Part shown: positions 1-64,000 of the stretch, piece after piece | Layout of the letters: each line of letters opens with the position of its first letter | Numbering within the stretch: the stretch's first letter is position 1 | From: Balneolales bacterium | GTDB lineage: Bacteria > Bacteroidota > Rhodothermia > Balneolales > HLUCCA01 | Direction: 5' to 3' | NCBI GenBank assembly: GCA_041749075.1 | Contig: JBGTBY010000016.1 | Location: 4,015 to 68,014 of the forward strand | Length of the DNA stretch: 64,000 nt | Notes under the pieces: generated by a model | The model's database searches: none | Seen by the model: the letters and a program-made list of their open reading frames with translations, nothing else | Told to the model about the DNA's origin: nothing | Program-made: the position numbers and the translations under genes

Positions 1-644
1 CATTCCATTTTGGTATCCGGATGATTGATGAATCCCTTTTCAATATTTGTTTGGACATGGTTCTCGAACGTGGTGAATAGGGTCATCAAATCGGACGAAT
101 TGATCACTTTGTCGATCGTGCGATCGACAGACTTGGGTGGTCGTACGCCACGAACCAAATCCGTCGAAATATGCCCTTCTTCATGGAGCCACTTGAAAAA
201 CACCCGGTAATGCGTGAAGTAACTGCGTTGTGTCGCATTGCGCAAGTGAGGACGAAAGCTCAATCGCCGCAAATCATTACTGGTGAGCTGGCTGATTGGC
301 ATTGTTCTGCCCATATCTTCCATCATCCGCCGAAAACAACCTCGATAACTATTCTTTGTGACATCGTTGGCTTGCGACCGACTTTTTAGGAATTGCTCGC
401 ATGCCTGTTCCAATGTGAATGGAGCAGAACTGCTCGAACTGGAGATTTGAGCCGTTTGATAGGTCCAGCCATTGAATGGGTCTATTCGTCCATCCTGATA
501 CTTGATTTCCAGTTCGGTGCGAATTCTCTCCGCCTTCTTGGGATCCGAGGTTCCAAGAGAGAATGAGCGTTGATTGATCTTATCACCAATGCGTCGGCTG
601 AATTGAATCAGATACACGCCATTTCGCTGTTTTAAAGAGGCCAT
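1..644 (-). CDS. Tyrosine recombinase/phage-type integrase, N-terminal part (runs off the window)
   Basis: Absent from the ORF track because it has no stop in the window. My translation from ATG at 644: MASLKQRNGVYLIQFSRRIGDKINQRSFSLGTSDPKKAERIRTELE...TLEQACEQFLKSRSQANDVTKNSYRGCFRR...ATQRSYFTHYRVFFKWLHEEGHISTDLVRGVRPPK. This resembles arm-binding plus core-binding integrase domains, and the gene lies just downstream of a tRNA 3' end. The catalytic domain is not visible. Confidence 0.8.
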   Translation of the reverse strand, partial: MASLKQRNGVYLIQFSRRIGDKINQRSFSLGTSDPKKAERIRTELEIKYQDGRIDPFNGWTYQTAQISSSSSSAPFTLEQACEQFLKSRSQANDVTKNSYRGCFRRMMEDMGRTMPISQLTSNDLRRLSFRPHLRNATQRSYFTHYRVFFKWLHEEGHISTDLVRGVRPPKSVDRTIDKVINSSDLMTLFTTFENHVQTNIEKGFINHPDTKME

Positions 645-645
645 G

Positions 646-667
646 TTAGTCCCACATTTAGTCCCAC
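646..667. repeat. Direct repeat TTAGTCCCAC x2 (12-bp period), candidate integrase arm-type sites
   Basis: TTAGTCCCAC at 646-655 and 658-667, between the integrase start and the tRNA. Confidence 0.55.
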
Positions 668-740
668 GCAATGTATTAAATGTGCGATATAGTGACAACT
701 ATATCGATCGAAATTGTCGCGAATTTGGCGGATGGGCATA

Positions 741-777
741 AAAAAAACCCGCTTAACGATTTATTTAAGCGGGTTTT
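741..777 (-). terminator. Intrinsic terminator downstream of tRNA-Phe
   Basis: AAAACCCGCTTAA-N8-TTAAGCGGGTTTT stem with a T-run on the minus strand. Confidence 0.8.
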
Positions 778-784
778 ATGAGTG

Positions 785-857
785 TGGGACCAGGGGGAAT
801 CGAACCCCCGACACATGGATTTTCAGTCCATTGCTCTACCGACTGAGCTACAGTCCC
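785..857 (-). tRNA. tRNA-Phe (GAA)
   Basis: Reverse complement GGGACTGTAGCTCAGTCGGTAGAGCAATGGACTGAAAATCCATGTGTCGGGGGTTCGATTCCCCCTGGTCCCA. Cloverleaf with GAA anticodon and GTTCGA T-loop; CCA not encoded. Confidence 0.97.
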
Positions 858-874
858 TCTCTTGTTGAGAGCAA

Positions 875-882
875 CAAATATA
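875..882 (-). promoter_or_regulatory. TAnnTTTG (-7) promoter box for the tRNA
   Basis: TATATTTG on the minus strand, 17 nt upstream of the tRNA; matches the Bacteroidota-type housekeeping consensus. Confidence 0.6.
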
Positions 883-1041
883 CGGGTTTTCATGCCGTTC
901 CGAAATACGGAATGATTCCACCTTGAAAAGTTCATCGCACCGTTTATATTACCTCATCTTCTCATTACATGAGAAGAGCGGGTGATCGGTTTGACCGCCG
1001 GTTGCTCCTTTCATGGGTATTCAAAATAAAACAAAACAAGT

Positions 1042-2772
1042 ATGTCATTCCGTTGGGTGTATGCCCAACCGGACGACGCAGGCATTGCCGCATCCTTATC
1101 CAAGGAATGCAATGTGCCCACGTCGATTGCCCGGTTGTTGGCGCTACGGGGAGTCTCTACCTTCGACCGTGCCTCTCTATTCTTCCGCCCCGAACTAAGC
1201 AAACTCCACGATCCATTCCTCATGAAGGATATGGATATCGCCTCCGACCGTCTCGCACACGCCATCCGTTCGGGTCAGCGCGTGCTGGTGTATGGCGATT
1301 ATGATGTGGATGGCACCACCGCCACCGCCATCATGTATATGTTCATCCGCGAATTCGGATCGAAACCGCTATTCTATATCCCGCATCGATTCAAGGAGGG
1401 ATACGGTCTAAGTGAAGAGGGCATCACCTATGCCGATGAGCAGGATTGCGACCTCATCGTGTCGGTCGATTGCGGCATCACCGCCATCGAGGAAGCGAAA
1501 TGGGCCAAAGCCAAGGGCATCGACCTGATCGTGTGTGACCATCACACCGCCGGCGACACCATTCCCGATTGCGTTGCCGTGCTGGATCCGAAGCGCCCCG
1601 ACTGTCCCTATCCCTTCGAAGGATTATCCGGGGCCGGCGTAGGCTTCAAACTCATTCAGGCCACCTTGCTCAAACTGGGACTCCCGCAGTCCGTGGCCTA
1701 TAAATACCTCGATCTCCTGGCGGTATCCATCGCGTCCGATATCGTACCGATCATCGATGAGAACCGAATTCTCATGCGCGAAGGCCTGCTGATGCTCAAT
1801 ACCGAGCCCCGGGCCGGCATCCGCGCGCTAATGGACCTCATCAAGATGGATGTGGGCAAATTGTCGACCACGAATATCGTGTTCAGCATCGGTCCGCGCA
1901 TCAACGCGGCCGGACGCATGGGCGATGCCGTCACCGCCCTCAATCTTCTGATCTCCGACAGCGAAGACGATGCCAATTTCTGGGCCGCGCAGCTCGAGGA
2001 AATCAACAAACGCCGTCGCAAGACCGATTCCGATACCATGGGTCAAGCCCAGGCGATGATCGACGAGTCGATGGACATGGATTCGCTGACGTCCGTCGTG
2101 CTCCACCATCCCGAATGGCATCTGGGCGTGATCGGCATCGTGGCGTCGCGCTTGGTGGACCTGTACTGCCGCCCCACCATCATGCTCAGCACCATCGATG
2201 GCAAAATCAAAGGCTCGGCCCGCTCCATCCGCGGCTTCAACATCTACAATGCGCTCAAACAGTGCGACGACCTGCTCATCCAGTTCGGCGGACATGAATT
2301 CGCCGCCGGGCTCACCATGAATTGCGATCAGTTGGATGCGTTTCGTGAACGGTTTTCCTCCATTTCGCACGATTGTCTGTGTTCAGACCAGTTTGAGCCC
2401 GAAATCGTGATCGATGGGGAACTGCGACTTTCCGAAATCGATTCGCGCTTCTGGAAATTGCTGAATCAATTCGAGCCGTACGGTCCTCATAACACACGAC
2501 CCATTTTCGTGTCGAAAAACGTGCAGATCGTCGGAAATCCGAGCATCGTGGGCAAGCAAGGTCATCTGAAAATGCGCTTGGCCCAAGACGACTCCTATCA
2601 TTTCGACGCCATCGGCTTCAAGATGCACGCGCTCAAACCGATGCTGGACGAACATAAGAATCAGAATGTGGACATCGCCTTCGTGCTGGAGGAAAACTGC
2701 TGGTTCGACAAGCGTTCGAACGAATCGAAGCGCGAGCTTCAACTGCAAATCCGCGACATACGAGTATGCTGA
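1042..2772 (+). CDS. recJ: Single-stranded-DNA exonuclease RecJ
   Basis: YGDYDVDG, VDCG, DHH, PRINAAGR, GSARS and FGGH motifs. Confidence 0.97.
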   Translation: MSFRWVYAQPDDAGIAASLSKECNVPTSIARLLALRGVSTFDRASLFFRPELSKLHDPFLMKDMDIASDRLAHAIRSGQRVLVYGDYDVDGTTATAIMYMFIREFGSKPLFYIPHRFKEGYGLSEEGITYADEQDCDLIVSVDCGITAIEEAKWAKAKGIDLIVCDHHTAGDTIPDCVAVLDPKRPDCPYPFEGLSGAGVGFKLIQATLLKLGLPQSVAYKYLDLLAVSIASDIVPIIDENRILMREGLLMLNTEPRAGIRALMDLIKMDVGKLSTTNIVFSIGPRINAAGRMGDAVTALNLLISDSEDDANFWAAQLEEINKRRRKTDSDTMGQAQAMIDESMDMDSLTSVVLHHPEWHLGVIGIVASRLVDLYCRPTIMLSTIDGKIKGSARSIRGFNIYNALKQCDDLLIQFGGHEFAAGLTMNCDQLDAFRERFSSISHDCLCSDQFEPEIVIDGELRLSEIDSRFWKLLNQFEPYGPHNTRPIFVSKNVQIVGNPSIVGKQGHLKMRLAQDDSYHFDAIGFKMHALKPMLDEHKNQNVDIAFVLEENCWFDKRSNESKRELQLQIRDIRVC

Positions 2773-3614
2773 AACCGACTGTTTCCTTGCAAGGTCAGCC
2801 CGGGTCGTTCCATCATATCGTGGCCACACGCCTCTTCGGTCCAGACGCCTCATGCTTATATCGAGGCACCTTTCGCGAGGTGATGGAAGATGAAAAAAAC
2901 GGTCGTGCGGATGTGGCCCTCATCGCCATTGAGAATTCCATAGCCGGAAGCATCATCTATAACTATGATTTGTTGGCGAAGTACCGCGTTCCCATTGCTG
3001 GCGAGTTCTATCTGCCGATTTCGCAGCACTTGATCGCCTTTCCCGGAACCAAGCTCGACGACATCAAAGAAGTCTGGTCCCATCCGATGGCGATCGAACA
3101 ATGCCGCGCGTTTTTGGATCCGCTGCATCTCACCATCCTCGAAAAAGAAGACACGGCCGGGTCTGTCAAAGAATTGAAAGACAGCGGCCTGAAGCATGTG
3201 GGCGTCATTTCGAGTGACTTTTCAGCCAAATTGTATGGGATGGAGATTATTCGTCGGAACATCGAGACCGATCCGCACAACCATACCCGTTTCTTGGTGC
3301 TGACCCATAAGGATTTGGCAAGCCACCTGAAGGGAAAAGTGACCAAAACATCCATGCAATTTTCTGTGGTGGATGCGCCCGGAAGCTTATATCGATTATT
3401 GGGCGTGCTGGATTTTCATGGAGTGAACATGTCGAAGATCGAGAGTCGGCCGAAGGTAGGCTCCCCATGGAAATATGATTTCTTTTGCGACATCACAACC
3501 GATGTGTATGCGGTGAATGGCTTGATCGACGACTTGACCGGCGTAACCGAGGCGTTTCATGTTCTGGGTGTTTTTTCCGACTTGTCCGGCATAGACGTAG
3601 GGCAATCCGGATAG
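2766..3614 (+). CDS. pheA: Prephenate dehydratase with ACT domain
   Basis: IENSIAG, SHPMAIEQC, NHTRF and KIESRP motifs; no chorismate mutase domain. Confidence 0.93.
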   Translation: MLKPTVSLQGQPGSFHHIVATRLFGPDASCLYRGTFREVMEDEKNGRADVALIAIENSIAGSIIYNYDLLAKYRVPIAGEFYLPISQHLIAFPGTKLDDIKEVWSHPMAIEQCRAFLDPLHLTILEKEDTAGSVKELKDSGLKHVGVISSDFSAKLYGMEIIRRNIETDPHNHTRFLVLTHKDLASHLKGKVTKTSMQFSVVDAPGSLYRLLGVLDFHGVNMSKIESRPKVGSPWKYDFFCDITTDVYAVNGLIDDLTGVTEAFHVLGVFSDLSGIDVGQSG

Positions 3615-3662
3615 GCGATTTTTGTATATTCGGGTGATTTTAAACCATCTTCTTTCTTTGCT

Positions 3663-4778
3663 ATGAAATTCAGTGTATCCAGCGGTGATCTGGTAAAAGG
3701 CCTGGCCGCAGTTGCCGGCGCCGTTCCATCCAAAGCGACCCTCCCCATTCTGGAGACCGTTCTCTTCGAAAGCGATAATGGTCGTCTGAGGCTTTGCGCC
3801 ACCGATTTGGAAGTGTCCATCATCGAATATGTGTCGGCTGACATCCTGGCCGAAGGCGCGATCGCGGTTCCGGCCCGCCGCCTGCTCGAAACCCTTCGCC
3901 AATTGCCCGACATCCCAGTCCTGTTTGAAACGGATGATCGCTCGATTGTGAAATTCAAGACCGACAAAGGCTCTTATAAATTGGCTGGCGAAAAAGCTGC
4001 GGATTTCCCTGCGATTCCGACCATGGAAGAAGGCGTTGCGATCAAGACGAGCCGTGCGTCGTTGGGTCGTGCCATCACGAAAACGAGTTTCGCGGTCTCA
4101 AGCGATGATTTGCGTCCAGCCATGATGGGTGTGTTTTTCCAGATCGGAAAAGAGGAAAGCAAGATCGTGGCCACGGATGGTCATCGCCTCGTTCGCTTGG
4201 TAAAAAAAGACATCGTCGCCACCACGCCGGTCCAGTTCATCGTTCCGGAAAAAGCATTGACCTTGGTTCAGAAAGCCTTGCATGGCGAAACGTGTGAGAT
4301 GTCGGTGAGCAAAGACCACGCCGGCTTCAAAAGCGGGAACACGAGCGTCATCACCCGCCTCATCAACGAAACCTATCCGAATTACGAGTCCGTGATTCCG
4401 CGGGAAAATGATAAGGAGATGAAAGTGAGTCGCGACCAGATGCTTGCCACAGTGAAGCGGGTCTCCATTTTTTCGAGTTCGGCGACCAAACAAGTGCGGT
4501 TGTCCCTCAAACCAGGTGAATTGCAGATCAGCGCGGAAGACATCGACCTCAGCAGCGAAGCGAAAGAAGCGATTTCCTGCGAATACGATCATCCGGAAAT
4601 GGAAATCGGATTCAATTCGCGTTATCTGACGGATGTGCTGTCAAACATCGACGATCCGGAAGTGATGTTTGAATTCTCCACGCCGAACCGCGCAGGCATC
4701 GTGCGTCCATCGATGCAAGAAGATGACGAGGACATGCTCATGCTCGTGATGCCCGTCATGCTAAATACCTACTCCTGA
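3663..4778 (+). CDS. dnaN: DNA polymerase III beta clamp
   Basis: LPIL, ATDLE, ATDGHRL, YPNY and C-terminal LVMPV motifs; 371 aa. Confidence 0.97.
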   Translation: MKFSVSSGDLVKGLAAVAGAVPSKATLPILETVLFESDNGRLRLCATDLEVSIIEYVSADILAEGAIAVPARRLLETLRQLPDIPVLFETDDRSIVKFKTDKGSYKLAGEKAADFPAIPTMEEGVAIKTSRASLGRAITKTSFAVSSDDLRPAMMGVFFQIGKEESKIVATDGHRLVRLVKKDIVATTPVQFIVPEKALTLVQKALHGETCEMSVSKDHAGFKSGNTSVITRLINETYPNYESVIPRENDKEMKVSRDQMLATVKRVSIFSSSATKQVRLSLKPGELQISAEDIDLSSEAKEAISCEYDHPEMEIGFNSRYLTDVLSNIDDPEVMFEFSTPNRAGIVRPSMQEDDEDMLMLVMPVMLNTYS

Positions 4779-4783
4779 ATGGA

Positions 4784-5575
4784 ATGACCCCGTCAGGCAT
4801 TCTCACACTCACATCGGATTTCGGCTACCGAGATCATTATGTGAGTGCGATGAAAGCGGGCATCATCAGCATCCATCCGGATGTCAAAATGATCGATGTG
4901 TCGCATGATGTGCCTCCGCAAGACATCATGGCCGCGGCGTGGGTCACCAAACATTCCGCATTCCTGTATCCGGAAGGCACCATACATCTTGTTGTGGTGG
5001 ATCCCGGCGTCGGCACATCCCGAAAAGCCGTGGCGGTCCGCATCAAGGACCAATACTTTGTGGGTCCGGACAATGGGATTTTCTCCTTAGTGGCGGATGA
5101 TCTTCCGTACCAAGCCTATCAGCTGAGCAACACCAGTTTTTGGGGAAGCGACCGATCGAAAACCTTCGAAGGTCGGGATATTTTCGCCCCCGTCGCGGCG
5201 CATCTGAGCAAAGGCGTGCCCTTGGCCGATGTGGGCGACCGCATCAAACAGTTGACGATCTATCGCTGGGCCATTCCCGTCGCCGATAAAGAAGGCATTC
5301 AAGGATGGGTGGTGCACATCGACCGGTATGGAAACCTCATCACGAACATTCCGGGCGACGTGATACAACAATTTCAGAACCGTCGCGGCGTGCGGATCTA
5401 CATCGGAAGCACCATCTTGAAAACCATCGTGAATACCTTCGGGGATGTGAAACAGGGCGAAGCGATGGCCTTCATCGGCAGCACCGGCATGCTCGAAGTG
5501 GGCGTGAACACCGGAAACGCCGAGCAACTTCTTGGTGTATATAAAGGTGCGGCGGTGAGTCTTGTGTTTGGTTAG
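4784..5575 (+). CDS. SAM hydroxide adenosyltransferase / SAM-dependent halogenase family (DUF62)
   Basis: TSDFG, VVDPGVGT, GPDNG, TFEGRDIFAP and IDRYGNLITN motifs. Confidence 0.92.
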   Translation: MTPSGILTLTSDFGYRDHYVSAMKAGIISIHPDVKMIDVSHDVPPQDIMAAAWVTKHSAFLYPEGTIHLVVVDPGVGTSRKAVAVRIKDQYFVGPDNGIFSLVADDLPYQAYQLSNTSFWGSDRSKTFEGRDIFAPVAAHLSKGVPLADVGDRIKQLTIYRWAIPVADKEGIQGWVVHIDRYGNLITNIPGDVIQQFQNRRGVRIYIGSTILKTIVNTFGDVKQGEAMAFIGSTGMLEVGVNTGNAEQLLGVYKGAAVSLVFG

Positions 5576-5611
5576 TTGCTTGTTGTTAGTGGTTTGTTGC
5601 GCGATGCCTTT

Positions 5612-5638
5612 CCGGGGCGGATGCGATCCGCCCTTACA
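5612..5638 (-). repeat. REP-like palindrome
   Basis: Minus strand reads GTAA-GGGCGGAT-CGC-ATCCGCCC: a GTAG-like tetranucleotide followed by a GC stem. Confidence 0.5.
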
Positions 5639-5671
5639 TAGGATGATTCTTTCATCTTTTCATCTCTTCCC

Positions 5672-5696
5672 CCTTCCTACTTCCTACTTCCTACTT
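5672..5696 (+). repeat. Heptamer tandem repeat (CTTCCTA)x3
   Basis: cttcctacttcctacttcctactt directly before ATG 5697. Confidence 0.85.
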
Positions 5697-6488
5697 ATGA
5701 CTCTACGCTCCCACGACGGCACAAAGAAAATCCAAATCCCTTTAGAAGCCAAACACTTGGCCAAGAAGTACAACGCGGTGTTCACGCAAGGGGATGGGAC
5801 CGAGATCCGGGTTGCGGATAACGTCATCGATGTGTTAGGGAAGCGGGATGTGCGCACCACGATGGCGCAAAACACGAATTTCATTCCGTTCACGGCGAGT
5901 CTGTATGAAGATACCTGGCGGGTGAAGTCGATCGGAATTTTGTCCGGACAAGATTTCAGCATCGACGACGAAACCAAGCGCCTCGTGGATTGGCTCGAAC
6001 CGAAAGCCGGCGAGTGGGTGATGGATGTGGGATGTTCGTCGGCGGTATATGCGCGTGCGCTGGCCAAAGCGGCGCCGGATGCAAACGTCGTGGCCGTCGA
6101 CATGTCACGGGCGATGATGAAGGAAGCGCGCCAACGTGCCTTGAATGATGCGCTGGACATGTACTTGGTGCGCGCCGACGCGTCGGACATGCCGTACTTC
6201 AATGCGAGCTTCGACAAGTTGGCCATGGGCGGAACGCTCAATGAGTTGCACGATGCGGCCAAGGTGCTGTATGAATGCCGACGCATTCTGAAGACCAATG
6301 GAAAATTCTTCCTGATGTATTTGTTGAAGGCGGAAAGCTTCGCAGGACGAGTGGCTCAGAAGTCCGCCGAATTGGGAGGGATTTCGTTTTGGTCGAAGAG
6401 CGAGGCGGAGGGACTCTTCAATCGCTGCGGTTTCCAGATTGAGCGCCGGGAAACATTGGGTATCGTGGATTTTGTGGTTCTAGGGTAA
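5697..6488 (+). CDS. Class I SAM-dependent methyltransferase (UbiE-like)
   Basis: VMDVGCSS motif I, VAVDMS and RADASDMPY. Start moved to ATG 5697 because the upstream extension is translated repeat sequence. Confidence 0.85.
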   Translation: MTLRSHDGTKKIQIPLEAKHLAKKYNAVFTQGDGTEIRVADNVIDVLGKRDVRTTMAQNTNFIPFTASLYEDTWRVKSIGILSGQDFSIDDETKRLVDWLEPKAGEWVMDVGCSSAVYARALAKAAPDANVVAVDMSRAMMKEARQRALNDALDMYLVRADASDMPYFNASFDKLAMGGTLNELHDAAKVLYECRRILKTNGKFFLMYLLKAESFAGRVAQKSAELGGISFWSKSEAEGLFNRCGFQIERRETLGIVDFVVLG

Positions 6489-6581
6489 CAAGCTAATCAA
6501 GTACTCATGTACTCAAGTGAAGAATCTTGCTTGAGTACGTGTTCTTTCTTGAGTACTTGTATTTCTTGAGTACTTGAGTAC
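6488..6581 (+). repeat. GTAC-octamer repeat unit A (left inverted repeat)
   Basis: 85/94 ungapped identity to the reverse complement of 8008-8101; built from GTACTCAA/TTGAGTAC units. Confidence 0.9.
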
Positions 6582-7561
6582 TAGTTTCCAGACAGCAAAT
6601 ACGTCTCGATCGTTGGCTTCTTAGGATCCGTTTCATTCATCGCATAAAGTCGGTTTTCGACGATGGCAAGAATCCTGTGAGATTCAGTCAGCCGCAATAT
6701 CACCTTCTCACTTCCTGTATCCAATGAATGACGTATGATGTGCTTTTCGCCATTGTCCATCACATGATCATAGATAAGATCGGATTGTGACACCACTGTG
6801 AATTGTCGCCAAACGGGCTGGTAGCCACTTATGCCAGCTCGGTTCAGCCCTCCAAGTATCCGATCATTCAATCGTTTGGGTGGGGGTCTCACATTCAGTT
6901 CCTTCCTGGATAGTTGACGCGATGTCATATTGAACTCCCATAACACAGGATAATCTCCATTCTGCATTTGGAGAATTGAAGCCGATACATGGACATCCAA
7001 CACATTGGAAGCTGGAGTGACGCGCGATGATCCATCCTTCATTGTCAATTCGAACGTTGTAAGCTCTTCCGGATTTCTGAATTCGGCATCATATCGAACG
7101 AGTTTGATGATGTCTTTTGTCCGCCTTCGATTGATTTCGGAAAACAAGACGATATAAGACTGATTGTGTTGTACCACATTCAAGGGATAAAACCCGTCAC
7201 GCGGTCTGAAAGCGACTTCGCGAACGGGTTTTATTTGTCCATTTTCAAATCGGAAAACAATGAATTTCATGGAACCCGATTCAATCACAACGATTTCAGA
7301 TTCGTTTACGACATTGAATCCGATTGTCTGACTCATCTCCATCGGTCCTCGTCCCTTTTTCCCAAATCGGCCGATTGTATTGAATGACTCATCCATCGCC
7401 AAGAAATGATACTCGGGATGACCGGCAACCATTCCGATGAATCCATGGGTACCAAATGAAATCATTCGACCTGAATTCATCCAGTCGGTGGATTCCAGTC
7501 GGATTGTCTCAATCGGTGGGGTGAGAAAAAGAATAAAAGGGAGTAGTAAAGGAAAAGGCAT
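6581..7561 (-). CDS. Secreted 6-bladed beta-propeller-like hypothetical protein
   Basis: Hydrophobic N-terminus and a FGKKGRGPMEM motif (GxxGxGPxE, typical of TolB-like 6-blade propellers); visibly more AT-rich than its neighbours. Confidence 0.65.
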   Translation of the reverse strand: MPFPLLLPFILFLTPPIETIRLESTDWMNSGRMISFGTHGFIGMVAGHPEYHFLAMDESFNTIGRFGKKGRGPMEMSQTIGFNVVNESEIVVIESGSMKFIVFRFENGQIKPVREVAFRPRDGFYPLNVVQHNQSYIVLFSEINRRRTKDIIKLVRYDAEFRNPEELTTFELTMKDGSSRVTPASNVLDVHVSASILQMQNGDYPVLWEFNMTSRQLSRKELNVRPPPKRLNDRILGGLNRAGISGYQPVWRQFTVVSQSDLIYDHVMDNGEKHIIRHSLDTGSEKVILRLTESHRILAIVENRLYAMNETDPKKPTIETYLLSGN

Positions 7562-7576
7562 CTGTCAATAATAACA

Positions 7577-7647
7577 CAAGTACTCAGGTGCACAAGAACA
7601 CAAGTGGAAAACCTGGCTTGAGTACGTGTTATTCCTTGAGTACTTGT
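7577..7647 (+). repeat. GTAC-octamer repeat unit B (internal direct copy of A)
   Basis: 7601-7647 matches 6514-6560 at 41/47 positions. Confidence 0.85.
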
Positions 7648-7655
7648 TTTATTTA

Positions 7656-7672
7656 ATACGTCAATGGCGTAT
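7656..7672. promoter_or_regulatory. Palindromic operator upstream of the HTH gene
   Basis: ATACGTCAATGGCGTAT, 14/17 self-complementary. Confidence 0.55.
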
Positions 7673-7699
7673 CCTAAGTAGACATCTTAGTGGAGAAAC

Positions 7700-7987
7700 A
7701 TGAAAGAAGCATTGTTTAACGAATTGGTCGATAGTGTTCGTGAATTCAAGGCGATTCATAAAGGCGAACGGAAGCCATCGCGAGTGACCACGTTAAAAGA
7801 ACCGGATGTTGCAGCCATCCGCCAAAAACACCAATTGAATCAGGAAGAATTCGCGGCTTTGCTAGGTATTAGTGTGGGGACGCTTCGAAATTGGGAGCAA
7901 GGACGACGCAAACCTCATGGTCCCGCAAAAGTGTTGCTGACCATTGCTGATAAGCAACCTAAAGCACTCATCGAGTCATTGTCTTAA
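7700..7987 (+). CDS. XRE-family HTH protein (HigA/NadS-like antitoxin)
   Basis: DVAAIRQKHQLNQEEFAALLGISVGTLRNWEQGRRKPHGPAKVLL; GGAG RBS; no toxin gene adjacent. Confidence 0.88.
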   Translation: MKEALFNELVDSVREFKAIHKGERKPSRVTTLKEPDVAAIRQKHQLNQEEFAALLGISVGTLRNWEQGRRKPHGPAKVLLTIADKQPKALIESLS

Positions 7988-8007
7988 TAAGTACTCAAGA
8001 AGAATAG

Positions 8008-8101
8008 GTACTCAAGTACTCAAGTAATTCAAGTACTCTAGGAAGAACAAGTACTCAAGCCAGATTCTTCACTTGAGTACTTGAGCACTTGATAAGCTTG
8101 T
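8008..8101 (-). repeat. GTAC-octamer repeat unit C (right inverted repeat)
   Basis: Reverse complement of unit A with 9 mismatches; an extra partial unit lies at 7989-8007. Confidence 0.9.
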
Positions 8102-8106
8102 CTTAC

Positions 8107-8190
8107 TGTCCGAATCCGAACACCTTTTCGAACAGAATCGGACAATCTCGGGGCTAATTCCCGCTCCATCGCGCTTGGCATGTTCTTTGA
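8107..8190 (+). promoter_or_regulatory. Sigma-54 promoter with tandem activator sites
   Basis: TGTCCGAATCCGAACA (8107-8122), CGAACAGAATCGGACA (8129-8144) and TTGGCATGTTCTTTGA (GG at 8177). Confidence 0.7.
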
Positions 8191-8228
8191 ATAGAGTGGT
8201 AGACATACGCACTTGACCCGCTCTTCTC

Positions 8229-10604
8229 ATGTTTTTTAAGACCATCCTCCGGAATCTGAAGAAGCACAAAGGCTTCGCATTCATCAATATCGCCGGATTG
8301 TCGTTCGGAATCACCGGCGCGCTGATTCTGTTTCTGATCGTCCGCTTCGATATGGGCTTCAATGCCGAGCCCGATGCCGACCGCATCTACCGCATGGTGG
8401 CCAATGTGGATCGATTCAATGAAGTAAGGACTGAAAGCGGAATCCAGAACCCATTTGCCGAAGCGTTTCGCACGGATTTCCCTGAGTTGGAAGCGCAATC
8501 CATGGTGGATCAGAATTTCACATCACAAGTCGTCTCTGTGATTCGAGACGATGGCCAACTCGTGCGTTTCGAGGAAGGGGATGAGATGATTCTCGTGGAG
8601 CCCGAATTTTTCAAGATGTTCCCCCGGCGTTGGCTTGCCGGCGATCCGGTGTCCGCACTCAGCATTCCGAACTCGGTCGTGGTGTCCGAATCCATCGCCA
8701 AAAAGTACTTCAATACCACGGATGTGATGGGGAAAACCATTCGGTTTAATGGAGAACCATCCACCATCAATGGTGTGGTGAATGATGGACATCGCCAATC
8801 GGATTTGAGATTCAACATATTCAGACCGTTTTTGACGGCGCAAGGACGTCCGGGCTGGAACACGACCTCATCCAACACCCAATATTTTCTGAAGCTGCCG
8901 GTGGGGATGTCGAAAGAGGATGTGGAATCACGTTTGGCCGATTTCAACCTGAAACACATGGAAGAGGAGGAGGCCAAAGCCGTGCGCCGGTTCCTTCAGC
9001 CGTTGTCGGACATGCACTACAACGATGAGTTCGATCAGTTTTTTGGTGGCACAGTCACCTATCAGGAACTGGGTTCGCTCAGTTTGGTCGGCATTCTGCT
9101 GATTCTCATTTCGTGCATCAATTTCGTGAATCTGAACACGGCTCTGGCGGTGAACCGAGCAAAGGAAGTGGGTTTAAGAAAAGTGATGGGAAGCAGCCGT
9201 GCCCAGTTGATCGCCCAATACATGGGAGAAACGGTCCTTGTCACCTTTATTTCGTTTTTACTCGCTTTGGTTCTCACCGAATTGTCGTTGCCGATGATGC
9301 AAGACATTTTATCACGTCCGTTCGGATTGGACCTGTTTTCGGATGCATCCATCCTGATTTTTCTGATCGTATTATTGATTGTGGTGACCCTCGTCGCAGG
9401 CTTGTATCCCGCGTTCGTATTATCCAGTTTCCAGCCGATCGATGCCTTGAAGCATGCGGTGAAAATGAAATCGGATCGGGGCATTACCCTTCGCAAAAGC
9501 TTGGTGGTGTCGCAATTCGTCATCACTCAAATCCTGATCATTGCAACGCTCACCATTCGCTCTCAGATGGAGTATTTCCGGAATGCGGATTTGGGCTTCG
9601 ATCGGGAAGCCGTGGTTCAGACATCCATTCCGAGTCGTGACACCGCAACCATCGATCGACTCAAAGCCTCGCTTCGCTCGGATCCGTCCATCCTCGATTT
9701 CACGTTTTCCAATACCGGCGCGGCATCGAACGGTACGTGGAACACCATTGCACAATATGTCCGTGAAGGCGAAGAACCGTTGCGAACCCGCACGCAGTTC
9801 AAATCCACCGATAACCGGTTCATCTCCACCTATGGAGTCGCGTTATTGGCGGGTTCGGATTTCGGAGAGGTCGATAGTCTGAACGGACTGATCGTGAATG
9901 AGCAATTCCTGCAGTCGATGAATCTGGCTGATGATATGCAAGCTGCGATCGGAATACCCATTCAATCCATGGGTCGCGAGATACCGATTCAAGGCGTGAT
10001 GCGGAATTTCAACACCACATCCCTTCATGATCCAATCGGGCCGGTCATGCTCATGACCCGATCGGATTACTTCTTGCTTGCGATTCGGATCGATATGGAT
10101 CAACGCCAACGGGCGTTGGCCACATTGGAAGAGGCATGGACCGAGGCGTTCCCGGAACGGATTTACGAGTATCAGTTCCTAGACGAATCCATCGCTGAAT
10201 TTTATGACAATGAGGAAGTCGCCGCACGCTTGATGAATTTGTTCACCATACTCACGATCCTGATCGGAAGTCTCGGTTTGTTCGGCTTGGTGAGCCATAT
10301 CGCCGTGCAACGCACCAAAGAAATCGGAATTCGCAAAGTGATGGGAGCCGATAATGGCACCATCGTCATGATGTTCGTGCGCGATTTCGGAACCTTGCTC
10401 ATCGTGTCGTTCGCAATCGCCGCTCCGATTTCGTGGTGGTTGATGCGCCTCTGGCTGGAGAATTTCACCTATCGCATCGAGGTTGGTCCGGCGGTGATGT
10501 TAAGCGGGGCCTTGTTATCCATCCTCATCGCGGCGATCACGGTTGGTTACACCACATACACCTCATCCCGCGCCAACCCCATCGACTCCCTTCGCTACGA
10601 ATAA
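8229..10604 (+). CDS. MacB/FtsX-like ABC transporter permease 1 (duplicated type)
   Basis: FINIAGL, INFVNL..R.KEVGLRKVMG, DLGFD, QRTKEIGIRKVMGA and ANPIDSLRYE motifs. Confidence 0.93.
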   Translation: MFFKTILRNLKKHKGFAFINIAGLSFGITGALILFLIVRFDMGFNAEPDADRIYRMVANVDRFNEVRTESGIQNPFAEAFRTDFPELEAQSMVDQNFTSQVVSVIRDDGQLVRFEEGDEMILVEPEFFKMFPRRWLAGDPVSALSIPNSVVVSESIAKKYFNTTDVMGKTIRFNGEPSTINGVVNDGHRQSDLRFNIFRPFLTAQGRPGWNTTSSNTQYFLKLPVGMSKEDVESRLADFNLKHMEEEEAKAVRRFLQPLSDMHYNDEFDQFFGGTVTYQELGSLSLVGILLILISCINFVNLNTALAVNRAKEVGLRKVMGSSRAQLIAQYMGETVLVTFISFLLALVLTELSLPMMQDILSRPFGLDLFSDASILIFLIVLLIVVTLVAGLYPAFVLSSFQPIDALKHAVKMKSDRGITLRKSLVVSQFVITQILIIATLTIRSQMEYFRNADLGFDREAVVQTSIPSRDTATIDRLKASLRSDPSILDFTFSNTGAASNGTWNTIAQYVREGEEPLRTRTQFKSTDNRFISTYGVALLAGSDFGEVDSLNGLIVNEQFLQSMNLADDMQAAIGIPIQSMGREIPIQGVMRNFNTTSLHDPIGPVMLMTRSDYFLLAIRIDMDQRQRALATLEEAWTEAFPERIYEYQFLDESIAEFYDNEEVAARLMNLFTILTILIGSLGLFGLVSHIAVQRTKEIGIRKVMGADNGTIVMMFVRDFGTLLIVSFAIAAPISWWLMRLWLENFTYRIEVGPAVMLSGALLSILIAAITVGYTTYTSSRANPIDSLRYE

Positions 10605-10607
10605 ATC

Positions 10608-12953
10608 ATGTCGTATCTGATCATCGCCATCCGTCAATTACGCCGTCAATTCGGCTACCATGCGATCACCATCACCGGTTTGGCGGTGAGCATGGCGGTT
10701 TGTCTGATGATCGCGATGTACGTGCAACATGAGCGGTCGTACGACCGGCATTTTCCACAAGCCGAGACCATCTACCGGATCCAATTGAATGAGGAGGTCG
10801 TGGTGACCCCAGTGGCAATGGCACCACGCATGGCTCGGGATATTCCATCCGTGACATCCGTCGCACGTCTGTTTCAAGTCGGCATGTTTTCTCCTGTAGC
10901 CGTGCGAGTCGGTGAAAACTTGTTTGATGAGCCGAATTTCATCTACGCCGATTCAACGATATTTCGTGTGTTCGGACTCGAATTGGCATCTGGAAACCCC
11001 GATATCGCATTGATACGGCCACAAACCGTCGTCCTTAGTCACGAACACGCGAAACGATATTTCGGTGATGAAGACGCGTTGGGCAAAACCATCCGCACCG
11101 ATTCCGGACTCGATTATGAAGTGACCGGAGTCCTGAAACCATTGCCAGCCACATCCCACCTCAAACTGGATATTCTCGCTTCGTTCACATCCACCACATG
11201 GTCGACCCGCGATTGGTGGGGCTCCGCGAATTTCGATACCTATGTGAGAACCGTTCCGGGCACGGATGCGAGTTCGTTGCAAGCGGATATCGACGCCATG
11301 ATGGATCGGGTTCGTGGCGAAACCTCGATTTGGGAACGCATGATTCCGGTTGTGATGCCATTGACCCACATCCGGCTCCGCTTCGAAGGCGCGCAAACCT
11401 ATATCCGGGTCTTCACCGCCATCGGTGTGTTACTGCTTCTCATCGCCAGCATCAATTATATGAATCTGGCCACGGCTCGGGCCACACGGCGCGCCAAGGA
11501 AGTGGGCATTCGAAAATCGAACGGAGCCACCTTCAAGGATTTGGTGACTCAATTTTATGTGGAGGCCTCTCTGATTTGCGGCATCTCCATTCTGCTGGGA
11601 TTCCTGCTTGTGGAACTAAGCACACCACTGTTCGAGCAGATCAGTGGAATCGATGTGACAGGAGGCATATGGCAGCAACCGTGGCTTATCGGCTTCAGTA
11701 TCTTGCTGGCGGTTGGGGTGACCATTGTATCAGGCGGATATCCGGCCTTTGTCTTGTCGCGTTTCGACCCGGTCTTGGTGCTGAAAGGCACGATACCATC
11801 TCATGCCGGTGGCAAACGATTCCGTCAGATCCTGGTGGTGTCGCAGTTCACGGTGTCGATCATCCTAACGGTCGGATCGGTAGCGGTATATCAGCAGCTA
11901 GCGTACATGAAGGAGAAAGATCTGGGTTTCGATGCCACATCCATCCTCACCTTGGCGATCGGAGATCCGAATGTGCGGCAAGTCTGGCCAACATTGAAAC
12001 GTGCGATTTCCACGCATTCGGGTGTGATGTCGGTTACGGCGATGAACTCATTGCCCGGGTTCCAACGTGGCACATATGGCTTGATCGCCGACGGTCTGGA
12101 TGTGCCGGATGGCGGCTATGTTCAAATCCAGGGTGTCGCCGCCGATCCGGATGTGATCCATACGCTCGGACATAGGATGATCGCTGGTTCAACGTACACG
12201 AACCCGGCGGAACAGTATCCTGAATCCGAATCCTACTCGTATGTGGTGAATGAATCGACGGTCAAGGTGCTGGGTTTGACACCGGAAGAAGCGATCGGAT
12301 GGCGGATGGGGGTTTCGCAAGGTCGCATGGGTGTCATCTCGGGAGTGGTTCGGGATTTCCACTATCTGTCGATGCATGAACCCATCGGACCCTTGGCGTA
12401 TTTCCCGGAATCCGATTTCAATTATCTGCTAGTGAAATTGAGTCCGGGTGATCAACGAGAAGCGCTCGCCCACATCGAAACACAATGGAATGCTATCGTA
12501 CCGCATCGGCCGTTCGAGTATCGATACTTGGACGATGCGCTCGATAGTCTGTACTCCACGGAAGACCGTTTAGGGAAGCTCTTTGTCGTGTTCACGTTCT
12601 TGGCCTTGTTTGTGGGCTGCATCGGTCTGTTCGGATTGGCGAGTTTTTCGGCATCCCAACGCACAAAAGAAATTGGTGTCCGCAAAGTCCTCGGCGCTCG
12701 AATCCCCGATATCATGATGATGCTCAGTCGCGAATATGTGATTTTGGTGTCTGTGGCCGTTCTGCTGGCTATCTATCCGTCGTATTGGATGGTTGATCGG
12801 TGGCTCACTCAATTCTCGTATCGGATGGAGTTCGGATACTCCATTTTTGCGTTTGCGACGGTCATCGCACTGACGCTAGCCATTCTGGCGGTCAGCTCCC
12901 AAAGCATGAAAGCCGCTCTGTCCAATCCATCCGATTCGCTTCGACAAGATTGA
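10608..12953 (+). CDS. MacB/FtsX-like ABC transporter permease 2
   Basis: INYMNLATARATRRAKEVGIRK, DLGFD and QRTKEIGVRKVLGA motifs. Confidence 0.93.
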   Translation: MSYLIIAIRQLRRQFGYHAITITGLAVSMAVCLMIAMYVQHERSYDRHFPQAETIYRIQLNEEVVVTPVAMAPRMARDIPSVTSVARLFQVGMFSPVAVRVGENLFDEPNFIYADSTIFRVFGLELASGNPDIALIRPQTVVLSHEHAKRYFGDEDALGKTIRTDSGLDYEVTGVLKPLPATSHLKLDILASFTSTTWSTRDWWGSANFDTYVRTVPGTDASSLQADIDAMMDRVRGETSIWERMIPVVMPLTHIRLRFEGAQTYIRVFTAIGVLLLLIASINYMNLATARATRRAKEVGIRKSNGATFKDLVTQFYVEASLICGISILLGFLLVELSTPLFEQISGIDVTGGIWQQPWLIGFSILLAVGVTIVSGGYPAFVLSRFDPVLVLKGTIPSHAGGKRFRQILVVSQFTVSIILTVGSVAVYQQLAYMKEKDLGFDATSILTLAIGDPNVRQVWPTLKRAISTHSGVMSVTAMNSLPGFQRGTYGLIADGLDVPDGGYVQIQGVAADPDVIHTLGHRMIAGSTYTNPAEQYPESESYSYVVNESTVKVLGLTPEEAIGWRMGVSQGRMGVISGVVRDFHYLSMHEPIGPLAYFPESDFNYLLVKLSPGDQREALAHIETQWNAIVPHRPFEYRYLDDALDSLYSTEDRLGKLFVVFTFLALFVGCIGLFGLASFSASQRTKEIGVRKVLGARIPDIMMMLSREYVILVSVAVLLAIYPSYWMVDRWLTQFSYRMEFGYSIFAFATVIALTLAILAVSSQSMKAALSNPSDSLRQD

Positions 12954-12984
12954 GGCAAGAAGTCGAATCCGTTATATTTGGGAT

Positions 12985-13440
12985 GTGAAACACCTCATCC
13001 TCATTCCGATACTGATGACTCTTTTCTCCGCGTGCTCTTTCTGGAGCGTGGATGAAAAAGGATTGCAGTTGACGATGGATTCGTCCACGTACGACGTCAA
13101 TCAATTGGCCTGGCTTGAAATCCGCAATTTCACCGATTCGCCCGTGTATGTGAAAGGCTGCACGGTGGTTTATCCGCTCTATGCCGTGCAAAAGCGCAAT
13201 GAGGATGGATCCTTTACAGATGTGTATCGACAGGCGTGTTTACAAGGAGGCGCTTCGGCTCGTAAAGTCGACGTCGAATCGGCAAGCCGAATTCAAATGA
13301 GGGTGCGTATGGATTTGGGACGCGGGGATGTTCCAACCGGCACGTATCGGGTATTTGTGCAAATGCATCGACTAGCCGACACAAGCGATACCCCGATCGA
13401 CACGACCATCACGGTGAGCCATTCCTTTTTTGTCAGATAA
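12985..13440 (+). CDS. Hypothetical lipoprotein (Ig-like fold suspected)
   Basis: GTG start, signal peptide ending FSA-C, beta-rich sequence; TATATTTG box at 12973-12980. Confidence 0.7.
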   Translation: MKHLILIPILMTLFSACSFWSVDEKGLQLTMDSSTYDVNQLAWLEIRNFTDSPVYVKGCTVVYPLYAVQKRNEDGSFTDVYRQACLQGGASARKVDVESASRIQMRVRMDLGRGDVPTGTYRVFVQMHRLADTSDTPIDTTITVSHSFFVR

Positions 13441-13514
13441 GTGTGACCAATGCCCGCAACTTGTGGCATCATCGACCTTATAAACGTCTTTCACAAATAT
13501 CTAACAGGTTGAGC

Positions 13515-14573
13515 ATGAAACGCATCATTACTATTTTTTTAGTCAGTCTTCTCTATACCGTACCTGGTCACGCACAAATCAACTTAGGAGTCAATGAAAC
13601 GGGCCTGAGTATCGGTAATTCTCGAAATTGGATGGGTGTCCGCTTGAATTTCAGAGATTTGGATATCGAAGAAATTCGTGGTGTGAACATCACCATTTGG
13701 TCGCCCTATGAACCAGCGACCGGCCGAATTCGTGGGCTCGCCATCGGTCTCCCTTCCACAGGCGCCGGATCCATTGATGGAATCGGAATCGGCCTGCTCG
13801 GAATTGCCGCCACTGATAATCTGAATGGTTTCATGGTTGGTGGTGTGGGCGCTGGGGCAGGAAACAACATCACAGGTGTGGCATTTGGTGGACTTGGTCT
13901 TGGTGCCGGTGGTGATATTTCGGGTATCGCATTCGGTGGATTCGGATTGGGTGCTGGTGGCGACATCACCGGAATTTCGTTCGGTGGATTCGGATTGGGC
14001 GCCGGCGGCGACATCACAGGTATTTCGGTCGGCGGATTCGGATTGGCCGCAGGTGAGAATCTCACCGGAGCTTCCGCAGCTTTATTCGGGATGGGAGCCG
14101 GAAACAATATGACCGGCATCGGAATCGCCGGATTCGGGATGGGAGCGGGTGGCGACATGACTGGTATTCATATCGCAGGCTTCGGACTCGGAGCCGGTGG
14201 TGATATCACAGGATTTCAGTTTGGTGGATTCGGACTTGGAGCCGGCGGAACCATCACAGGCGCCAACATCGCGCTGGTTGGAATTGGAGCCGAAGCCATT
14301 AATGGATTCAGCTTGTCTGCGACCATGAGAGCCGATCACATTTCGGGCCTCACGCTTGCCCCTGCATTTGCCCGCATCAATCCGGGTGGTGAACTTCATG
14401 GCATCAGTTTGGCAGGGTATCATGAAGTCCGTGGCCATACAAGTGGGTTGACCATCGGCATCATCAACTACACACGCACACTCAAAGGCGTGCAATTGGG
14501 ACTGATCAACATGGTCGATCGTAACCCGCGCGGACGTCGTGTCTTGCCATTGGTGAACTGGAATTTCAATTGA
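13515..14573 (+). CDS. Secreted glycine-rich 16-aa repeat protein (LA_2272-like surface repeat)
   Basis: Signal peptide MKRIITIFLV...AQ; about ten GLGAGGDITGISFGGF-type repeats; C-terminus GVQLGLIN...LPLVNWNFN. Start moved to ATG 13515. Confidence 0.8.
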   Translation: MKRIITIFLVSLLYTVPGHAQINLGVNETGLSIGNSRNWMGVRLNFRDLDIEEIRGVNITIWSPYEPATGRIRGLAIGLPSTGAGSIDGIGIGLLGIAATDNLNGFMVGGVGAGAGNNITGVAFGGLGLGAGGDISGIAFGGFGLGAGGDITGISFGGFGLGAGGDITGISVGGFGLAAGENLTGASAALFGMGAGNNMTGIGIAGFGMGAGGDMTGIHIAGFGLGAGGDITGFQFGGFGLGAGGTITGANIALVGIGAEAINGFSLSATMRADHISGLTLAPAFARINPGGELHGISLAGYHEVRGHTSGLTIGIINYTRTLKGVQLGLINMVDRNPRGRRVLPLVNWNFN

Positions 14574-14577
14574 TGGG

Positions 14578-14662
14578 TGTCCGGTAACGGACAAGATTCT
14601 GTATCGAAACCGGACAATGGAACGCTGTCCGGTATCATGGGGTGTGTTGGTACGACCTTTGT
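14578..14662 (+). promoter_or_regulatory. Sigma-54 promoter with tandem activator sites
   Basis: TGTCCGGTAACGGACA (14578-14593), TGTATCGAAACCGGACA (14600-14616) and TTGGTACGACCTTTGT (GG at 14649). Confidence 0.65.
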
Positions 14663-14674
14663 GCCGCACACCCT

Positions 14675-17095
14675 ATGTTGTTTAACTACCTATTGATCGC
14701 ACTGCGGAATATCCGCCGACACAAGGCGTATGCCTTCATCAACATCACCGGGCTGGCTGTGGGCCTCACGGCATTCATCTTCATCTTTCTGTATGTGCAA
14801 GATGAACTGAGTTTCGACCGATATCATGAGGATGCGGATCGGATTGTACGCATCAGCCGCGAGTGGAAAAACCAGAACAACGAAACGAGTTTGCATCTAG
14901 GCGCCATCGCGCCACCCTTCCTTCCGTTGATTCGCACCCAGTTCGGAGAGCAGATCGAAGCATCGACTCGCATCCTAGCCAATTTCAGTTCCTTGCTGAG
15001 TGTCGACGACCTTCACATTCAGGAACGTGGTGGCATTTTCTTCGTGGAACCTGATTTTTTCAGGGTTTTTTCCATCCCATTGATTGAAGGCGATTCCAAA
15101 TCTGCCTTGAGTGGCGTGAATAGCTTGGTTCTAACCCGTTCAGCCGCAAAACGCTATTTCGGGGATGAGGACCCGATCGGTCGCACCATCCTGTATAACA
15201 GCTCTGCGCCTCTTGTTGTGACTGGAATCATCGAGGATGTGCCTTCGAACACGCATTTCCAATTTCAGGTGCTCGTGTCGTTCCGTGCAGTTGAGCAACA
15301 ATTAGGCGAGACCTTCATGACGACGAACTTCGGAAGCAACAACTATTACACGTATGTGAAATTGAAGGAAGGGGTGGATCTGCGCGAGTTCGAATCACAA
15401 CTGCCAGGATTGATCGATTCCCAATTCGCCGCTGCGCCCACGGGTCAGCTCGCTTCGCAATTCAACATTTTGCATGTTTGGCCGATCACATCCATCCATC
15501 TGAATTCGAATCTGGATTCCGAGATTGGCACCAATAGCGATATCGGCTATGTGTGGATTTATTCCATCGTTGGATTATTCATCCTGGCCATTGCTTGCAT
15601 CAATTTCATGAATCTGTCGACCGCCCGATACGGCGACCGCATGAAGGAAATCGGGATGCGGAAAGTGATGGGTGCGGATCGTGCCTCCTTGATCCGTCAA
15701 TTCCTTGGAGAATCGATCCTGTTCACGTTGATCGCTTTGTTCATATCGATCATTTTAGTGGAGTTGGGGATGTCCTCGTTCAATGAGTTCGCCAATAAAG
15801 AGGTCGGACTGAATGTGCTGCAAGATCCGTGGCTTGTTCCTGGTCTTCTGCTGGTCGCGATGTTGGTAGGCGTTCTTGCAGGAAGTTACCCGGCGCTATT
15901 TCTGTCATCGTTTCAGCCTCAGGCCATCCTCAAAGGCGAGTTGACCACAGGAAAGGGTCCGATTCGGTTCCGTTCCGCGTTGGTGGTGCTTCAATTCACG
16001 ATATCCATCGGGTTGATGGTGTCCATGGGCATCGTGTATAGCCAGTTGGATTACATCCAAGAAAAAGAACTCGGATTTGAGTCGGAGCAGATTCTGACAT
16101 TACCCGGGAGCACCGAAATCAGCAATCGTTATAGCGATCTCGAATCGAAGTGGCGGATGCAGCCCGGAATCGTGGATGTCGCCTTGGCGAGCCGCATCCC
16201 TTCTGGTCGACTTCTGGATTCGCAAGGCGGGCAAGCCGAGGTGAATGGTGATATCGTACCCATCACCTTTCGAATCGCCGACATCCATGTGAGTCATGAG
16301 TATCTGAACACCTTCGGGATGTCGATCGTGGCTGGTCGCAATTTCGACCGCAATCTGACGAGCGATTCCCTTCAAGCGTTCATCATCAATGAAATGGCCG
16401 TTCAAAAAATCGGATGGACTACCCCGGAAGAGGCGATCGGAAAGCGGTTCAATTATGGGAACCGCTCCGGTTATGTGATCGGCATCGTGAAGGATCATCA
16501 TTTTGAAAACCTACGTCAAGCGATCTCTCCGATGGTGTACATGATTACATCCGGACGCGCGAATGCTGTCGTGTTTCGCTACGCCGAATCGTATAAAGAC
16601 GATGTGATGGCCTACTTGGAATCGGAATGGGCCTATTTACGTCCAAACTTCCCCTTCGCACCAACATTCATCGACGAGGCCTTTCAATCGCAATATGAAT
16701 CGGAAGCCACATTAGGAACCCTTTTCGGATTGTTCGCGGGCCTGGCGGTTGCGATCGCGGCCTTGGGCTTGTTCGGACTCGCCTCATTTTCCGTCCAGCG
16801 TCGAATGAAAGAAATGAGCATCCGGAAGGTGATGGGAGCGAGTATCCACTCTATCCTGATGTTGCTCAATGTGGAATTTCTCAAACTGGTCGGCATTTCG
16901 TTTGTGATCGCATCCCCGATTGTCTGGGTTTTGATGAGTTCCTGGTTGGAGACCTTCGCTTATCATACCCACATCCGTATCACACTGTTTGCGATAGCTG
17001 GAATTGGTGCATTGGCGATCGCACTGATCACTGTTTTGGGTCAAACTCTCAAAGCGGCGGCTCAAAATCCTGTGGAGTCGTTGCGCCAAAATTGA
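14675..17095 (+). CDS. MacB/FtsX-like ABC transporter permease 3
   Basis: MLFNYLLIALRN start, INFMNLSTAR, KELGFE and NPVESLRQN motifs. Confidence 0.93.
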   Translation: MLFNYLLIALRNIRRHKAYAFINITGLAVGLTAFIFIFLYVQDELSFDRYHEDADRIVRISREWKNQNNETSLHLGAIAPPFLPLIRTQFGEQIEASTRILANFSSLLSVDDLHIQERGGIFFVEPDFFRVFSIPLIEGDSKSALSGVNSLVLTRSAAKRYFGDEDPIGRTILYNSSAPLVVTGIIEDVPSNTHFQFQVLVSFRAVEQQLGETFMTTNFGSNNYYTYVKLKEGVDLREFESQLPGLIDSQFAAAPTGQLASQFNILHVWPITSIHLNSNLDSEIGTNSDIGYVWIYSIVGLFILAIACINFMNLSTARYGDRMKEIGMRKVMGADRASLIRQFLGESILFTLIALFISIILVELGMSSFNEFANKEVGLNVLQDPWLVPGLLLVAMLVGVLAGSYPALFLSSFQPQAILKGELTTGKGPIRFRSALVVLQFTISIGLMVSMGIVYSQLDYIQEKELGFESEQILTLPGSTEISNRYSDLESKWRMQPGIVDVALASRIPSGRLLDSQGGQAEVNGDIVPITFRIADIHVSHEYLNTFGMSIVAGRNFDRNLTSDSLQAFIINEMAVQKIGWTTPEEAIGKRFNYGNRSGYVIGIVKDHHFENLRQAISPMVYMITSGRANAVVFRYAESYKDDVMAYLESEWAYLRPNFPFAPTFIDEAFQSQYESEATLGTLFGLFAGLAVAIAALGLFGLASFSVQRRMKEMSIRKVMGASIHSILMLLNVEFLKLVGISFVIASPIVWVLMSSWLETFAYHTHIRITLFAIAGIGALAIALITVLGQTLKAAAQNPVESLRQN

Positions 17096-17158
17096 ACCCT
17101 CAATTGGTAACCGACTTGTGTATATTGTGCTATCCGTACACAATAGTTCAGGCCCCCG

Positions 17159-19585
17159 TTGAGTACCCAAGGTTTAGTAGGTCATTACGTCAAAGTTGGT
17201 TTCCGTGTAATCTTACGCGAGAAGCTGTATGCCATTATTTCGATCATCGGCATGATGGTCGGGGTATCCGCTTTTGTACTGATTTCCATGTACATCCAAG
17301 ATGAACGGGCTTTCGATCAGAATATCCCCGATCCGGAAAACACCTATCGCATCTACAAGAAAATGCTGCCGGGCTCGAATGGCAATGATGGCGCCACTAC
17401 CCCGATGGTTTTGCATGATGTTCTTGTCACGGAATTCGAATCGGATCTGATTGCCACTACGAGGGTCTTCAATTTCCAAACGAAGTATCTGACCCTGTAC
17501 ATCCCTGAAAGTGAAAAGCGGTTCAGTGAGGAGCGCTTTTTTTTAGCCGACAGCGCATTTTTTGATGTGTTTGGCGTGGAGTTCATTTACGGGGATGCGG
17601 CCACGGCTCTGGCCAATCCATTGAGCTTGGTGTTGACCGAATCTTCGGCAATCCGATTGTATGGTAATGAAGACCCGATCGGCAAAACGTTGCGTTTCGA
17701 GGGTCGGATGACATTGAATGTGACCGCCGTTATTCGCGACCCGGATCCAAGGTCGCATCTTCAATACGATATGCTGGCATCGTTCACTAGTCTCAATTCA
17801 TTTTACACACGAGGTATACCCGATACGTGGTTTTGGGACCCGGCATGGACGTATATCCGCCTCAAGCCCGGCACATCAGTGGATGGTGTGGAATCGACAT
17901 TGAAACGCATCGCTGAGACTCGTCTTCCAGATCCCCTCGACAAAGAAATCACCTATCGGTTGCAACGACTGTCCGACATATGGCTCACTTCCGAACTCGA
18001 GGCTGAAATTCGTCCGGTTGGGTCGATACGGCAACTCTATTTGTTCGGCTTCATCGCTCTATTTGTGCTGATGGTGGCGAGCATTAATTCGATGAACCTG
18101 GCCATCGCTCGGATTTCCCGACGCATCCGGGATGTGAGCATGCGGAAATTGATGGGCGCCGATACCTCCCAAATCCTCACACAATTCGCAACGGAGAACG
18201 GGATCATCAGCATCGTTTCGTCCTTTTTTGCGATTGTGGCCATCACGTTCGCTCTGCCTTATTTCAATCGGCTTGCAGGCAAATCCCTCGGAATAAGCAT
18301 CTTTTTGGATCCGATGTTTTGGCTTTTTCTGGTTGGAACCACCCTTGTGATGAGTTTTCTTTCGGGCTTTTATCCCGCCTGGCTGGTCGCAAAAAGCGCC
18401 CCACTTGATCTGATGAGACAAGGAGGGTTGCGACTACGTGGCGGGTACAGTCGAAAAATCCTCATCACCGCTCAATTTCTGACCGCATCCGTCCTGATCA
18501 GCGGAAGTCTGTTTGTGTTGCGACAAATCGATCATGTGCGAAGCGCGGATCTGGGTTTCGACACAACCGATGTGATTGTGTTACCCGTCGCAAATTCCCG
18601 CTTCAATTTCTTCTATGATGAATTCCGCGCTCGTGCGATGACCCATCCGGTGATTGTGGATGTGACCGCATCCAATGAGATCATCGGCGCTCAAAGCGCT
18701 CTATTCGATTACTCAGCGGAAGGGGACCGGAACCAAGACAAAACCTCGTATCCGTTTTTGTTTGTGACGCCGGGATTCGACAGGGTGATGGATGTGACCC
18801 TTCTCGCCGGTCGAGCCTTTTCGACCGAATTTCCCACAGATGCAACCGAAGCCGTCATGATGAATGAATCGATGGTGAAACGCCTCGGATGGTCCAGCCC
18901 GGAAGAGGCCATCGGGAAATGGGTGACACGCGATGATTTCCAATATCGCGTGATTGGGGTTGTGAATGATTTCAACACATCCAGCCTGCATAAACCCATC
19001 GATCCACTCATGTTGGAAATGCCGATTCCACTGGCGTTTCCAGCGCAAATTAAATATGTGCATGTGCGCGCGGCGCCGGGTCAGACCGAAGCCGCCCTTG
19101 AGATGATGCGGGAATTGCATGCGGAATTCGATCCGCGTCGGTTGTTTCTGCCGTTTATGTTGAAAGACGAGCTGAACGAATTGTATCAATCGGAACGTCG
19201 GATGGCAGATATCGTGACCGTATTCGGTATGTTGGCGGCCTTGATCGCTGGACTCGGCTTGTTCGGCATGGCCAGCTTCACGTGCGAAGCCCGTCGCAAA
19301 GAAATCAGCATCCGGAATGTGATGGGTGCCAACACCGGTGGATTGGTCTGGATACTCGCCAAAGAATTCACCGTCCTCGTGGTGATCTCGCTACTGCTTT
19401 CGATTCCCATCCAGCTGAAACTGCTCCGTACTTGGTTAGAGAATTTCTCCTATCAAACCCCAATCGATCCGATCGTTTTTCTTGTGACCGGACTGATGGT
19501 GTTGATTTTGGCATGGATGTCGGTAGGACTTCATATCTGGGACACCATCCGCCGGAATCCGGCCGACACGTTGCGTTACGAATAA
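17159..19585 (+). CDS. MacB/FtsX-like ABC transporter permease 4
   Basis: Same architecture with more divergent motifs, ends NPADTLRYE; the TTG start is uncertain. Confidence 0.9.
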   Translation: MSTQGLVGHYVKVGFRVILREKLYAIISIIGMMVGVSAFVLISMYIQDERAFDQNIPDPENTYRIYKKMLPGSNGNDGATTPMVLHDVLVTEFESDLIATTRVFNFQTKYLTLYIPESEKRFSEERFFLADSAFFDVFGVEFIYGDAATALANPLSLVLTESSAIRLYGNEDPIGKTLRFEGRMTLNVTAVIRDPDPRSHLQYDMLASFTSLNSFYTRGIPDTWFWDPAWTYIRLKPGTSVDGVESTLKRIAETRLPDPLDKEITYRLQRLSDIWLTSELEAEIRPVGSIRQLYLFGFIALFVLMVASINSMNLAIARISRRIRDVSMRKLMGADTSQILTQFATENGIISIVSSFFAIVAITFALPYFNRLAGKSLGISIFLDPMFWLFLVGTTLVMSFLSGFYPAWLVAKSAPLDLMRQGGLRLRGGYSRKILITAQFLTASVLISGSLFVLRQIDHVRSADLGFDTTDVIVLPVANSRFNFFYDEFRARAMTHPVIVDVTASNEIIGAQSALFDYSAEGDRNQDKTSYPFLFVTPGFDRVMDVTLLAGRAFSTEFPTDATEAVMMNESMVKRLGWSSPEEAIGKWVTRDDFQYRVIGVVNDFNTSSLHKPIDPLMLEMPIPLAFPAQIKYVHVRAAPGQTEAALEMMRELHAEFDPRRLFLPFMLKDELNELYQSERRMADIVTVFGMLAALIAGLGLFGMASFTCEARRKEISIRNVMGANTGGLVWILAKEFTVLVVISLLLSIPIQLKLLRTWLENFSYQTPIDPIVFLVTGLMVLILAWMSVGLHIWDTIRRNPADTLRYE

Positions 19586-19707
19586 CAACGCACGCTATCC
19601 GTCACAGCTTCAAGGTGTTTCGACACATCGACCGCATATCGCCTCGCTACTTGGCGTATCGGCTTCTGAACTCACGTTTCTACCACTAAATCTTCTCAGG
19701 AGCCAAT

Positions 19708-20145
19708 ATGACAACAGCCATTCTTATCGCAGCCTTCGTGCTGAATGTGAACACCTCACCCGCGAACGATCTGTTCAGCGCGGTGAAAATGAATGAAACC
19801 GCAAAAGTGGTGCATCTCGTCGCCAATGGGTTTGATGTGAATGCCACCGACCATCTCGGAATGACACCCTTGATGTATGCGTCGCGCCATGAGGATGGTG
19901 CCTTGATCGATTACCTGATTTCGCAAGGAGCGGATGTCAATGCGCAGAACAATGCCGGAGCGACGGCCATTTTCATCGCCACCCGCCATAATCGCTTATC
20001 GATTGTTGCAAAATTGATCACCGCAGGAGCGGATCTGTCCATCCGGAACGGTGAAGGACACCGGGTTCGTGATATCGCCCGCATGTACGATCGTCCGATG
20101 ATCGAAAGTCTGATCTCCGGACACCTTCGCTCACTGCGTAGTTAA
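19708..20145 (+). CDS. Small secreted ankyrin-repeat protein
   Basis: GMTPLMYA..LISQGADVNAQNNAGATAI repeats, AGGAG RBS, hydrophobic N-terminus. Confidence 0.9.
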   Translation: MTTAILIAAFVLNVNTSPANDLFSAVKMNETAKVVHLVANGFDVNATDHLGMTPLMYASRHEDGALIDYLISQGADVNAQNNAGATAIFIATRHNRLSIVAKLITAGADLSIRNGEGHRVRDIARMYDRPMIESLISGHLRSLRS

Positions 20146-21473
20146 AACCTCAATGTGAAGCTCGTCATGGATCCCGGTTCGCTCTGAACACTGAGGGATC
20201 CATGATGAAGCCTCATGATTTGTTTCGATAAGCTAAGACCGATGCCACTGCCGGTCTTTTTTGTTGTGAAAAAGGGGATGAAAATATTGGCGATCACCCC
20301 AGGTTCGATTCCAGGACCATTGTCCGACACCCGCATCAGCACGCGCCCTCTTTCATCCAACTGCGCCTGCAACACGATCACACCTTCCGCAGAATCGCTG
20401 AGCGCATCGCGCGCATTCAGAATGAGGTTGATCAGCACTTGTTCGATCAAGTCGCCATCCGCGGTCACTTCCAAACTTTCCGGCTCCACACTTCGAAGCA
20501 ATTGAATGGAACGTCCTTCCAATTCGGTCTCCATCAGCCGACACACATTGTCGAACAAGGATTCGATGCCCACGATCTGGTAATCCGGTTTGGGGATGCG
20601 GGTGAGCTGGCGATAGGTTTCCACGAAATGCAGGAGTCCTTCCGAGCGCCGCTGAATGGTTTCCAGCGCATTCCGGATGTCGCCCAGATCTTCTTTCGCG
20701 ATGGATTCGGTATCGGATATCAGCGTTTTGGATGTGGCCGCAAGCGAGGAAATCGGGGTCACGGAATTCATCATTTCATGGGTGAGAACCCGAATCAAGC
20801 TGTGCCACGCTTCCATTTCCTTCTCTTCCAATTCGCTCTGGATGTTCTGCAACGACACCAGCATCACGTGCCGGTCGCGCAATTTCATTTCCGTGGCGTG
20901 GATGGATATATGCAGGATGTCGTCTTGATGCGTCGTTTTCACCAAACGGCGTTCACCTGTTTTGATGGATGAGAGCACAGACACAAATTCCGGACTGAAA
21001 TACTCGAACGCGCGGATGGATCTAGGATTCGGATATCTCAGCATCCGCTTCGCCGCTCCGTTGTACAAATCGATCTCCCCATTCTGATCGTAGCTCAGCA
21101 AACCGATGCCCACGTGCTGAACCACGGTCTGCAAATAATGATAATGTTCTTCTTTCTCCGTGCGGGTCTTCTTGAAATGGGTGATGACCTCAGTGAACGC
21201 CTGATTCAGCTCGGCGAATGAATCTCCACTTTTGGTCGGGAATGTTTGTGTGAAATCCTCATATCGGATGGCACGTAAAAAACGCGACAAATCATGATTG
21301 GTTCGGTCCACAAATCGGAACAGAAGCCAAATTTGGACAAGTACACCAATGGCCAACAGGATGGTGGTGGCGAACAGGTTGGACGCCATGCCCAAGCTCA
21401 AGGCCAAAACAATGGTTCCGGTGAGCAAGCCCAACCGGATGATCATCTGAAATCGGAAATGCTTAAAGACCAT
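20142..21473 (-). CDS. Sensor histidine kinase (2 TM, PAS-like, HisKA, HATPase)
   Basis: LTHEMMNS H-box, EQVLINLILNA, DNGPG and FFTTKKTGSGIGL motifs. Confidence 0.95.
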   Translation of the reverse strand: MVFKHFRFQMIIRLGLLTGTIVLALSLGMASNLFATTILLAIGVLVQIWLLFRFVDRTNHDLSRFLRAIRYEDFTQTFPTKSGDSFAELNQAFTEVITHFKKTRTEKEEHYHYLQTVVQHVGIGLLSYDQNGEIDLYNGAAKRMLRYPNPRSIRAFEYFSPEFVSVLSSIKTGERRLVKTTHQDDILHISIHATEMKLRDRHVMLVSLQNIQSELEEKEMEAWHSLIRVLTHEMMNSVTPISSLAATSKTLISDTESIAKEDLGDIRNALETIQRRSEGLLHFVETYRQLTRIPKPDYQIVGIESLFDNVCRLMETELEGRSIQLLRSVEPESLEVTADGDLIEQVLINLILNARDALSDSAEGVIVLQAQLDERGRVLMRVSDNGPGIEPGVIANIFIPFFTTKKTGSGIGLSLSKQIMRLHHGSLSVQSEPGSMTSFTLRF

Positions 21474-22830
21474 ATTTTTCGATTCGTCTGTATAAAGCGG
21501 CGCGGGTGAGACCCAATTCGTTCGCCGCTCGGGTGATGTTGCCGTCGTATCGGTCCAATGCTCTGCGGATCACGGTCTTTTCCATGTTTTCCAGATCCAT
21601 TTCCTCCAATCCAACCGACCGATGATGGTTGGATGCGATCACATCCGCGGGTTCCAAGACATGCGTTTCACTCATGATCACCGCTCGCTCCATCGCATGC
21701 TGCAATTCACGGATGTTCCCAGGCCATGAATGATTCATCAACGCCGCTTCCGCCCCCACAGACAACATTGGTTCCACTTTTCGATACTTCTTGGCATACG
21801 TCTGAAGGAAATGGCGCGCCAGTTGCAACACATCCTTTCCTCGTTCACGAAGCGGCGGCAAGGAGATTTCAACGGTGTTGATTCTGTATAACAAATCCTG
21901 TCTGAAGGACTTCTCCCTCACCATATCATGGATCGGCATGTTCGTGGCGAAAATGAGTCGGGTGTCAAACGCCACAGGCTTGCTCGACCCCACTCGGGTG
22001 ACTTCCCGATTTTGAATCACCGTCAACAGCTTCGATTGCATGCTCAGCGACAAGTTGCCGATTTCATCCAAGAACAGACTTCCGCCATCGGCCACTTCAA
22101 ATCGGCCTGGGCGCTCATCCCTGGCATCGGTAAATGCACCTTTTGTATGGCCAAACAACTCACTTTCGAAGAGGGACTCGGTGATGGATCCCATATCCAC
22201 CGATAAAAATAATTCGTTCGAGCGTTCCGATCCCCGATGCAACGCCCGGGCAACCAGTTCTTTACCGGTACCATTTTCGCCTAGAATCAACACATTCGCA
22301 TCGGTTTTTGCCACTTTCTCAATCATGCGGAACACATCGCGCATGGGAGCCGAAGAGCCGATGATGTCGTGGTATGGCGTATCGAGGTCGCGTGAGAGCT
22401 GATGTTGCCTTGTGCGCCATTTCTCGACCTCGTGCCGCGTCTCACGAAGCGTGAGCGCCGATGCCAAAGTGGCCAGAAGTTTCTCGTTTTGCCACGGTTT
22501 CAGCACAAAGTCGGTGGCGCCTTCTTTCATTGCCCGAACGGCGGTTTCCACGCCGCCATAGGCCGTCATCAATACAACGACGGAATGCGGATCTCGGTCG
22601 CGGATTTCTTTCAACCAAAAAAATCCTTCATTGCCGCTGGCCACATCCCGCTTGAAATTCATATCCAGAAAAATGACATCAAATTCCTGCTCGTTCAGCA
22701 GTTCGGGTAACATGGCGGGATCGGGTGAGGTGAGCACCGTTTCGACATGCGGTTTAAGAACCATGCGCGCGGCGAAGAGAACATCCTCGTCGTCGTCGAT
22801 CACCAAAATTCGTCCCTTTTTCATAGACAT
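21463..22830 (-). CDS. Sigma-54-dependent (NtrC-family) response regulator
   Basis: Receiver DDD and DMNF, GENGTGKE, ESELFGHTKGAFTDA, WPGNIREL and a Fis-type HTH. Confidence 0.96.
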   Translation of the reverse strand: MSMKKGRILVIDDDEDVLFAARMVLKPHVETVLTSPDPAMLPELLNEQEFDVIFLDMNFKRDVASGNEGFFWLKEIRDRDPHSVVVLMTAYGGVETAVRAMKEGATDFVLKPWQNEKLLATLASALTLRETRHEVEKWRTRQHQLSRDLDTPYHDIIGSSAPMRDVFRMIEKVAKTDANVLILGENGTGKELVARALHRGSERSNELFLSVDMGSITESLFESELFGHTKGAFTDARDERPGRFEVADGGSLFLDEIGNLSLSMQSKLLTVIQNREVTRVGSSKPVAFDTRLIFATNMPIHDMVREKSFRQDLLYRINTVEISLPPLRERGKDVLQLARHFLQTYAKKYRKVEPMLSVGAEAALMNHSWPGNIRELQHAMERAVIMSETHVLEPADVIASNHHRSVGLEEMDLENMEKTVIRRALDRYDGNITRAANELGLTRAALYRRIEKYGL

Positions 22831-22898
22831 GATCGGTATGAAGTGAAAAATCCGTGCCGGAATGTGAAATCCGGGTATTCAGGCGGAATATAGCATCG

Positions 22899-22984
22899 AC
22901 TGTCCGATATCGGACAGTATATTGTGCAGGAACGGACAACTTCAAGGTGATATATTGCCCCGTTCGGGTTGGCACAGGAATTGA
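22899..22984 (+). promoter_or_regulatory. Sigma-54 promoter with tandem activator sites
   Basis: Perfect 20-bp palindrome ACTGTCCGATATCGGACAGT (22899-22918), TGTGCAGGAACGGACA (22923-22938) and TTGGCACAGGAATTGA (GG at 22971). Confidence 0.8.
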
Positions 22985-22996
22985 AACAGGAAGGAC

Positions 22997-24247
22997 ATGG
23001 ATCGAAAAATCGAGAAGAAAACGTTTACCGCGAAGAATGTTGCCTTATATGGCGGACTAATTGCCGTAGTGGCGTTTATAGCCTATCAGTTCATCTGGGC
23101 TGATACCAGCCGACGTTTGAATGTCGAAATGGATCGACTCACGGTCTCTACAGTAGAAACTGGAGAGTTTCAGGAATTCATCCCAGTGAATGGGACGGTC
23201 ATCCCTATCCGCACGATTTATCTGGATATGGTGGAAGGTGGACGTGTCGAACGATTGTTTGTGGACGGTGGCGAACTGGTCCGCGCCGGGGATACGCTCA
23301 TGGTTCTAGGAAACAACAATCTGCAGTTGGATGTGTTGAACCGCGAATCGCAGACCTTGGAACAGATCAACAATTTGCAGAACACACGTCTGGCTTTGCA
23401 ACAAGAACGATTGAGTCTGAGAAACCAAGTACTCACCTTGGAAACCGATTTGCTGACCCGTCGCCGGAATTTCGAGCGCGACAACGTATTGATGGAGCGG
23501 GAACTGATTTCGGAACATCAGTTCTTGGAATCGAAACAGTTGTATGAGCAAATATTACAACGCCGCGATCTGGTGAAAGAACAAATTTCTTTGGATTCCC
23601 TCGCGACAGAGAATCAATTGAAGTTCATCGACGCGTCTCTCATCCGCATGCAAAGCAATCTGAGGTTGGTTACGAGGAGCACGGATTATCTGGTGGTTCG
23701 GGCGCCGGTCACGGGTCAGCTCACATCCATCAATGCGGAAATCGGTGAGAATAAGAACCGGGGCGAACGCATCGGACAAATCGATGTGCTGGATGGGTAT
23801 AAAGTTCGCGTGGGGATCGATGAACATTATATTTCCCGCATCCAATCGGGTCAGGCAGGCAGTTTTGACTTCGCAGGACAATCGTACACCTTGACCATCA
23901 CGAAAATTTATCCGGAAGTGCGAGAAGGCCGCTTCGAAGTGGATATGGAATTCCAAGGAACGGTGCCCGAAGGCATCCGTCGCGGACAAACCCTTCGTGT
24001 TCGCTTAGCGATCGGCGATTTCAGCGAAGCGATGCTTTTGCCTCGAGGCGGGTTTTTCCAAGCCACCGGTGGAAACTGGGTGTTTGTGTTGGATGAAGGT
24101 GGCCAAACCGCATCCCGCCGCCCCATCCGCATTGGTCGGCAAAGCCCGATCTTTTATGAAATTCTGGACGGCTTGCAACCTGGTGAGCGCGTCATCACAT
24201 CTTCTTATGACACATTTGGCGATAACGAACGACTCATTCTTCAATAA
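22997..24247 (+). CDS. Efflux periplasmic adaptor (MacA/HlyD-like)
   Basis: N-terminal TM, EGGRVERLFVDGGELV lipoyl half, coiled coil, VRAPVTG and EILDGLQPGERVI motifs. Confidence 0.93.
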   Translation: MDRKIEKKTFTAKNVALYGGLIAVVAFIAYQFIWADTSRRLNVEMDRLTVSTVETGEFQEFIPVNGTVIPIRTIYLDMVEGGRVERLFVDGGELVRAGDTLMVLGNNNLQLDVLNRESQTLEQINNLQNTRLALQQERLSLRNQVLTLETDLLTRRRNFERDNVLMERELISEHQFLESKQLYEQILQRRDLVKEQISLDSLATENQLKFIDASLIRMQSNLRLVTRSTDYLVVRAPVTGQLTSINAEIGENKNRGERIGQIDVLDGYKVRVGIDEHYISRIQSGQAGSFDFAGQSYTLTITKIYPEVREGRFEVDMEFQGTVPEGIRRGQTLRVRLAIGDFSEAMLLPRGGFFQATGGNWVFVLDEGGQTASRRPIRIGRQSPIFYEILDGLQPGERVITSSYDTFGDNERLILQ

Positions 24248-24256
24248 ATACCTCCT

Positions 24257-24952
24257 ATGATCAAAACAGTCAACCTCAAAAAGTTATATACCACAGAAGA
24301 GGTGGAAACCACCGCTCTGAACAACGTGAACCTCGAAATAAAGCAAGGGGAATTCGTCGCGATCATGGGTCCGTCGGGTTGCGGAAAATCCACCTTGTTG
24401 AACATCGTGGGATTATTGGATAATCCATCCAGCGGTGAGTATTGGTTTTTGGACCAAGAAATTTCAAAGATGTCGGAGCGTCAGCGAGCGAACATCCGCA
24501 AACAGAACATCGGATTCGTGTTCCAGAGCTTCAATCTGATCGATGAGCTCACGGTATTTGAAAACATCGAACTACCGCTGATCTACCAAGGTGTGTCGTC
24601 TTCCGAGCGCAAAACCCGTGTTGAAAAAGTGATGGAGCATATGCAGATCTCGCATCGCTCGGGTCACTTTCCGCAACAACTATCGGGCGGACAACAGCAA
24701 CGTGTGGCCATTTCCCGCGCCGTGGTTGGTGAGCAAAAATTGATTCTCGCGGATGAACCGACCGGTAATTTGGATTCGAAGAATGGTGAGGAAGTGATGA
24801 AACTCCTCACGCAATTGAATGATGCCGGTACGACGATCGTGATGGTGACGCACTCGAACATCGATTCGGAATACGCCCATCGCATCATCCATCTGTTCGA
24901 CGGACATGTGGTGAGCGAAAACTACATGGAGAAGCATAAGGCAATGGCGTAA
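24257..24952 (+). CDS. ABC transporter ATP-binding protein (MacB/LolD-like)
   Basis: GPSGCGKST, LSGGQQQRV and ILADEPTGNLD motifs. Confidence 0.97.
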   Translation: MIKTVNLKKLYTTEEVETTALNNVNLEIKQGEFVAIMGPSGCGKSTLLNIVGLLDNPSSGEYWFLDQEISKMSERQRANIRKQNIGFVFQSFNLIDELTVFENIELPLIYQGVSSSERKTRVEKVMEHMQISHRSGHFPQQLSGGQQQRVAISRAVVGEQKLILADEPTGNLDSKNGEEVMKLLTQLNDAGTTIVMVTHSNIDSEYAHRIIHLFDGHVVSENYMEKHKAMA

Positions 24953-24964
24953 ATTGTCGGCCAC

Positions 24965-26083
24965 ATGGCCGGACTTTATCTCCACATTCCTTTCTGCCGG
25001 CAAGCCTGCAGCTACTGCGATTTTTACTTCGTCACGAAAGCCGACAAGATGTCGGTTTTCGTGGATGCGTTGAGCGCGGAGATCCGCGCGTCGCAATGGG
25101 ATCATGCCATCCATACCATTTATTTCGGAGGCGGAACGCCTTCCCGATTACCGATTCCTGAGCTGGCGCGAGTTTTCGAAGCCTTGCATGAACGATTCGA
25201 TCTGAGCGCCATAGAAGAAATCACGTTGGAAGCGAACCCGGATGATGTGTCCGCCGCATATCTCGCGGACCTGAAATCTCTGGGTGTCACGCGCCTGAGC
25301 ATGGGGGTGCAGAGTTTCTCGGAAGAGCGATTGCGGTTCATGAATCGCGCACACAACTCAGAAGAAGCCAAGAAATGTCTGCAATTACTGAATGAAGCGG
25401 GCTTCAAGACATGGACAGCGGATCTGATCTATGGAAATCCGGGTCAGTCGGTTGAAGATCTTCGCACGGATATCAACACATTACTTTCGTTCAATCCGCC
25501 GCATGTTTCCGCATATGCGCTCACGATCGAGCCGCGCACGAGATTAGGCAAACAGGTCGAATTGGGCAAGTTGATGGAGACCGATGATGGGATGGTGGCC
25601 GAGCACATGGATGTCGTTGCTGAAATGCTCGCCATAGCCGGATTACAGCGCTATGAAGTGAGCAACTTTTCCAAGCCAGGTCACGAAGCCGTGCACAACA
25701 GCAAGTATTGGACGCACGAGCCCTACTTGGGATTTGGTCCGGCGGCACATAGTTTCGATGGGGCGCGGCGATGGTCAAACGTGCGGGATTTGGCCAGGTA
25801 CGTGGCGTCGGGAGGATTCTTACAGCGCGACGATCTCGAAACATTGACCACGACCCAGTTGGCGGAAGAACGACTGTTGATGGGGTTGCGCACTCGGGAA
25901 GGACTTACCCGAACCGAGCTTCGGGAACGGTACCGCTACGAGTTGGGGGCGGGGCAGGAGGGGGTGGTTCGACGAATGGTTCAGCAAGGCCTACTGACCG
26001 ATGATGGAAACCGCATCTGTCTCACATCCGCTGGTTATCCTCTTGCGGATGCCATCACATTGAACATCACAGCAGAATCCTGA
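24965..26083 (+). CDS. hemW: Radical SAM heme chaperone HemW
   Basis: LYLHIPFCRQACSYCDF, YFGGGTPS, YEVSNF and HNSKYW motifs. Confidence 0.92.
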   Translation: MAGLYLHIPFCRQACSYCDFYFVTKADKMSVFVDALSAEIRASQWDHAIHTIYFGGGTPSRLPIPELARVFEALHERFDLSAIEEITLEANPDDVSAAYLADLKSLGVTRLSMGVQSFSEERLRFMNRAHNSEEAKKCLQLLNEAGFKTWTADLIYGNPGQSVEDLRTDINTLLSFNPPHVSAYALTIEPRTRLGKQVELGKLMETDDGMVAEHMDVVAEMLAIAGLQRYEVSNFSKPGHEAVHNSKYWTHEPYLGFGPAAHSFDGARRWSNVRDLARYVASGGFLQRDDLETLTTTQLAEERLLMGLRTREGLTRTELRERYRYELGAGQEGVVRRMVQQGLLTDDGNRICLTSAGYPLADAITLNITAES

Positions 26084-27671
26084 CGCCGCCCGAGGTGTAG
26101 ATATTGGTCACATCCACACCGATGTACCGAATTCCGGGGATGGAGGCTTCCTGGTATTGATAATTGTAGGCGCGGATGTAGCGGGCTTCGCCATAGACTT
26201 GGATCCATCTCCAACTGGTTTTGACCTCAACCCCTGCCATCAGGTCAACCCAATGCCGCTCGAACGTGGTTGCGAACAGAGTGTAATAGTAGTCGTTGTT
26301 CCGAACCGCGCGTTCTCCGAAAAATCCGATGCGATGCCGCTTGTTCAGAAATGCGATGTTCAGGAACTGACTGCTTCCGCCGGGTCCGACACCCGAGCCG
26401 ATCACCTGCCCTTTGTTCGTGTACCCATGGCGCACCACGTGATGCGAATACCAGGATGGAGATGGACGGAATGAGCGTGTGGCTGTGAATTCGGTCTGGG
26501 TCATTTCCGCATGAATCAACACATCCAACCCGAAATAAAACGGCAATTGTTTTTGGGCTCCGATCACATAGGCGCGGGTGTGTTCGGGTATTTCCAAGAA
26601 ATCGGCCGGACTTTTCGCCATTTCCTCGCGTCCGTATTCGCCATACACTTCCACACCCGATTCTGGTTGGACATACCTGAAAAAGAACGATGCTTTTCGG
26701 TCGCGTACGTCCTCCTCAAATGGATCCACAGTAAATCCGAACGGCTGTCGACGATGGGGCTGGAAGGGGGATAGATAATCGGTCCAGCCTCTCATCGACC
26801 TAGAGTAGGCCATGTCGGTGACCGCGGTGCCGAGGGTGAGTCCGGGCGTCCATTTGGGCTGCCAAGCGAGCACATATCCCATCAGCACACGATGATCATC
26901 TGGTCTTTTGCGGAAAAAAAATCGGGATAGCCCCGCTGTGTCTTCATTTCTGGGATCCAGTTTCGAGTTTTCCAATTTCCCGATGATGTACTGCGCTTCG
27001 AATCGACCGACCGGTGTCGCTATAGGTTTTTTTGTATTTAGCGTGACATGCAAGAATCCGGGGGCGTTGTTGGTCATTAGAAGACTGTTTCGGATTCCGG
27101 GTCCCCACCACAGATGTTCTGTGGATGCGCCAATCGACACATCTTTCCAATGAAAGCGGATGGATGATTGCCCGGGTAATAGCTTTTGGGTCGGCTTATA
27201 TCCGAGCCGTTCCGGCGTGTCGATGTTGTTCAACACATGTTCGAAGTAGATGCGCCAGAAATAGACGTCATATTCGACCGGAAACGTTTGAAAGGAGTCC
27301 AACTCAGCCGTAACGAGTTCGGGTTTGAACTGGACCGAAACGCGGCCATCGTCATAATAGAATCCACCAGATAAATACGTTCCTAAACCTTTACCGGGAA
27401 TGCGGTTTCCAAGGTTATTCCCGTGCCTGTTTTCGGAATTATGCATGAATCCGAATTCGACCGGAAGGATGGTCACCGAACTGTACCCATCCCGTTTACC
27501 GATCAAAGGTCTATGTATCGGAAGGATGGTGAACGACGCGACACTCGTATCACGCCCGGCCATTTGGTCGAACCTCGCCCATTGCGAATCGACACTGCCA
27601 ACGGGAAGCGTTTGTGCGCGCAATCCCGTCGACAGTAGACAGATCAGCAATGGAAGAACGAGGCGTTTCAC
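26067..27671 (-). CDS. Capsule assembly Wzi-family outer-membrane protein
   Basis: Signal peptide, WWGPGIRNSLLMTNNAPGF, GYTNKGQVIG and an amphipathic C-terminal strand. Confidence 0.8.
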   Translation of the reverse strand: MKRLVLPLLICLLSTGLRAQTLPVGSVDSQWARFDQMAGRDTSVASFTILPIHRPLIGKRDGYSSVTILPVEFGFMHNSENRHGNNLGNRIPGKGLGTYLSGGFYYDDGRVSVQFKPELVTAELDSFQTFPVEYDVYFWRIYFEHVLNNIDTPERLGYKPTQKLLPGQSSIRFHWKDVSIGASTEHLWWGPGIRNSLLMTNNAPGFLHVTLNTKKPIATPVGRFEAQYIIGKLENSKLDPRNEDTAGLSRFFFRKRPDDHRVLMGYVLAWQPKWTPGLTLGTAVTDMAYSRSMRGWTDYLSPFQPHRRQPFGFTVDPFEEDVRDRKASFFFRYVQPESGVEVYGEYGREEMAKSPADFLEIPEHTRAYVIGAQKQLPFYFGLDVLIHAEMTQTEFTATRSFRPSPSWYSHHVVRHGYTNKGQVIGSGVGPGGSSQFLNIAFLNKRHRIGFFGERAVRNNDYYYTLFATTFERHWVDLMAGVEVKTSWRWIQVYGEARYIRAYNYQYQEASIPGIRYIGVDVTNIYTSGGVRILL

Positions 27672-27680
27672 GGATGGGGG

Positions 27681-30600
27681 TCAGTTCCGGTTCGATTTGT
27701 CCGGATACGACGGAGGAGCAGGTAACTTTTTCGCGGTTTCCAATTCTTTCAGGATTTCCTCGATACCGCGGATCAATTGCTGATCGGTGCCCGTGAATTC
27801 TTTATAAGGATCGTTATCGACGATGATGTCGGGATCCACGCCATATCCTTCGATAATCCATTCAGATCCATCGATGCTGTACAATGCGGATTCGGGCTTG
27901 TTCAGCGATCCCCCATCCACAAACGGAAGGCTTCCCCAGATGCCGACCACACCGCCCCAGCTCCGTTTTCCGACCAATTTTCCGAGTCCGGATGCGCGGA
28001 AACGATATGGGAAAATATCCCCATCCGATGCGGAGAATTCATCCATCAAGGTGATCATCGGTCCGGGCATCACGCCACCTGGGTTCGGGGTCGCGGCGCG
28101 ATCGCGGGCCCTCGACATCATGATCGCTTCGCGACGCAAGCGTTCGATGAGCATTGGCGAGACGTTACCACCTCCGTTTCCGCGGACGTCGATGATCAAC
28201 GCTTCTTTGTTTAACTGCGGGTAGTAATATTTGATGAACTCGTTCAAGCCGGTCGGACCCATATTCGGCACGTGGATGTAGCCCACGCGTCCGTTCGTGG
28301 CCGCTGTGACTTTCTCAATATTCGTGCTCACCCAATCGAAATACCGAAGCTGGGATTCATCACCAATCGGCTTCACGGTCACCTGTCGAGCACCTTGCGG
28401 ATTCGGACGCGAATTCACGGTCAGAATCACCGGTTTGTCGACCGTTTGGATGAACGCTTCTTGGATGTTCGTCATCGTGTTCACGGCTTTTCCATTCACC
28501 GCGATGATGAAATCACCTGCGTTCACATTCACACCCACTTCGGTGAGGGGCGAGCGACGATTGGAGATCCAGTTTTCGCCACGGTAGATTTTCTTGATCT
28601 GAACATAGCCGGAGCGGTCGCGAACGAGATCCGCGCCAAGCAAGCCCATTGGAATGCGTGGGGCGGATGGGATGTCGCCACCACCCACATAGGCATGACC
28701 CGCGTTCAGTTCCCCGATCATTTCTCCAAGGATGTAGCTCAGATCGGCGCGCGAGTTGATGCCGGCGATCCAAGGCTGATACGAATCGCGAACGGCCACC
28801 CAATCCACGTTATGCATATTCGGATCGTAGAAGAAATCCTTCATCTGGCGCCAGCTTTCATGGAACACCTGATTCCACTCGGCGCGGCGATCGAGATGCA
28901 TCTGCAACCCGGACACATCCACTTTCGCGGTCAAATCCACAGTCGCTTTCGGGAGATCGATGATCGAATACGCACCCTGCTTGACGACAATCATTTTCTT
29001 TCCATCCGCCGAAACAGTATAGCCATTGATGGTGCCCAGATTGGTCTCTTTCTGGTCTTTCAAATTGTACAACAAAAACTGCGCCTGTGTATCGGTGCGG
29101 CCATTTCTCATATAATAGACCGCATCGCCGATCACTGTCAGATTGTAATAGTTGGATGCGGGCCCTGGCAAAACGGTGACCCGATTTCCGATCCCATCCA
29201 CATCCACTTTGTTCGCTGTTGCGGCAGGTTTGACCTCCGCCGCGTTCACTTCGTCATGTTTTGGCGCGAAGGGCGAGGGCGTGTCCTTCGACAGTGTGAC
29301 GAAATAAATACGATTCATATCGGTATAGACATGGTTCCATTCGGTTTGCGAATAAATGGGGTTGAAATCACGCCCCGATATGAAAAACAGATACAATCCA
29401 TCCGAACTGAAGGTGGGCGAACCGGAGTTATACCATGTATCAGTCACCGGCCATGCTTTTTTCTGATCCACCGAATACAACATCACGCGGCCGTTTGTGA
29501 GATGCTCATTTCGCGAGTAGGTGATCCATTTCGAATCGGGGGACCATGAGAAATTGCGGATGTCCCACGACTCGGCCCGATCCACAACCGTGATCGCTTT
29601 TGTGGCCACATTCAGAAGATTCAGGCGCATCGCGCGGTCGCTGAACAAGATGAATTTCGAGTCGGGTGACCAGCTCAGATCGAACTTATAGGTTCCGCCA
29701 CCGGACGTGAGTTGAACCGCAGCAGAAGATCCATCCTGCGCCACGCTCCATACCTCATCGGTACCCGAGGCATCGCTGATGTAGGCGATGGATTTCCCAT
29801 CCGGCGACCATGCCGGGCTCCGATCGTGCACACCCGAGGAGTTTGTAAGATTCCGCGTGATGCCGTTTTTGGCCGGGACCGAAAACAGATCGCCACGGGC
29901 CGAGAACACGACGCGACTTCCATCCGGGGCCAAATCACCACCGGCGATGGATTCGTGAACCTTTACCAAACCATCGCGCGACGAGGCGAAATCTTCGCGG
30001 ATATGAACCGGAACGCGGGTGGCGCGCTCGGTCGCTAAATCGAAGCGCCATAACCATCCCGCTTGCTCGAACACGATCGCGTTATCACCGATGGACGGAA
30101 ATTTGATATCGAAATTGGTATACGTTGTGAGCTGACGCGTTTGCTTCGTGGCGGTGTCGTACACGAACAAGTTCATTTTTTCGGACGCATCGCGATCGGA
30201 CAAATAGTAGATCCGATTTCCTTTCCACATCGGGATGATGTCTTGCTGCGTGTTGTTCGTAATGTTTTCAACGGATTTCGTTTCGAAATCGAACACCCAT
30301 ATATCGTCGGCCATGCCACCGCGATATCGTTTCCAGGTGCGGAATTCGCGGAATACGCGATTGTAAGCCATTTTTTTGCCATCATCGGAAAAACTCATGA
30401 ATCCGCCGCGAGGCACCGATAATTGGGTGGCGATATCGCCATTCAGCGGAGCGGAATACAAGGATCCGATGAAATCATTGAAGGTGTGCATGCGCGAGCG
30501 GAAGATCACGGATTGTCCGTCGGCAGACCAATCCATCACGATGTTATTCGGGCCCATGCGATCGGTCACATCGTCGCGACCAAGAGTTGCCGTGTAGGTG

Positions 30601-30911
30601 ATGCGGGTTGGAACGCCGCCTTGCGCCGGCATGACGTACACTTCGGTGTTGCCATCATATTGGCCGGTGAATGCCAATTGCGACCCGTCTGGTGAGAAGC
30701 GCGGGAAGAGTTCCATGCCCTCATGGGTGGTCAGTTTCCGGGCGGTTCCACCAGCGGAAGCGACGGAGTACAGGTCTCCGGCATAGGAGAAAACAATCGT
30801 ATTACCGTGAGTGGTAGGGAAGCGAAGCACACGGGCTTCGTCGGGAGATTGCGCGTTCAGATTGGATGAAATTAGCGCGCAGAATGCAAAGAGAAGAGAA
30901 AAAAGTCGCAT
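27681..30911 (-). CDS. Tricorn protease homologue (S41; PD40 propellers plus PDZ)
   Basis: FSPDG repeats, GELNAGH, GYIHVPNM, DVRGNGGG, SASDGD and GKRSWGG motifs. Confidence 0.95.
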   Translation of the reverse strand: MRLFSLLFAFCALISSNLNAQSPDEARVLRFPTTHGNTIVFSYAGDLYSVASAGGTARKLTTHEGMELFPRFSPDGSQLAFTGQYDGNTEVYVMPAQGGVPTRITYTATLGRDDVTDRMGPNNIVMDWSADGQSVIFRSRMHTFNDFIGSLYSAPLNGDIATQLSVPRGGFMSFSDDGKKMAYNRVFREFRTWKRYRGGMADDIWVFDFETKSVENITNNTQQDIIPMWKGNRIYYLSDRDASEKMNLFVYDTATKQTRQLTTYTNFDIKFPSIGDNAIVFEQAGWLWRFDLATERATRVPVHIREDFASSRDGLVKVHESIAGGDLAPDGSRVVFSARGDLFSVPAKNGITRNLTNSSGVHDRSPAWSPDGKSIAYISDASGTDEVWSVAQDGSSAAVQLTSGGGTYKFDLSWSPDSKFILFSDRAMRLNLLNVATKAITVVDRAESWDIRNFSWSPDSKWITYSRNEHLTNGRVMLYSVDQKKAWPVTDTWYNSGSPTFSSDGLYLFFISGRDFNPIYSQTEWNHVYTDMNRIYFVTLSKDTPSPFAPKHDEVNAAEVKPAATANKVDVDGIGNRVTVLPGPASNYYNLTVIGDAVYYMRNGRTDTQAQFLLYNLKDQKETNLGTINGYTVSADGKKMIVVKQGAYSIIDLPKATVDLTAKVDVSGLQMHLDRRAEWNQVFHESWRQMKDFFYDPNMHNVDWVAVRDSYQPWIAGINSRADLSYILGEMIGELNAGHAYVGGGDIPSAPRIPMGLLGADLVRDRSGYVQIKKIYRGENWISNRRSPLTEVGVNVNAGDFIIAVNGKAVNTMTNIQEAFIQTVDKPVILTVNSRPNPQGARQVTVKPIGDESQLRYFDWVSTNIEKVTAATNGRVGYIHVPNMGPTGLNEFIKYYYPQLNKEALIIDVRGNGGGNVSPMLIERLRREAIMMSRARDRAATPNPGGVMPGPMITLMDEFSASDGDIFPYRFRASGLGKLVGKRSWGGVVGIWGSLPFVDGGSLNKPESALYSIDGSEWIIEGYGVDPDIIVDNDPYKEFTGTDQQLIRGIEEILKELETAKKLPAPPSYPDKSNRN

Positions 30912-30971
30912 GATGACGGAAGAGTTTAAGGTGAATAACTCGGACCCGTCAATGTACCAAAATCCCCCGAC

Positions 30972-32033
30972 TCAAAAGTAAACCTGCCACTGCGCGGTGA
31001 TCAGATGTATGGGATCTACTATTGGCGAATCGTTCCGTTTCAATGAATATGCGAAGGTCAACCGGTTCGCCCAATCCAATAACTTGTAATGCGCCCCAGC
31101 GGTGAGATAGGTGTTGGGTCCACGATCGATGCGATTTCCTTGGGTATTCCCATCATAACGCTCCGCACGGGCGAACACTTCCACATCGTCTCGGATCAAA
31201 TGCCCAGCGAATAGGGTGACACCTGCAGTGGCATGCCTAGCGGAAAAATGGACACCGATCAGGTCCAACTTTACGCGAGTGGGTTGCTCGCCCACCCTAC
31301 TTCCCCAATACACATGCGCCGACGCATCCGAATATCGCCTAGGATCAGATGCTCTGGTGGGATTGTGTCCGATATGAACACCTGCTTCGGAGTTGGGATG
31401 TGATTTCGGCAAATACCGGGCCATGCCTGAAACTGCGATGGCGGCTGTATTCTGTCCGAAATGATTGTTTCCATCCGATACTCCACCTCGGATATTTCGG
31501 GAGTTGCTACCACTATGTATGAATGAGCGAAGCTCGAATTCGTCTAAGCGGTGGACCACTTCCACACCGTAAGTTCTCGCATCGGCACCGATCGTCGTGC
31601 GAGCCCAGTTCTCGGCGATCGCGGCACGGTCCAGTGCGTCAATTTCATGATGTAGTGTGAGGGACATGGACTGCGGCTGTGCGCCTACAAATCGACCGAC
31701 TCGAAACATCGTGCGATCCGTCACATCCCATTCCGCACGCATGTCGGTGAGTGTGGCCGTTGGCCCGCTGCCTTCGATTTGAAGGAACAATCTCACTTTC
31801 GGGTTGATGGTGCCATAAAAGCGAATGCGGGCACGCCTCACACCAATTCCATATTGTTTTTCCGGAGCGAAGGGATCCAGATTCGGATTGCTTAAGTAAC
31901 TGACCCGCGATTGCAGGGTGCCGCCGATGCGGAGTTGCATGTCGCCACTGGAGATGGTGACGGGTGTTTGGGCCTTACCGATAGACGAAGCAGTCAACAG
32001 TAGGGCAAAGATGAGATACTTAATAGTTGCCAT
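30972..32033 (-). CDS. Porin (OprO/OprP-like)
   Basis: Signal peptide, GVRRARIRFYG and C-terminal QWQVYF beta-signal. Confidence 0.78.
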   Translation of the reverse strand: MATIKYLIFALLLTASSIGKAQTPVTISSGDMQLRIGGTLQSRVSYLSNPNLDPFAPEKQYGIGVRRARIRFYGTINPKVRLFLQIEGSGPTATLTDMRAEWDVTDRTMFRVGRFVGAQPQSMSLTLHHEIDALDRAAIAENWARTTIGADARTYGVEVVHRLDEFELRSFIHSGSNSRNIRGGVSDGNNHFGQNTAAIAVSGMARYLPKSHPNSEAGVHIGHNPTRASDPRRYSDASAHVYWGSRVGEQPTRVKLDLIGVHFSARHATAGVTLFAGHLIRDDVEVFARAERYDGNTQGNRIDRGPNTYLTAGAHYKLLDWANRLTFAYSLKRNDSPIVDPIHLITAQWQVYF

Positions 32034-32076
32034 TCCCTAAAATGAGGAAAATCGTCAAAAAATTGAATGACTTTCG

Positions 32077-33588
32077 TCAGATTTCAGCCAACTGATTCAG
32101 AAAAATCTCCAAGGTCCAAACCCGACCCAAGAATTCGGTATGGATAGCGCCGTTCATATGCTGATGAAGTTTCTTCGTCACATCCGCCACATTCACATAC
32201 TGACTGTAATGCTTCGGTCCGTGGAGTAAGGATTCTTCGATCATTGTCTTGGCGGGTTCTTCGCGCAGCCAATTCGCATAATCGGTGAATCCGGATGGGA
32301 AAAAAAATTTGTTCTTGAGTCCTATCCCTTTCATCATCGCCCGATGAATGATAAATGGGTATGATAATGGCAATCCGGTGCGCTGCCACGGAATTCCTTT
32401 CATGGACGAGGCATAGCGAGATTGTAATAATTTCAGATACAATTGTCCGTTCAAACGCCAATGGTCCGGGTAACGGTATATGAACTCTGATAGGCGATTA
32501 TCGGCGAAAGGAAGCCGTTGTGGGATGCGCCTCCACGCCATGCGGATGCCTTCCATGATGAAGCGTCGCCGCCGTTGGCGGATGAGGTACGCATCGATGT
32601 GCGGAAATTCTTGTACGGTTTCCAGCCCTTCAAGCAGTGCCGGGTCGCATCCGAACCAGTCCGAAGCGATATCTAACGTGATGGGAGAATCGCACCAATC
32701 CCGCTTTCTCAAATAACTCCCCCCGAACAGCGTGTCTCCCAAAAACCCACTCAAATGCACATCGGCGATGTCCGACATCCTTCCCAAGGCCTCAACCCCG
32801 TGCATATGCAGCAGATTGAACTGACCTCCAGATTCCCAAACGCCACGACTCCGTTCCGCCAGCCAATTCCTGCTGGTGATCTCAACACGCTGATGGGCCA
32901 CACCGGCTCGACGCGCCACTCCTTCCCCCATCCTCATGTCTTGGCTTGCCCCGCCACCGTACGTGATGGTGCCAGCACGATGCCCAGCCTTCAGCGTCGC
33001 CGCGAGAATGGAACGGGAATCGAGTCCCCCACTTAAGAAGATTCCGGTGCGCTGTTCTTCCTTCAGATGCGCTTCCACCGATTCCTGAAACAGATCCGCC
33101 GCTTTTAATGCTACTTCTTTCATCGAAGGCGGATTCGGATCCTTCTTGATCTCACGCCACGACCAATACACTTTATCAGAAAGCAATTCCCCATCCGACA
33201 GTCGTATGGTTCGAATCGTAGCAGGAGGCAATAAGTGGATGTCCGAAAAAAGTGTTCTGTTTTCTAATAGATGACCGATTGATAAGAACTGCTGAACCGA
33301 AAATGGATCGATGCTTTTGTTGATTTCAGGAAATGATAGCAATTCCGAAATCTGTGCGGAACATTGCCAATTCTTACCAACTTTTGACAAGTAGAGATGT
33401 CCGAATCCGTGTCGATCGGTGATGAAAAAGAGTCTGTCACGAACCACATCCTTGATCACACAAGAAAAGACGCCATTGAGTGAATTCAGGAATCCGCATT
33501 CAGGATCGGACTTATATAACGCCTCTACGGACACATCCGATTGCACCAAGTACCCATCGAACCAAATTTGTTGTGTGGACTCTGACAT
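32077..33588 (-). CDS. Asparagine synthase-related protein
   Basis: LNGVF, TDRHG, FLSGGLDSR PP-loop, LSGFLGDTLFGG and RLPFAD motifs. Start set to ATG 33588 because the longer ORF overlaps marR. Confidence 0.85.
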   Translation of the reverse strand: MSESTQQIWFDGYLVQSDVSVEALYKSDPECGFLNSLNGVFSCVIKDVVRDRLFFITDRHGFGHLYLSKVGKNWQCSAQISELLSFPEINKSIDPFSVQQFLSIGHLLENRTLFSDIHLLPPATIRTIRLSDGELLSDKVYWSWREIKKDPNPPSMKEVALKAADLFQESVEAHLKEEQRTGIFLSGGLDSRSILAATLKAGHRAGTITYGGGASQDMRMGEGVARRAGVAHQRVEITSRNWLAERSRGVWESGGQFNLLHMHGVEALGRMSDIADVHLSGFLGDTLFGGSYLRKRDWCDSPITLDIASDWFGCDPALLEGLETVQEFPHIDAYLIRQRRRRFIMEGIRMAWRRIPQRLPFADNRLSEFIYRYPDHWRLNGQLYLKLLQSRYASSMKGIPWQRTGLPLSYPFIIHRAMMKGIGLKNKFFFPSGFTDYANWLREEPAKTMIEESLLHGPKHYSQYVNVADVTKKLHQHMNGAIHTEFLGRVWTLEIFLNQLAEI

Positions 33589-33609
33589 GATCGAATATAC
33601 ATCAATCTC

Positions 33610-33627
33610 ATTGCGTGTACATACAAT
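33610..33627. promoter_or_regulatory. Palindromic operator upstream of marR
   Basis: ATTGCGTGTACATACAAT, 14/18 self-complementary, in the 56-bp divergent gap. Confidence 0.55.
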
Positions 33628-33644
33628 AATGAGTATGTTCTCGT

Positions 33645-34076
33645 ATGGAATCCAATGAACATCCGTTCGGAACAAGTCTTTATTTCTCTGTAGGAGCCTT
33701 GAATCGGGCGATGAGTCGCGTGGCCGATGAGGCCTTTGCGGTGCATGGTATGTCGCCGTCGCATGCATTGGTGGTATTGCATGTGGGCGAAACGCCGGAT
33801 CACCCCATCGGCAAACTCGCGGAAACCCTGATGTTGGATGCATCCACCATCACCCGATTGATCGAAAAGTTGGAACAAAAAGGATTTGTTACACGACGTA
33901 TCGATGGACGAGAGAGACGAGTGAGCCTGACGGATGCGGGTCAAGCTGCGCTGCCCGAACTTCGTCGAACATGGAATTCCCTTCAATCCACTTATTCCGC
34001 TACATTAGGGGAAGACCACGCGAGGGTGGTCGCCAAATTATCTTTCGCAACCAGTCAAAAACTCACATCTCCATAA
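33645..34076 (+). CDS. MarR-family regulator
   Basis: LAETLMLDASTITRLIEKLEQKGFV and DGRERRVSLTDAG motifs. Confidence 0.93.
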   Translation: MESNEHPFGTSLYFSVGALNRAMSRVADEAFAVHGMSPSHALVVLHVGETPDHPIGKLAETLMLDASTITRLIEKLEQKGFVTRRIDGRERRVSLTDAGQAALPELRRTWNSLQSTYSATLGEDHARVVAKLSFATSQKLTSP

Positions 34077-34080
34077 GATC

Positions 34081-34731
34081 ATGACCATCGCCATTCTCGG
34101 AACCGGTTCAGTAGGAAAAGCATTAGCGAACGGATTCGTCTCGCTCGGACACACGGTTCGCATCGGCTCGCGCAGCGGGACCAAGCTCACGCAATGGATT
34201 TCCGAAACAGCACCGAATGTGACCGAAATGAACTTTAAAAAAATCGGCGATGGCGCGGATGTGTTTGTCCTCGCTGTGAAAGGGGCGCACGCTGAAGAAG
34301 TGCTTCATCTGGTCGGGAAAAAACAGTTGAAGGGAAAACTTGTGATCGATACCACGAACCCGATTGACGACGACATCCCGCCGAAAGATGGCGTTCTGAG
34401 TTATTTCACGGACATCAATTATTCGTTGATGGAAATCTTGCAAACCGAGTTCAAAGAAGCGGAATTCGTGAAAGCATTTTCATGTGTGGGCGCGCCGTTG
34501 ATGGTTCGTCCGAACATGGAAGGAGGTCGGCCAACCATGTTCATCGCTGGGAATAGTGACAAGGCGAAGAAAGCGGTATCCGATATGTTGAACTCATTCG
34601 GATGGGACGTGAATGATATGGGAACGGTGGTCGGCGCACGCGCCATCGAACCATTGGCGATGTTATGGTGCATTCCTGGATTTCGGACGAACAGCTGGAG
34701 CCATGCGCTGAAGATGGTTCCCGGGGCATAA
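34081..34731 (+). CDS. NADP oxidoreductase (F420-dependent/dinucleotide-binding family)
   Basis: GTGSVG, IGSR, IDTTNP and VKAF motifs. Confidence 0.88.
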   Translation: MTIAILGTGSVGKALANGFVSLGHTVRIGSRSGTKLTQWISETAPNVTEMNFKKIGDGADVFVLAVKGAHAEEVLHLVGKKQLKGKLVIDTTNPIDDDIPPKDGVLSYFTDINYSLMEILQTEFKEAEFVKAFSCVGAPLMVRPNMEGGRPTMFIAGNSDKAKKAVSDMLNSFGWDVNDMGTVVGARAIEPLAMLWCIPGFRTNSWSHALKMVPGA

Positions 34732-34740
34732 CGAATTCTT

Positions 34741-36795
34741 ATGTCGAAAAAAGAACGCCTATCGCCGGATGGGATCCCCATCAAAACGCAATACACATCC
34801 GAAGATGTGACACAGCCTCCTTCGGGCGCAGGAGAATTTCCGTTCGTGCGCGGACCGTATGCGTCGATGTACACGCAGCGTCCGTGGACCATCCGTCAGT
34901 ATGCCGGCTTCTCTACCGCCGAAGAATCGAATGCCTTTTATCGGAACGCGCTGAAATCGGGGCAGAAAGGACTTTCCGTGGCGTTTGATCTGGCCACGCA
35001 TCGCGGCTATGATTCAGATCATCCGCGTGTGATGGGGGATGTGGGCAAAGCCGGTGTGGCCATCGATAGTGTCGAAGACATGAAAATCCTGTTTGATCAG
35101 ATTCCGCTGGACGACATGTCCGTTTCCATGACCATGAATGGTGCGGTATTGCCCATCATGGCGCATTTCATTGTGGCGGCCGAAGAACAAGGAACACCTA
35201 AAGAACGACTGAGCGGCACCATCCAGAACGACATTCTCAAAGAGTTCATGGTTCGCAACACGTATATCTATCCGCCGGCGCCGAGCATGCGGATCGTGAG
35301 CGACATCATCGAATACACGGCTCGTCATATGCCGAAATTTAATTCGATTTCGATATCCGGTTATCACATGCAGGAAGCCGGGGCCACACCGGCCATCGAG
35401 TTGGCCTTCACCTTGGCCGACGGACTCGAATATGTGCGTGCCGCCAAAGCGAAAGGCTTGGATGTGGATGATTTCGCGCCACGCTTGAGTTTCTTCTTCG
35501 GCATCGGCATGAATTTCCTGATGGAAATCGCCAAGCTTCGCGCGGCGAGACTCCTATGGGCTGAATTGATGCGCGAGCACTTCCATCCAAAAGATGAAAA
35601 ATCATTGATGTTGCGCACGCATTGTCAGACTTCAGGATGGAGCCTAACCATGCAAGATCCATTAAATAACGTGGTTCGAACCACCATTGAAGCCATGGCG
35701 GCGGTTCTGGGTGGCACGCAAAGTCTGCATACGAACAGTTATGATGAGGCCATTTCCTTGCCCACGGAAACCGCGGCGCGCATCGCGAGAAATACACAAC
35801 TGATCTTGCAAGAAGAAACCGACATCACGCATACAGTCGATCCGTTCGGAGGCAGTTATGCGATGGAAGCCCTCACCAAGGATTTGGCCGACAAAGCCCG
35901 AGAGTTGATCGCCGAAGTGGAAAAACTGGGCGGGATGTCGAAAGCCATCGAAACGGGAATGCCGAAACGACGCATCGAAGAAGCGGCAGCGAAAAAGCAG
36001 GCTGCGATCGATTCGGGCACGGAAACGATCGTCGGTGTGAACAAATACACATTGGCGAAGGAAGACGATATCGATGTGAGGGATATCGATAATAGTGCGG
36101 TTCGGGAGTCGCAAATTCGGCGCTTGGAGCACATCCGCGGAACGAGGGATCAGGCCGCGGTCACCGCTGCGCTCAATGATCTGGAAAAGGCCGCATCCGA
36201 CCCGAAACAAAATCTATTGGAATTGGCGGTGATAGCGAGTCGGGCGCGGGCGACGGTAGGAGAAATTTCCGATGCTTTGGAGCGCGTCTATGGCCGTCAT
36301 CGCGCCACACAATCCACGATATCAGGAGTGTACGAACGCATGTATACCAAAAAAGATGAATTTAATGCGGTGCGCAAAGCCGTGGAAGACTTCGCAGCCT
36401 CACATGGTCGCCGACCACGGATATTGGTCGTGAAAATGGGTCAAGATGGCCACGATCGCGGCGCGAAAGTGGTATCCACCGCTTTTGCTGACATGGGATT
36501 TGATGTGGATGTGGGTCCGCTGTTTTCCACGCCACAAGAAGCGGCGCGGATGGCCGTGGAAAATGATGTGCATGTGATCGGCGTGTCGAGCTTGGCTGCC
36601 GGACATAAAACCCTCATCCCGCAACTCATGTCCGCATTGAAAGAAGAAGGCGCTGAGGATATTCTTGTCGTTGCAGGAGGTGTGATCCCCGCGCAGGATT
36701 ATGAGTTTTTGACGCAGAACGGTGTCGCACTGATTTTTGGTCCGGGTACAAATCTTCCGAAGGCGGGATTAGAGGTAGTGAGGCGGATTCCGTAA
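34741..36795 (+). CDS. scpA: Methylmalonyl-CoA mutase (B12-dependent)
   Basis: [19 protein letters not shown] and [11 protein letters not shown]12-binding motifs. Confidence 0.97.
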
Positions 36796-36803
36796 TTTCA
36801 TCC

Positions 36804-39368
36804 ATGAAAATCGCTTCTGTTCTTCTTCTGTCTCTAGGCTTAGTCGGCCAAATTTCTGCCCAAACCACCATCCGCATCAATGAAATCATCGCTAGTAATG
36901 GCAGTGGAATCCGAGATGCGTTCGGCGACCGTTCCGATTGGATTGAGTTGCATAATTATGGTCCGGCGTCCATCGATCTGACGGGCTACTTCCTGACCGA
37001 TTCTCCCACGAATCATACTAAATGGAGCTTCCCGAGCGCTTCCATTCCTTCGAATTCGTATATGATCGTCTTTGCTTCAAGCAGGAATATCGTATCCGGC
37101 TCGGAAGTGCATACCAGTTTCGCATTGGCCAAAGGTGGGGAATTTGTAGGTTTGCGCACACCAGCGGGAGTGGTGGTCGATACGGTGACGTTTGGTCCGC
37201 AAGAAAATGATATCTCCTATGGTCGAACCACATCAGCGCCGCACGGATGGGTATTTTTTAATACACCCACACCAAGGTCAGCCAATGGGAACGCCTTTGA
37301 AGGATTTGTGCAAGCACCGCAATTCAGCCATCGAGGCGGGTTTTTAAATACTCCCATCACATTGACGATGACTCCCGCTTCACCCGGCGACCAAATTTAT
37401 TATACGACGGATGGAGTGACGCCCACATCCGCATCCACATTGTATTCGGTTCCGATTCAAATCAACACCAATACTCCAATTCGAGCGATTTCCACCAAGC
37501 CGGGATTCGTGTCGAGTGCGGTGATCACGCATACGTATCTGTTCAATGAACCGGCGACCTTGCCTGTCATTTCGATTGTGACCGATCCCGATGGATTGTT
37601 CAGTGACCAGAACGGGATTTATGTTCGAGGCACGAACGGAATCGGTGCGAAATGCGATCCCACACCTCGCAATGTGAATCAGGATTGGGAACGAGCCGCC
37701 AATTTCGAGCTGTATGAATCCAATGGACAGATGGGATTGAACCAAGTTGCTGGACTCAAAATCATGGGCGGATGTTCACGCTCCAGATATCCGCAAAAAT
37801 CTTTTTCCTTGCATGCGAGAGCCGTTTATGGGGATGGGAAATTCAGATATCCGATCTTCCCCGATCTTCAAATGGTGGAATATGATTCGTTCAATCTCCG
37901 CGCAGCGGCGGATGATCAAGTCCGCACGTTTTTACGAGATGCGTTCACCCAGCATGTGACCAATGAATTCATGGATGCGGATCTGGGAGCGTATCGTCCG
38001 GCTGTTGTCTATCTGAATGGCGTGTATTGGGGGATCCATAACATCCGTGAGCGGCAGAACAATCATTATCTGGCTGGAAATTATGGCTTGGATCCAAATA
38101 AGGTGAACCTGTTGGATAACGATGCGGTAGTGAAGGATGGGAGCAGCGCGGCGTTCCTCACTCTTCGAACCTACATACAGGATATGGATATGACCAATCC
38201 AACCAACTACGCCTATGTAAAAACGAAACTGGATGTGGATCAGTTCAGCGAATATCATCTTGCGAATATCTACACCGCAGAAGAAGATTGGCCGGGGAAC
38301 AATGTGGCATTCTGGAATGCTCCCGAAGATGGGTATGAACGATGGAGATGGATCCAGTACGACCGCGACCATTCGTTCAAGACCACCCAACTGAATGTGA
38401 ACAATCTTGAGATGGCCACGGATGTGGATTGCAGATGTGATAATTGGCCGAATCCGCCTTGGTCAACCGTCATCCTTCGGAAATTGCTGACCAATACCGA
38501 ATTCAAAAACCGGTTCATCCAATTGTATGCCTTTCATTTGAACACGACCTATGATCCGGATCGAGTGATCGCCATTTTGGACACCTTCGAAACCCGGCTT
38601 GAAGCGGAAATGCCACGACATATCGGAAAATGGGGCGGACAACGGGTCCCGGATCTGAATTCATCCAACCAATGGATTCTGCCGAATTTCGCGACGATGG
38701 ACGAATGGCGTGCGAATGTGAATGATATCCGCCAGTTCGCCCAGCAACGCCCTGTCGTTGCCATCAATCATCTCAATGCCAAGTTCGGCCTGAACGGCCG
38801 ATCCCAGCTGACCGTGGCAACCACAGATTGGACCGACGGCATCATATCCCTGCTACATAAGCCACTTCGGGCCGACATCGCCACAGGGCAGTATTTCAAG
38901 AATGTCCCCCTCACGCTGACTGCCGTACCCCGCACTGGCCGGGTGTTTTCACATTGGGTTGTGAGTGTCGGCGCTTCACAAACGGAGGAGGTTTCGACAA
39001 CACTGAACCTCACCCTTCAAACCGACACACATGTCGAAGCGGTTTATCTGATCGATACCTCGGTCGATGATCGCACCGATTCCACCTCGCCATTCGCCAC
39101 GGCATTGGATCAGAATTTCCCGAATCCGTTTAATCCATCTACAATTGTAGGTTTTCAAGTGGGGACGCAAGATCTTGCGTCCGTACAAGTGAGATTAGCT
39201 GTTTATGATCTTTTGGGACGAGAAGTCGCGGTTCTGGTGGACGGTATAATACCAGCTGGCGAACATAGTATAAATTTTGATGCCTCGACGCTCGCAAGCG
39301 GTATATATATCTATCGCTTACAGGTGGGCTCAGAGGTATATATTAAGCGCATGACTTTATTAAAGTGA
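36804..39368 (+). CDS. T9SS-secreted CotH kinase-family protein (lamin-tail domain, Fn3-like, CotH, CTD)
   Basis: INEI..DWIELHN (lamin tail), YYTTDG, LNGVYWGIHNIRE, DWPGNN, WRWIQYD and QNFPNPFNPST...MTLLK CTD. Confidence 0.9.
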   Translation: MKIASVLLLSLGLVGQISAQTTIRINEIIASNGSGIRDAFGDRSDWIELHNYGPASIDLTGYFLTDSPTNHTKWSFPSASIPSNSYMIVFASSRNIVSGSEVHTSFALAKGGEFVGLRTPAGVVVDTVTFGPQENDISYGRTTSAPHGWVFFNTPTPRSANGNAFEGFVQAPQFSHRGGFLNTPITLTMTPASPGDQIYYTTDGVTPTSASTLYSVPIQINTNTPIRAISTKPGFVSSAVITHTYLFNEPATLPVISIVTDPDGLFSDQNGIYVRGTNGIGAKCDPTPRNVNQDWERAANFELYESNGQMGLNQVAGLKIMGGCSRSRYPQKSFSLHARAVYGDGKFRYPIFPDLQMVEYDSFNLRAAADDQVRTFLRDAFTQHVTNEFMDADLGAYRPAVVYLNGVYWGIHNIRERQNNHYLAGNYGLDPNKVNLLDNDAVVKDGSSAAFLTLRTYIQDMDMTNPTNYAYVKTKLDVDQFSEYHLANIYTAEEDWPGNNVAFWNAPEDGYERWRWIQYDRDHSFKTTQLNVNNLEMATDVDCRCDNWPNPPWSTVILRKLLTNTEFKNRFIQLYAFHLNTTYDPDRVIAILDTFETRLEAEMPRHIGKWGGQRVPDLNSSNQWILPNFATMDEWRANVNDIRQFAQQRPVVAINHLNAKFGLNGRSQLTVATTDWTDGIISLLHKPLRADIATGQYFKNVPLTLTAVPRTGRVFSHWVVSVGASQTEEVSTTLNLTLQTDTHVEAVYLIDTSVDDRTDSTSPFATALDQNFPNPFNPSTIVGFQVGTQDLASVQVRLAVYDLLGREVAVLVDGIIPAGEHSINFDASTLASGIYIYRLQVGSEVYIKRMTLLK
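39159..39186 (+). repeat. REP-like palindrome inside the CDS
   Basis: GTGG-GGACGCAAGATCTTGCGTCC-GTAC with a perfect 20-bp palindrome at 39163-39182. Confidence 0.75.
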
Positions 39369-39370
39369 CC

Positions 39371-39404
39371 GATTCCTGATTCCTGATTCCTGATTCCCGA
39401 TTTC
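39371..39404 (+). repeat. Heptamer tandem repeat (GATTCCT)x~5
   Basis: gattcct gattcct gattcct gattccc gatttc directly before the meaB ATG. Confidence 0.9.
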
Positions 39405-40322
39405 ATGACCCGAAGAGAACTTGCCAAAGCACTCACTCTGATCGAAAGCACTCGGACTGAAGATCAGGTCGCGGCTCGGGAATTGCTGACATCCGCCCTC
39501 CCTAAATCCGGAAATGCATGGCGCATCGCAATATCCGGTGTTCCGGGTGTCGGTAAAAGCACGTTCATCGAATCATTCGGTTTGATGTTGGCCGATGCGG
39601 GTCACAATATCGCCGTGCTGGCCGTGGATCCAAGCAGTCCGGTAAGCGGAGGAAGCATCCTGGGCGACAAAACCCGCATGGAAAAGTTGTCCGCACACCC
39701 GAATGCGTTTATTCGTCCAACTCCGACATCCGGCTCCTTAGGTGGCGTGGCGCGCCGGACCCGCGAATCCATTCTCCTATGCGAAGCCTCGGGTTATGAC
39801 ATCATCCTCGTCGAAACGGTAGGTGTAGGACAAAGCGAGTTCGAAGTCGCCGCATTATGCGATGTTTTCCTTTTGCTGATGCTGCCCGGTGCCGGCGACA
39901 GCCTTCAAGGCATCAAACGCGGCATCCTTGAATTGGCCGATCTGATTGTCGTGAACAAGGCTGATGGGGAAAACATCCATCGCGCGGAAGCGGCCAAATC
40001 GGAACTCGAACAAGCACTGATGATCCTTGGAAGCGGAAAAAACCCCATAGTCTTGAGCTGCAGCGCCCTGGAATCTTTGGGCCTGACCGACATCTGGGCA
40101 GAGATCGACTCCCATCTCACTCAATCGAAGTCCGACGGAAGCCTCTTCGAACGCCGCCAAGAGCAGACCAAGGCCTGGCTCAAACGAACCATCAACGACC
40201 AAATTCTGGATTCGGTTTGGATGGATGCCCAGCGGAGCCAACAGTTTGACGAGTTGACAAGGGATGTGCTTGCAGGAAAAAGCACCCCGTATGAAGCCAT
40301 AGAGCGCTTTTTGAAGGATTGA
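39405..40322 (+). CDS. meaB: Methylmalonyl-CoA mutase GTPase chaperone MeaB
   Basis: [35 protein letters not shown] and NKAD motifs. Confidence 0.96.
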
Positions 40323-40338
40323 CCTTTTTTTACACCAA

Positions 40339-40387
40339 TACTTGTTGCAACAACATATGTTTACCCATATATTTGTTTCAACAAGTA
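40339..40387. promoter_or_regulatory. Twin palindromic operators at the yceI promoter
   Basis: TTGTTGCAACAA (40342-40353) and TTGTTTCAACAA (40373-40384); the second overlaps a TATATTTG box. Confidence 0.65.
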
Positions 40388-40423
40388 ATTCAACCTACAA
40401 CAAACCACTAATTACAAACGATT

Positions 40424-40948
40424 ATGGCTACCTGGACACTCGACAAAGCCCACACCGAAATCCGCTTCAAAGCGAAACACTTGATGATCACCACGGTTAC
40501 CGGTGAGTTCAAAGAGTATGATGCGACCGTAAACGCAACCAGTGACGATTTCGCTAGCGCGGAAATCTCCTTCAGTGCGAAAACCTCAACGATCGATACG
40601 GGTAGTACGCAACGCGACGAACACCTGCGTTCCGACGATTTTTTCAATTCCCAAACCTACCCTGAATTGGTGTTCAAAGCCAATGGCATGACCAAAACCG
40701 GCGATGGAACGTACAGCGTGGCTGGCCACATGACCATCCGCGACGTGACCAAGCCAGTGACGTTGAATGTGGAGTTGGGCGGATTCGTTCAAGATCCCTG
40801 GGGTCAGACCAAAGCCGGATTCTCTTTCTCAGGAAAGCTGAACCGCAAAGATTTCGGTCTGAAATTTCACGTGGTGAACGAAGCCGGTAACTTGCTTGTG
40901 AGCGACGAAATCAAGCTCGAAGGCGAGATCCAGTTGTTGAAAGCTTAA
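40424..40948 (+). CDS. yceI: YceI-family lipid/polyisoprenoid-binding protein
   Basis: WTLDKAHTEIRF, RDEHLRSDDFF, DPWG and NRKDFG motifs. Confidence 0.93.
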   Translation: MATWTLDKAHTEIRFKAKHLMITTVTGEFKEYDATVNATSDDFASAEISFSAKTSTIDTGSTQRDEHLRSDDFFNSQTYPELVFKANGMTKTGDGTYSVAGHMTIRDVTKPVTLNVELGGFVQDPWGQTKAGFSFSGKLNRKDFGLKFHVVNEAGNLLVSDEIKLEGEIQLLKA

Positions 40949-41238
40949 TGCTTCAGCCAACTCACATCTGATACAACGGCCACGCCGCCATGGCGTGACA
41001 ATTCGGACCTCAGCGATTCTTTCACGGCCTCAAAGGCCTCGGTGGTGAGATAACAAATGATCATCACGTTGATGAAGGTTTCGCTGAGGCCTCTGCCGTC
41101 CTGGACGCCGCGATCTCCACGCCCGGACACATCCCGGATCATCGAGTAGTGTTTGATGCCATGTCGTTCGAGAAGAGTCAGAACGGCCTTCGCTTCCGGA
41201 TTGATGACAATGATTTCGAGTCTTTTTCGTGCGTCCAT
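40945..41238 (-). CDS. sbtB: PII-like protein SbtB
   Basis: KRLEIIV, YSMIRDVSGRGDRG and GGVAVVSD motifs; directly downstream of sbtA. Confidence 0.85.
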   Translation of the reverse strand: MDARKRLEIIVINPEAKAVLTLLERHGIKHYSMIRDVSGRGDRGVQDGRGLSETFINVMIICYLTTEAFEAVKESLRSELSRHGGVAVVSDVSWLKH

Positions 41239-41240
41239 GG

Positions 41241-42185
41241 TCAGAGAATGGTTTGGAGAATGCTCAGATACAACGGAAATCCGACAATCAGATTAAACGG
41301 AAACGTGATCGCTAGGGACATCGGAACGTAGAGTCCCGCATTCGCACTCGGTATGGCGACCCGTAGCGCAGCAGGCACGGCAATATAGGATGCGGACGCG
41401 CTGAGTACCGTAAGCAGAAACGCATCTCCTACGGATAGCGAAAGCGCCCATGATAGGGCGATAGCCGCCGCCGCCGACCCTAACGGGATAAGGATAGAGG
41501 CCAATACCGTGATCCAACCCGACTCGCGTAACGCTCGCACTCGCTTGCTGGCCACCAGCCCCATATCCAGTAGAAAGAGCATCAGCATACCTTGAAAAAT
41601 GGATTCGGTGAAGGGTTTGACGCGTTCGAGGGCCGATGAGTCGGCGATGAACCCGATCACCAAAGCACCGAGAATGAGCAGAACAGAGCCATTTGTGACC
41701 GATTCCCAATTGGAATGTCCTTTAGTTTGGACCACGCCCACACTATTGCGTTTATATAACCAAAGCCCGACGATGATGGCCGGTGCTTCCATAAGGGCAA
41801 GAGCTGCGACCATGTGTCCGCCGAAGGCGATGTCGAGCTGGGTGAGGTGGTTCACGGCTGTCACGAACGTGACCGCACTGACCGACCCATATGTGGCTGC
41901 GATAGCGGCCTTGTCTTCATTCCGATATCGGTTACCTAAGCTGACGTACACGACGAAAGGAATCACTGCCGATAGAAGTACTGCCACGGAAAGGGTGAAA
42001 AATATACTTGCCGTAAGTGGATTCGCTGCGATTTGCACACCGCCTTTCAGTCCGATGCTCATCAACAGGTAGAACGACAGGAACTTGGAAATCGGTTGTG
42101 GAATTTCCATATCCGAATTCACCAACGTCGCGAAAAACCCTAATCCGAAGAAGAGGATGGCGGGGTTGAGTAGATTATCGAACAT
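41241..42185 (-). CDS. sbtA: Sodium-dependent bicarbonate transporter SbtA family
   Basis: YLLMSIGLKGG, YGSVSAVTF, MEAPAI, FLLDMG, SASYIAVPAA and TFPFN motifs; start ATG 42185. Confidence 0.93.
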   Translation of the reverse strand: MFDNLLNPAILFFGLGFFATLVNSDMEIPQPISKFLSFYLLMSIGLKGGVQIAANPLTASIFFTLSVAVLLSAVIPFVVYVSLGNRYRNEDKAAIAATYGSVSAVTFVTAVNHLTQLDIAFGGHMVAALALMEAPAIIVGLWLYKRNSVGVVQTKGHSNWESVTNGSVLLILGALVIGFIADSSALERVKPFTESIFQGMLMLFLLDMGLVASKRVRALRESGWITVLASILIPLGSAAAAIALSWALSLSVGDAFLLTVLSASASYIAVPAALRVAIPSANAGLYVPMSLAITFPFNLIVGFPLYLSILQTIL

Positions 42186-42187
42186 GC

Positions 42188-42691
42188 TCAGCCGAGTAAG
42201 GATTGGATGCGACCGAACTGGACCAAATGCCGTTCGGTGTGGATGATGGTGAACCAAGCCCATTCGCCACGAGTGAGTTGGCCGAACAATGGGTGGCCGA
42301 ACCGAGTGCACAGCACATTCAGATCGGCGGAGGCAACCTCATTGCGGAAGTTTGCCCGCGATTCGGAAAATTTTTGGATCACCTCGTGGATTTCCATGGC
42401 TTCATTGCCCGGAATGAGCATGCCGAAAGCGGAGAGTTTGGACTCGAAATCGCCGAACCGGGTGCGCATTTGATCCACTTTTTCAAGAGGATCGCGATCG
42501 CAGGGTTCGGTGGTGCCTCGTACCACGCGGGTCATGACGGCATCCGAGCGGGTGAGGTGGTCGACCACTTGGGCAAGCGACCAGACCGCTGAATTGGGTT
42601 TCCGGTTGATGAAATCGGTATCCAGCGCACCGATGGCGTCAAGTACCTCTTGGGTGTTTCGATCGATGGCGGTTAGAACGGAGTCGGTCAT
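42188..42691 (-). CDS. DinB-family protein
   Basis: WSLAQVVDHL, HPLFGQL and HTERHLVQ His triad; start ATG 42691. Confidence 0.9.
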   Translation of the reverse strand: MTDSVLTAIDRNTQEVLDAIGALDTDFINRKPNSAVWSLAQVVDHLTRSDAVMTRVVRGTTEPCDRDPLEKVDQMRTRFGDFESKLSAFGMLIPGNEAMEIHEVIQKFSESRANFRNEVASADLNVLCTRFGHPLFGQLTRGEWAWFTIIHTERHLVQFGRIQSLLG

Positions 42692-43173
42692 AGGGCTTCT
42701 TTGATCAAGTCTAAAATATCGAGTGGGCGGGAGACCATTTGAACGGAGCCATCGGCGGAACGAGGCCAATACTCCATGGGATGATCCCAGTACAATTCGA
42801 CGCCGTTTTGGTCGGGATCGTCGAGGTAAATGGCATGTGACACGCCATGGTCGGATGAGCCCGTGAGCGGATAATCGGCTTCGACGAGTCGGCGTACCAC
42901 GGTGGCGAGGTCGCGCCGGGTGGGGTATAGGATGGCGGTGTGATACAGGCCAGCGCTGTGTTTGGGAGCTGGCGGCGCGCCGAGGCTCTCCCATGTATTT
43001 AAGCCGATATGGTGGTGATAGCCACCGGCCGAAATGAACGCGGCCTGTGCACCAAATTTCTGCATGAGCTGAAAACCAAGCAGGCCACAGTAGAAATCCA
43101 GCGCACGCTGCAGATCAATCACTTTCAAGTGCACGTGCCCGATGCGGGTATTGGCAGGAATGACATAGTCCAT
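42688..43173 (-). CDS. VOC/glyoxalase family protein (CatE-like single domain)
   Basis: IGHVHLKV, GGYHHHIGLNTW and DHGVSHAIYLDDPDQNGVELY motifs. Confidence 0.92.
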   Translation of the reverse strand: MDYVIPANTRIGHVHLKVIDLQRALDFYCGLLGFQLMQKFGAQAAFISAGGYHHHIGLNTWESLGAPPAPKHSAGLYHTAILYPTRRDLATVVRRLVEADYPLTGSSDHGVSHAIYLDDPDQNGVELYWDHPMEYWPRSADGSVQMVSRPLDILDLIKEAL

Positions 43174-43176
43174 TGG

Positions 43177-43327
43177 ACGTGGAAATGTGAAAGCGTGAAA
43201 GCGTGAAAACGTAAAAACGTTGACCTAAATTAGTGATTTCTGAACTACTGATTTGATTTCCGATTCCTGATTTCCGCTTACCTTACTGAACGCTTTCACG
43301 CTTTCACGTTTTTACGCTTTCACGCTT
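43177..43327. repeat. Inverted octamer arrays (GCGTGAAA)n ... (TTTCACGC)n
   Basis: Arrays at 43177-43221 and 43289-43327, with degenerate GATTYCY heptamers between them. Confidence 0.85.
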
Positions 43328-43332
43328 CTACC

Positions 43333-44466
43333 ATGTTTTTATCCGAAGACGAACGATTCCTCCGCGACGCCGCTGCTGATTTTGCCACCCAGATGATCGC
43401 CCCTCGAGTTCACGACATGGAAGTCAATTCCAAGCTCGATCCCGATCTGGTCAAAGCCTTTTTCGAGCAAGGACTCATGGGCATCGACATCCCCGAAGCG
43501 TATCAGGGAAGTGGTGGCACGTTCATGATGTCGATTTTGGCGATCGAAGAGATCTCGAAAGTGGATGCATCCGTCGGCGTGTTCATGGATGTTCAGAACA
43601 CCTTGGTGAACAATGCGTTCCGAACTTGGGGAAATGAGGAGATCAAAACCCGCTTCCTTCCTCGACTGGCGAATGACACGGTTGGTGCGTATGCCTTATC
43701 TGAAACGAGTTCCGGTTCAGACGCCTTCGCCCTGAAATGTCGTGCAGTGAAGAAAGGGGATGAGTATGTGATCAACGGCAACAAAATGTGGATCACGAAT
43801 GGAAATGAGGCGGATATTTTCATTGTGTTCGCGAATGTGAATCCGGATGCCGGATACAAAGGGATCACCGCATTTGTGGTGGAGCGAGGCATGAAGGGCT
43901 TCACGGTCGGACGTAAAGAAGACAAGCTCGGTATCCGGGCGAGTTCCACAACAGAACTGATTTTCGAGGATTGCGTGGTACCATCGAAGAATATTCTGGG
44001 TACGGAAGGAGTCGGGTATAAAGTGGCAATCGAAACCTTGAATGAAGGCCGTATCGGCATAGGGGCTCAAATGATCGGATTGGCGCAAGGTGCTTTTGCA
44101 GCGGCATTGGCCTATTCCAAAGAGCGAAAGCAATTCGGGAAACCGATCAGTTCCTTCCAAGGAATGCAATTCGAACTGGCGAAACTCGCAACGCGAATTG
44201 AAACGGCGAAATTGCTCGTGTACCAAGCGGCGCGACTGAAAGAAGCGGGGCAGCCGTTCCTGAAGGAAGCCGCCATGGCGAAGTATTATGCGTCGGAAGT
44301 GGCCGAATTAGTGACCTCATCCTGCGTGGAGATCTTCGGCGGATATGGCTATTCGAAAGAATACCCTGCGGAGAAATTTTATCGCGACGCAAAAATCGGG
44401 AAAATCTACGAAGGCACCAGCTTTATGCAGTTGCAGACTATCGCAAAGTTGATTCTGCAAGACTGA
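43333..44466 (+). CDS. Short/branched-chain acyl-CoA dehydrogenase
   Basis: ALSETSSGSDA, KMWITN, EDKLGIRAS, RKQFG and KIYEGT motifs. Confidence 0.95.
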   Translation: MFLSEDERFLRDAAADFATQMIAPRVHDMEVNSKLDPDLVKAFFEQGLMGIDIPEAYQGSGGTFMMSILAIEEISKVDASVGVFMDVQNTLVNNAFRTWGNEEIKTRFLPRLANDTVGAYALSETSSGSDAFALKCRAVKKGDEYVINGNKMWITNGNEADIFIVFANVNPDAGYKGITAFVVERGMKGFTVGRKEDKLGIRASSTTELIFEDCVVPSKNILGTEGVGYKVAIETLNEGRIGIGAQMIGLAQGAFAAALAYSKERKQFGKPISSFQGMQFELAKLATRIETAKLLVYQAARLKEAGQPFLKEAAMAKYYASEVAELVTSSCVEIFGGYGYSKEYPAEKFYRDAKIGKIYEGTSFMQLQTIAKLILQD

Positions 44467-46198
44467 TGTACTCCGAATTGAACTGGTACTCAGATTTTCT
44501 ACGGTCCGTGGCATAGACCGTTCGGATGATGTAAGATGCGCCATTCGGCAACGGACAAAACGTCTGCAACCGCGTCTCCAGTTTATCCAGCGTCACATTC
44601 CGAATTTTCCGGACATAATCCGGACTCGGATGTTTGGGTAGCAAAATCTCATCAACTTCGTCGTTAAGGACCACCTTATTTGACCCGAGAGCTACAAACA
44701 AGAGCAAAGCCAATTGTTTCTCCCGTCCATCAAATTCAATTTGATGTTTTTGATTGTGAATGGCGATGAGTTGTGTGTCGGTTTGTATCAGTTTAACAAG
44801 TGTGGTTGTCTCATTTTCTATCGAGGAGGCTTTTCGTCTGCGTACCGAGTAAATGATTCCTGATACGAAAATGATAAGAATGCCGATGTGCACCACTTGG
44901 GAACGCATCAGTCGTTCACCGAACGATTCAATAACCCAAGGTTCGACATCGATGATGTCGGATGGAACAAGAGTCAATTTTGCGACAAACACATCGTAGG
45001 AGGCATTTTGTTTAGGATTGTTGAAGAACCCATCCATCGCAAATCCAGTCCAGTAGACAGATCCGTTCTTGTGTTTTGTCATGGAGTGCCCATATGAGAA
45101 ACGGGATTGAATGTGATGAAAGCTTTCAGGCACCAAACGCCAATTCCGAACTTCGCCAAATACACCCACATCACCCTGAAAATGAACGGTGTTGAAAAAG
45201 GACCCGTTTGTCCAGCCGGTAAAGAGGAATGAATCGCCACCCGTTGCGATGATCTTTCTCAAAATAAAGTCATTTCCCGGATTGTAGTAGGTTTTGCGAG
45301 CGATCGTACCTGTGTTCCGATCCAACTTGACGATGTAGAAAATTCGGTTGGTGAAGTCATCTTTGCGATCGAAACGGCCATTGCCAGACCCGCCAGCCAA
45401 AACGTGCCCATCATCCGTTAAGCTAATAGAGGCACCGTAATCGTTGAATTGGCTTCCGTAATACTGTCCCCACAGAAACGTACCATCTTGATCATATTTC
45501 GCCACAAAGGTATCGATCAGACCTGAATTTGGGATTCCGAATAGGCTGTCGCTCATGCTATGGCCCGTTACGTACAGTCCCCCAAGTTCATCCATAGTAA
45601 TTTCACGAGCAAGACTGTAGTTATTGGTGGTGATATCGCGTTTCCAAATAACCGAACCTATAGAATCGATTTTGGCAATGAACCCGAAGTAGTTGGAATC
45701 TCTTTCCCGGTTCGCTCTTCCGGTGATCACGTAATGCCCAGAGTCCAATTTAATGAAGTGATAGATGGTCACATTACGACCGATGAGAACTTGAAAACTG
45801 GATACCAGTTCACCGGTGTCGAGTCGAAGTCTTGAAAGGGTCGTACCGATCCGATTGTCGATATTGCTTTCCGTAGCCACAATCAAGTGGGTATCGTCAA
45901 CCATTACATGTTGCCCTTCCGAACCCGATCCGAAATCAAATGTCTGTTCCCAAGCCAAATCACCGTTTGGTGTGAACTTGACCAGATATAACAATCGTGA
46001 GCTTTCATCACCAAGAAGCTGACTATGCCCAGTAGCGTATGAGTTGCCTTGTGAGTCTGTTGCGATCGCATGGCTTCGTTCGACCCTCATATCGCCAGCT
46101 ATTGCAATCCACTGCTTCTGGTAACGGAGTTGCTGGGCAAATCCATTGGTCGAGAGTAGCCCAAGTAGTGCAAATTGGAGGATAAAAAAATTAAGCAT
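44438..46198 (-). CDS. SBBP-type beta-propeller, TM helix and cytoplasmic winged-helix-like tail (putative one-component sensor)
   Basis: IATDSQGNSYATG and DTFVAKYDQDG repeats, TM (VVHIGILIIFVSGIIYSV-RRRK), C-terminal IRNVTLDKL...DRRKSEY. Confidence 0.7.
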   Translation of the reverse strand: MLNFFILQFALLGLLSTNGFAQQLRYQKQWIAIAGDMRVERSHAIATDSQGNSYATGHSQLLGDESSRLLYLVKFTPNGDLAWEQTFDFGSGSEGQHVMVDDTHLIVATESNIDNRIGTTLSRLRLDTGELVSSFQVLIGRNVTIYHFIKLDSGHYVITGRANRERDSNYFGFIAKIDSIGSVIWKRDITTNNYSLAREITMDELGGLYVTGHSMSDSLFGIPNSGLIDTFVAKYDQDGTFLWGQYYGSQFNDYGASISLTDDGHVLAGGSGNGRFDRKDDFTNRIFYIVKLDRNTGTIARKTYYNPGNDFILRKIIATGGDSFLFTGWTNGSFFNTVHFQGDVGVFGEVRNWRLVPESFHHIQSRFSYGHSMTKHKNGSVYWTGFAMDGFFNNPKQNASYDVFVAKLTLVPSDIIDVEPWVIESFGERLMRSQVVHIGILIIFVSGIIYSVRRRKASSIENETTTLVKLIQTDTQLIAIHNQKHQIEFDGREKQLALLLFVALGSNKVVLNDEVDEILLPKHPSPDYVRKIRNVTLDKLETRLQTFCPLPNGASYIIRTVYATDRRKSEYQFNSEYISLAESTLR

Positions 46199-46377
46199 TG
46201 GGGTCTGAACGAAAGCGACACGTCTTAAGCCTGAGTATAGTGTATTCTAAGCTTTTAAACAAAGGGTTCGGTTCGGGTTCGCATTCGGTTCGGATTCAGG
46301 CTTCTTATCCCACTATCGGCAAGATACATTGTAGGAATAGTTAAGAAGACACGATCTAGAGACGCGCTAAGCGTATG

Positions 46378-46413
46378 ACCCCATAATCCTGAATCCGATT
46401 GTGGGGTTTTTTT
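46378..46413 (+). terminator. Terminator-like hairpin
   Basis: ACCCCATAATC...GATTGTGGGGT followed by a T-run on the + strand. Confidence 0.6.
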
Positions 46414-46804
46414 ATGGCCTCCGGTTGCCCCTCATCACGCGTCTGGCCAACAATTGCCACTCGTTCAATTGATCTTCAGTTAAGAAGACGGATAGCTCAT
46501 TTCGTAATGAGTCGGTTTCCGATCGCATCGTCTCATCCAATTCTTCTCTAGCCGAATTCATAAGCGTGCGCGTCTTGCGCCGATGCGCATCCAAGGTCTC
46601 AAAGAACCGAATTTCTTGCTCTGGTGTCAAATTCAGTTTCGTCACCACGTGGTTTCGGAACTGCCCTTCGCGATCACTTCGTGTTCGCTCGGTTCGCACC
46701 TCTTGCTGGTTTGCCACCGGATAAATCAAATAACCGGCAACGAGTCCCACGCTGAAGGTGATGACAAACAGTAACGCAATTCGGAAGGGTTGAATGGGTG
46801 TCAT
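46412..46804 (-). CDS. Spy/CpxP-like membrane-anchored periplasmic protein
   Basis: N-terminal TM; LNLTPEQ and FLTEDQ (LTxxQ) motifs. Confidence 0.75.
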   Translation of the reverse strand: MTPIQPFRIALLFVITFSVGLVAGYLIYPVANQQEVRTERTRSDREGQFRNHVVTKLNLTPEQEIRFFETLDAHRRKTRTLMNSAREELDETMRSETDSLRNELSVFLTEDQLNEWQLLARRVMRGNRRP

Positions 46805-46806
46805 GC

Positions 46807-47109
46807 TTAGTCCAATACGTGTGTGTAATCAGGGATAGTGGACGATAGGAAATCGCCACGGTCTGTGCCCAGCACATCATGCAGTTCCGTCTCGAAGGTG
46901 GGTTCGTCAACGTTCGTCATCTTCACGTTCAAGACGATGACGATCGCCAAGGTGGCGGCTAATCCTACAGAGATGCGGCGGCTGAATATCGTCCAAATCG
47001 CATCAAACGGATCATTTTGCATCGCGTCAATCTTCGAACGCAATTTCCCGACCGCCCAAGGCGACGGACTAACATCTTCATAGAGTTGCTTCAGATTTGG
47101 ATCGTTCAT
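46807..47109 (-). CDS. Putative single-TM anti-sigma factor
   Basis: Overlaps the ECF sigma stop; one central TM helix. Confidence 0.6.
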   Translation of the reverse strand: MNDPNLKQLYEDVSPSPWAVGKLRSKIDAMQNDPFDAIWTIFSRRISVGLAATLAIVIVLNVKMTNVDEPTFETELHDVLGTDRGDFLSSTIPDYTHVLD

Positions 47110-47633
47110 GGTCTTATTCCTAAATGAGTCAACCGCTCGCGGAGAATCCGCTTCGCATAAAATAACCGACTTTTCAAGGTGCCCTCCGGCGTACCGGTGA
47201 TGGCAGAAATATCCGAATAGGATAATTCCTCCACTTCCCGGAGAATCAAGATCGACCGATAGGGCTCTTCCAAGGCAGTGATGGTTCGACGAAGGACATC
47301 CCTCAATTCTTTGGAGTCATCCCCAATCGGCGATGGATCTGCCGGCTCGATTGTCTCCCCATCATCATGTTGCTTGAAGAACGACAGCATCGACCTCACT
47401 TTTCGTTTCCGGTACGCATCCATCACCGTGTTTCGGGCGATGGTATACAACCACGTTCCGATGCTGCTGTCGCCGTTGTAGGAGTCGGCCTTTTTCCACG
47501 CTTTCAAAAACACATCCTGCGTGATGTCGTCGGCATCCATCCCCGTCCCGTACGTGAGCGCGGAGACCATCCGAAAAATCTTCGGATACCAGGTCTCAAG
47601 CTCATTCTCCAACGGGTGTTCGGCCTCAGTCAT
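47106..47633 (-). CDS. ECF RNA polymerase sigma factor
   Basis: ADDITQDVFLKAW, TWLYTIARN and LSYSDIS..GTLKSRLFYA motifs; the start may be 47675. Confidence 0.93.
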   Translation of the reverse strand: MTEAEHPLENELETWYPKIFRMVSALTYGTGMDADDITQDVFLKAWKKADSYNGDSSIGTWLYTIARNTVMDAYRKRKVRSMLSFFKQHDDGETIEPADPSPIGDDSKELRDVLRRTITALEEPYRSILILREVEELSYSDISAITGTPEGTLKSRLFYAKRILRERLTHLGIRP

Positions 47634-47680
47634 GATGGAAAGATAACAGGGGATATGGATGGCCGGCGACAGCATATGAA

Positions 47681-48307
47681 TTAGTTTTGGCGACGTGGTC
47701 TACGTTGTGGCTGTTGATGTTGCATTCTCTGACCGCTTTGCGCTTGATGCGCATCGATATACGTTCTGAATATCTGATACTCTTCGGCAGTCAGCAAGGC
47801 TTTCACTTGCTCATTCAAACTGGCTCGTTCCTCATCTTTGACGCTCATGTTTCGTGGCGCCATCGTTGCCATATGGTCATCCATCAAACGTTTGAGGGAT
47901 GCTTTTTTGGCGGGATTGAGTTTCATATCGGTCGTCATCCGCTCGAAGTACGTGGACATGAACGCCTGACGGCGGATGCTTTGCTGCTGGGTCCGTCTCG
48001 CTTGATTCGCTTCCCATTCAGCGCGTTGCTCGGGTGTGAGCAGAGCCATAACATCCGCACGATGTTTCGTGGCTAGCTCGGCTTGTTTTGCTTGAAAATC
48101 TTGACGGCTGATGCTGCCGTTACGCAGCTGTACGGTGAGTGCGGTGCGCTCGGCTTGAAACGTGCCAGCCAGTTCGGCGACAGCAGTTTGTATTTCAGCG
48201 GGTAGCGTTTGTATGAAACGCCCGGCATTATTTGGACGTTGTGCCGAAACCGTGATCCATCCGCTTATTGCGGTGATCATGATAAATGTGAAGAATCGAT
48301 TGTTCAT
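47681..48307 (-). CDS. Secreted Spy/CpxP-like helical protein
   Basis: Signal peptide, LLTPEQ and LLTAEE motifs, Q/R-rich; start ATG 48307. Confidence 0.7.
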   Translation of the reverse strand: MNNRFFTFIMITAISGWITVSAQRPNNAGRFIQTLPAEIQTAVAELAGTFQAERTALTVQLRNGSISRQDFQAKQAELATKHRADVMALLTPEQRAEWEANQARRTQQQSIRRQAFMSTYFERMTTDMKLNPAKKASLKRLMDDHMATMAPRNMSVKDEERASLNEQVKALLTAEEYQIFRTYIDAHQAQSGQRMQHQQPQRRPRRQN

Positions 48308-48339
48308 AAGAAATCCTACAAGTAATGTGGTTACAAGGA

Positions 48340-48366
48340 TAGACGCGTGAACGCACAGCCGGTTGA
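48340..48366 (-). promoter_or_regulatory. Candidate ECF promoter
   Basis: Minus strand TCAAC-N16-CGTCTA upstream of the Spy/ECF operon. Confidence 0.55.
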
Positions 48367-48407
48367 AGGTGTTAGTAAATTTCGTACAAGGATAGTAGAT
48401 TAACCCG

Positions 48408-49589
48408 ATGTCAGACACCACCACCCTGGAAACAACCGAACGCCTCAAAGAGCGCGCCGAGACCGCCGAACGCAACCTGCGTTTGCTCGAAGCCGCCATC
48501 AAACACGATTACGACAGTATTTTGATCACCGAGCTGAGCATGGAAGAGCCCGGTCCCAAAATCGTGTATGTAAACGACGGCTTCACCCGCATCACCGGCT
48601 ATTCCCGTGAGGATGTGATCGGCAAAACCCCTAGGATTTTGCAGGGCCCCAAAACCGATCGAGCCGTACTCGACAAGCTGAAAGAGAACCTCAAAAAAGG
48701 ACAGTCTTTTTTCGGTCAGACCGTGAATTATCGCAAAGACGGCTCAGAATTCGTCAATCAATGGGACATCCATCCCCTCGAGAATGAAAAAGGTGAGATC
48801 ACCCACTGGGTTTCGTATCAGCACGACATCACGACCCGCAAAAAATCGGAGCAGAGTTTTCTCGACATCACGCAAGACCCTTCCGATCTGTATGAAAGCT
48901 CGAAGAAAAGTTATGTGGAGTTGGATGCGCAAGGCCTCATCCTTCAAGCCAATAAATTATTTCGCGACATGATCGGGTTTCCGAAAGAATTGATACTCGG
49001 TCGCCCGATTTGGGATTTTTTGGTCCCGAGACAAGGACATGCCCTGCAAAAACAATATTCCCGCGTGTGGCAAGACGATTTAAGTCAGCATAATGGCATC
49101 CGCTTGTTGCTTCAACATCGCAACGGGTCGCTCATTCAAGCTGAAATTGTGGCGAAGAAAATCGCCGGTCAGAAGGATGGGGAAGTCGTTCATGCCGAAG
49201 TCAAAAACCTGACCGTCAGCAAACGTGTGATGAGTGTTCTGAACCGCAAATCATTGGATTTCCTGAAGCTGTTCTCTCAAAAAACCGATTTCAACTACGG
49301 GATGATTCTGGATGCCGATAATACGCCACGCTTCAAATGGCTGTCGGATGGATTTCAGCAAATCACGGGATTCGGGCCGGATGAATGCCTGCACAAGGAC
49401 GGACTCAAAACCATCGTTCATCCCGACGATCACAACAAAACGATCCAACATCTTGCGTTGGCGTTTGCGGGCAAATCCTCATGCGAAACATTCCGCATCC
49501 GGTGCAAAAACGGATCGATTGTGACGGTGATGGACTACGCCAAGCCGGATCAGCACGAAGGCATCACCGGCGCGGTCGTACTGCGCTAG
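48408..49589 (+). CDS. Multi-PAS protein with no output domain
   Basis: PAS1 is LOV-like ([30 protein letters not shown]); PAS2 and a PAS3 (VHPDD) follow, ending at the stop. Confidence 0.85.
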
Positions 49590-52450
49590 GCCGTTTCGTA
49601 GGCTTCGGTCGGGAGGCAGGAACAGATGAGATTCCGGTCTCCGTGTGCGCTGTCGATGCGGCTCACGCTTGGCCAGAATTTCCCATCCTTCACCCAAGGC
49701 AACGGATAGGCCGCTGTCTCACGGGAGTAAGGGCGGGTCCATTCCGAAGCCAATAGCACGTCCGCCGTGTGCGGAGCATGCTTCAACACATTTTCAGCTT
49801 TGTCTGCAATTCCATCAATCACTTGTTGGATTTCGGCCCGGATGGAAATCATCGCGTCGCAAAACTGATCCAATTCTTCCATCGATTCGCTCTCGGTCGG
49901 CTCGATCATCAGGGTTCCAGCTACCGGAAACGAGACCGTTGGCGCGTGATATCCATAATCCATCAAGCGCTTGGCCACATCTTCCACTTCGATGCCGAAG
50001 GCTTTGAACGGACGAAAATCCAAGATGAATTCGTGCGCGCAACGGTTGTTTCGTCCCGCATATAACACCGGATAGGCATTTTGGAGGCGGGCCTTCATGT
50101 AGTTCGCATTCAGAATGGCGAATTCCGTGGCCTTACGCAGTCCATCGGCACCCATCAGACGGATGTATGCGTAACTGATCGTCAAAATGCTCGCACTGCC
50201 CCACGGCGCGGCCGAGACCGGCGTGATACCCAACTCACCGCCCATAGCAATTACGGGATGCCCGGGCAGAAACGGCGCCAAGTGTTTTGCGACGCCGATC
50301 GGACCCATTCCAGGTCCACCGCCACCATGCGGAATGCAGAATGTCTTATGCAGATTCAGGTGGCACACATCCGCTCCGATGTTCGCAGGGCTCGTGAGTC
50401 CCACCTGCGCGTTCATGTTCGCCCCATCCATATACACCTGCCCCCCGCGACGATGGACGATCTCACAAATCTCACGAATTTCTTCCTCGAACACGCCATG
50501 CGTCGAAGGATACGTCACCATCAAGCACGACAAGCGATCTGCGTATTGGTCCGCTTTCGCGGTGAGGTCGGCCAAGTCGATGTTTCCACTTTCATCACAT
50601 TTCGTTACCACGACCTGCATCCCCGCCATCACGGCCGACGCCGGGTTGGTCCCATGGGCCGAACTGGGGATCAACGCCACGTTGCGATGCCCCTCGCCAC
50701 GATGCTCGTGCCAAGCTCGGATCGTCATCAATCCCGCATACTCACCTTGCGCACCCGAATTGGGCTGCAACGACACCGCGTCGAAGCCAGTGATTTCACA
50801 TAACCAGGTTTCCAGATCGGAAATCAGTTCGCGGTAGCCTTCGGTCTGATCCGCCGGCGCGAACGGATGTATGTTGCCGAACTCGGGCCAGGTGACTGGA
50901 ATCATTTCCGTGGTGGCATTCAGTTTCATGGTGCACGAACCCAGCGCAATCATCGAATGAGCGAGTGACAAATCCTTGTTCTCCAAGCGCTTCAGATAGC
51001 GTAACATTTCGTGTTCGCTGTGATGCATATTGAACACGGGATGCGTCATGAATTCGCTCGTTCGCATCACATTCTCAGGCAAGTAAGGCACTACGGTCGT
51101 TTGTGGCGTCGCCGAAATTCCAAATACAGAAGCCACATCGCTCACGTCGTCTATGGTTTTGGCTTCATCGAAGGAAAGTGCGATTTGAGTATCGCCGATG
51201 TATCGGAAATTGATGCCCTTGGCTTCGGCTTTCGTACGGATTTGATCGCGTTTTGACGAATCTCCGATTTCGATATGCAAGGTGTCGAACCACACGGTGT
51301 TTAGAATCTGATATCCGGCTTTTTGCAGTTCGAAGGCGAGCGACGTTGTGAGACCGTAGGTTCGTTCCGCAATTTCGGTGAGTCCTTTCGGTCCATGATA
51401 CACGCCGTACGCCGCCGCCATCACCGATAGCAGAACTTGGGCGGTGCAGATGTTGGATGTCGCTTTTTCGCGGCGGATGTGCTGCTCGCGGGTTTGCAAT
51501 GCCATGCGGTAGGCCGGCTTTCCTTGGGCATCGATGGATGCGCCAATGATGCGTCCTGGAATAGAACGCTTGAACGAGTCTTTGGTGGCGAAGAACGCCG
51601 CATGCGGTCCGCCGAAGCCCATCGGAATGCCCAGGCGCTGCGAGGTGCCAACCACAACATCCGCGCCCATCTCACCCGGAGATTTGACCATGACGCATGC
51701 CAAGAGATCCGTTGCGACCACCGAAAAAACGCTATGCTCATGTGCCGCCGCGATAATGGATGTCAGATCGCGCACATTCCCGAATTGATCGGGGTTTTGA
51801 AGGAGGATGGCAAATAGGGATGGATCCGTCACGTCCACTGCCGTCGCGTCGCCCGTGACCAGTTCAATGCCGAGGGGCGTGGCGCGGGTGTGGAGCAGAG
51901 CGAGGGTCTGGGGAAAGACGGTGTCCGACACAAAAAAGCGGTGCGCGTTTTTCTTCGCTGCCGGACGCGCCGCATGCAGCATCGTCATGGCTTCGGCGGC
52001 GGCAGTGGCTTCATCCAACAAAGAGGCATTGGCGATTTCCATGCCGGTGAGATCCATCACCATCGTTTGGAAATTGATCAGCATTTCGAGGCGCCCTTGC
52101 GCGATTTCGGCCTGATATGGGGTATACGCCGTGTACCAACCCGGATTCTCCAGAATATTGCGAAGAATCACTTTCGGTGTGATGTTCTCATAATAGCCCA
52201 TGCCAATGAAGCTGCGGAAAATCTTGTTCTTCGTGGCGAGGCCTTTGAACTCGCTAAGGAAGAGGGCTTCGTCGGTGGCGGGAGGGAGGTTCAATTCGCG
52301 CTTGAGGCGTATGGAAGCGGGAATGGTCTGGGTGATGAGCTCGTCTAAGGAGGTGGCACCGACCGTTTTCAGCATGTCGCTGGTTTGGCTACGGTCCGGG
52401 CCGATGTGTCGGGATGCGAATCGCTCACGACGTGACAAATCGATACTCAT
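49586..52450 (-). CDS. gcvP: Glycine dehydrogenase (decarboxylating), P protein
   Basis: [32 protein letters not shown] and HLNLHKTF motifs; TATCTTTG promoter box at 52484-52491. Confidence 0.98.
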
Positions 52451-52516
52451 GGAGATGGAAAAGTGGGTGGTTTAGCGGACCAACAAAGATACGGGCCACG
52501 GCGTTTCAGGAAAAAT

Positions 52517-52543
52517 TGTAACCTTTGACTTCTTGTTTGAATC
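52517..52543 (+). promoter_or_regulatory. Candidate ECF promoter
   Basis: TGTAAC-N16-GAATC upstream of the membrane protein/ECF/anti-sigma trio. Confidence 0.45.
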
Positions 52544-52576
52544 TTAAGGGAAATTACCAACCAACGCACCCATCCC

Positions 52577-53080
52577 ATGGAAACATTCGCATTCGCACTC
52601 ATCTTCATCTCCTTCATCGCCGCCGGATTTTTTGTCTGGTTTTTTTCCTTCAAAGCCAAACAAGAGGAGCGCCGCTTCTTGATCGAGAAAGGCTACAAAC
52701 TGGAGGAACTTCCTGCATCCGCCTCCTTCAATATCCAAATTCCATGGATGAAAGTGGGTATCGTGCTCACATCTACCGCGATCGGTTTTCTGTTTGCATT
52801 AATCACACATGAGTCAGCTGCAGTCATGCCCCTACTGTTGTTCGGTGCCGGGCTTGGTATGATTATCGCTCAGGCCATCGAAAACGGTTTTAGAATGAAC
52901 CTATGGAGGAAGTTGATTTTTGGACTCCTGGGACTTGGAATTGGTGGTCTCTTAAGCTCCGTTCTCGTGTATCAGTTGTCGTTTGATTCGGATATCGCCG
53001 TGTTCGCATTGATATTCAGCTTCGCTCTGGCACTCCTCATCGAAATCCTTACTCAAAAGTCGACTGTGCCCGGCAAATGA
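52577..53080 (+). CDS. Membrane protein (DUF6249-like)
   Basis: ERRFLIEKG motif after TM1; five hydrophobic segments. Confidence 0.7.
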   Translation: METFAFALIFISFIAAGFFVWFFSFKAKQEERRFLIEKGYKLEELPASASFNIQIPWMKVGIVLTSTAIGFLFALITHESAAVMPLLLFGAGLGMIIAQAIENGFRMNLWRKLIFGLLGLGIGGLLSSVLVYQLSFDSDIAVFALIFSFALALLIEILTQKSTVPGK

Positions 53081-53598
53081 CCGAGACTTGGATCAAAGAG
53101 ATCCTGTCTGGCGATCATGAAGCGTTCCGACACATCGTGCGGGCGCATCAGGACCGGATGTGGAACATCGCGCTATCCGTGGTCAAGTCACCGGATCTGG
53201 CACAGGATGTGGTTCAGAACGCGTTCGTCAACGCCTATCTAAAACTGTCTTCCTATTCCGGTGCGGTTCCGTTCGAAGCCTGGTTATACCGTATCGTGGT
53301 GAACGCCGCCTTGCAAGAATTGCGAAAACAGCCACCTGTGTCAGAGGAATCGACCGATAGAATCATAGACGATGTTGATTCGATAGAGGATGAAGCCGAT
53401 CGGATCCGATTCATCCTCACCAAGATGAAATCGAATGAAGCTCTATCCTTGCAACTTCATTATCTGGATGGATTTTCCATTCAGGAAATCACCCTCATAA
53501 CCGGCTGGACCGAATCCAATGCCAAGGTCATTCTCCATCGAGCCCGGGAATCGATGCGTAGGATGATGACACAACAAGCAGACCTACGAATAGGATGA
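53077..53598 (+). CDS. ECF RNA polymerase sigma factor
   Basis: GDHEAF, AQDVVQNAF, WLYRIVVN and SNAKVILHRAR motifs. Confidence 0.93.
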   Translation: MTETWIKEILSGDHEAFRHIVRAHQDRMWNIALSVVKSPDLAQDVVQNAFVNAYLKLSSYSGAVPFEAWLYRIVVNAALQELRKQPPVSEESTDRIIDDVDSIEDEADRIRFILTKMKSNEALSLQLHYLDGFSIQEITLITGWTESNAKVILHRARESMRRMMTQQADLRIG

Positions 53599-53921
53599 AC
53601 ATACAAGAACAAGATCCATTCCGTGAATGGATGACATTCGCTCAAACACCCATCCCCATAAAGGATATGGAGGATTTGGTATTGGCCGACATCCGAGCCA
53701 TCCAAAAAGGAAAAGAGGTGCGTCGGCGTTACTTGATGTTCGCTTGGTTCAGCTTCCTGATCGGGGCTGTATCTGGCTTATGGATCGCATCGCCGATCTA
53801 TGCGGATTTGCTTCATCCATCAACCGAATTCCTGCTTCAACTGGTGGTCAGTATCGCCTTGATGTTCGGATTCAACCAATTGTGGCAGCAAAGCCGCGCG
53901 CTAGACAAGGGCTCGTTATAG
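53595..53921 (+). CDS. Putative two-TM anti-sigma factor
   Basis: ATGA overlap with the sigma gene; two TM helices. Confidence 0.6.
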   Translation: MNIQEQDPFREWMTFAQTPIPIKDMEDLVLADIRAIQKGKEVRRRYLMFAWFSFLIGAVSGLWIASPIYADLLHPSTEFLLQLVVSIALMFGFNQLWQQSRALDKGSL

Positions 53922-54026
53922 GCTAAATCCTTTCGGACAATTTCAAAAACTTTCATAATCTTTCAAATGTATTATGAAAAAGTCTATTTTAGTGTAGATT
54001 AGCATCTATCACTAAAGGGATTGGGA

Positions 54027-55895
54027 ATGAAGAAAGGAATCATCATCGGCCTTGTTCTGACAAGTTTCGCCTGTACGACAGAAGCGCCGCTTGTGCCCCA
54101 AGCGCTCGATTTCACCGAGAATCCGATCGATATCCCGAATCCGGATCGAGGCGCGTATCGAGGTCGGTGGCAGAATATTCCGCCGAATCTAGTGAATGCC
54201 AAGAACTCGCCATTTGGTATCACTCCTGAAGTGGATCATCGGGTTCCGGTTGATGCGACATCCGTTTTATATCATGGCAGACAGGTGCCGCCAGTGGAAG
54301 GGGATGATATCGAGGAGACGGAGTTTTATAACGGCATCAATCAGAATACCGGTCCTTACATCGGTGGAACCGGGGTTTCCGCGATGCCTTCCGTCTCGTT
54401 CATGAGTTTTGATTTGAATCTGTTTTCATCCAACGCGTTCCTTTCGGCGAAAGACGCTTTCGGATATAAAGAAGATGGATTGTTCATCGACCCGAAAACC
54501 GGGGCCACGCGGACCGGCAAAACACAACCGCTGACGCCTTATGCGCTTGAGTACATAAGAGGACTTCTGCAAAAAGTACGAGATGGCGACGGAGTGGCGT
54601 TCGTGAAGTTCTCCTATGATGGAAACGGGTTCAATTACATCGAGCCTCATAAGTATCCACATCTGGATCTCATTGAAGGACTTATTCATGGTCCGGAACC
54701 CGCTTATGTCACTCCGAACAATCCATCGGCGATGACGGATGTTGCCGGACATGAGGACAAAGATTGGATCCAATATCATCTTTGGCAGCTCAAGCCCATT
54801 TTCGAAGAATACGAAGACGTCATCATGACCGTGAAAACGGGAATGCTGGGTCCATGGGGCGAACAGCACTCTTCACCGATGTCGTTGAGTGCGGATGCGG
54901 CCAAGCGCTTTTTGGATAGCTATTTGGAAGTGGTCCCTTCTTCGCGCATTCTGCTGACGAATCAGCGATTGTTCATGGCCTGGTACAATCTCACATATGG
55001 CACCCGTTTTGACGCGACGACCATCCACACTATGCCGATTCCGGAAAAAGGCTCACCAGAAGCGAGATTCGGCTTTTTTGATGATAGTTATGCAGCGAAC
55101 TATTCGAATAATGGCCGATATCATGCGCCACAGGATCGATTCCGATTTCTGAAATGGCTGCATCAGGCAAACACGATTCTTCAAGTGGAAGGCGGAGTCG
55201 GCGACAATACATTTGGCCACATGCCGGGCGCGATCATCGAAGCGCAGGAATTTCGGACCACGGTTTTGAATATGAGGCATGGTCGCTACGATCGATGGAA
55301 TGACTTCATCTATAATGAAGCGAATGTAACGGCGCCGGTCACGTTCCCGGTATCGATCGATGAGACCGTTCCGCCGTTCACGGGTCCGACCAAGACGGCC
55401 TTCTTTGATCCGGTGTATGACGGCAGAACCGGATTGGAGTTCTTCCGTGATCGGTTAGGGTATCGATTGGTCTTGCGCGATGCGAACGCCAGCGAATGGG
55501 TGGATGCGAATGGAAAACTGAGGTTCGAAGGAAAAATCCAAAACGTCGGATTCGGCAACATCGTGAATCGCAAACAGGTGTCGGTGATTTTAAGATCCAC
55601 ATCCGGCTCCGAATCATACATCGCGCTGACCAATCTGGATGCCAGAGACTGGCTGACGGATGAAGCTGGAAACGGTCGCCCCGACAACACATCCGCCTGG
55701 CGTGATCTGAACATCCGCATAAAGCTGTCCGATTTCGGTGAAGTTCCAGCCGGAGAGTATGACATCTACCTGAAAATCAACGATCCCAAAGAGCAAAGCC
55801 CGAACAAGCGCTCCATCCGTTTCGCGAACAACGGTGATCATTGGGATGCGGACCTCGGCGCTAACTTGATTGGTTCGACTACAGTTGCCCTATAA
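54027..55895 (+). CDS. Lipoprotein, DUF4874/DUF4832-like putative glycoside hydrolase (paralogue 1)
   Basis: FA-C lipobox; NPDRG, GPWGE, RLGYRLVL, IQNVGFG and IRFAN motifs. Confidence 0.8.
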   Translation: MKKGIIIGLVLTSFACTTEAPLVPQALDFTENPIDIPNPDRGAYRGRWQNIPPNLVNAKNSPFGITPEVDHRVPVDATSVLYHGRQVPPVEGDDIEETEFYNGINQNTGPYIGGTGVSAMPSVSFMSFDLNLFSSNAFLSAKDAFGYKEDGLFIDPKTGATRTGKTQPLTPYALEYIRGLLQKVRDGDGVAFVKFSYDGNGFNYIEPHKYPHLDLIEGLIHGPEPAYVTPNNPSAMTDVAGHEDKDWIQYHLWQLKPIFEEYEDVIMTVKTGMLGPWGEQHSSPMSLSADAAKRFLDSYLEVVPSSRILLTNQRLFMAWYNLTYGTRFDATTIHTMPIPEKGSPEARFGFFDDSYAANYSNNGRYHAPQDRFRFLKWLHQANTILQVEGGVGDNTFGHMPGAIIEAQEFRTTVLNMRHGRYDRWNDFIYNEANVTAPVTFPVSIDETVPPFTGPTKTAFFDPVYDGRTGLEFFRDRLGYRLVLRDANASEWVDANGKLRFEGKIQNVGFGNIVNRKQVSVILRSTSGSESYIALTNLDARDWLTDEAGNGRPDNTSAWRDLNIRIKLSDFGEVPAGEYDIYLKINDPKEQSPNKRSIRFANNGDHWDADLGANLIGSTTVAL

Positions 55896-56608
55896 TGATG
55901 CCAAAAGACATGTTCAGATTAAGTGTAATCGTTCTCCCCATCATTCTATTTTCAGTTACATCCTGTACGAAAAAGGAAGTACCAGGTCTTGTTGCCCATT
56001 ATTCCTTTAATGGGGATGCCTCTGATGAGAGCCGCAACCAAAACAATGCCATCGTGCATGATGCGACACTGACCAGCGACAGATTTGGAAATACAAACAG
56101 TGCTTACCGTTTTAATGGTACCTCTGCATTTATTTTCGCCCGGGTGAAAAATATGCCTGCACCCGATGCAGCCCAGACAATCTCCTGGTGGTTCATGATT
56201 GAGCAACCACCGGATTATAGTGATTCCCTGGGCGCAGATAATATGATTGCCCTGGTAGACACGGTTGATGGTATCGGCCTCCAGTTCGGCTATCGTGCGC
56301 CCGGTTATCAAACACTGGGTCTCGATACCTGGTATTGGGGCGGAAGTACGGTATTTGAGTCTGAACAACCAGCGATTCAAGTGTGGCACCATTGCCTTTA
56401 CACATACGATGGTCAGACGCACCGGTTTTACATGAACGGCGATCTGATTTCACAATCAGAAGTGGAGCCGCAGGCCGGAACTCCGGACATGCTCATGTTC
56501 GGGAATTATCCTGGAGGTAACCAATTTTTCACCGGCGCTTTGGATGACGTTCGGATTTATAATCGTGTGTTGTCTCAATCGGAGATTGAGATTGTCTTTA
56601 ACCATTAA
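55895..56608 (+). CDS. LamG/concanavalin-like lectin-domain lipoprotein
   Basis: TS-C lipobox; LVAHYSFNG, DRFGNTNSAYRFNG, WHH and GALDDVRIYNRVLS motifs. Confidence 0.88.
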   Translation: MMPKDMFRLSVIVLPIILFSVTSCTKKEVPGLVAHYSFNGDASDESRNQNNAIVHDATLTSDRFGNTNSAYRFNGTSAFIFARVKNMPAPDAAQTISWWFMIEQPPDYSDSLGADNMIALVDTVDGIGLQFGYRAPGYQTLGLDTWYWGGSTVFESEQPAIQVWHHCLYTYDGQTHRFYMNGDLISQSEVEPQAGTPDMLMFGNYPGGNQFFTGALDDVRIYNRVLSQSEIEIVFNH

Positions 56609-56621
56609 GTGGGAGGGATAG

Positions 56622-58073
56622 ATGATGAAACGAAAAGATTTCATAAAGGCATGTACTCTCGCGGCTGCGGCGATGGGTGTTGCCCCTTCAACCTTATTCA
56701 GCAAAACAAATAGAGCATCCGATGTGCTTGCACTTGTTGAAGCCTATTATGGCGATCCGGATGATGTGAGCGAAATCGGTCGAGCCCGCAAGATGCAAGC
56801 CTTTATCATGGAGCTGTCTCAAAAGGCCAAATCCCGGAATCCGAACTTCCAAGTCATTCCTCAGGATACGCTGCAGTATGCCCACATCGATGGCGATGAG
56901 AACAAGGCGTATGACATGAATCTCCTGAATCTGATTGATGGATGGGGGATTGAAAATTTCAGCCCCACCACGGTACGTCGGTTGGCAAAACTCACTGAGA
57001 TCGGAAAAAAAGGAACAGCGAACACCAATGGAAGCACGCTTCATGTGGTTGCGGACAATCAGAGAATCGCTGCCGAGAATAACCTTCTGTGGCATCCGCG
57101 GATGAGTTCTGAGGTGTATCGGTCGCCCGGAATCGGAAATCCGGGGTATGAACCCATTTATTCGCCCTCATCCAATAGTTATAACATCATCCATCATCCC
57201 ATCCCTTCTGGCGTGGCGCAAACCATCAATAGTAAGGATGTGAACACAATGATGGATGCGAAAAACTATCTGTATATGCTCAGTTCGGGCAAATACTCGA
57301 ATTGGTCGGCGTGGGAAGCGGATCCGGGCAATCGTCTGGATATTTCAAGCAACGCGGGGTATTTGGTTCCTTTCAAGGGAGGACGATTTCGGCCGACAGG
57401 TCCAGCCGAAATCGTCGCCCAGGCGATTAAAGACCACGGAACGCAATGGGATTTCTTCTGGGTCGCGAAAGGATACAAAGTCGATGAAGGTCGCAAGGCC
57501 TACATTGATGAGCTGGCAGCCTCGCAATGGGATGCGTTTTACATCGATGCGCATTTCAATATGGGTGCGCTGAGCAAAGACGAAGTCGAGCGGCTGAAAA
57601 CGAAACCGCAAGGCGGAAGACGCTTGGTGATCGCTTATTTAAGTATCGGCACCACCGAGTTGTATCGTTGGTTTGCCGATCCGGCCATGGTGGATCCAAG
57701 TACGAATCGATTCATGCATGGTGCGGTCGAGGAAGGAATCTTCAAACCCGCACGCGAACGGTTTTGGGATATGGGCGCTCCGAATTGGATGCTCTGGCCG
57801 GCGTATTCCGGACAGTATGCGGATGAAGCCACTCCGATCTGGTGGCATCCGGAATGGAGGGACATCATCATCCGTGGTGGAAGTCCTTATAAGAACCCCA
57901 GGTTCGATCACTCCCAGTTTCCCGATGGCAGATCTTCCATCGATCGCATCGTGGACATGGGTTTTGATGGCGTCTATATGGATAATGTGAGTCGAGCGGC
58001 ATCCTCCGGCGCGAATTGGACGGCCTTGCAGACCTACAACAACGCAAATCCCAAATGGTATTTGGAGCCGTGA
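56622..58073 (+). CDS. Tat-exported GH114/GH166-like endo-alpha-1,4-polygalactosaminidase-like protein
   Basis: KRKDFIK Tat-like signal; VIAYLSIG..E.YR, WHPEWRDII and GFDGVYMDNV motifs. Confidence 0.78.
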   Translation: MMKRKDFIKACTLAAAAMGVAPSTLFSKTNRASDVLALVEAYYGDPDDVSEIGRARKMQAFIMELSQKAKSRNPNFQVIPQDTLQYAHIDGDENKAYDMNLLNLIDGWGIENFSPTTVRRLAKLTEIGKKGTANTNGSTLHVVADNQRIAAENNLLWHPRMSSEVYRSPGIGNPGYEPIYSPSSNSYNIIHHPIPSGVAQTINSKDVNTMMDAKNYLYMLSSGKYSNWSAWEADPGNRLDISSNAGYLVPFKGGRFRPTGPAEIVAQAIKDHGTQWDFFWVAKGYKVDEGRKAYIDELAASQWDAFYIDAHFNMGALSKDEVERLKTKPQGGRRLVIAYLSIGTTELYRWFADPAMVDPSTNRFMHGAVEEGIFKPARERFWDMGAPNWMLWPAYSGQYADEATPIWWHPEWRDIIIRGGSPYKNPRFDHSQFPDGRSSIDRIVDMGFDGVYMDNVSRAASSGANWTALQTYNNANPKWYLEP

Positions 58074-58074
58074 T

Positions 58075-60348
58075 ATGAAAAAAAGTATCGTCCCGATTTT
58101 GCTTTGTTTGTTCATCAGCGTCGCCCAGGCTCAGAATCTTGTTCCACAAAACATCAACGTCACGGAATTTGTCGGTGATATTCCGAATCCGGATCGAGGC
58201 TTTTACACTCCCGGTGGTGGTGGTGTCGTTCCGATCAGCGGTGGAACACAGGGTGGTGGTTCGCGCGCCGGATTCACCCGCATCGCAGGCACGAACACCG
58301 ATGTGGAGGTCCGCATCAGTTATGTTTCCTTCAATCTGAGGAATTTCTCAGGTCATGCGCATGTCGATGGGGTCACAGAAAACGGACCCATTTCTGATGA
58401 AGGTCTCGCTTATTACCGACGAACCTTGGATGCGATTCGCGCTGAGGATGGTGTCGCATTCATGCAGCATAGCTATGACAACAGCGCTTGGGATATCGAA
58501 AAAGACGAGTTGGCATTCAGTCCGGAGCCCTATGGACAATGCACAGTGCCTGGCTTTGAGCATCTGAACTGGGTGCAATATCACATCAAACAGTTGGAAC
58601 CCATCTGGCGCGAGAATGAGGACATCATCTTCGCGCATAAGGGTGGCTTTTTCGGTCCGTGGGGTGAAATGCATTCATCCGAATACGGCAATAGCGCCGA
58701 GGCCTACGCATGGCTGATGCAAGCGTTGTTGGATGCGGTCCCCGCTTCGCGGAAGCTGGCCGTTCACGCCGGCGCCTATATTTCGTGGTACAACGTCACG
58801 CATGGCACCCCATTCACTTTCGCCAACATGCATTTTCTTCCGGTTCCGCAGCGAGATACCCCGGAATCGCGATTTGGACTGCTGAACGATAGTTATGCGA
58901 ACGGTTTGTCGCATATGAACGGGTTGTATAGCGACATGGACTCCTTTTCAGAAGGGGCTCAGGTACTTGGAACCAAATATGACTTCGATCGGGATAAGGT
59001 GTTGTATTGGATCCGCGGTCAGAACGGTCCTATTGGTGGAGAAACGAATGAAATGAGTTCCCGACCCTATGATGTGCCCCCATCCATCTTTTATGAAGCC
59101 TCCATCATGGGCACCACCCATCTGAATACGGGTTGGTATGGGATCAATCACAAGCGATGGGAGGATTTCAGGTACACCGAAGCAAATGTCACGGCACCCA
59201 TCACCTATCCGCACAATGGAAAAACCGTGCGTGTGATGTATGATCCGGTATATGAGGGCCGCAACGGACTCGAATACATGCGCGATCGATTGGGCTATCG
59301 CTTGGTCCTGCGTGAAGCGAAAGCAAGTGAAACAATTGAGCCGGATGGGGACCTTCACTTCAATGGGAAGATCCAAAATGTCGGTTTCGGAAACGTGATC
59401 AACCGGAAGAATGTGTATGTGCTGTTGGAAAATTCGTCCACGGGCGAGGTCTACAAGGCCCTCACGAATTTGGATGCACGGGATTGGCTGAAAGATCAGA
59501 ACATCCCGATGAATAACCGTCCTGACAATACCGCATCCTTCCGTGAGATGAATGTTGCTCTCAATCTGAGCCAATTTCACAAAGCGGTTCCGGCAGGTGA
59601 GTACACGATCTACATGAAGATCAGCGATCCGAAAGCGAAGCAAGACCATCTTCGGAACATCCGGTTCGCAAACAATGACAGCGGAGACGGACCGATGTGG
59701 AATTCGACACTCGGCGCGAATCGGATCGGTTCGACAACGGTTAAATCTCAAAACTCAACTGTTTTTGTACCGAAGTACAAGGTGGGGGATATAGGTCCCG
59801 GTGGTGGAAGAATCGTGTATGTGGATGAGGATGGATTTGAGATCCTCACCGATCCGCTTCAACCGACATCAAAACGTGTCGCGCATTACATCGAGATCGG
59901 ACCAGAGGACATCGCCGGTGGAGTGCCGGTGACGTGGGCATCGCGGGATAGCCTGTATGCGGTCCGAAACGGAATCGCCACATATCCCCAGTTGGGCGCC
60001 GGATCGTATAACACGGGCTTCATCCTTCGAACGACGGATCCGGTAGTGAATCCCGGAGATCCCGCATCACCTGCGGCAAAAGCCGCGGACGAGTACGTAC
60101 ATAATGGCATCCGCGATTGGTTCTTACCCACTCAGGACGAACTGCTTGAAATCAGATCGTATGTCTTGAATCATCCCGACGATCCCCTGACAAAGGATAT
60201 GAAAGGGAAAACCTATTGGTCATCAACCGATACCATCCGGGCTTGGCCGGTCTGCATTGAAATGGATGCGGACGCGAATTGGCGCAATACCGGCAACAAA
60301 CATTCCGCATCCCATATGTATTACGTCCGACCAGTTCGGGTTTTTTAA
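58075..60348 (+). CDS. Secreted DUF4832-like hydrolase (paralogue 2) with a C-terminal DUF1566/Lcl C-type-lectin-like domain
   Basis: NPDRG, GPWGEMH, GGET and RLGYRL motifs; tail YKVGDIGPGGG..DWFLPTQDEL..YWSST..VRPVR. Confidence 0.78.
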   Translation: MKKSIVPILLCLFISVAQAQNLVPQNINVTEFVGDIPNPDRGFYTPGGGGVVPISGGTQGGGSRAGFTRIAGTNTDVEVRISYVSFNLRNFSGHAHVDGVTENGPISDEGLAYYRRTLDAIRAEDGVAFMQHSYDNSAWDIEKDELAFSPEPYGQCTVPGFEHLNWVQYHIKQLEPIWRENEDIIFAHKGGFFGPWGEMHSSEYGNSAEAYAWLMQALLDAVPASRKLAVHAGAYISWYNVTHGTPFTFANMHFLPVPQRDTPESRFGLLNDSYANGLSHMNGLYSDMDSFSEGAQVLGTKYDFDRDKVLYWIRGQNGPIGGETNEMSSRPYDVPPSIFYEASIMGTTHLNTGWYGINHKRWEDFRYTEANVTAPITYPHNGKTVRVMYDPVYEGRNGLEYMRDRLGYRLVLREAKASETIEPDGDLHFNGKIQNVGFGNVINRKNVYVLLENSSTGEVYKALTNLDARDWLKDQNIPMNNRPDNTASFREMNVALNLSQFHKAVPAGEYTIYMKISDPKAKQDHLRNIRFANNDSGDGPMWNSTLGANRIGSTTVKSQNSTVFVPKYKVGDIGPGGGRIVYVDEDGFEILTDPLQPTSKRVAHYIEIGPEDIAGGVPVTWASRDSLYAVRNGIATYPQLGAGSYNTGFILRTTDPVVNPGDPASPAAKAADEYVHNGIRDWFLPTQDELLEIRSYVLNHPDDPLTKDMKGKTYWSSTDTIRAWPVCIEMDADANWRNTGNKHSASHMYYVRPVRVF

Positions 60349-60360
60349 CATCACAATCTT

Positions 60361-62094
60361 ATGAAAATCATTATCACCTTACTCGCATGTAGTGCGATCG
60401 TTTATTCAGGCTGTCAGCAATCACGGCTTGTTCCTCAGCAGCTGAACTTCACCGAAAATCCGGTGGATGTGCCGAATCCGGACAGAGGTTTTTATAGGCC
60501 ACAAACGTATGTGCTTCCTGTTGAAAGCGATACCGTGCCACGGTTGACCAATTTATCGACAACGATCGCAGGCACCGATGTTTGGGTGGATTCTCGCATC
60601 GTATATATGGCGTTTGACCTGAAAAACTTTTCGTCGAACGCACCTCTCAATGGATTGCCGCTCGGAGAATGGAGTGCGGAGGGTGCGCTTCCGCCCGAGT
60701 ATGGCAAAACCCAACCATTGACTCCCGCCGCGTTGGATTATGTGAGGGCGGCACTCCAAAATCTGCGAGACAGTGAGGCCGTTGCCATTGTGAAATTCAG
60801 TTACGACGGACGCGGTTATACCTATAATAATCGCGGTGGATATGACTTACCCCTTCATGATTGCGAGCCAGGCGCACCGCAAGGTCGGGTTTGGTATGAG
60901 ACGGGTGTTGAAGAGAAATCCGATTTATGCGGCATTCCAGGACATGAAGACAAAAACTGGGTGCAATATCATATGTGGCAATTGGGACATGTGTTCAGCG
61001 AGTTCGAAGATGTCATCATGGTTGTGAAAGGGGGTTTGTTCGGACCCTGGGGTGAAATGCACTCATCATCGTATGCCAGAACAGCGGAAGGGTACAACTG
61101 GCTATTGAATGCGTTACTGGGTTATGTGCCGGAATCGCGTTCCATATTGGTGCATGCGGGCGGAGTGATGGCATGGCATAACGTCGAATATGGCACCAAT
61201 TACAGCTTTACCAATTTGATGCCGGCCCCAGCACCTGGCACTCCTGCGCAGCGATTCGGTATGCGCAACGACAGTTATTCACGGGGTGGAGATGGGTATA
61301 CGGATGGGGGCTCACTGTCAGAAGGATTTCGTTTGATCGGAGGTGATTACGATCGCAACGCAGCCTTAACCTGGATTCGGAATCAAAACAATTTCTATGG
61401 CGGCGAAACGGTGAGGAACGGAAATGAACCTGGTAATCTATATCCCCGATTTCCAAACGTTCCTCATGAAGCTGCCTATGCGCGCACTACTCATTTGAAC
61501 ACCAGTTATAGTTCAGCCGCCTATGTGAATTGGGCTGATTTTATCTATACGGAAGCGACCATCACCGCACCGTTCACCCCGCCGCACGATGGCGTGACTC
61601 GCACGGCCATTTTCGACCCTGTATATGACGGCAAAAACGGAATGGAATACATGCGCGACAGGATGGGATTTCGTTTGGTCTTGCGCGAAGCATTTGCCAG
61701 CGAATCGGTGAATCAAAAGGGGACCCTGAGATTCGAAGGCAAGATTCAAAATGTTGGCTTTGGTCTAATCGTGAACAAGAAAGATGTGTCGGTACTCCTG
61801 AAATCCAAATCCGGATCCGAGCACTACACGTTATTGACCAACATCGACGCAAGGGATTGGCGGCCTGAATTGGATAGCCGGGCAACCAATACATCCGCAT
61901 GGCGGGATCTCGCCTTCTCGATCGACATGGGAGCATTTGGGGATGTTCCGCCTGGCGAGTATGACATCTTTTTAAAGATCAACGATCCGAAAGAAACCAC
62001 TACAAACAAGCGAAGCATCCGGTTCGCGAATTATGATATCTGGAATGCGGACCTAGGCGCGAATCGCATCGCCTCCATCAAAGTCACACCATAA
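60361..62094 (+). CDS. Lipoprotein, DUF4832-like hydrolase (paralogue 3)
   Basis: SG-C lipobox; NPDRGF, GPWGEMH, GGET and IRFAN motifs. Confidence 0.8.
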   Translation: MKIIITLLACSAIVYSGCQQSRLVPQQLNFTENPVDVPNPDRGFYRPQTYVLPVESDTVPRLTNLSTTIAGTDVWVDSRIVYMAFDLKNFSSNAPLNGLPLGEWSAEGALPPEYGKTQPLTPAALDYVRAALQNLRDSEAVAIVKFSYDGRGYTYNNRGGYDLPLHDCEPGAPQGRVWYETGVEEKSDLCGIPGHEDKNWVQYHMWQLGHVFSEFEDVIMVVKGGLFGPWGEMHSSSYARTAEGYNWLLNALLGYVPESRSILVHAGGVMAWHNVEYGTNYSFTNLMPAPAPGTPAQRFGMRNDSYSRGGDGYTDGGSLSEGFRLIGGDYDRNAALTWIRNQNNFYGGETVRNGNEPGNLYPRFPNVPHEAAYARTTHLNTSYSSAAYVNWADFIYTEATITAPFTPPHDGVTRTAIFDPVYDGKNGMEYMRDRMGFRLVLREAFASESVNQKGTLRFEGKIQNVGFGLIVNKKDVSVLLKSKSGSEHYTLLTNIDARDWRPELDSRATNTSAWRDLAFSIDMGAFGDVPPGEYDIFLKINDPKETTTNKRSIRFANYDIWNADLGANRIASIKVTP

Positions 62095-62099
62095 ATAAA

Positions 62100-62125
62100 G
62101 CCCCGGATTCTTGCGAACCCGGGGC
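62100..62125. terminator. Hairpin between convergent genes
   Basis: GCCCCGG-N12-CCGGGGC, A-rich on the left. Confidence 0.7.
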
Positions 62126-62133
62126 CTCTTACA

Positions 62134-62204
62134 GATTCCCGATTCCCGATTCCCGATTCCCGATCACTGATAACGGTCTACGGTCTACAAGCTACGGTCA
62201 ACGG
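62134..62204. repeat. Heptamer tandem repeats (GATTCCC)x4 and (ACGGTCT)-like x4
   Basis: gattcccgattcccgattcccgattcccgat and acggtctacggtctacaagctacggtcaacgg. Confidence 0.88.
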
Positions 62205-64000
62205 TTTAAACTCACATCAATCAACTGCAGCACATGCGCGGTGTGGGCACGGGTTTCGATGTTGCCTGCTGATTTGCCTTTGAGTTGCGTTTCGATGGAT
62301 CGCAATTGAAGCAACGCCGCAGATTGGGTCTGGCGATCGAACTTCATCGGTCCCTCATTCGCCACGATGTCGGCCAAACGGGTTGTGTAGTCCAATTGCA
62401 GGTTCTGACGGAAGGTGTTTACATTTCCTCCGATGTCGGCACGGAAGATGGATGTGGTCAGATCCGCAAACACTTCAGCGACAGGGTATTGGTTGCCATA
62501 TAAGCGGCTGTCGGTCATCCGTTTGGTCGTTACCGGATGCATCACATGGTTCAACACATTTCGCTGAGCTGCCAAGACCGCATCATGGATTTTCGGGTCT
62601 TCTGTTGACGAGAAGAAGTTGAAGCCGCGACGTTCGGTCTGAAGGTAGGCGATCAACTCACCCGGTGCTTTGAATGCATCCGGAGCGAAGAGGTAGGCGT
62701 CGAGCGTGCTCATGGCCTGCTTTTGACGATCCCGTGCGACGGGCGTGAATGGTTGCGCAGCTCCAGGCTGACCTACGAATCCGCGGTTCACATGCACACC
62801 ACCAATGTAGCGCGACACGACGCCCATTTGTCCGGCGTAGGTGCCGAATGCCATCTGGTATGAGTTGCGAAGACGCTGATACGACTCTCCTTCGCGTGGA
62901 ATCGTGGATTTCAGCTTGCCATATAACTCGTTGATGAGCTCGGCACGACCGATCGCATACACGATGGCATCGCTCGACATGTCATCCACATTCACATGTG
63001 GATCAATGGCTTTGCCAGCCGATCGCATGTCATCGGCATCGTTACCGAACGCCAATTCTTTCTCGGTGCTGCGAGCCAAGATGGCATTACGGCGGCTTTC
63101 ATCCGTCGAATAACCGAAATCGATGGCCCACACATCATATGGACCCGGAACGATATCGTAATACAGCCCTTGCTGTGATTTGTCGCGAGCGATGTTCACG
63201 GTGGAATAATCCATCACAGAGCCCGTAAGTCCCACACGCGACGTAAGTTCACGATTATGAATGGCCACTGGATCATGCAACTGCGAAGCCTTCATGTTAT
63301 GGTTCAAACCAAGCGTATGGCCCACTTCATGCAAGATCAGCATGCGGATCGCTTCGTTGGTCAACCGGCTGATTTCCTCATCACCCGCATCCATCGCCAA
63401 CGCATATGTCATCGCGAATTGATGGTTGCGCTGCATCATGTTCCCAAAGGAGCAAAAACCTGCGATGTGGTCGTTGCCTTCTGGAGCATATAATTCGTCT
63501 TCAATGGATCTGCCACGCATGAACGCATATTCGAGCATCACATCGGCACCCAGGATCTGTCCGGTGAGGGGATTGGTGAAGCTCGGGCCGTATCCGCCGA
63601 ACGGAGGAATCGGGGATGACGTCCAGCGAAGCACATTGTAGCGGATGTCGCCGGCATCCCAATCGGCGGTGTCGGGCTGAATCTTTACGGCCATGGCATT
63701 GCTGAAACCAGCGGCCTCAAACGCGATGTTCCACGCCAGAACTCCTTCAGCGATCGCATCCCGCATATTCAATGGAGTGGTGTTCTCAATCCACCAGGTG
63801 ATCGGCTCGACCGGATCCGAGATCGCCGCAGCTGGATTTTTCTTCACCAAATGCCAACGTGTCACAAGGTCACGGAAGTTCGTGGGTCCAAGGTTTGTGA
63901 GGTCGGTCACATCATTTGTGAAAAAACCCACACGAGCATCGGCGAAGCGTGGCTTGAACTCGTTTTCAGGCACGGCGATGAAGCTGTGCTGCGAACGGAT
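62198..64000 (-). CDS. Zinc-dependent metalloprotease (EcxA/DUF5117-DUF4953 type), 5' end outside the window
   Basis: PRFADARVGFF, HEVGHTLGLNHN and SVMDY Met-turn; the frame stays open to the window edge. Confidence 0.92.
   Translation of the reverse strand: MRSQHSFIAVPENEFKPRFADARVGFFTNDVTDLTNLGPTNFRDLVTRWHLVKKNPAAAISDPVEPITWWIENTTPLNMRDAIAEGVLAWNIAFEAAGFSNAMAVKIQPDTADWDAGDIRYNVLRWTSSPIPPFGGYGPSFTNPLTGQILGADVMLEYAFMRGRSIEDELYAPEGNDHIAGFCSFGNMMQRNHQFAMTYALAMDAGDEEISRLTNEAIRMLILHEVGHTLGLNHNMKASQLHDPVAIHNRELTSRVGLTGSVMDYSTVNIARDKSQQGLYYDIVPGPYDVWAIDFGYSTDESRRNAILARSTEKELAFGNDADDMRSAGKAIDPHVNVDDMSSDAIVYAIGRAELINELYGKLKSTIPREGESYQRLRNSYQMAFGTYAGQMGVVSRYIGGVHVNRGFVGQPGAAQPFTPVARDRQKQAMSTLDAYLFAPDAFKAPGELIAYLQTERRGFNFFSSTEDPKIHDAVLAAQRNVLNHVMHPVTTKRMTDSRLYGNQYPVAEVFADLTTSIFRADIGGNVNTFRQNLQLDYTTRLADIVANEGPMKFDRQTQSAALLQLRSIETQLKGKSAGNIETRAHTAHVLQLIDVSLNR

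Follow-up and report, generated by a model that had tools for sequence, protein, structure and literature searches.

The minimal mobile elements of Neisseria are variable islets that lie between conserved flanking genes and are exchanged by homologous recombination. REP and REPIN sequences are non-coding, non-autonomous intergenic hairpins that measure about 100 nt or more and are assembled from shorter inverted repeats; REPINs are scattered in tens to hundreds of copies and are accompanied by a RAYT gene. In integron cassettes the attC sites are co-oriented and each closes a cassette, and CALINs are found without a nearby integrase. The dif sites, finally, are short Xer-binding sites of about 28 bp, and dif modules often carry toxin–antitoxin pairs. 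Variable islets and repeat-associated islands are a topic of the literature (e.g. excerpts of PMC3082526), passenger genes between terminal inverted repeats are described for mobile insertion cassettes and MITE-type elements in excerpts of PMC3913671 and PMC4133298, and Xer-dependent dif modules are reported on Acinetobacter plasmids in excerpts of PMC6449649 and PMC13141974.

The locus described here lies between a methyltransferase gene and a permease gene in the window, by which we mean the whole 64-kb stretch of the source genome that was analysed. It was read against 3 kb of one relative, a contig from a metagenome-assembled genome (MAG) that we refer to as L002. Two cargo genes, P0001 and P0002, are enclosed and separated by three copies of a structured, undescribed repeat, units A, B and C. 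The features are as follows, with coordinates in the window.

5697–6488, plus strand: left flank, class I SAM-dependent methyltransferase gene, 263 aa from its ATG (Pfam Methyltransf_11/25/31)
6488–6582, plus strand: unit A, consisting of a left arm, the loop TGAAGAATCTTG and modules of CTTGAGTAC; a copy of the complete unit that is cut short at the 3' end
6565–6582, plus strand: CTTGAGTACTTGAGTACT, the left-breakpoint copy of the 18-nt direct repeat; homology to L002 ends at 6576
6577–8064: segment of 1,488 bp absent from L002, reaching from the last bases of A through P0001, B and P0002 into C, most of which it includes
6581–7561, minus strand: cargo gene 1, P0001, 326 aa
7570–7653, plus strand: unit B, a shorter, diverged direct copy, sharing about 75% identity with A, with C and with the solo unit of L002
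7700–7987, plus strand: cargo gene 2, P0002, 95 aa, NadS-family/HigA2-like HTH protein
7988–8101, minus strand: unit C, an inverted, nearly full copy in which only the outer 3' arm is missing
8072–8089, plus strand: CTTGAGTACTTGAGCACT, the right-breakpoint copy of the 18-nt direct repeat; homology to L002 starts again at 8065
8102–8191, plus strand: right flank, conserved segment with a TGTCCGA/TCGGACA dyad and a sigma-54-type −24/−12 match, upstream of the permease gene
8229–10604, plus strand: right flank, first of four MacB/ADOP-like duplicated permease genes

Comparison of the methyltransferase–permease junction in a relative, as the original prediction had proposed, revealed an 'empty' site. 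In the reverse complement of the L002 contig, positions 67–939 align to 5704–6576 of the window and positions 940–1064 to 8065–8191, and the two blocks are contiguous, with DNA identities of 90.7% on the left (5704–6576) and 94.5% on the right (8102–8191 plus the last 37 nt of C). At the junction L002 holds one complete unit of about 125 nt, between the methyltransferase stop codon and the conserved permease promoter region. Because L002 lacks 6577–8064 and has kept one complete unit, we regard the locus as a real gain-or-loss islet; the cassette is a presence/absence polymorphism with its breakpoints inside the repeats, seen in one empty and one filled state. The two 18-nt repeats at the breakpoints (6565–6582 and 8072–8089) are identical at 17 of 18 positions (94%).

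The methyltransferase orthologues of L002 and of a further cluster, P0129, are both 263 aa long, with 93.5% and 94.3% amino acid identity, respectively, to the window protein, and a 308-aa reading of the window gene, from a TTG at 5562, is probably too long. The permease at the same position in L002 is only 29–35% identical to any of the four window permeases.

Over the 90 columns shared by A, the reverse complement of C and the solo unit, the informative sites split 5 : 4 : 4 in a star-like pattern, and polarising gain against loss by these site patterns was rejected as uninformative. The longest contig given for the cluster of P0003, the orthologue of P0001, is 109,431 bp, and the same length is given for the cluster of P0129, which suggests that a second genome carries a P0001 orthologue and the methyltransferase on one contig. 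This link is an indirect one, as the protein on that contig may be another than the representative of its cluster. The P0129 methyltransferase is closer to that of L002 than to that of the window (96.6% against 94.3%), and together these points lean tentatively towards loss of the cassette in L002.

In the repeat unit, a left arm and a loop of 12 nt are combined with three to five CTTGAGTAC modules at spacings of 8 or 17–18 nt; the complete form, of about 125 nt, has in addition an outer right arm, which pairs with the left one. The arrangement GTACTCAAG-N12-CTTGAGTAC, with none expected, occurs without mismatch in A and C and with two mismatches in B, which bears out the octamer build and the fold around an N12 loop that had been claimed. 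There are 13 occurrences of CTTGAGTAC in the window against 0.16 expected, 12 of them within 6509–8080. All three units fold better than their own shuffles on both strands, whether treated as RNA (z of −3.7 to −5.3) or as DNA (z of −3.8 to −4.9), and they are hairpins of two short inverted repeats, as REP and REPIN sequences are. In the L002 solo unit the outer arms pair over roughly 30 bp. Visual inspection of the inner stem for compensatory changes turned up a single two-sided change in C and two disruptions in L002, numbers too small to use.

Units A (6488–6581) and C (8008–8101) are inverted copies over 94 nt, 90% complementary and matching ungapped at 85 of 94 positions (blastn E 9e-29), exactly as the original prediction had it. 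Unit B is a direct copy of A, with 80% identity over 70 nt (7581–7650) and a best ungapped stretch of 41/47 (6514 against 7601), also as predicted. The end of C at 8101 stands, and its start moves from 8008 to 7988, with a size of 114 nt, when it is measured against the complete unit of L002. The solo unit of L002 is identical to A at 81 of 90 positions and to C at 96 of 110. Between A and C the motifs are conserved, and so are the loops and spacers (85/94); among A, the reverse complement of C and the solo unit, the differences amount to whole 8-nt and 17-nt modules. The copies vary in length and in their ends, being truncated at different modules. The 90% identity of A and C could be maintained by gene conversion or by selection on function.

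Each unit has a defined place in the locus. A lies between the convergent stops of the methyltransferase gene and P0001, B occupies the divergent region between the starts of P0001 and the HTH gene, and the outward end of C adjoins the conserved promoter segment. The stop codon of P0001 (6581–6583) adjoins A, and that of the HTH gene (7985–7987) is followed by the motifs of C from 7991; each cargo stop thus adjoins a unit in the same relative orientation for both genes, a feature of the layout that had been noticed from the outset.

Within the window no copy of the unit was found outside 6488–8101 by blastn or with a unit HMM. A pattern that matches all four known copies (A, B, C and the L002 solo unit) was scanned against a collection of 185,579 species and found the unit at one locus in the L002 MAG, which is a lower bound because repeats tend to drop out of MAG assemblies, and in none of the other genomes. 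The scan returned 50 loci, of which 49 are plain tandem arrays; by TRF these 49 have periods of 8, 16 or 40 (20 loci), of 9, 18 or 27 (23 loci) or of 17, 25 or 34 (three loci), with no array called in the remaining three. They were rejected as unit copies, their best unit-HMM score being 28 bits against 76–96 bits for true copies, including 76 bits for B. The unit was also rejected as a known RNA family: at E values up to 1 Rfam gave nothing but sub-threshold miRNA-hairpin matches at the locus, and 20 loci with related motifs yielded only a tRNA. The octamer strings do not occur in the literature searched. Elsewhere in the window a second, unrelated octamer-array hairpin lies in a divergent promoter region (43177–43327), and 13 of the 24 tandem arrays of the window fall in non-coding DNA, which makes up 4.9% of the sequence.

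The first cargo gene, P0001, lies on the minus strand as originally described, and the propeller label given to it then comes from profile evidence only. The protein is probably a six-bladed NHL/DUF5128-type beta-propeller that is predicted to be secreted; its N-terminus is hydrophobic and, by reading, resembles a signal peptide. For PF17170 (DUF5128), which has a cut-off of 22.9 bits, P0001 reaches 13.5 bits, three of its four remote relatives score above that cut-off (P0126–P0128, 25.6–38.2 bits) with P0125 giving no match, profile A2 finds NHL propellers in the PDB at 7e-14, and the Atlas lead for P0001, obtained through its orthologue P0003, stands at 0.90–0.93. Relatives are few, with three besides itself among 5.8e9 proteins and four more matches in a library of 1.84e9 proteins (two at about 1e-9 and two at 7–8e-4). 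PADLOC gave no defence-system match for P0001.

The second cargo gene is, as claimed, an HTH gene on the plus strand, and its type can now be refined. P0002 scores 69.9 bits against the NF041265 cut-off of 60, which places it among NadS/HigA2-type antitoxins, it matches HTH_3 and MqsA_antitoxin in Pfam, and in the PDB it finds HigA-2 at 2e-10. No toxin gene lies beside it, and the 138 nt upstream (7562–7699) hold unit B and no ORF. In the plasmid NadS loci L051 and L052 a RelE/ParE toxin gene lies directly upstream, the position taken here by unit B, and Acinetobacter plasmids often carry NadS homologues with a toxin gene (319 of 864 records). In the literature searched, NadS antitoxins brought up only papers on other subjects. 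Judged from these matches and its surroundings, P0002 is a predicted orphan antitoxin-type HTH protein. Its membership of a known defence system was considered and rejected, PADLOC having returned only generic HTH models.

The two-gene cargo looks foreign by composition. The module is AT-richer than its flanks, as had been noted (GC 0.39–0.46 against 0.50–0.60), and GC3 is 0.465 in P0001 and 0.427 in P0002 against 0.50–0.71 in 11 neighbouring genes. A plasmid or phage origin was rejected, there being no DNA match to 6480–8200 in plasmid and phage collections and no tblastn match to P0001 on plasmids. The conserved segment at 8102–8191 lies outside the repeat. Its TGTCCGA/TCGGACA dyad, in the 90 bp adjoining C, recurs at 22899–22918, and the same combination of dyad and promoter is present at 22899–22984 beside a gene for a sigma-54-dependent response regulator. 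A role for the units as an enhancer (UAS) of the sigma-54-type permease promoter was rejected, since the dyad common to these sites is TGTCCGA/TCGGACA and not the octamer motif.

The explanation that we favour, and hold to be somewhat better than an even bet, is that of a foreign two-gene islet within three local copies of a hairpin element, passively gained or lost through its repeats and flanks; we infer that gain and loss proceed by recombination using homology and palindromes. The repeats would be passive, providing homology and palindromic structure. A deletion that joins the 18-nt direct repeat of A to the one in the outer arm of C would collapse the cassette to a solo unit, and the A/C inverted repeat may aid such a deletion by bringing the 18-nt repeats together. 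In the reverse direction, a cassette with outward-facing inverted units would replace a solo palindrome, the homology being provided either by both palindrome arms or by the conserved flanks alone. Simple homology can account for gain and loss because the 18-nt direct repeat, the palindromic arms and the conserved flanks are all present, and a dedicated recombinase would not be required. The octamer-array build of the unit may be the local form of a genome-wide intergenic trait, one that would change by slippage of whole modules. The passive model leaves two things unexplained, namely why the cargo stop codons adjoin truncated unit ends in the same relative orientation and how A, B and C first arose.

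A second explanation, which we consider unlikely and which does not exclude a passive islet, is that the units are functional elements, either 3' hairpin terminators or stabilisers or else operators for the NadS-type HTH protein, and that the indel is incidental. On the plus strand of A, a terminator-like hairpin with a T-rich tail (6506–6541) between the convergent stops suits the methyltransferase gene, and the solo unit of L002 comes after the same methyltransferase stop codon. Both cargo genes end at a unit in the same orientation, but the T-rich tail of C is on the wrong strand for termination of the HTH gene. A simple terminator scan of 30001–50000 found 18 candidates against 20.6 expected, and because this is no excess of canonical terminators the scan is no guide to termination in this genome. 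In favour of operators, B occupies the upstream region of the HTH gene, where by analogy an autoregulating antitoxin would bind, and the second octamer-array hairpin of the window also lies in a divergent promoter region; the conservation of loops and spacers together with the motifs nevertheless looks like recent copying or gene conversion and not like convergence of binding sites.

Still less probable, in our estimation, is a non-autonomous DDE-type transposon, either a mobile insertion cassette or a MITE-flanked composite, in which A and C would be terminal inverted repeats with subterminal transposase-binding 9-mers and the transposase would act in trans. Inverted repeats of 94–114 nt with the same end outward, 9-mers repeated inside the units at 8 or 17–18-nt spacing, a cargo of foreign composition, absence of the element from a relative and the lack of a transposase inside it all fit such an element. 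The original prediction had already reported neither a target-site duplication nor a recombinase, and both statements hold: the sequences flanking the cassette, GGGTAA| and |TCTTAC, do not form a direct repeat, and no recombinase, transposase or HUH gene is found among the 48 window ORFs of at least 90 aa (all 48 compared with NCBIfam and 21 with Pfam). Against a transposon, then, stand the missing target-site duplication, an 'empty' site in L002 that is not clean and holds a complete unit, the absence of another copy in the 64 kb and in the other genomes scanned with a single locus in the L002 MAG, and the plasmid and phage collections, which gave no DNA match and no parent IS.

The weakest rival, a site-specific cassette system of the integron attC/CALIN or Xer dif-like kind, in which the hairpins would be sites for a recombinase encoded elsewhere, P0001 being excisable (A–B) and the HTH gene invertible (B–C), can draw on the unit that follows each stop codon in the same relative orientation, on hairpins that form on both strands, on the one unit retained in L002 as a recombination site would be, and on the NadS homologues with toxin genes on Acinetobacter plasmids (319/864), where excerpts of the literature report dif modules, but it is very improbable given units that are not co-oriented, that differ in length and ends with truncation at different modules and that are very low in copy number, given a window in which neither a tyrosine nor a serine recombinase was found, and given breakpoints in simple direct repeats for which homology alone is enough. 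We give equally little credence to the related proposal that an enzyme encoded elsewhere acts on the units as folded DNA, in which case a gene with its 3' unit would be the cassette format, the solo palindrome a docking site, and A–B excision and B–C inversion the expected reactions.

The original prediction is supported in part. The cassette is present here and absent from a relative, and it looks foreign by composition, but nothing points to a gene-capture or shuffling system, with copies at one locus, no target-site duplication, and a search for a linked recombinase or HUH (RAYT) gene that drew a blank among the 48 window ORFs; its search for further units likewise found none beyond the locus in the window or in the other genomes scanned, with one locus in the L002 MAG. 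The functional likeness that it drew to integron attC and REPIN sites finds no support, given units that are not co-oriented, a low copy number and the lack of an HUH gene in the window, and the same holds for a MIC-like system. Two findings had been named beforehand as counting against it: a repeat unique to the locus, which is what the data reached show, and an invariant gene content, which the empty site in L002 contradicts.

If the passive reading of the islet is true, the locus is a small, clear case of a structured intergenic palindrome that marks a hot spot for foreign genes, with the solo palindrome and the inverted-repeat-flanked cassette as interconvertible states, and it helps in interpreting how strains differ in little-studied Bacteroidota-type genomes. 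Should an enzyme act on the hairpin units, they would represent a new cassette system, one of gene capture at hairpin sites with no relation to integrons or REPINs. A wider lead, which may be more general, is that short tandem arrays of 7–9 nt, some of them pairing into long hairpins, fill intergenic DNA here; such arrays also turn up in several other phyla.

Set against the known systems, the locus shares something with each. It resembles integron cassettes and CALINs in having a folded repeat directly after each ORF and, as in CALINs, no integrase nearby; it differs in that A and B are direct but C is inverted, in having only two genes, in showing no attC-type core sites by eye and in the absence of IntI among the 48 window ORFs. 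Like dif modules it is small, bounded by inverted sites and devoid of its own recombinase, but its borders are octamer arrays of 70–125 nt (8–9-nt repeats), and it lies on a chromosome and lacks the toxin gene. With the type II toxin–antitoxin systems (RelE/ParE–NadS, HigBA2-like) it shares the antitoxin type, whereas the adjacent upstream toxin gene is absent. Mobile insertion cassettes and MITE-type elements also have terminal inverted repeats (85/94 here), passenger genes and no transposase inside; the differences are the lack of a target-site duplication, an empty site with a complete unit, a third, internal copy and no parent IS in the plasmid and phage collections searched. The unit is, like a REPIN, a non-coding intergenic hairpin made from shorter inverted repeats, and unlike a REPIN it is found at this locus only, with no HUH (Y1 RAYT) gene in the window. 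The minimal mobile elements share with the locus conserved flanks, a strain-variable fill, border repeats, no mobility gene, and gain and loss explicable by recombination in flanks or repeats. To our knowledge natural transformation is not known for this organism. What sets the locus apart from them is that its borders are inverted, structured palindromes of about 125 nt, a solo copy of which marks the empty site.

The indel formed by the two-gene cassette is real, and repeats bound it. A scan of a genome collection (185,579 species) with a pattern matched by all three repeat units of the window (A, B and C, copies of an octamer-array hairpin) returned 50 loci, one of which, L002, in a MAG recorded as uncultured Chitinophagales, is the orthologous site. 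Its alignment follows window 5704-6576 at 90.7% identity and runs unbroken into 8065-8191 at 94.5%; the intervening 1,488 bp (6577-8064) are missing and one complete unit of ~125 nt stands there instead. The original prediction looked to relatives for an empty junction, and that of L002 is indeed empty of cargo. The breakpoints fall on an 18-nt direct repeat (6565-6582 and 8072-8089, 17/18 identical). The features concerned are as follows.

Left part of the window: recJ, pheA, dnaN, a SAM hydrolase gene and a class I methyltransferase gene
5697-6488: best reading of the class I methyltransferase gene
6488-6581: unit A, truncated at its 3' end relative to the complete unit
6581-7561, minus strand: cargo gene P0001, with (by reading) a hydrophobic start resembling a signal peptide
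7570-7653: unit B, a shorter copy, about 75% identical to the complete unit
7700-7987: cargo gene P0002, NadS family (69.9 bits, cut-off 60)
7988-8101: unit C, an inverted copy
Right of the cassette: four MacB/ADOP-like permease genes

The complete unit in L002 runs from a left arm through a loop and four CTTGAGTAC modules to an outer right arm, the two arms pairing over roughly 30 bp, and since C matches it in everything except this outer arm, C truly spans 7988-8101. The predicted 94-nt inverted repeat between A and C was recovered (6488-6581 against 8008-8101, 90% complementary, 85/94 ungapped, blastn E 9e-29), as was the direct partial copy B, in which 7581-7650 matches A at 80% over 70 nt, the best 47-nt stretch at 41/47. 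The window contains 13 copies of the 9-mer CTTGAGTAC where 0.16 would be expected, and 12 of them fall within 6509-8080. The core GTACTCAAG-N12-CTTGAGTAC is matched exactly by A and C, and with two mismatches by B. Each of the three units folds better than its own shuffles on both strands. The copies differ from one another by whole 8-nt and 17-nt modules, which is what slippage would produce. Neither blastn-short nor nhmmer with a profile of the four known copies found a further unit in the 64-kb window, and elsewhere the scan found the unit at one locus in the L002 MAG and in none of the other genomes of the collection. The other 49 scan loci, mainly from one Acidobacteriota MAG (10), two Ignavibacteriales MAGs (4 and 3) and several Bacteroidales-type MAGs, are plain short tandem arrays, scoring at most 28 bits with the unit HMM against 76-96 bits for true copies. 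Rfam holds no family for the unit, none of the papers searched contains the octamer strings, and the octamer-array hairpin of the islet is previously undescribed.

Both cargo genes have a low GC3 (0.465 for P0001 and 0.427 for P0002, against 0.50-0.71 in eleven neighbouring genes). Among 5.8e9 proteins, P0001 finds just three relatives apart from itself (85-87% identity), and an exhaustive HMMER scan added four remote matches, two at ~1e-9 and two at 7-8e-4. Three of these four score above the cut-off of the DUF5128 six-bladed propeller model and the fourth has no match; the P0001 family profile matches PDB structures of NHL propellers at 7e-14, and an Atlas lead through the orthologue P0003 agrees. 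As P0001 itself reaches 13.5 bits with the DUF5128 model, below the cut-off of 22.9, and the assignment comes from remote relatives and a profile match, we consider it a probable propeller. The nearest named homologues of P0002 are from Balneolales, and among solved structures the antitoxin HigA-2 comes closest to it. Of the 12 plasmid homologue records listed, 10 also show under the match a gene for a RelE/ParE toxin, which in the two records inspected sits immediately upstream, overlapping the nadS start. The 138 nt upstream of P0002 are filled by unit B and hold no ORF, and P0002 is thus an orphan antitoxin-type gene.

Over the 90 columns shared by A, the reverse complement of C and the solo unit of L002, 76 are identical, and 5, 4 and 4 sites support the three possible groupings. 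A and C thus resemble each other no more than they resemble the L002 unit, and their duplication is accordingly not younger than the split of the two genomes. As to the direction of change, these site patterns appear to favour neither gain nor loss. The P0001-orthologue and methyltransferase-orthologue clusters are listed with the same longest contig, of 109,431 bp, and the representative methyltransferase P0129 is 96.6% identical to that of L002 against 94.3% to that of the window; these two points lean, indirectly, towards loss in L002. Of the P0002 homologues with at least 60% identity in those listings, none comes with the 109,431-bp contig, a faint hint that the two cargo genes may not always travel together.

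The cassette is not alone in its octamer-array build, given the whole-module differences among copies, a second hairpin in the window and its intergenic tandem arrays. This second, unrelated hairpin (43177-43327, DNA fold z -5.85) has (ACGTGAAA)n at 43177-43220 (x5.5) and the complement at 43290-43327 (x4.8), with arms 77 nt apart, and fills the intergenic space between two divergent genes, one glyoxalase/dioxygenase-like and the other for an acyl-CoA dehydrogenase. Of 24 TRF arrays in the window, 13 lie in the 4.9% of non-coding DNA. Short-period (6-10 nt) intergenic arrays are seen, for example, at 5650-5696, 39371-39402, 46264-46297, 53941-53967 and 62134-62205, with GATTCCY heptamers at both 39371 and 62134.

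Among the scan loci, (CTTGAGTA)n-type octamer arrays, for which Rfam has no family, are present at many loci, most of them intergenic, of unrelated phyla (Acidobacteriota MAG: L003, L005, L012, L025, L032, L035, L040, L041, L042, L045; Ignavibacteriales MAGs: L009, L022, L033, L038, L044, L046, L049); by eye, in L022, L033, L040 and L045 the array forms one hairpin arm and an inverted array the other. An 18-nt tandem unit of two 9-mers, roughly GTGCCTTGAGTACTTARA, is intergenic in about a dozen Bacteroidales-type MAGs (L001, L007, L008, L010, L011, L014, L015, L018-L021, L023, L026, L030, L031, L034, L039, L043, L047, L048, L050), and in both L019 and L039 it comes immediately after the stop codon of, apparently, the same gene, both coding ends reading like ...DHYRY (by eye).

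To the left, the longest methyltransferase ORF adds 5562-5696 from a TTG start and overlaps the upstream gene; orthologues have 263 aa from an ATG equivalent to 5697, two short tandem arrays lie in the 120 nt between the two starts, and immediately before its methyltransferase start the L002 sequence shows no alignment to the window. To the right, L002 homology stops at 8191 (window 8191-8229; L002 reverse complement 1053-2955). The permease that comes next in L002 shares only 29-35% identity with any of the window's four, the methyltransferase being at 93.5%, and the window reads ATGTTCTTTGAA then TAG where the long L002 ORF begins with the same codons; there is thus a second synteny break, or a gene replacement, just right of the cassette. 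Among the permease genes, the family-less ORF 13443-14573 contains a 48-nt tandem repeat (x3.8, 78% matches) at 13867-14046.

The 90 bp right of C, conserved with L002, are a separate feature, a TGTCCGA/TCGGACA dyad with a match to the sigma-54-type -24/-12 consensus. The same dyad and promoter pair recur before a MacA-like adaptor gene, beside a sigma-54-dependent response regulator gene, which excludes the octamer units as the enhancer of this promoter type. The two matches, TGGCATGTTCTTTGA and TGGCACAGGAATTGA (8105-8190 and 22899-22984), each have the dyads before them, one a perfect palindrome, ACTGTCCGATATCGGACAGT; they precede the permease cluster and the MacA-like adaptor/ABC ATPase operon, which probably form one regulon, and the response regulator and kinase lie at 20142-22830.

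On balance we lean, somewhat cautiously, towards a foreign two-gene islet within local octamer-array hairpin copies, gained or lost passively by recombination of repeats or flanks. Homology is enough to explain the change between presence and absence: recombination could proceed via the 18-nt direct repeats, via the palindromic arms (the two arms of the solo unit correspond to those of A and C that face outwards) or via the conserved flanks alone. Deletion between direct repeats can be stimulated by palindromes. The original prediction of a non-autonomous gene-capture or shuffling system is partly supported: the repeats are confirmed and the comparison that it proposed showed an empty junction in a relative, but nothing indicates a system, the unit being found only at this junction, with no recombinase in reach, no target-site duplication, an empty site that is not clean and units not co-oriented. 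No integrase, transposase or HUH family matched among the 48 window ORFs of at least 90 aa (NCBIfam for all 48, Pfam for 21). That the hairpins are sites of a cassette system whose enzyme is encoded elsewhere in the genome seems to us very improbable.

In form the locus recalls REPINs, mobile insertion cassettes, attC cassettes and dif modules. Of the families testable, namely REPINs, mobile insertion cassettes and integrons, each has defining features that the locus lacks. REPINs are marked by high copy number and a RAYT gene; the data searched show no such copy number and the window no such gene. Mobile insertion cassettes are expected to show a target-site duplication and a clean empty site, whereas no duplication is present here and the L002 site retains a complete unit. 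Integrons would have co-oriented sites and an integrase, whereas A, B and C are mixed in orientation and the window has no integrase. In its probable working the locus comes closest to islets of variable content that lie between conserved flanks and are exchanged by homologous recombination.
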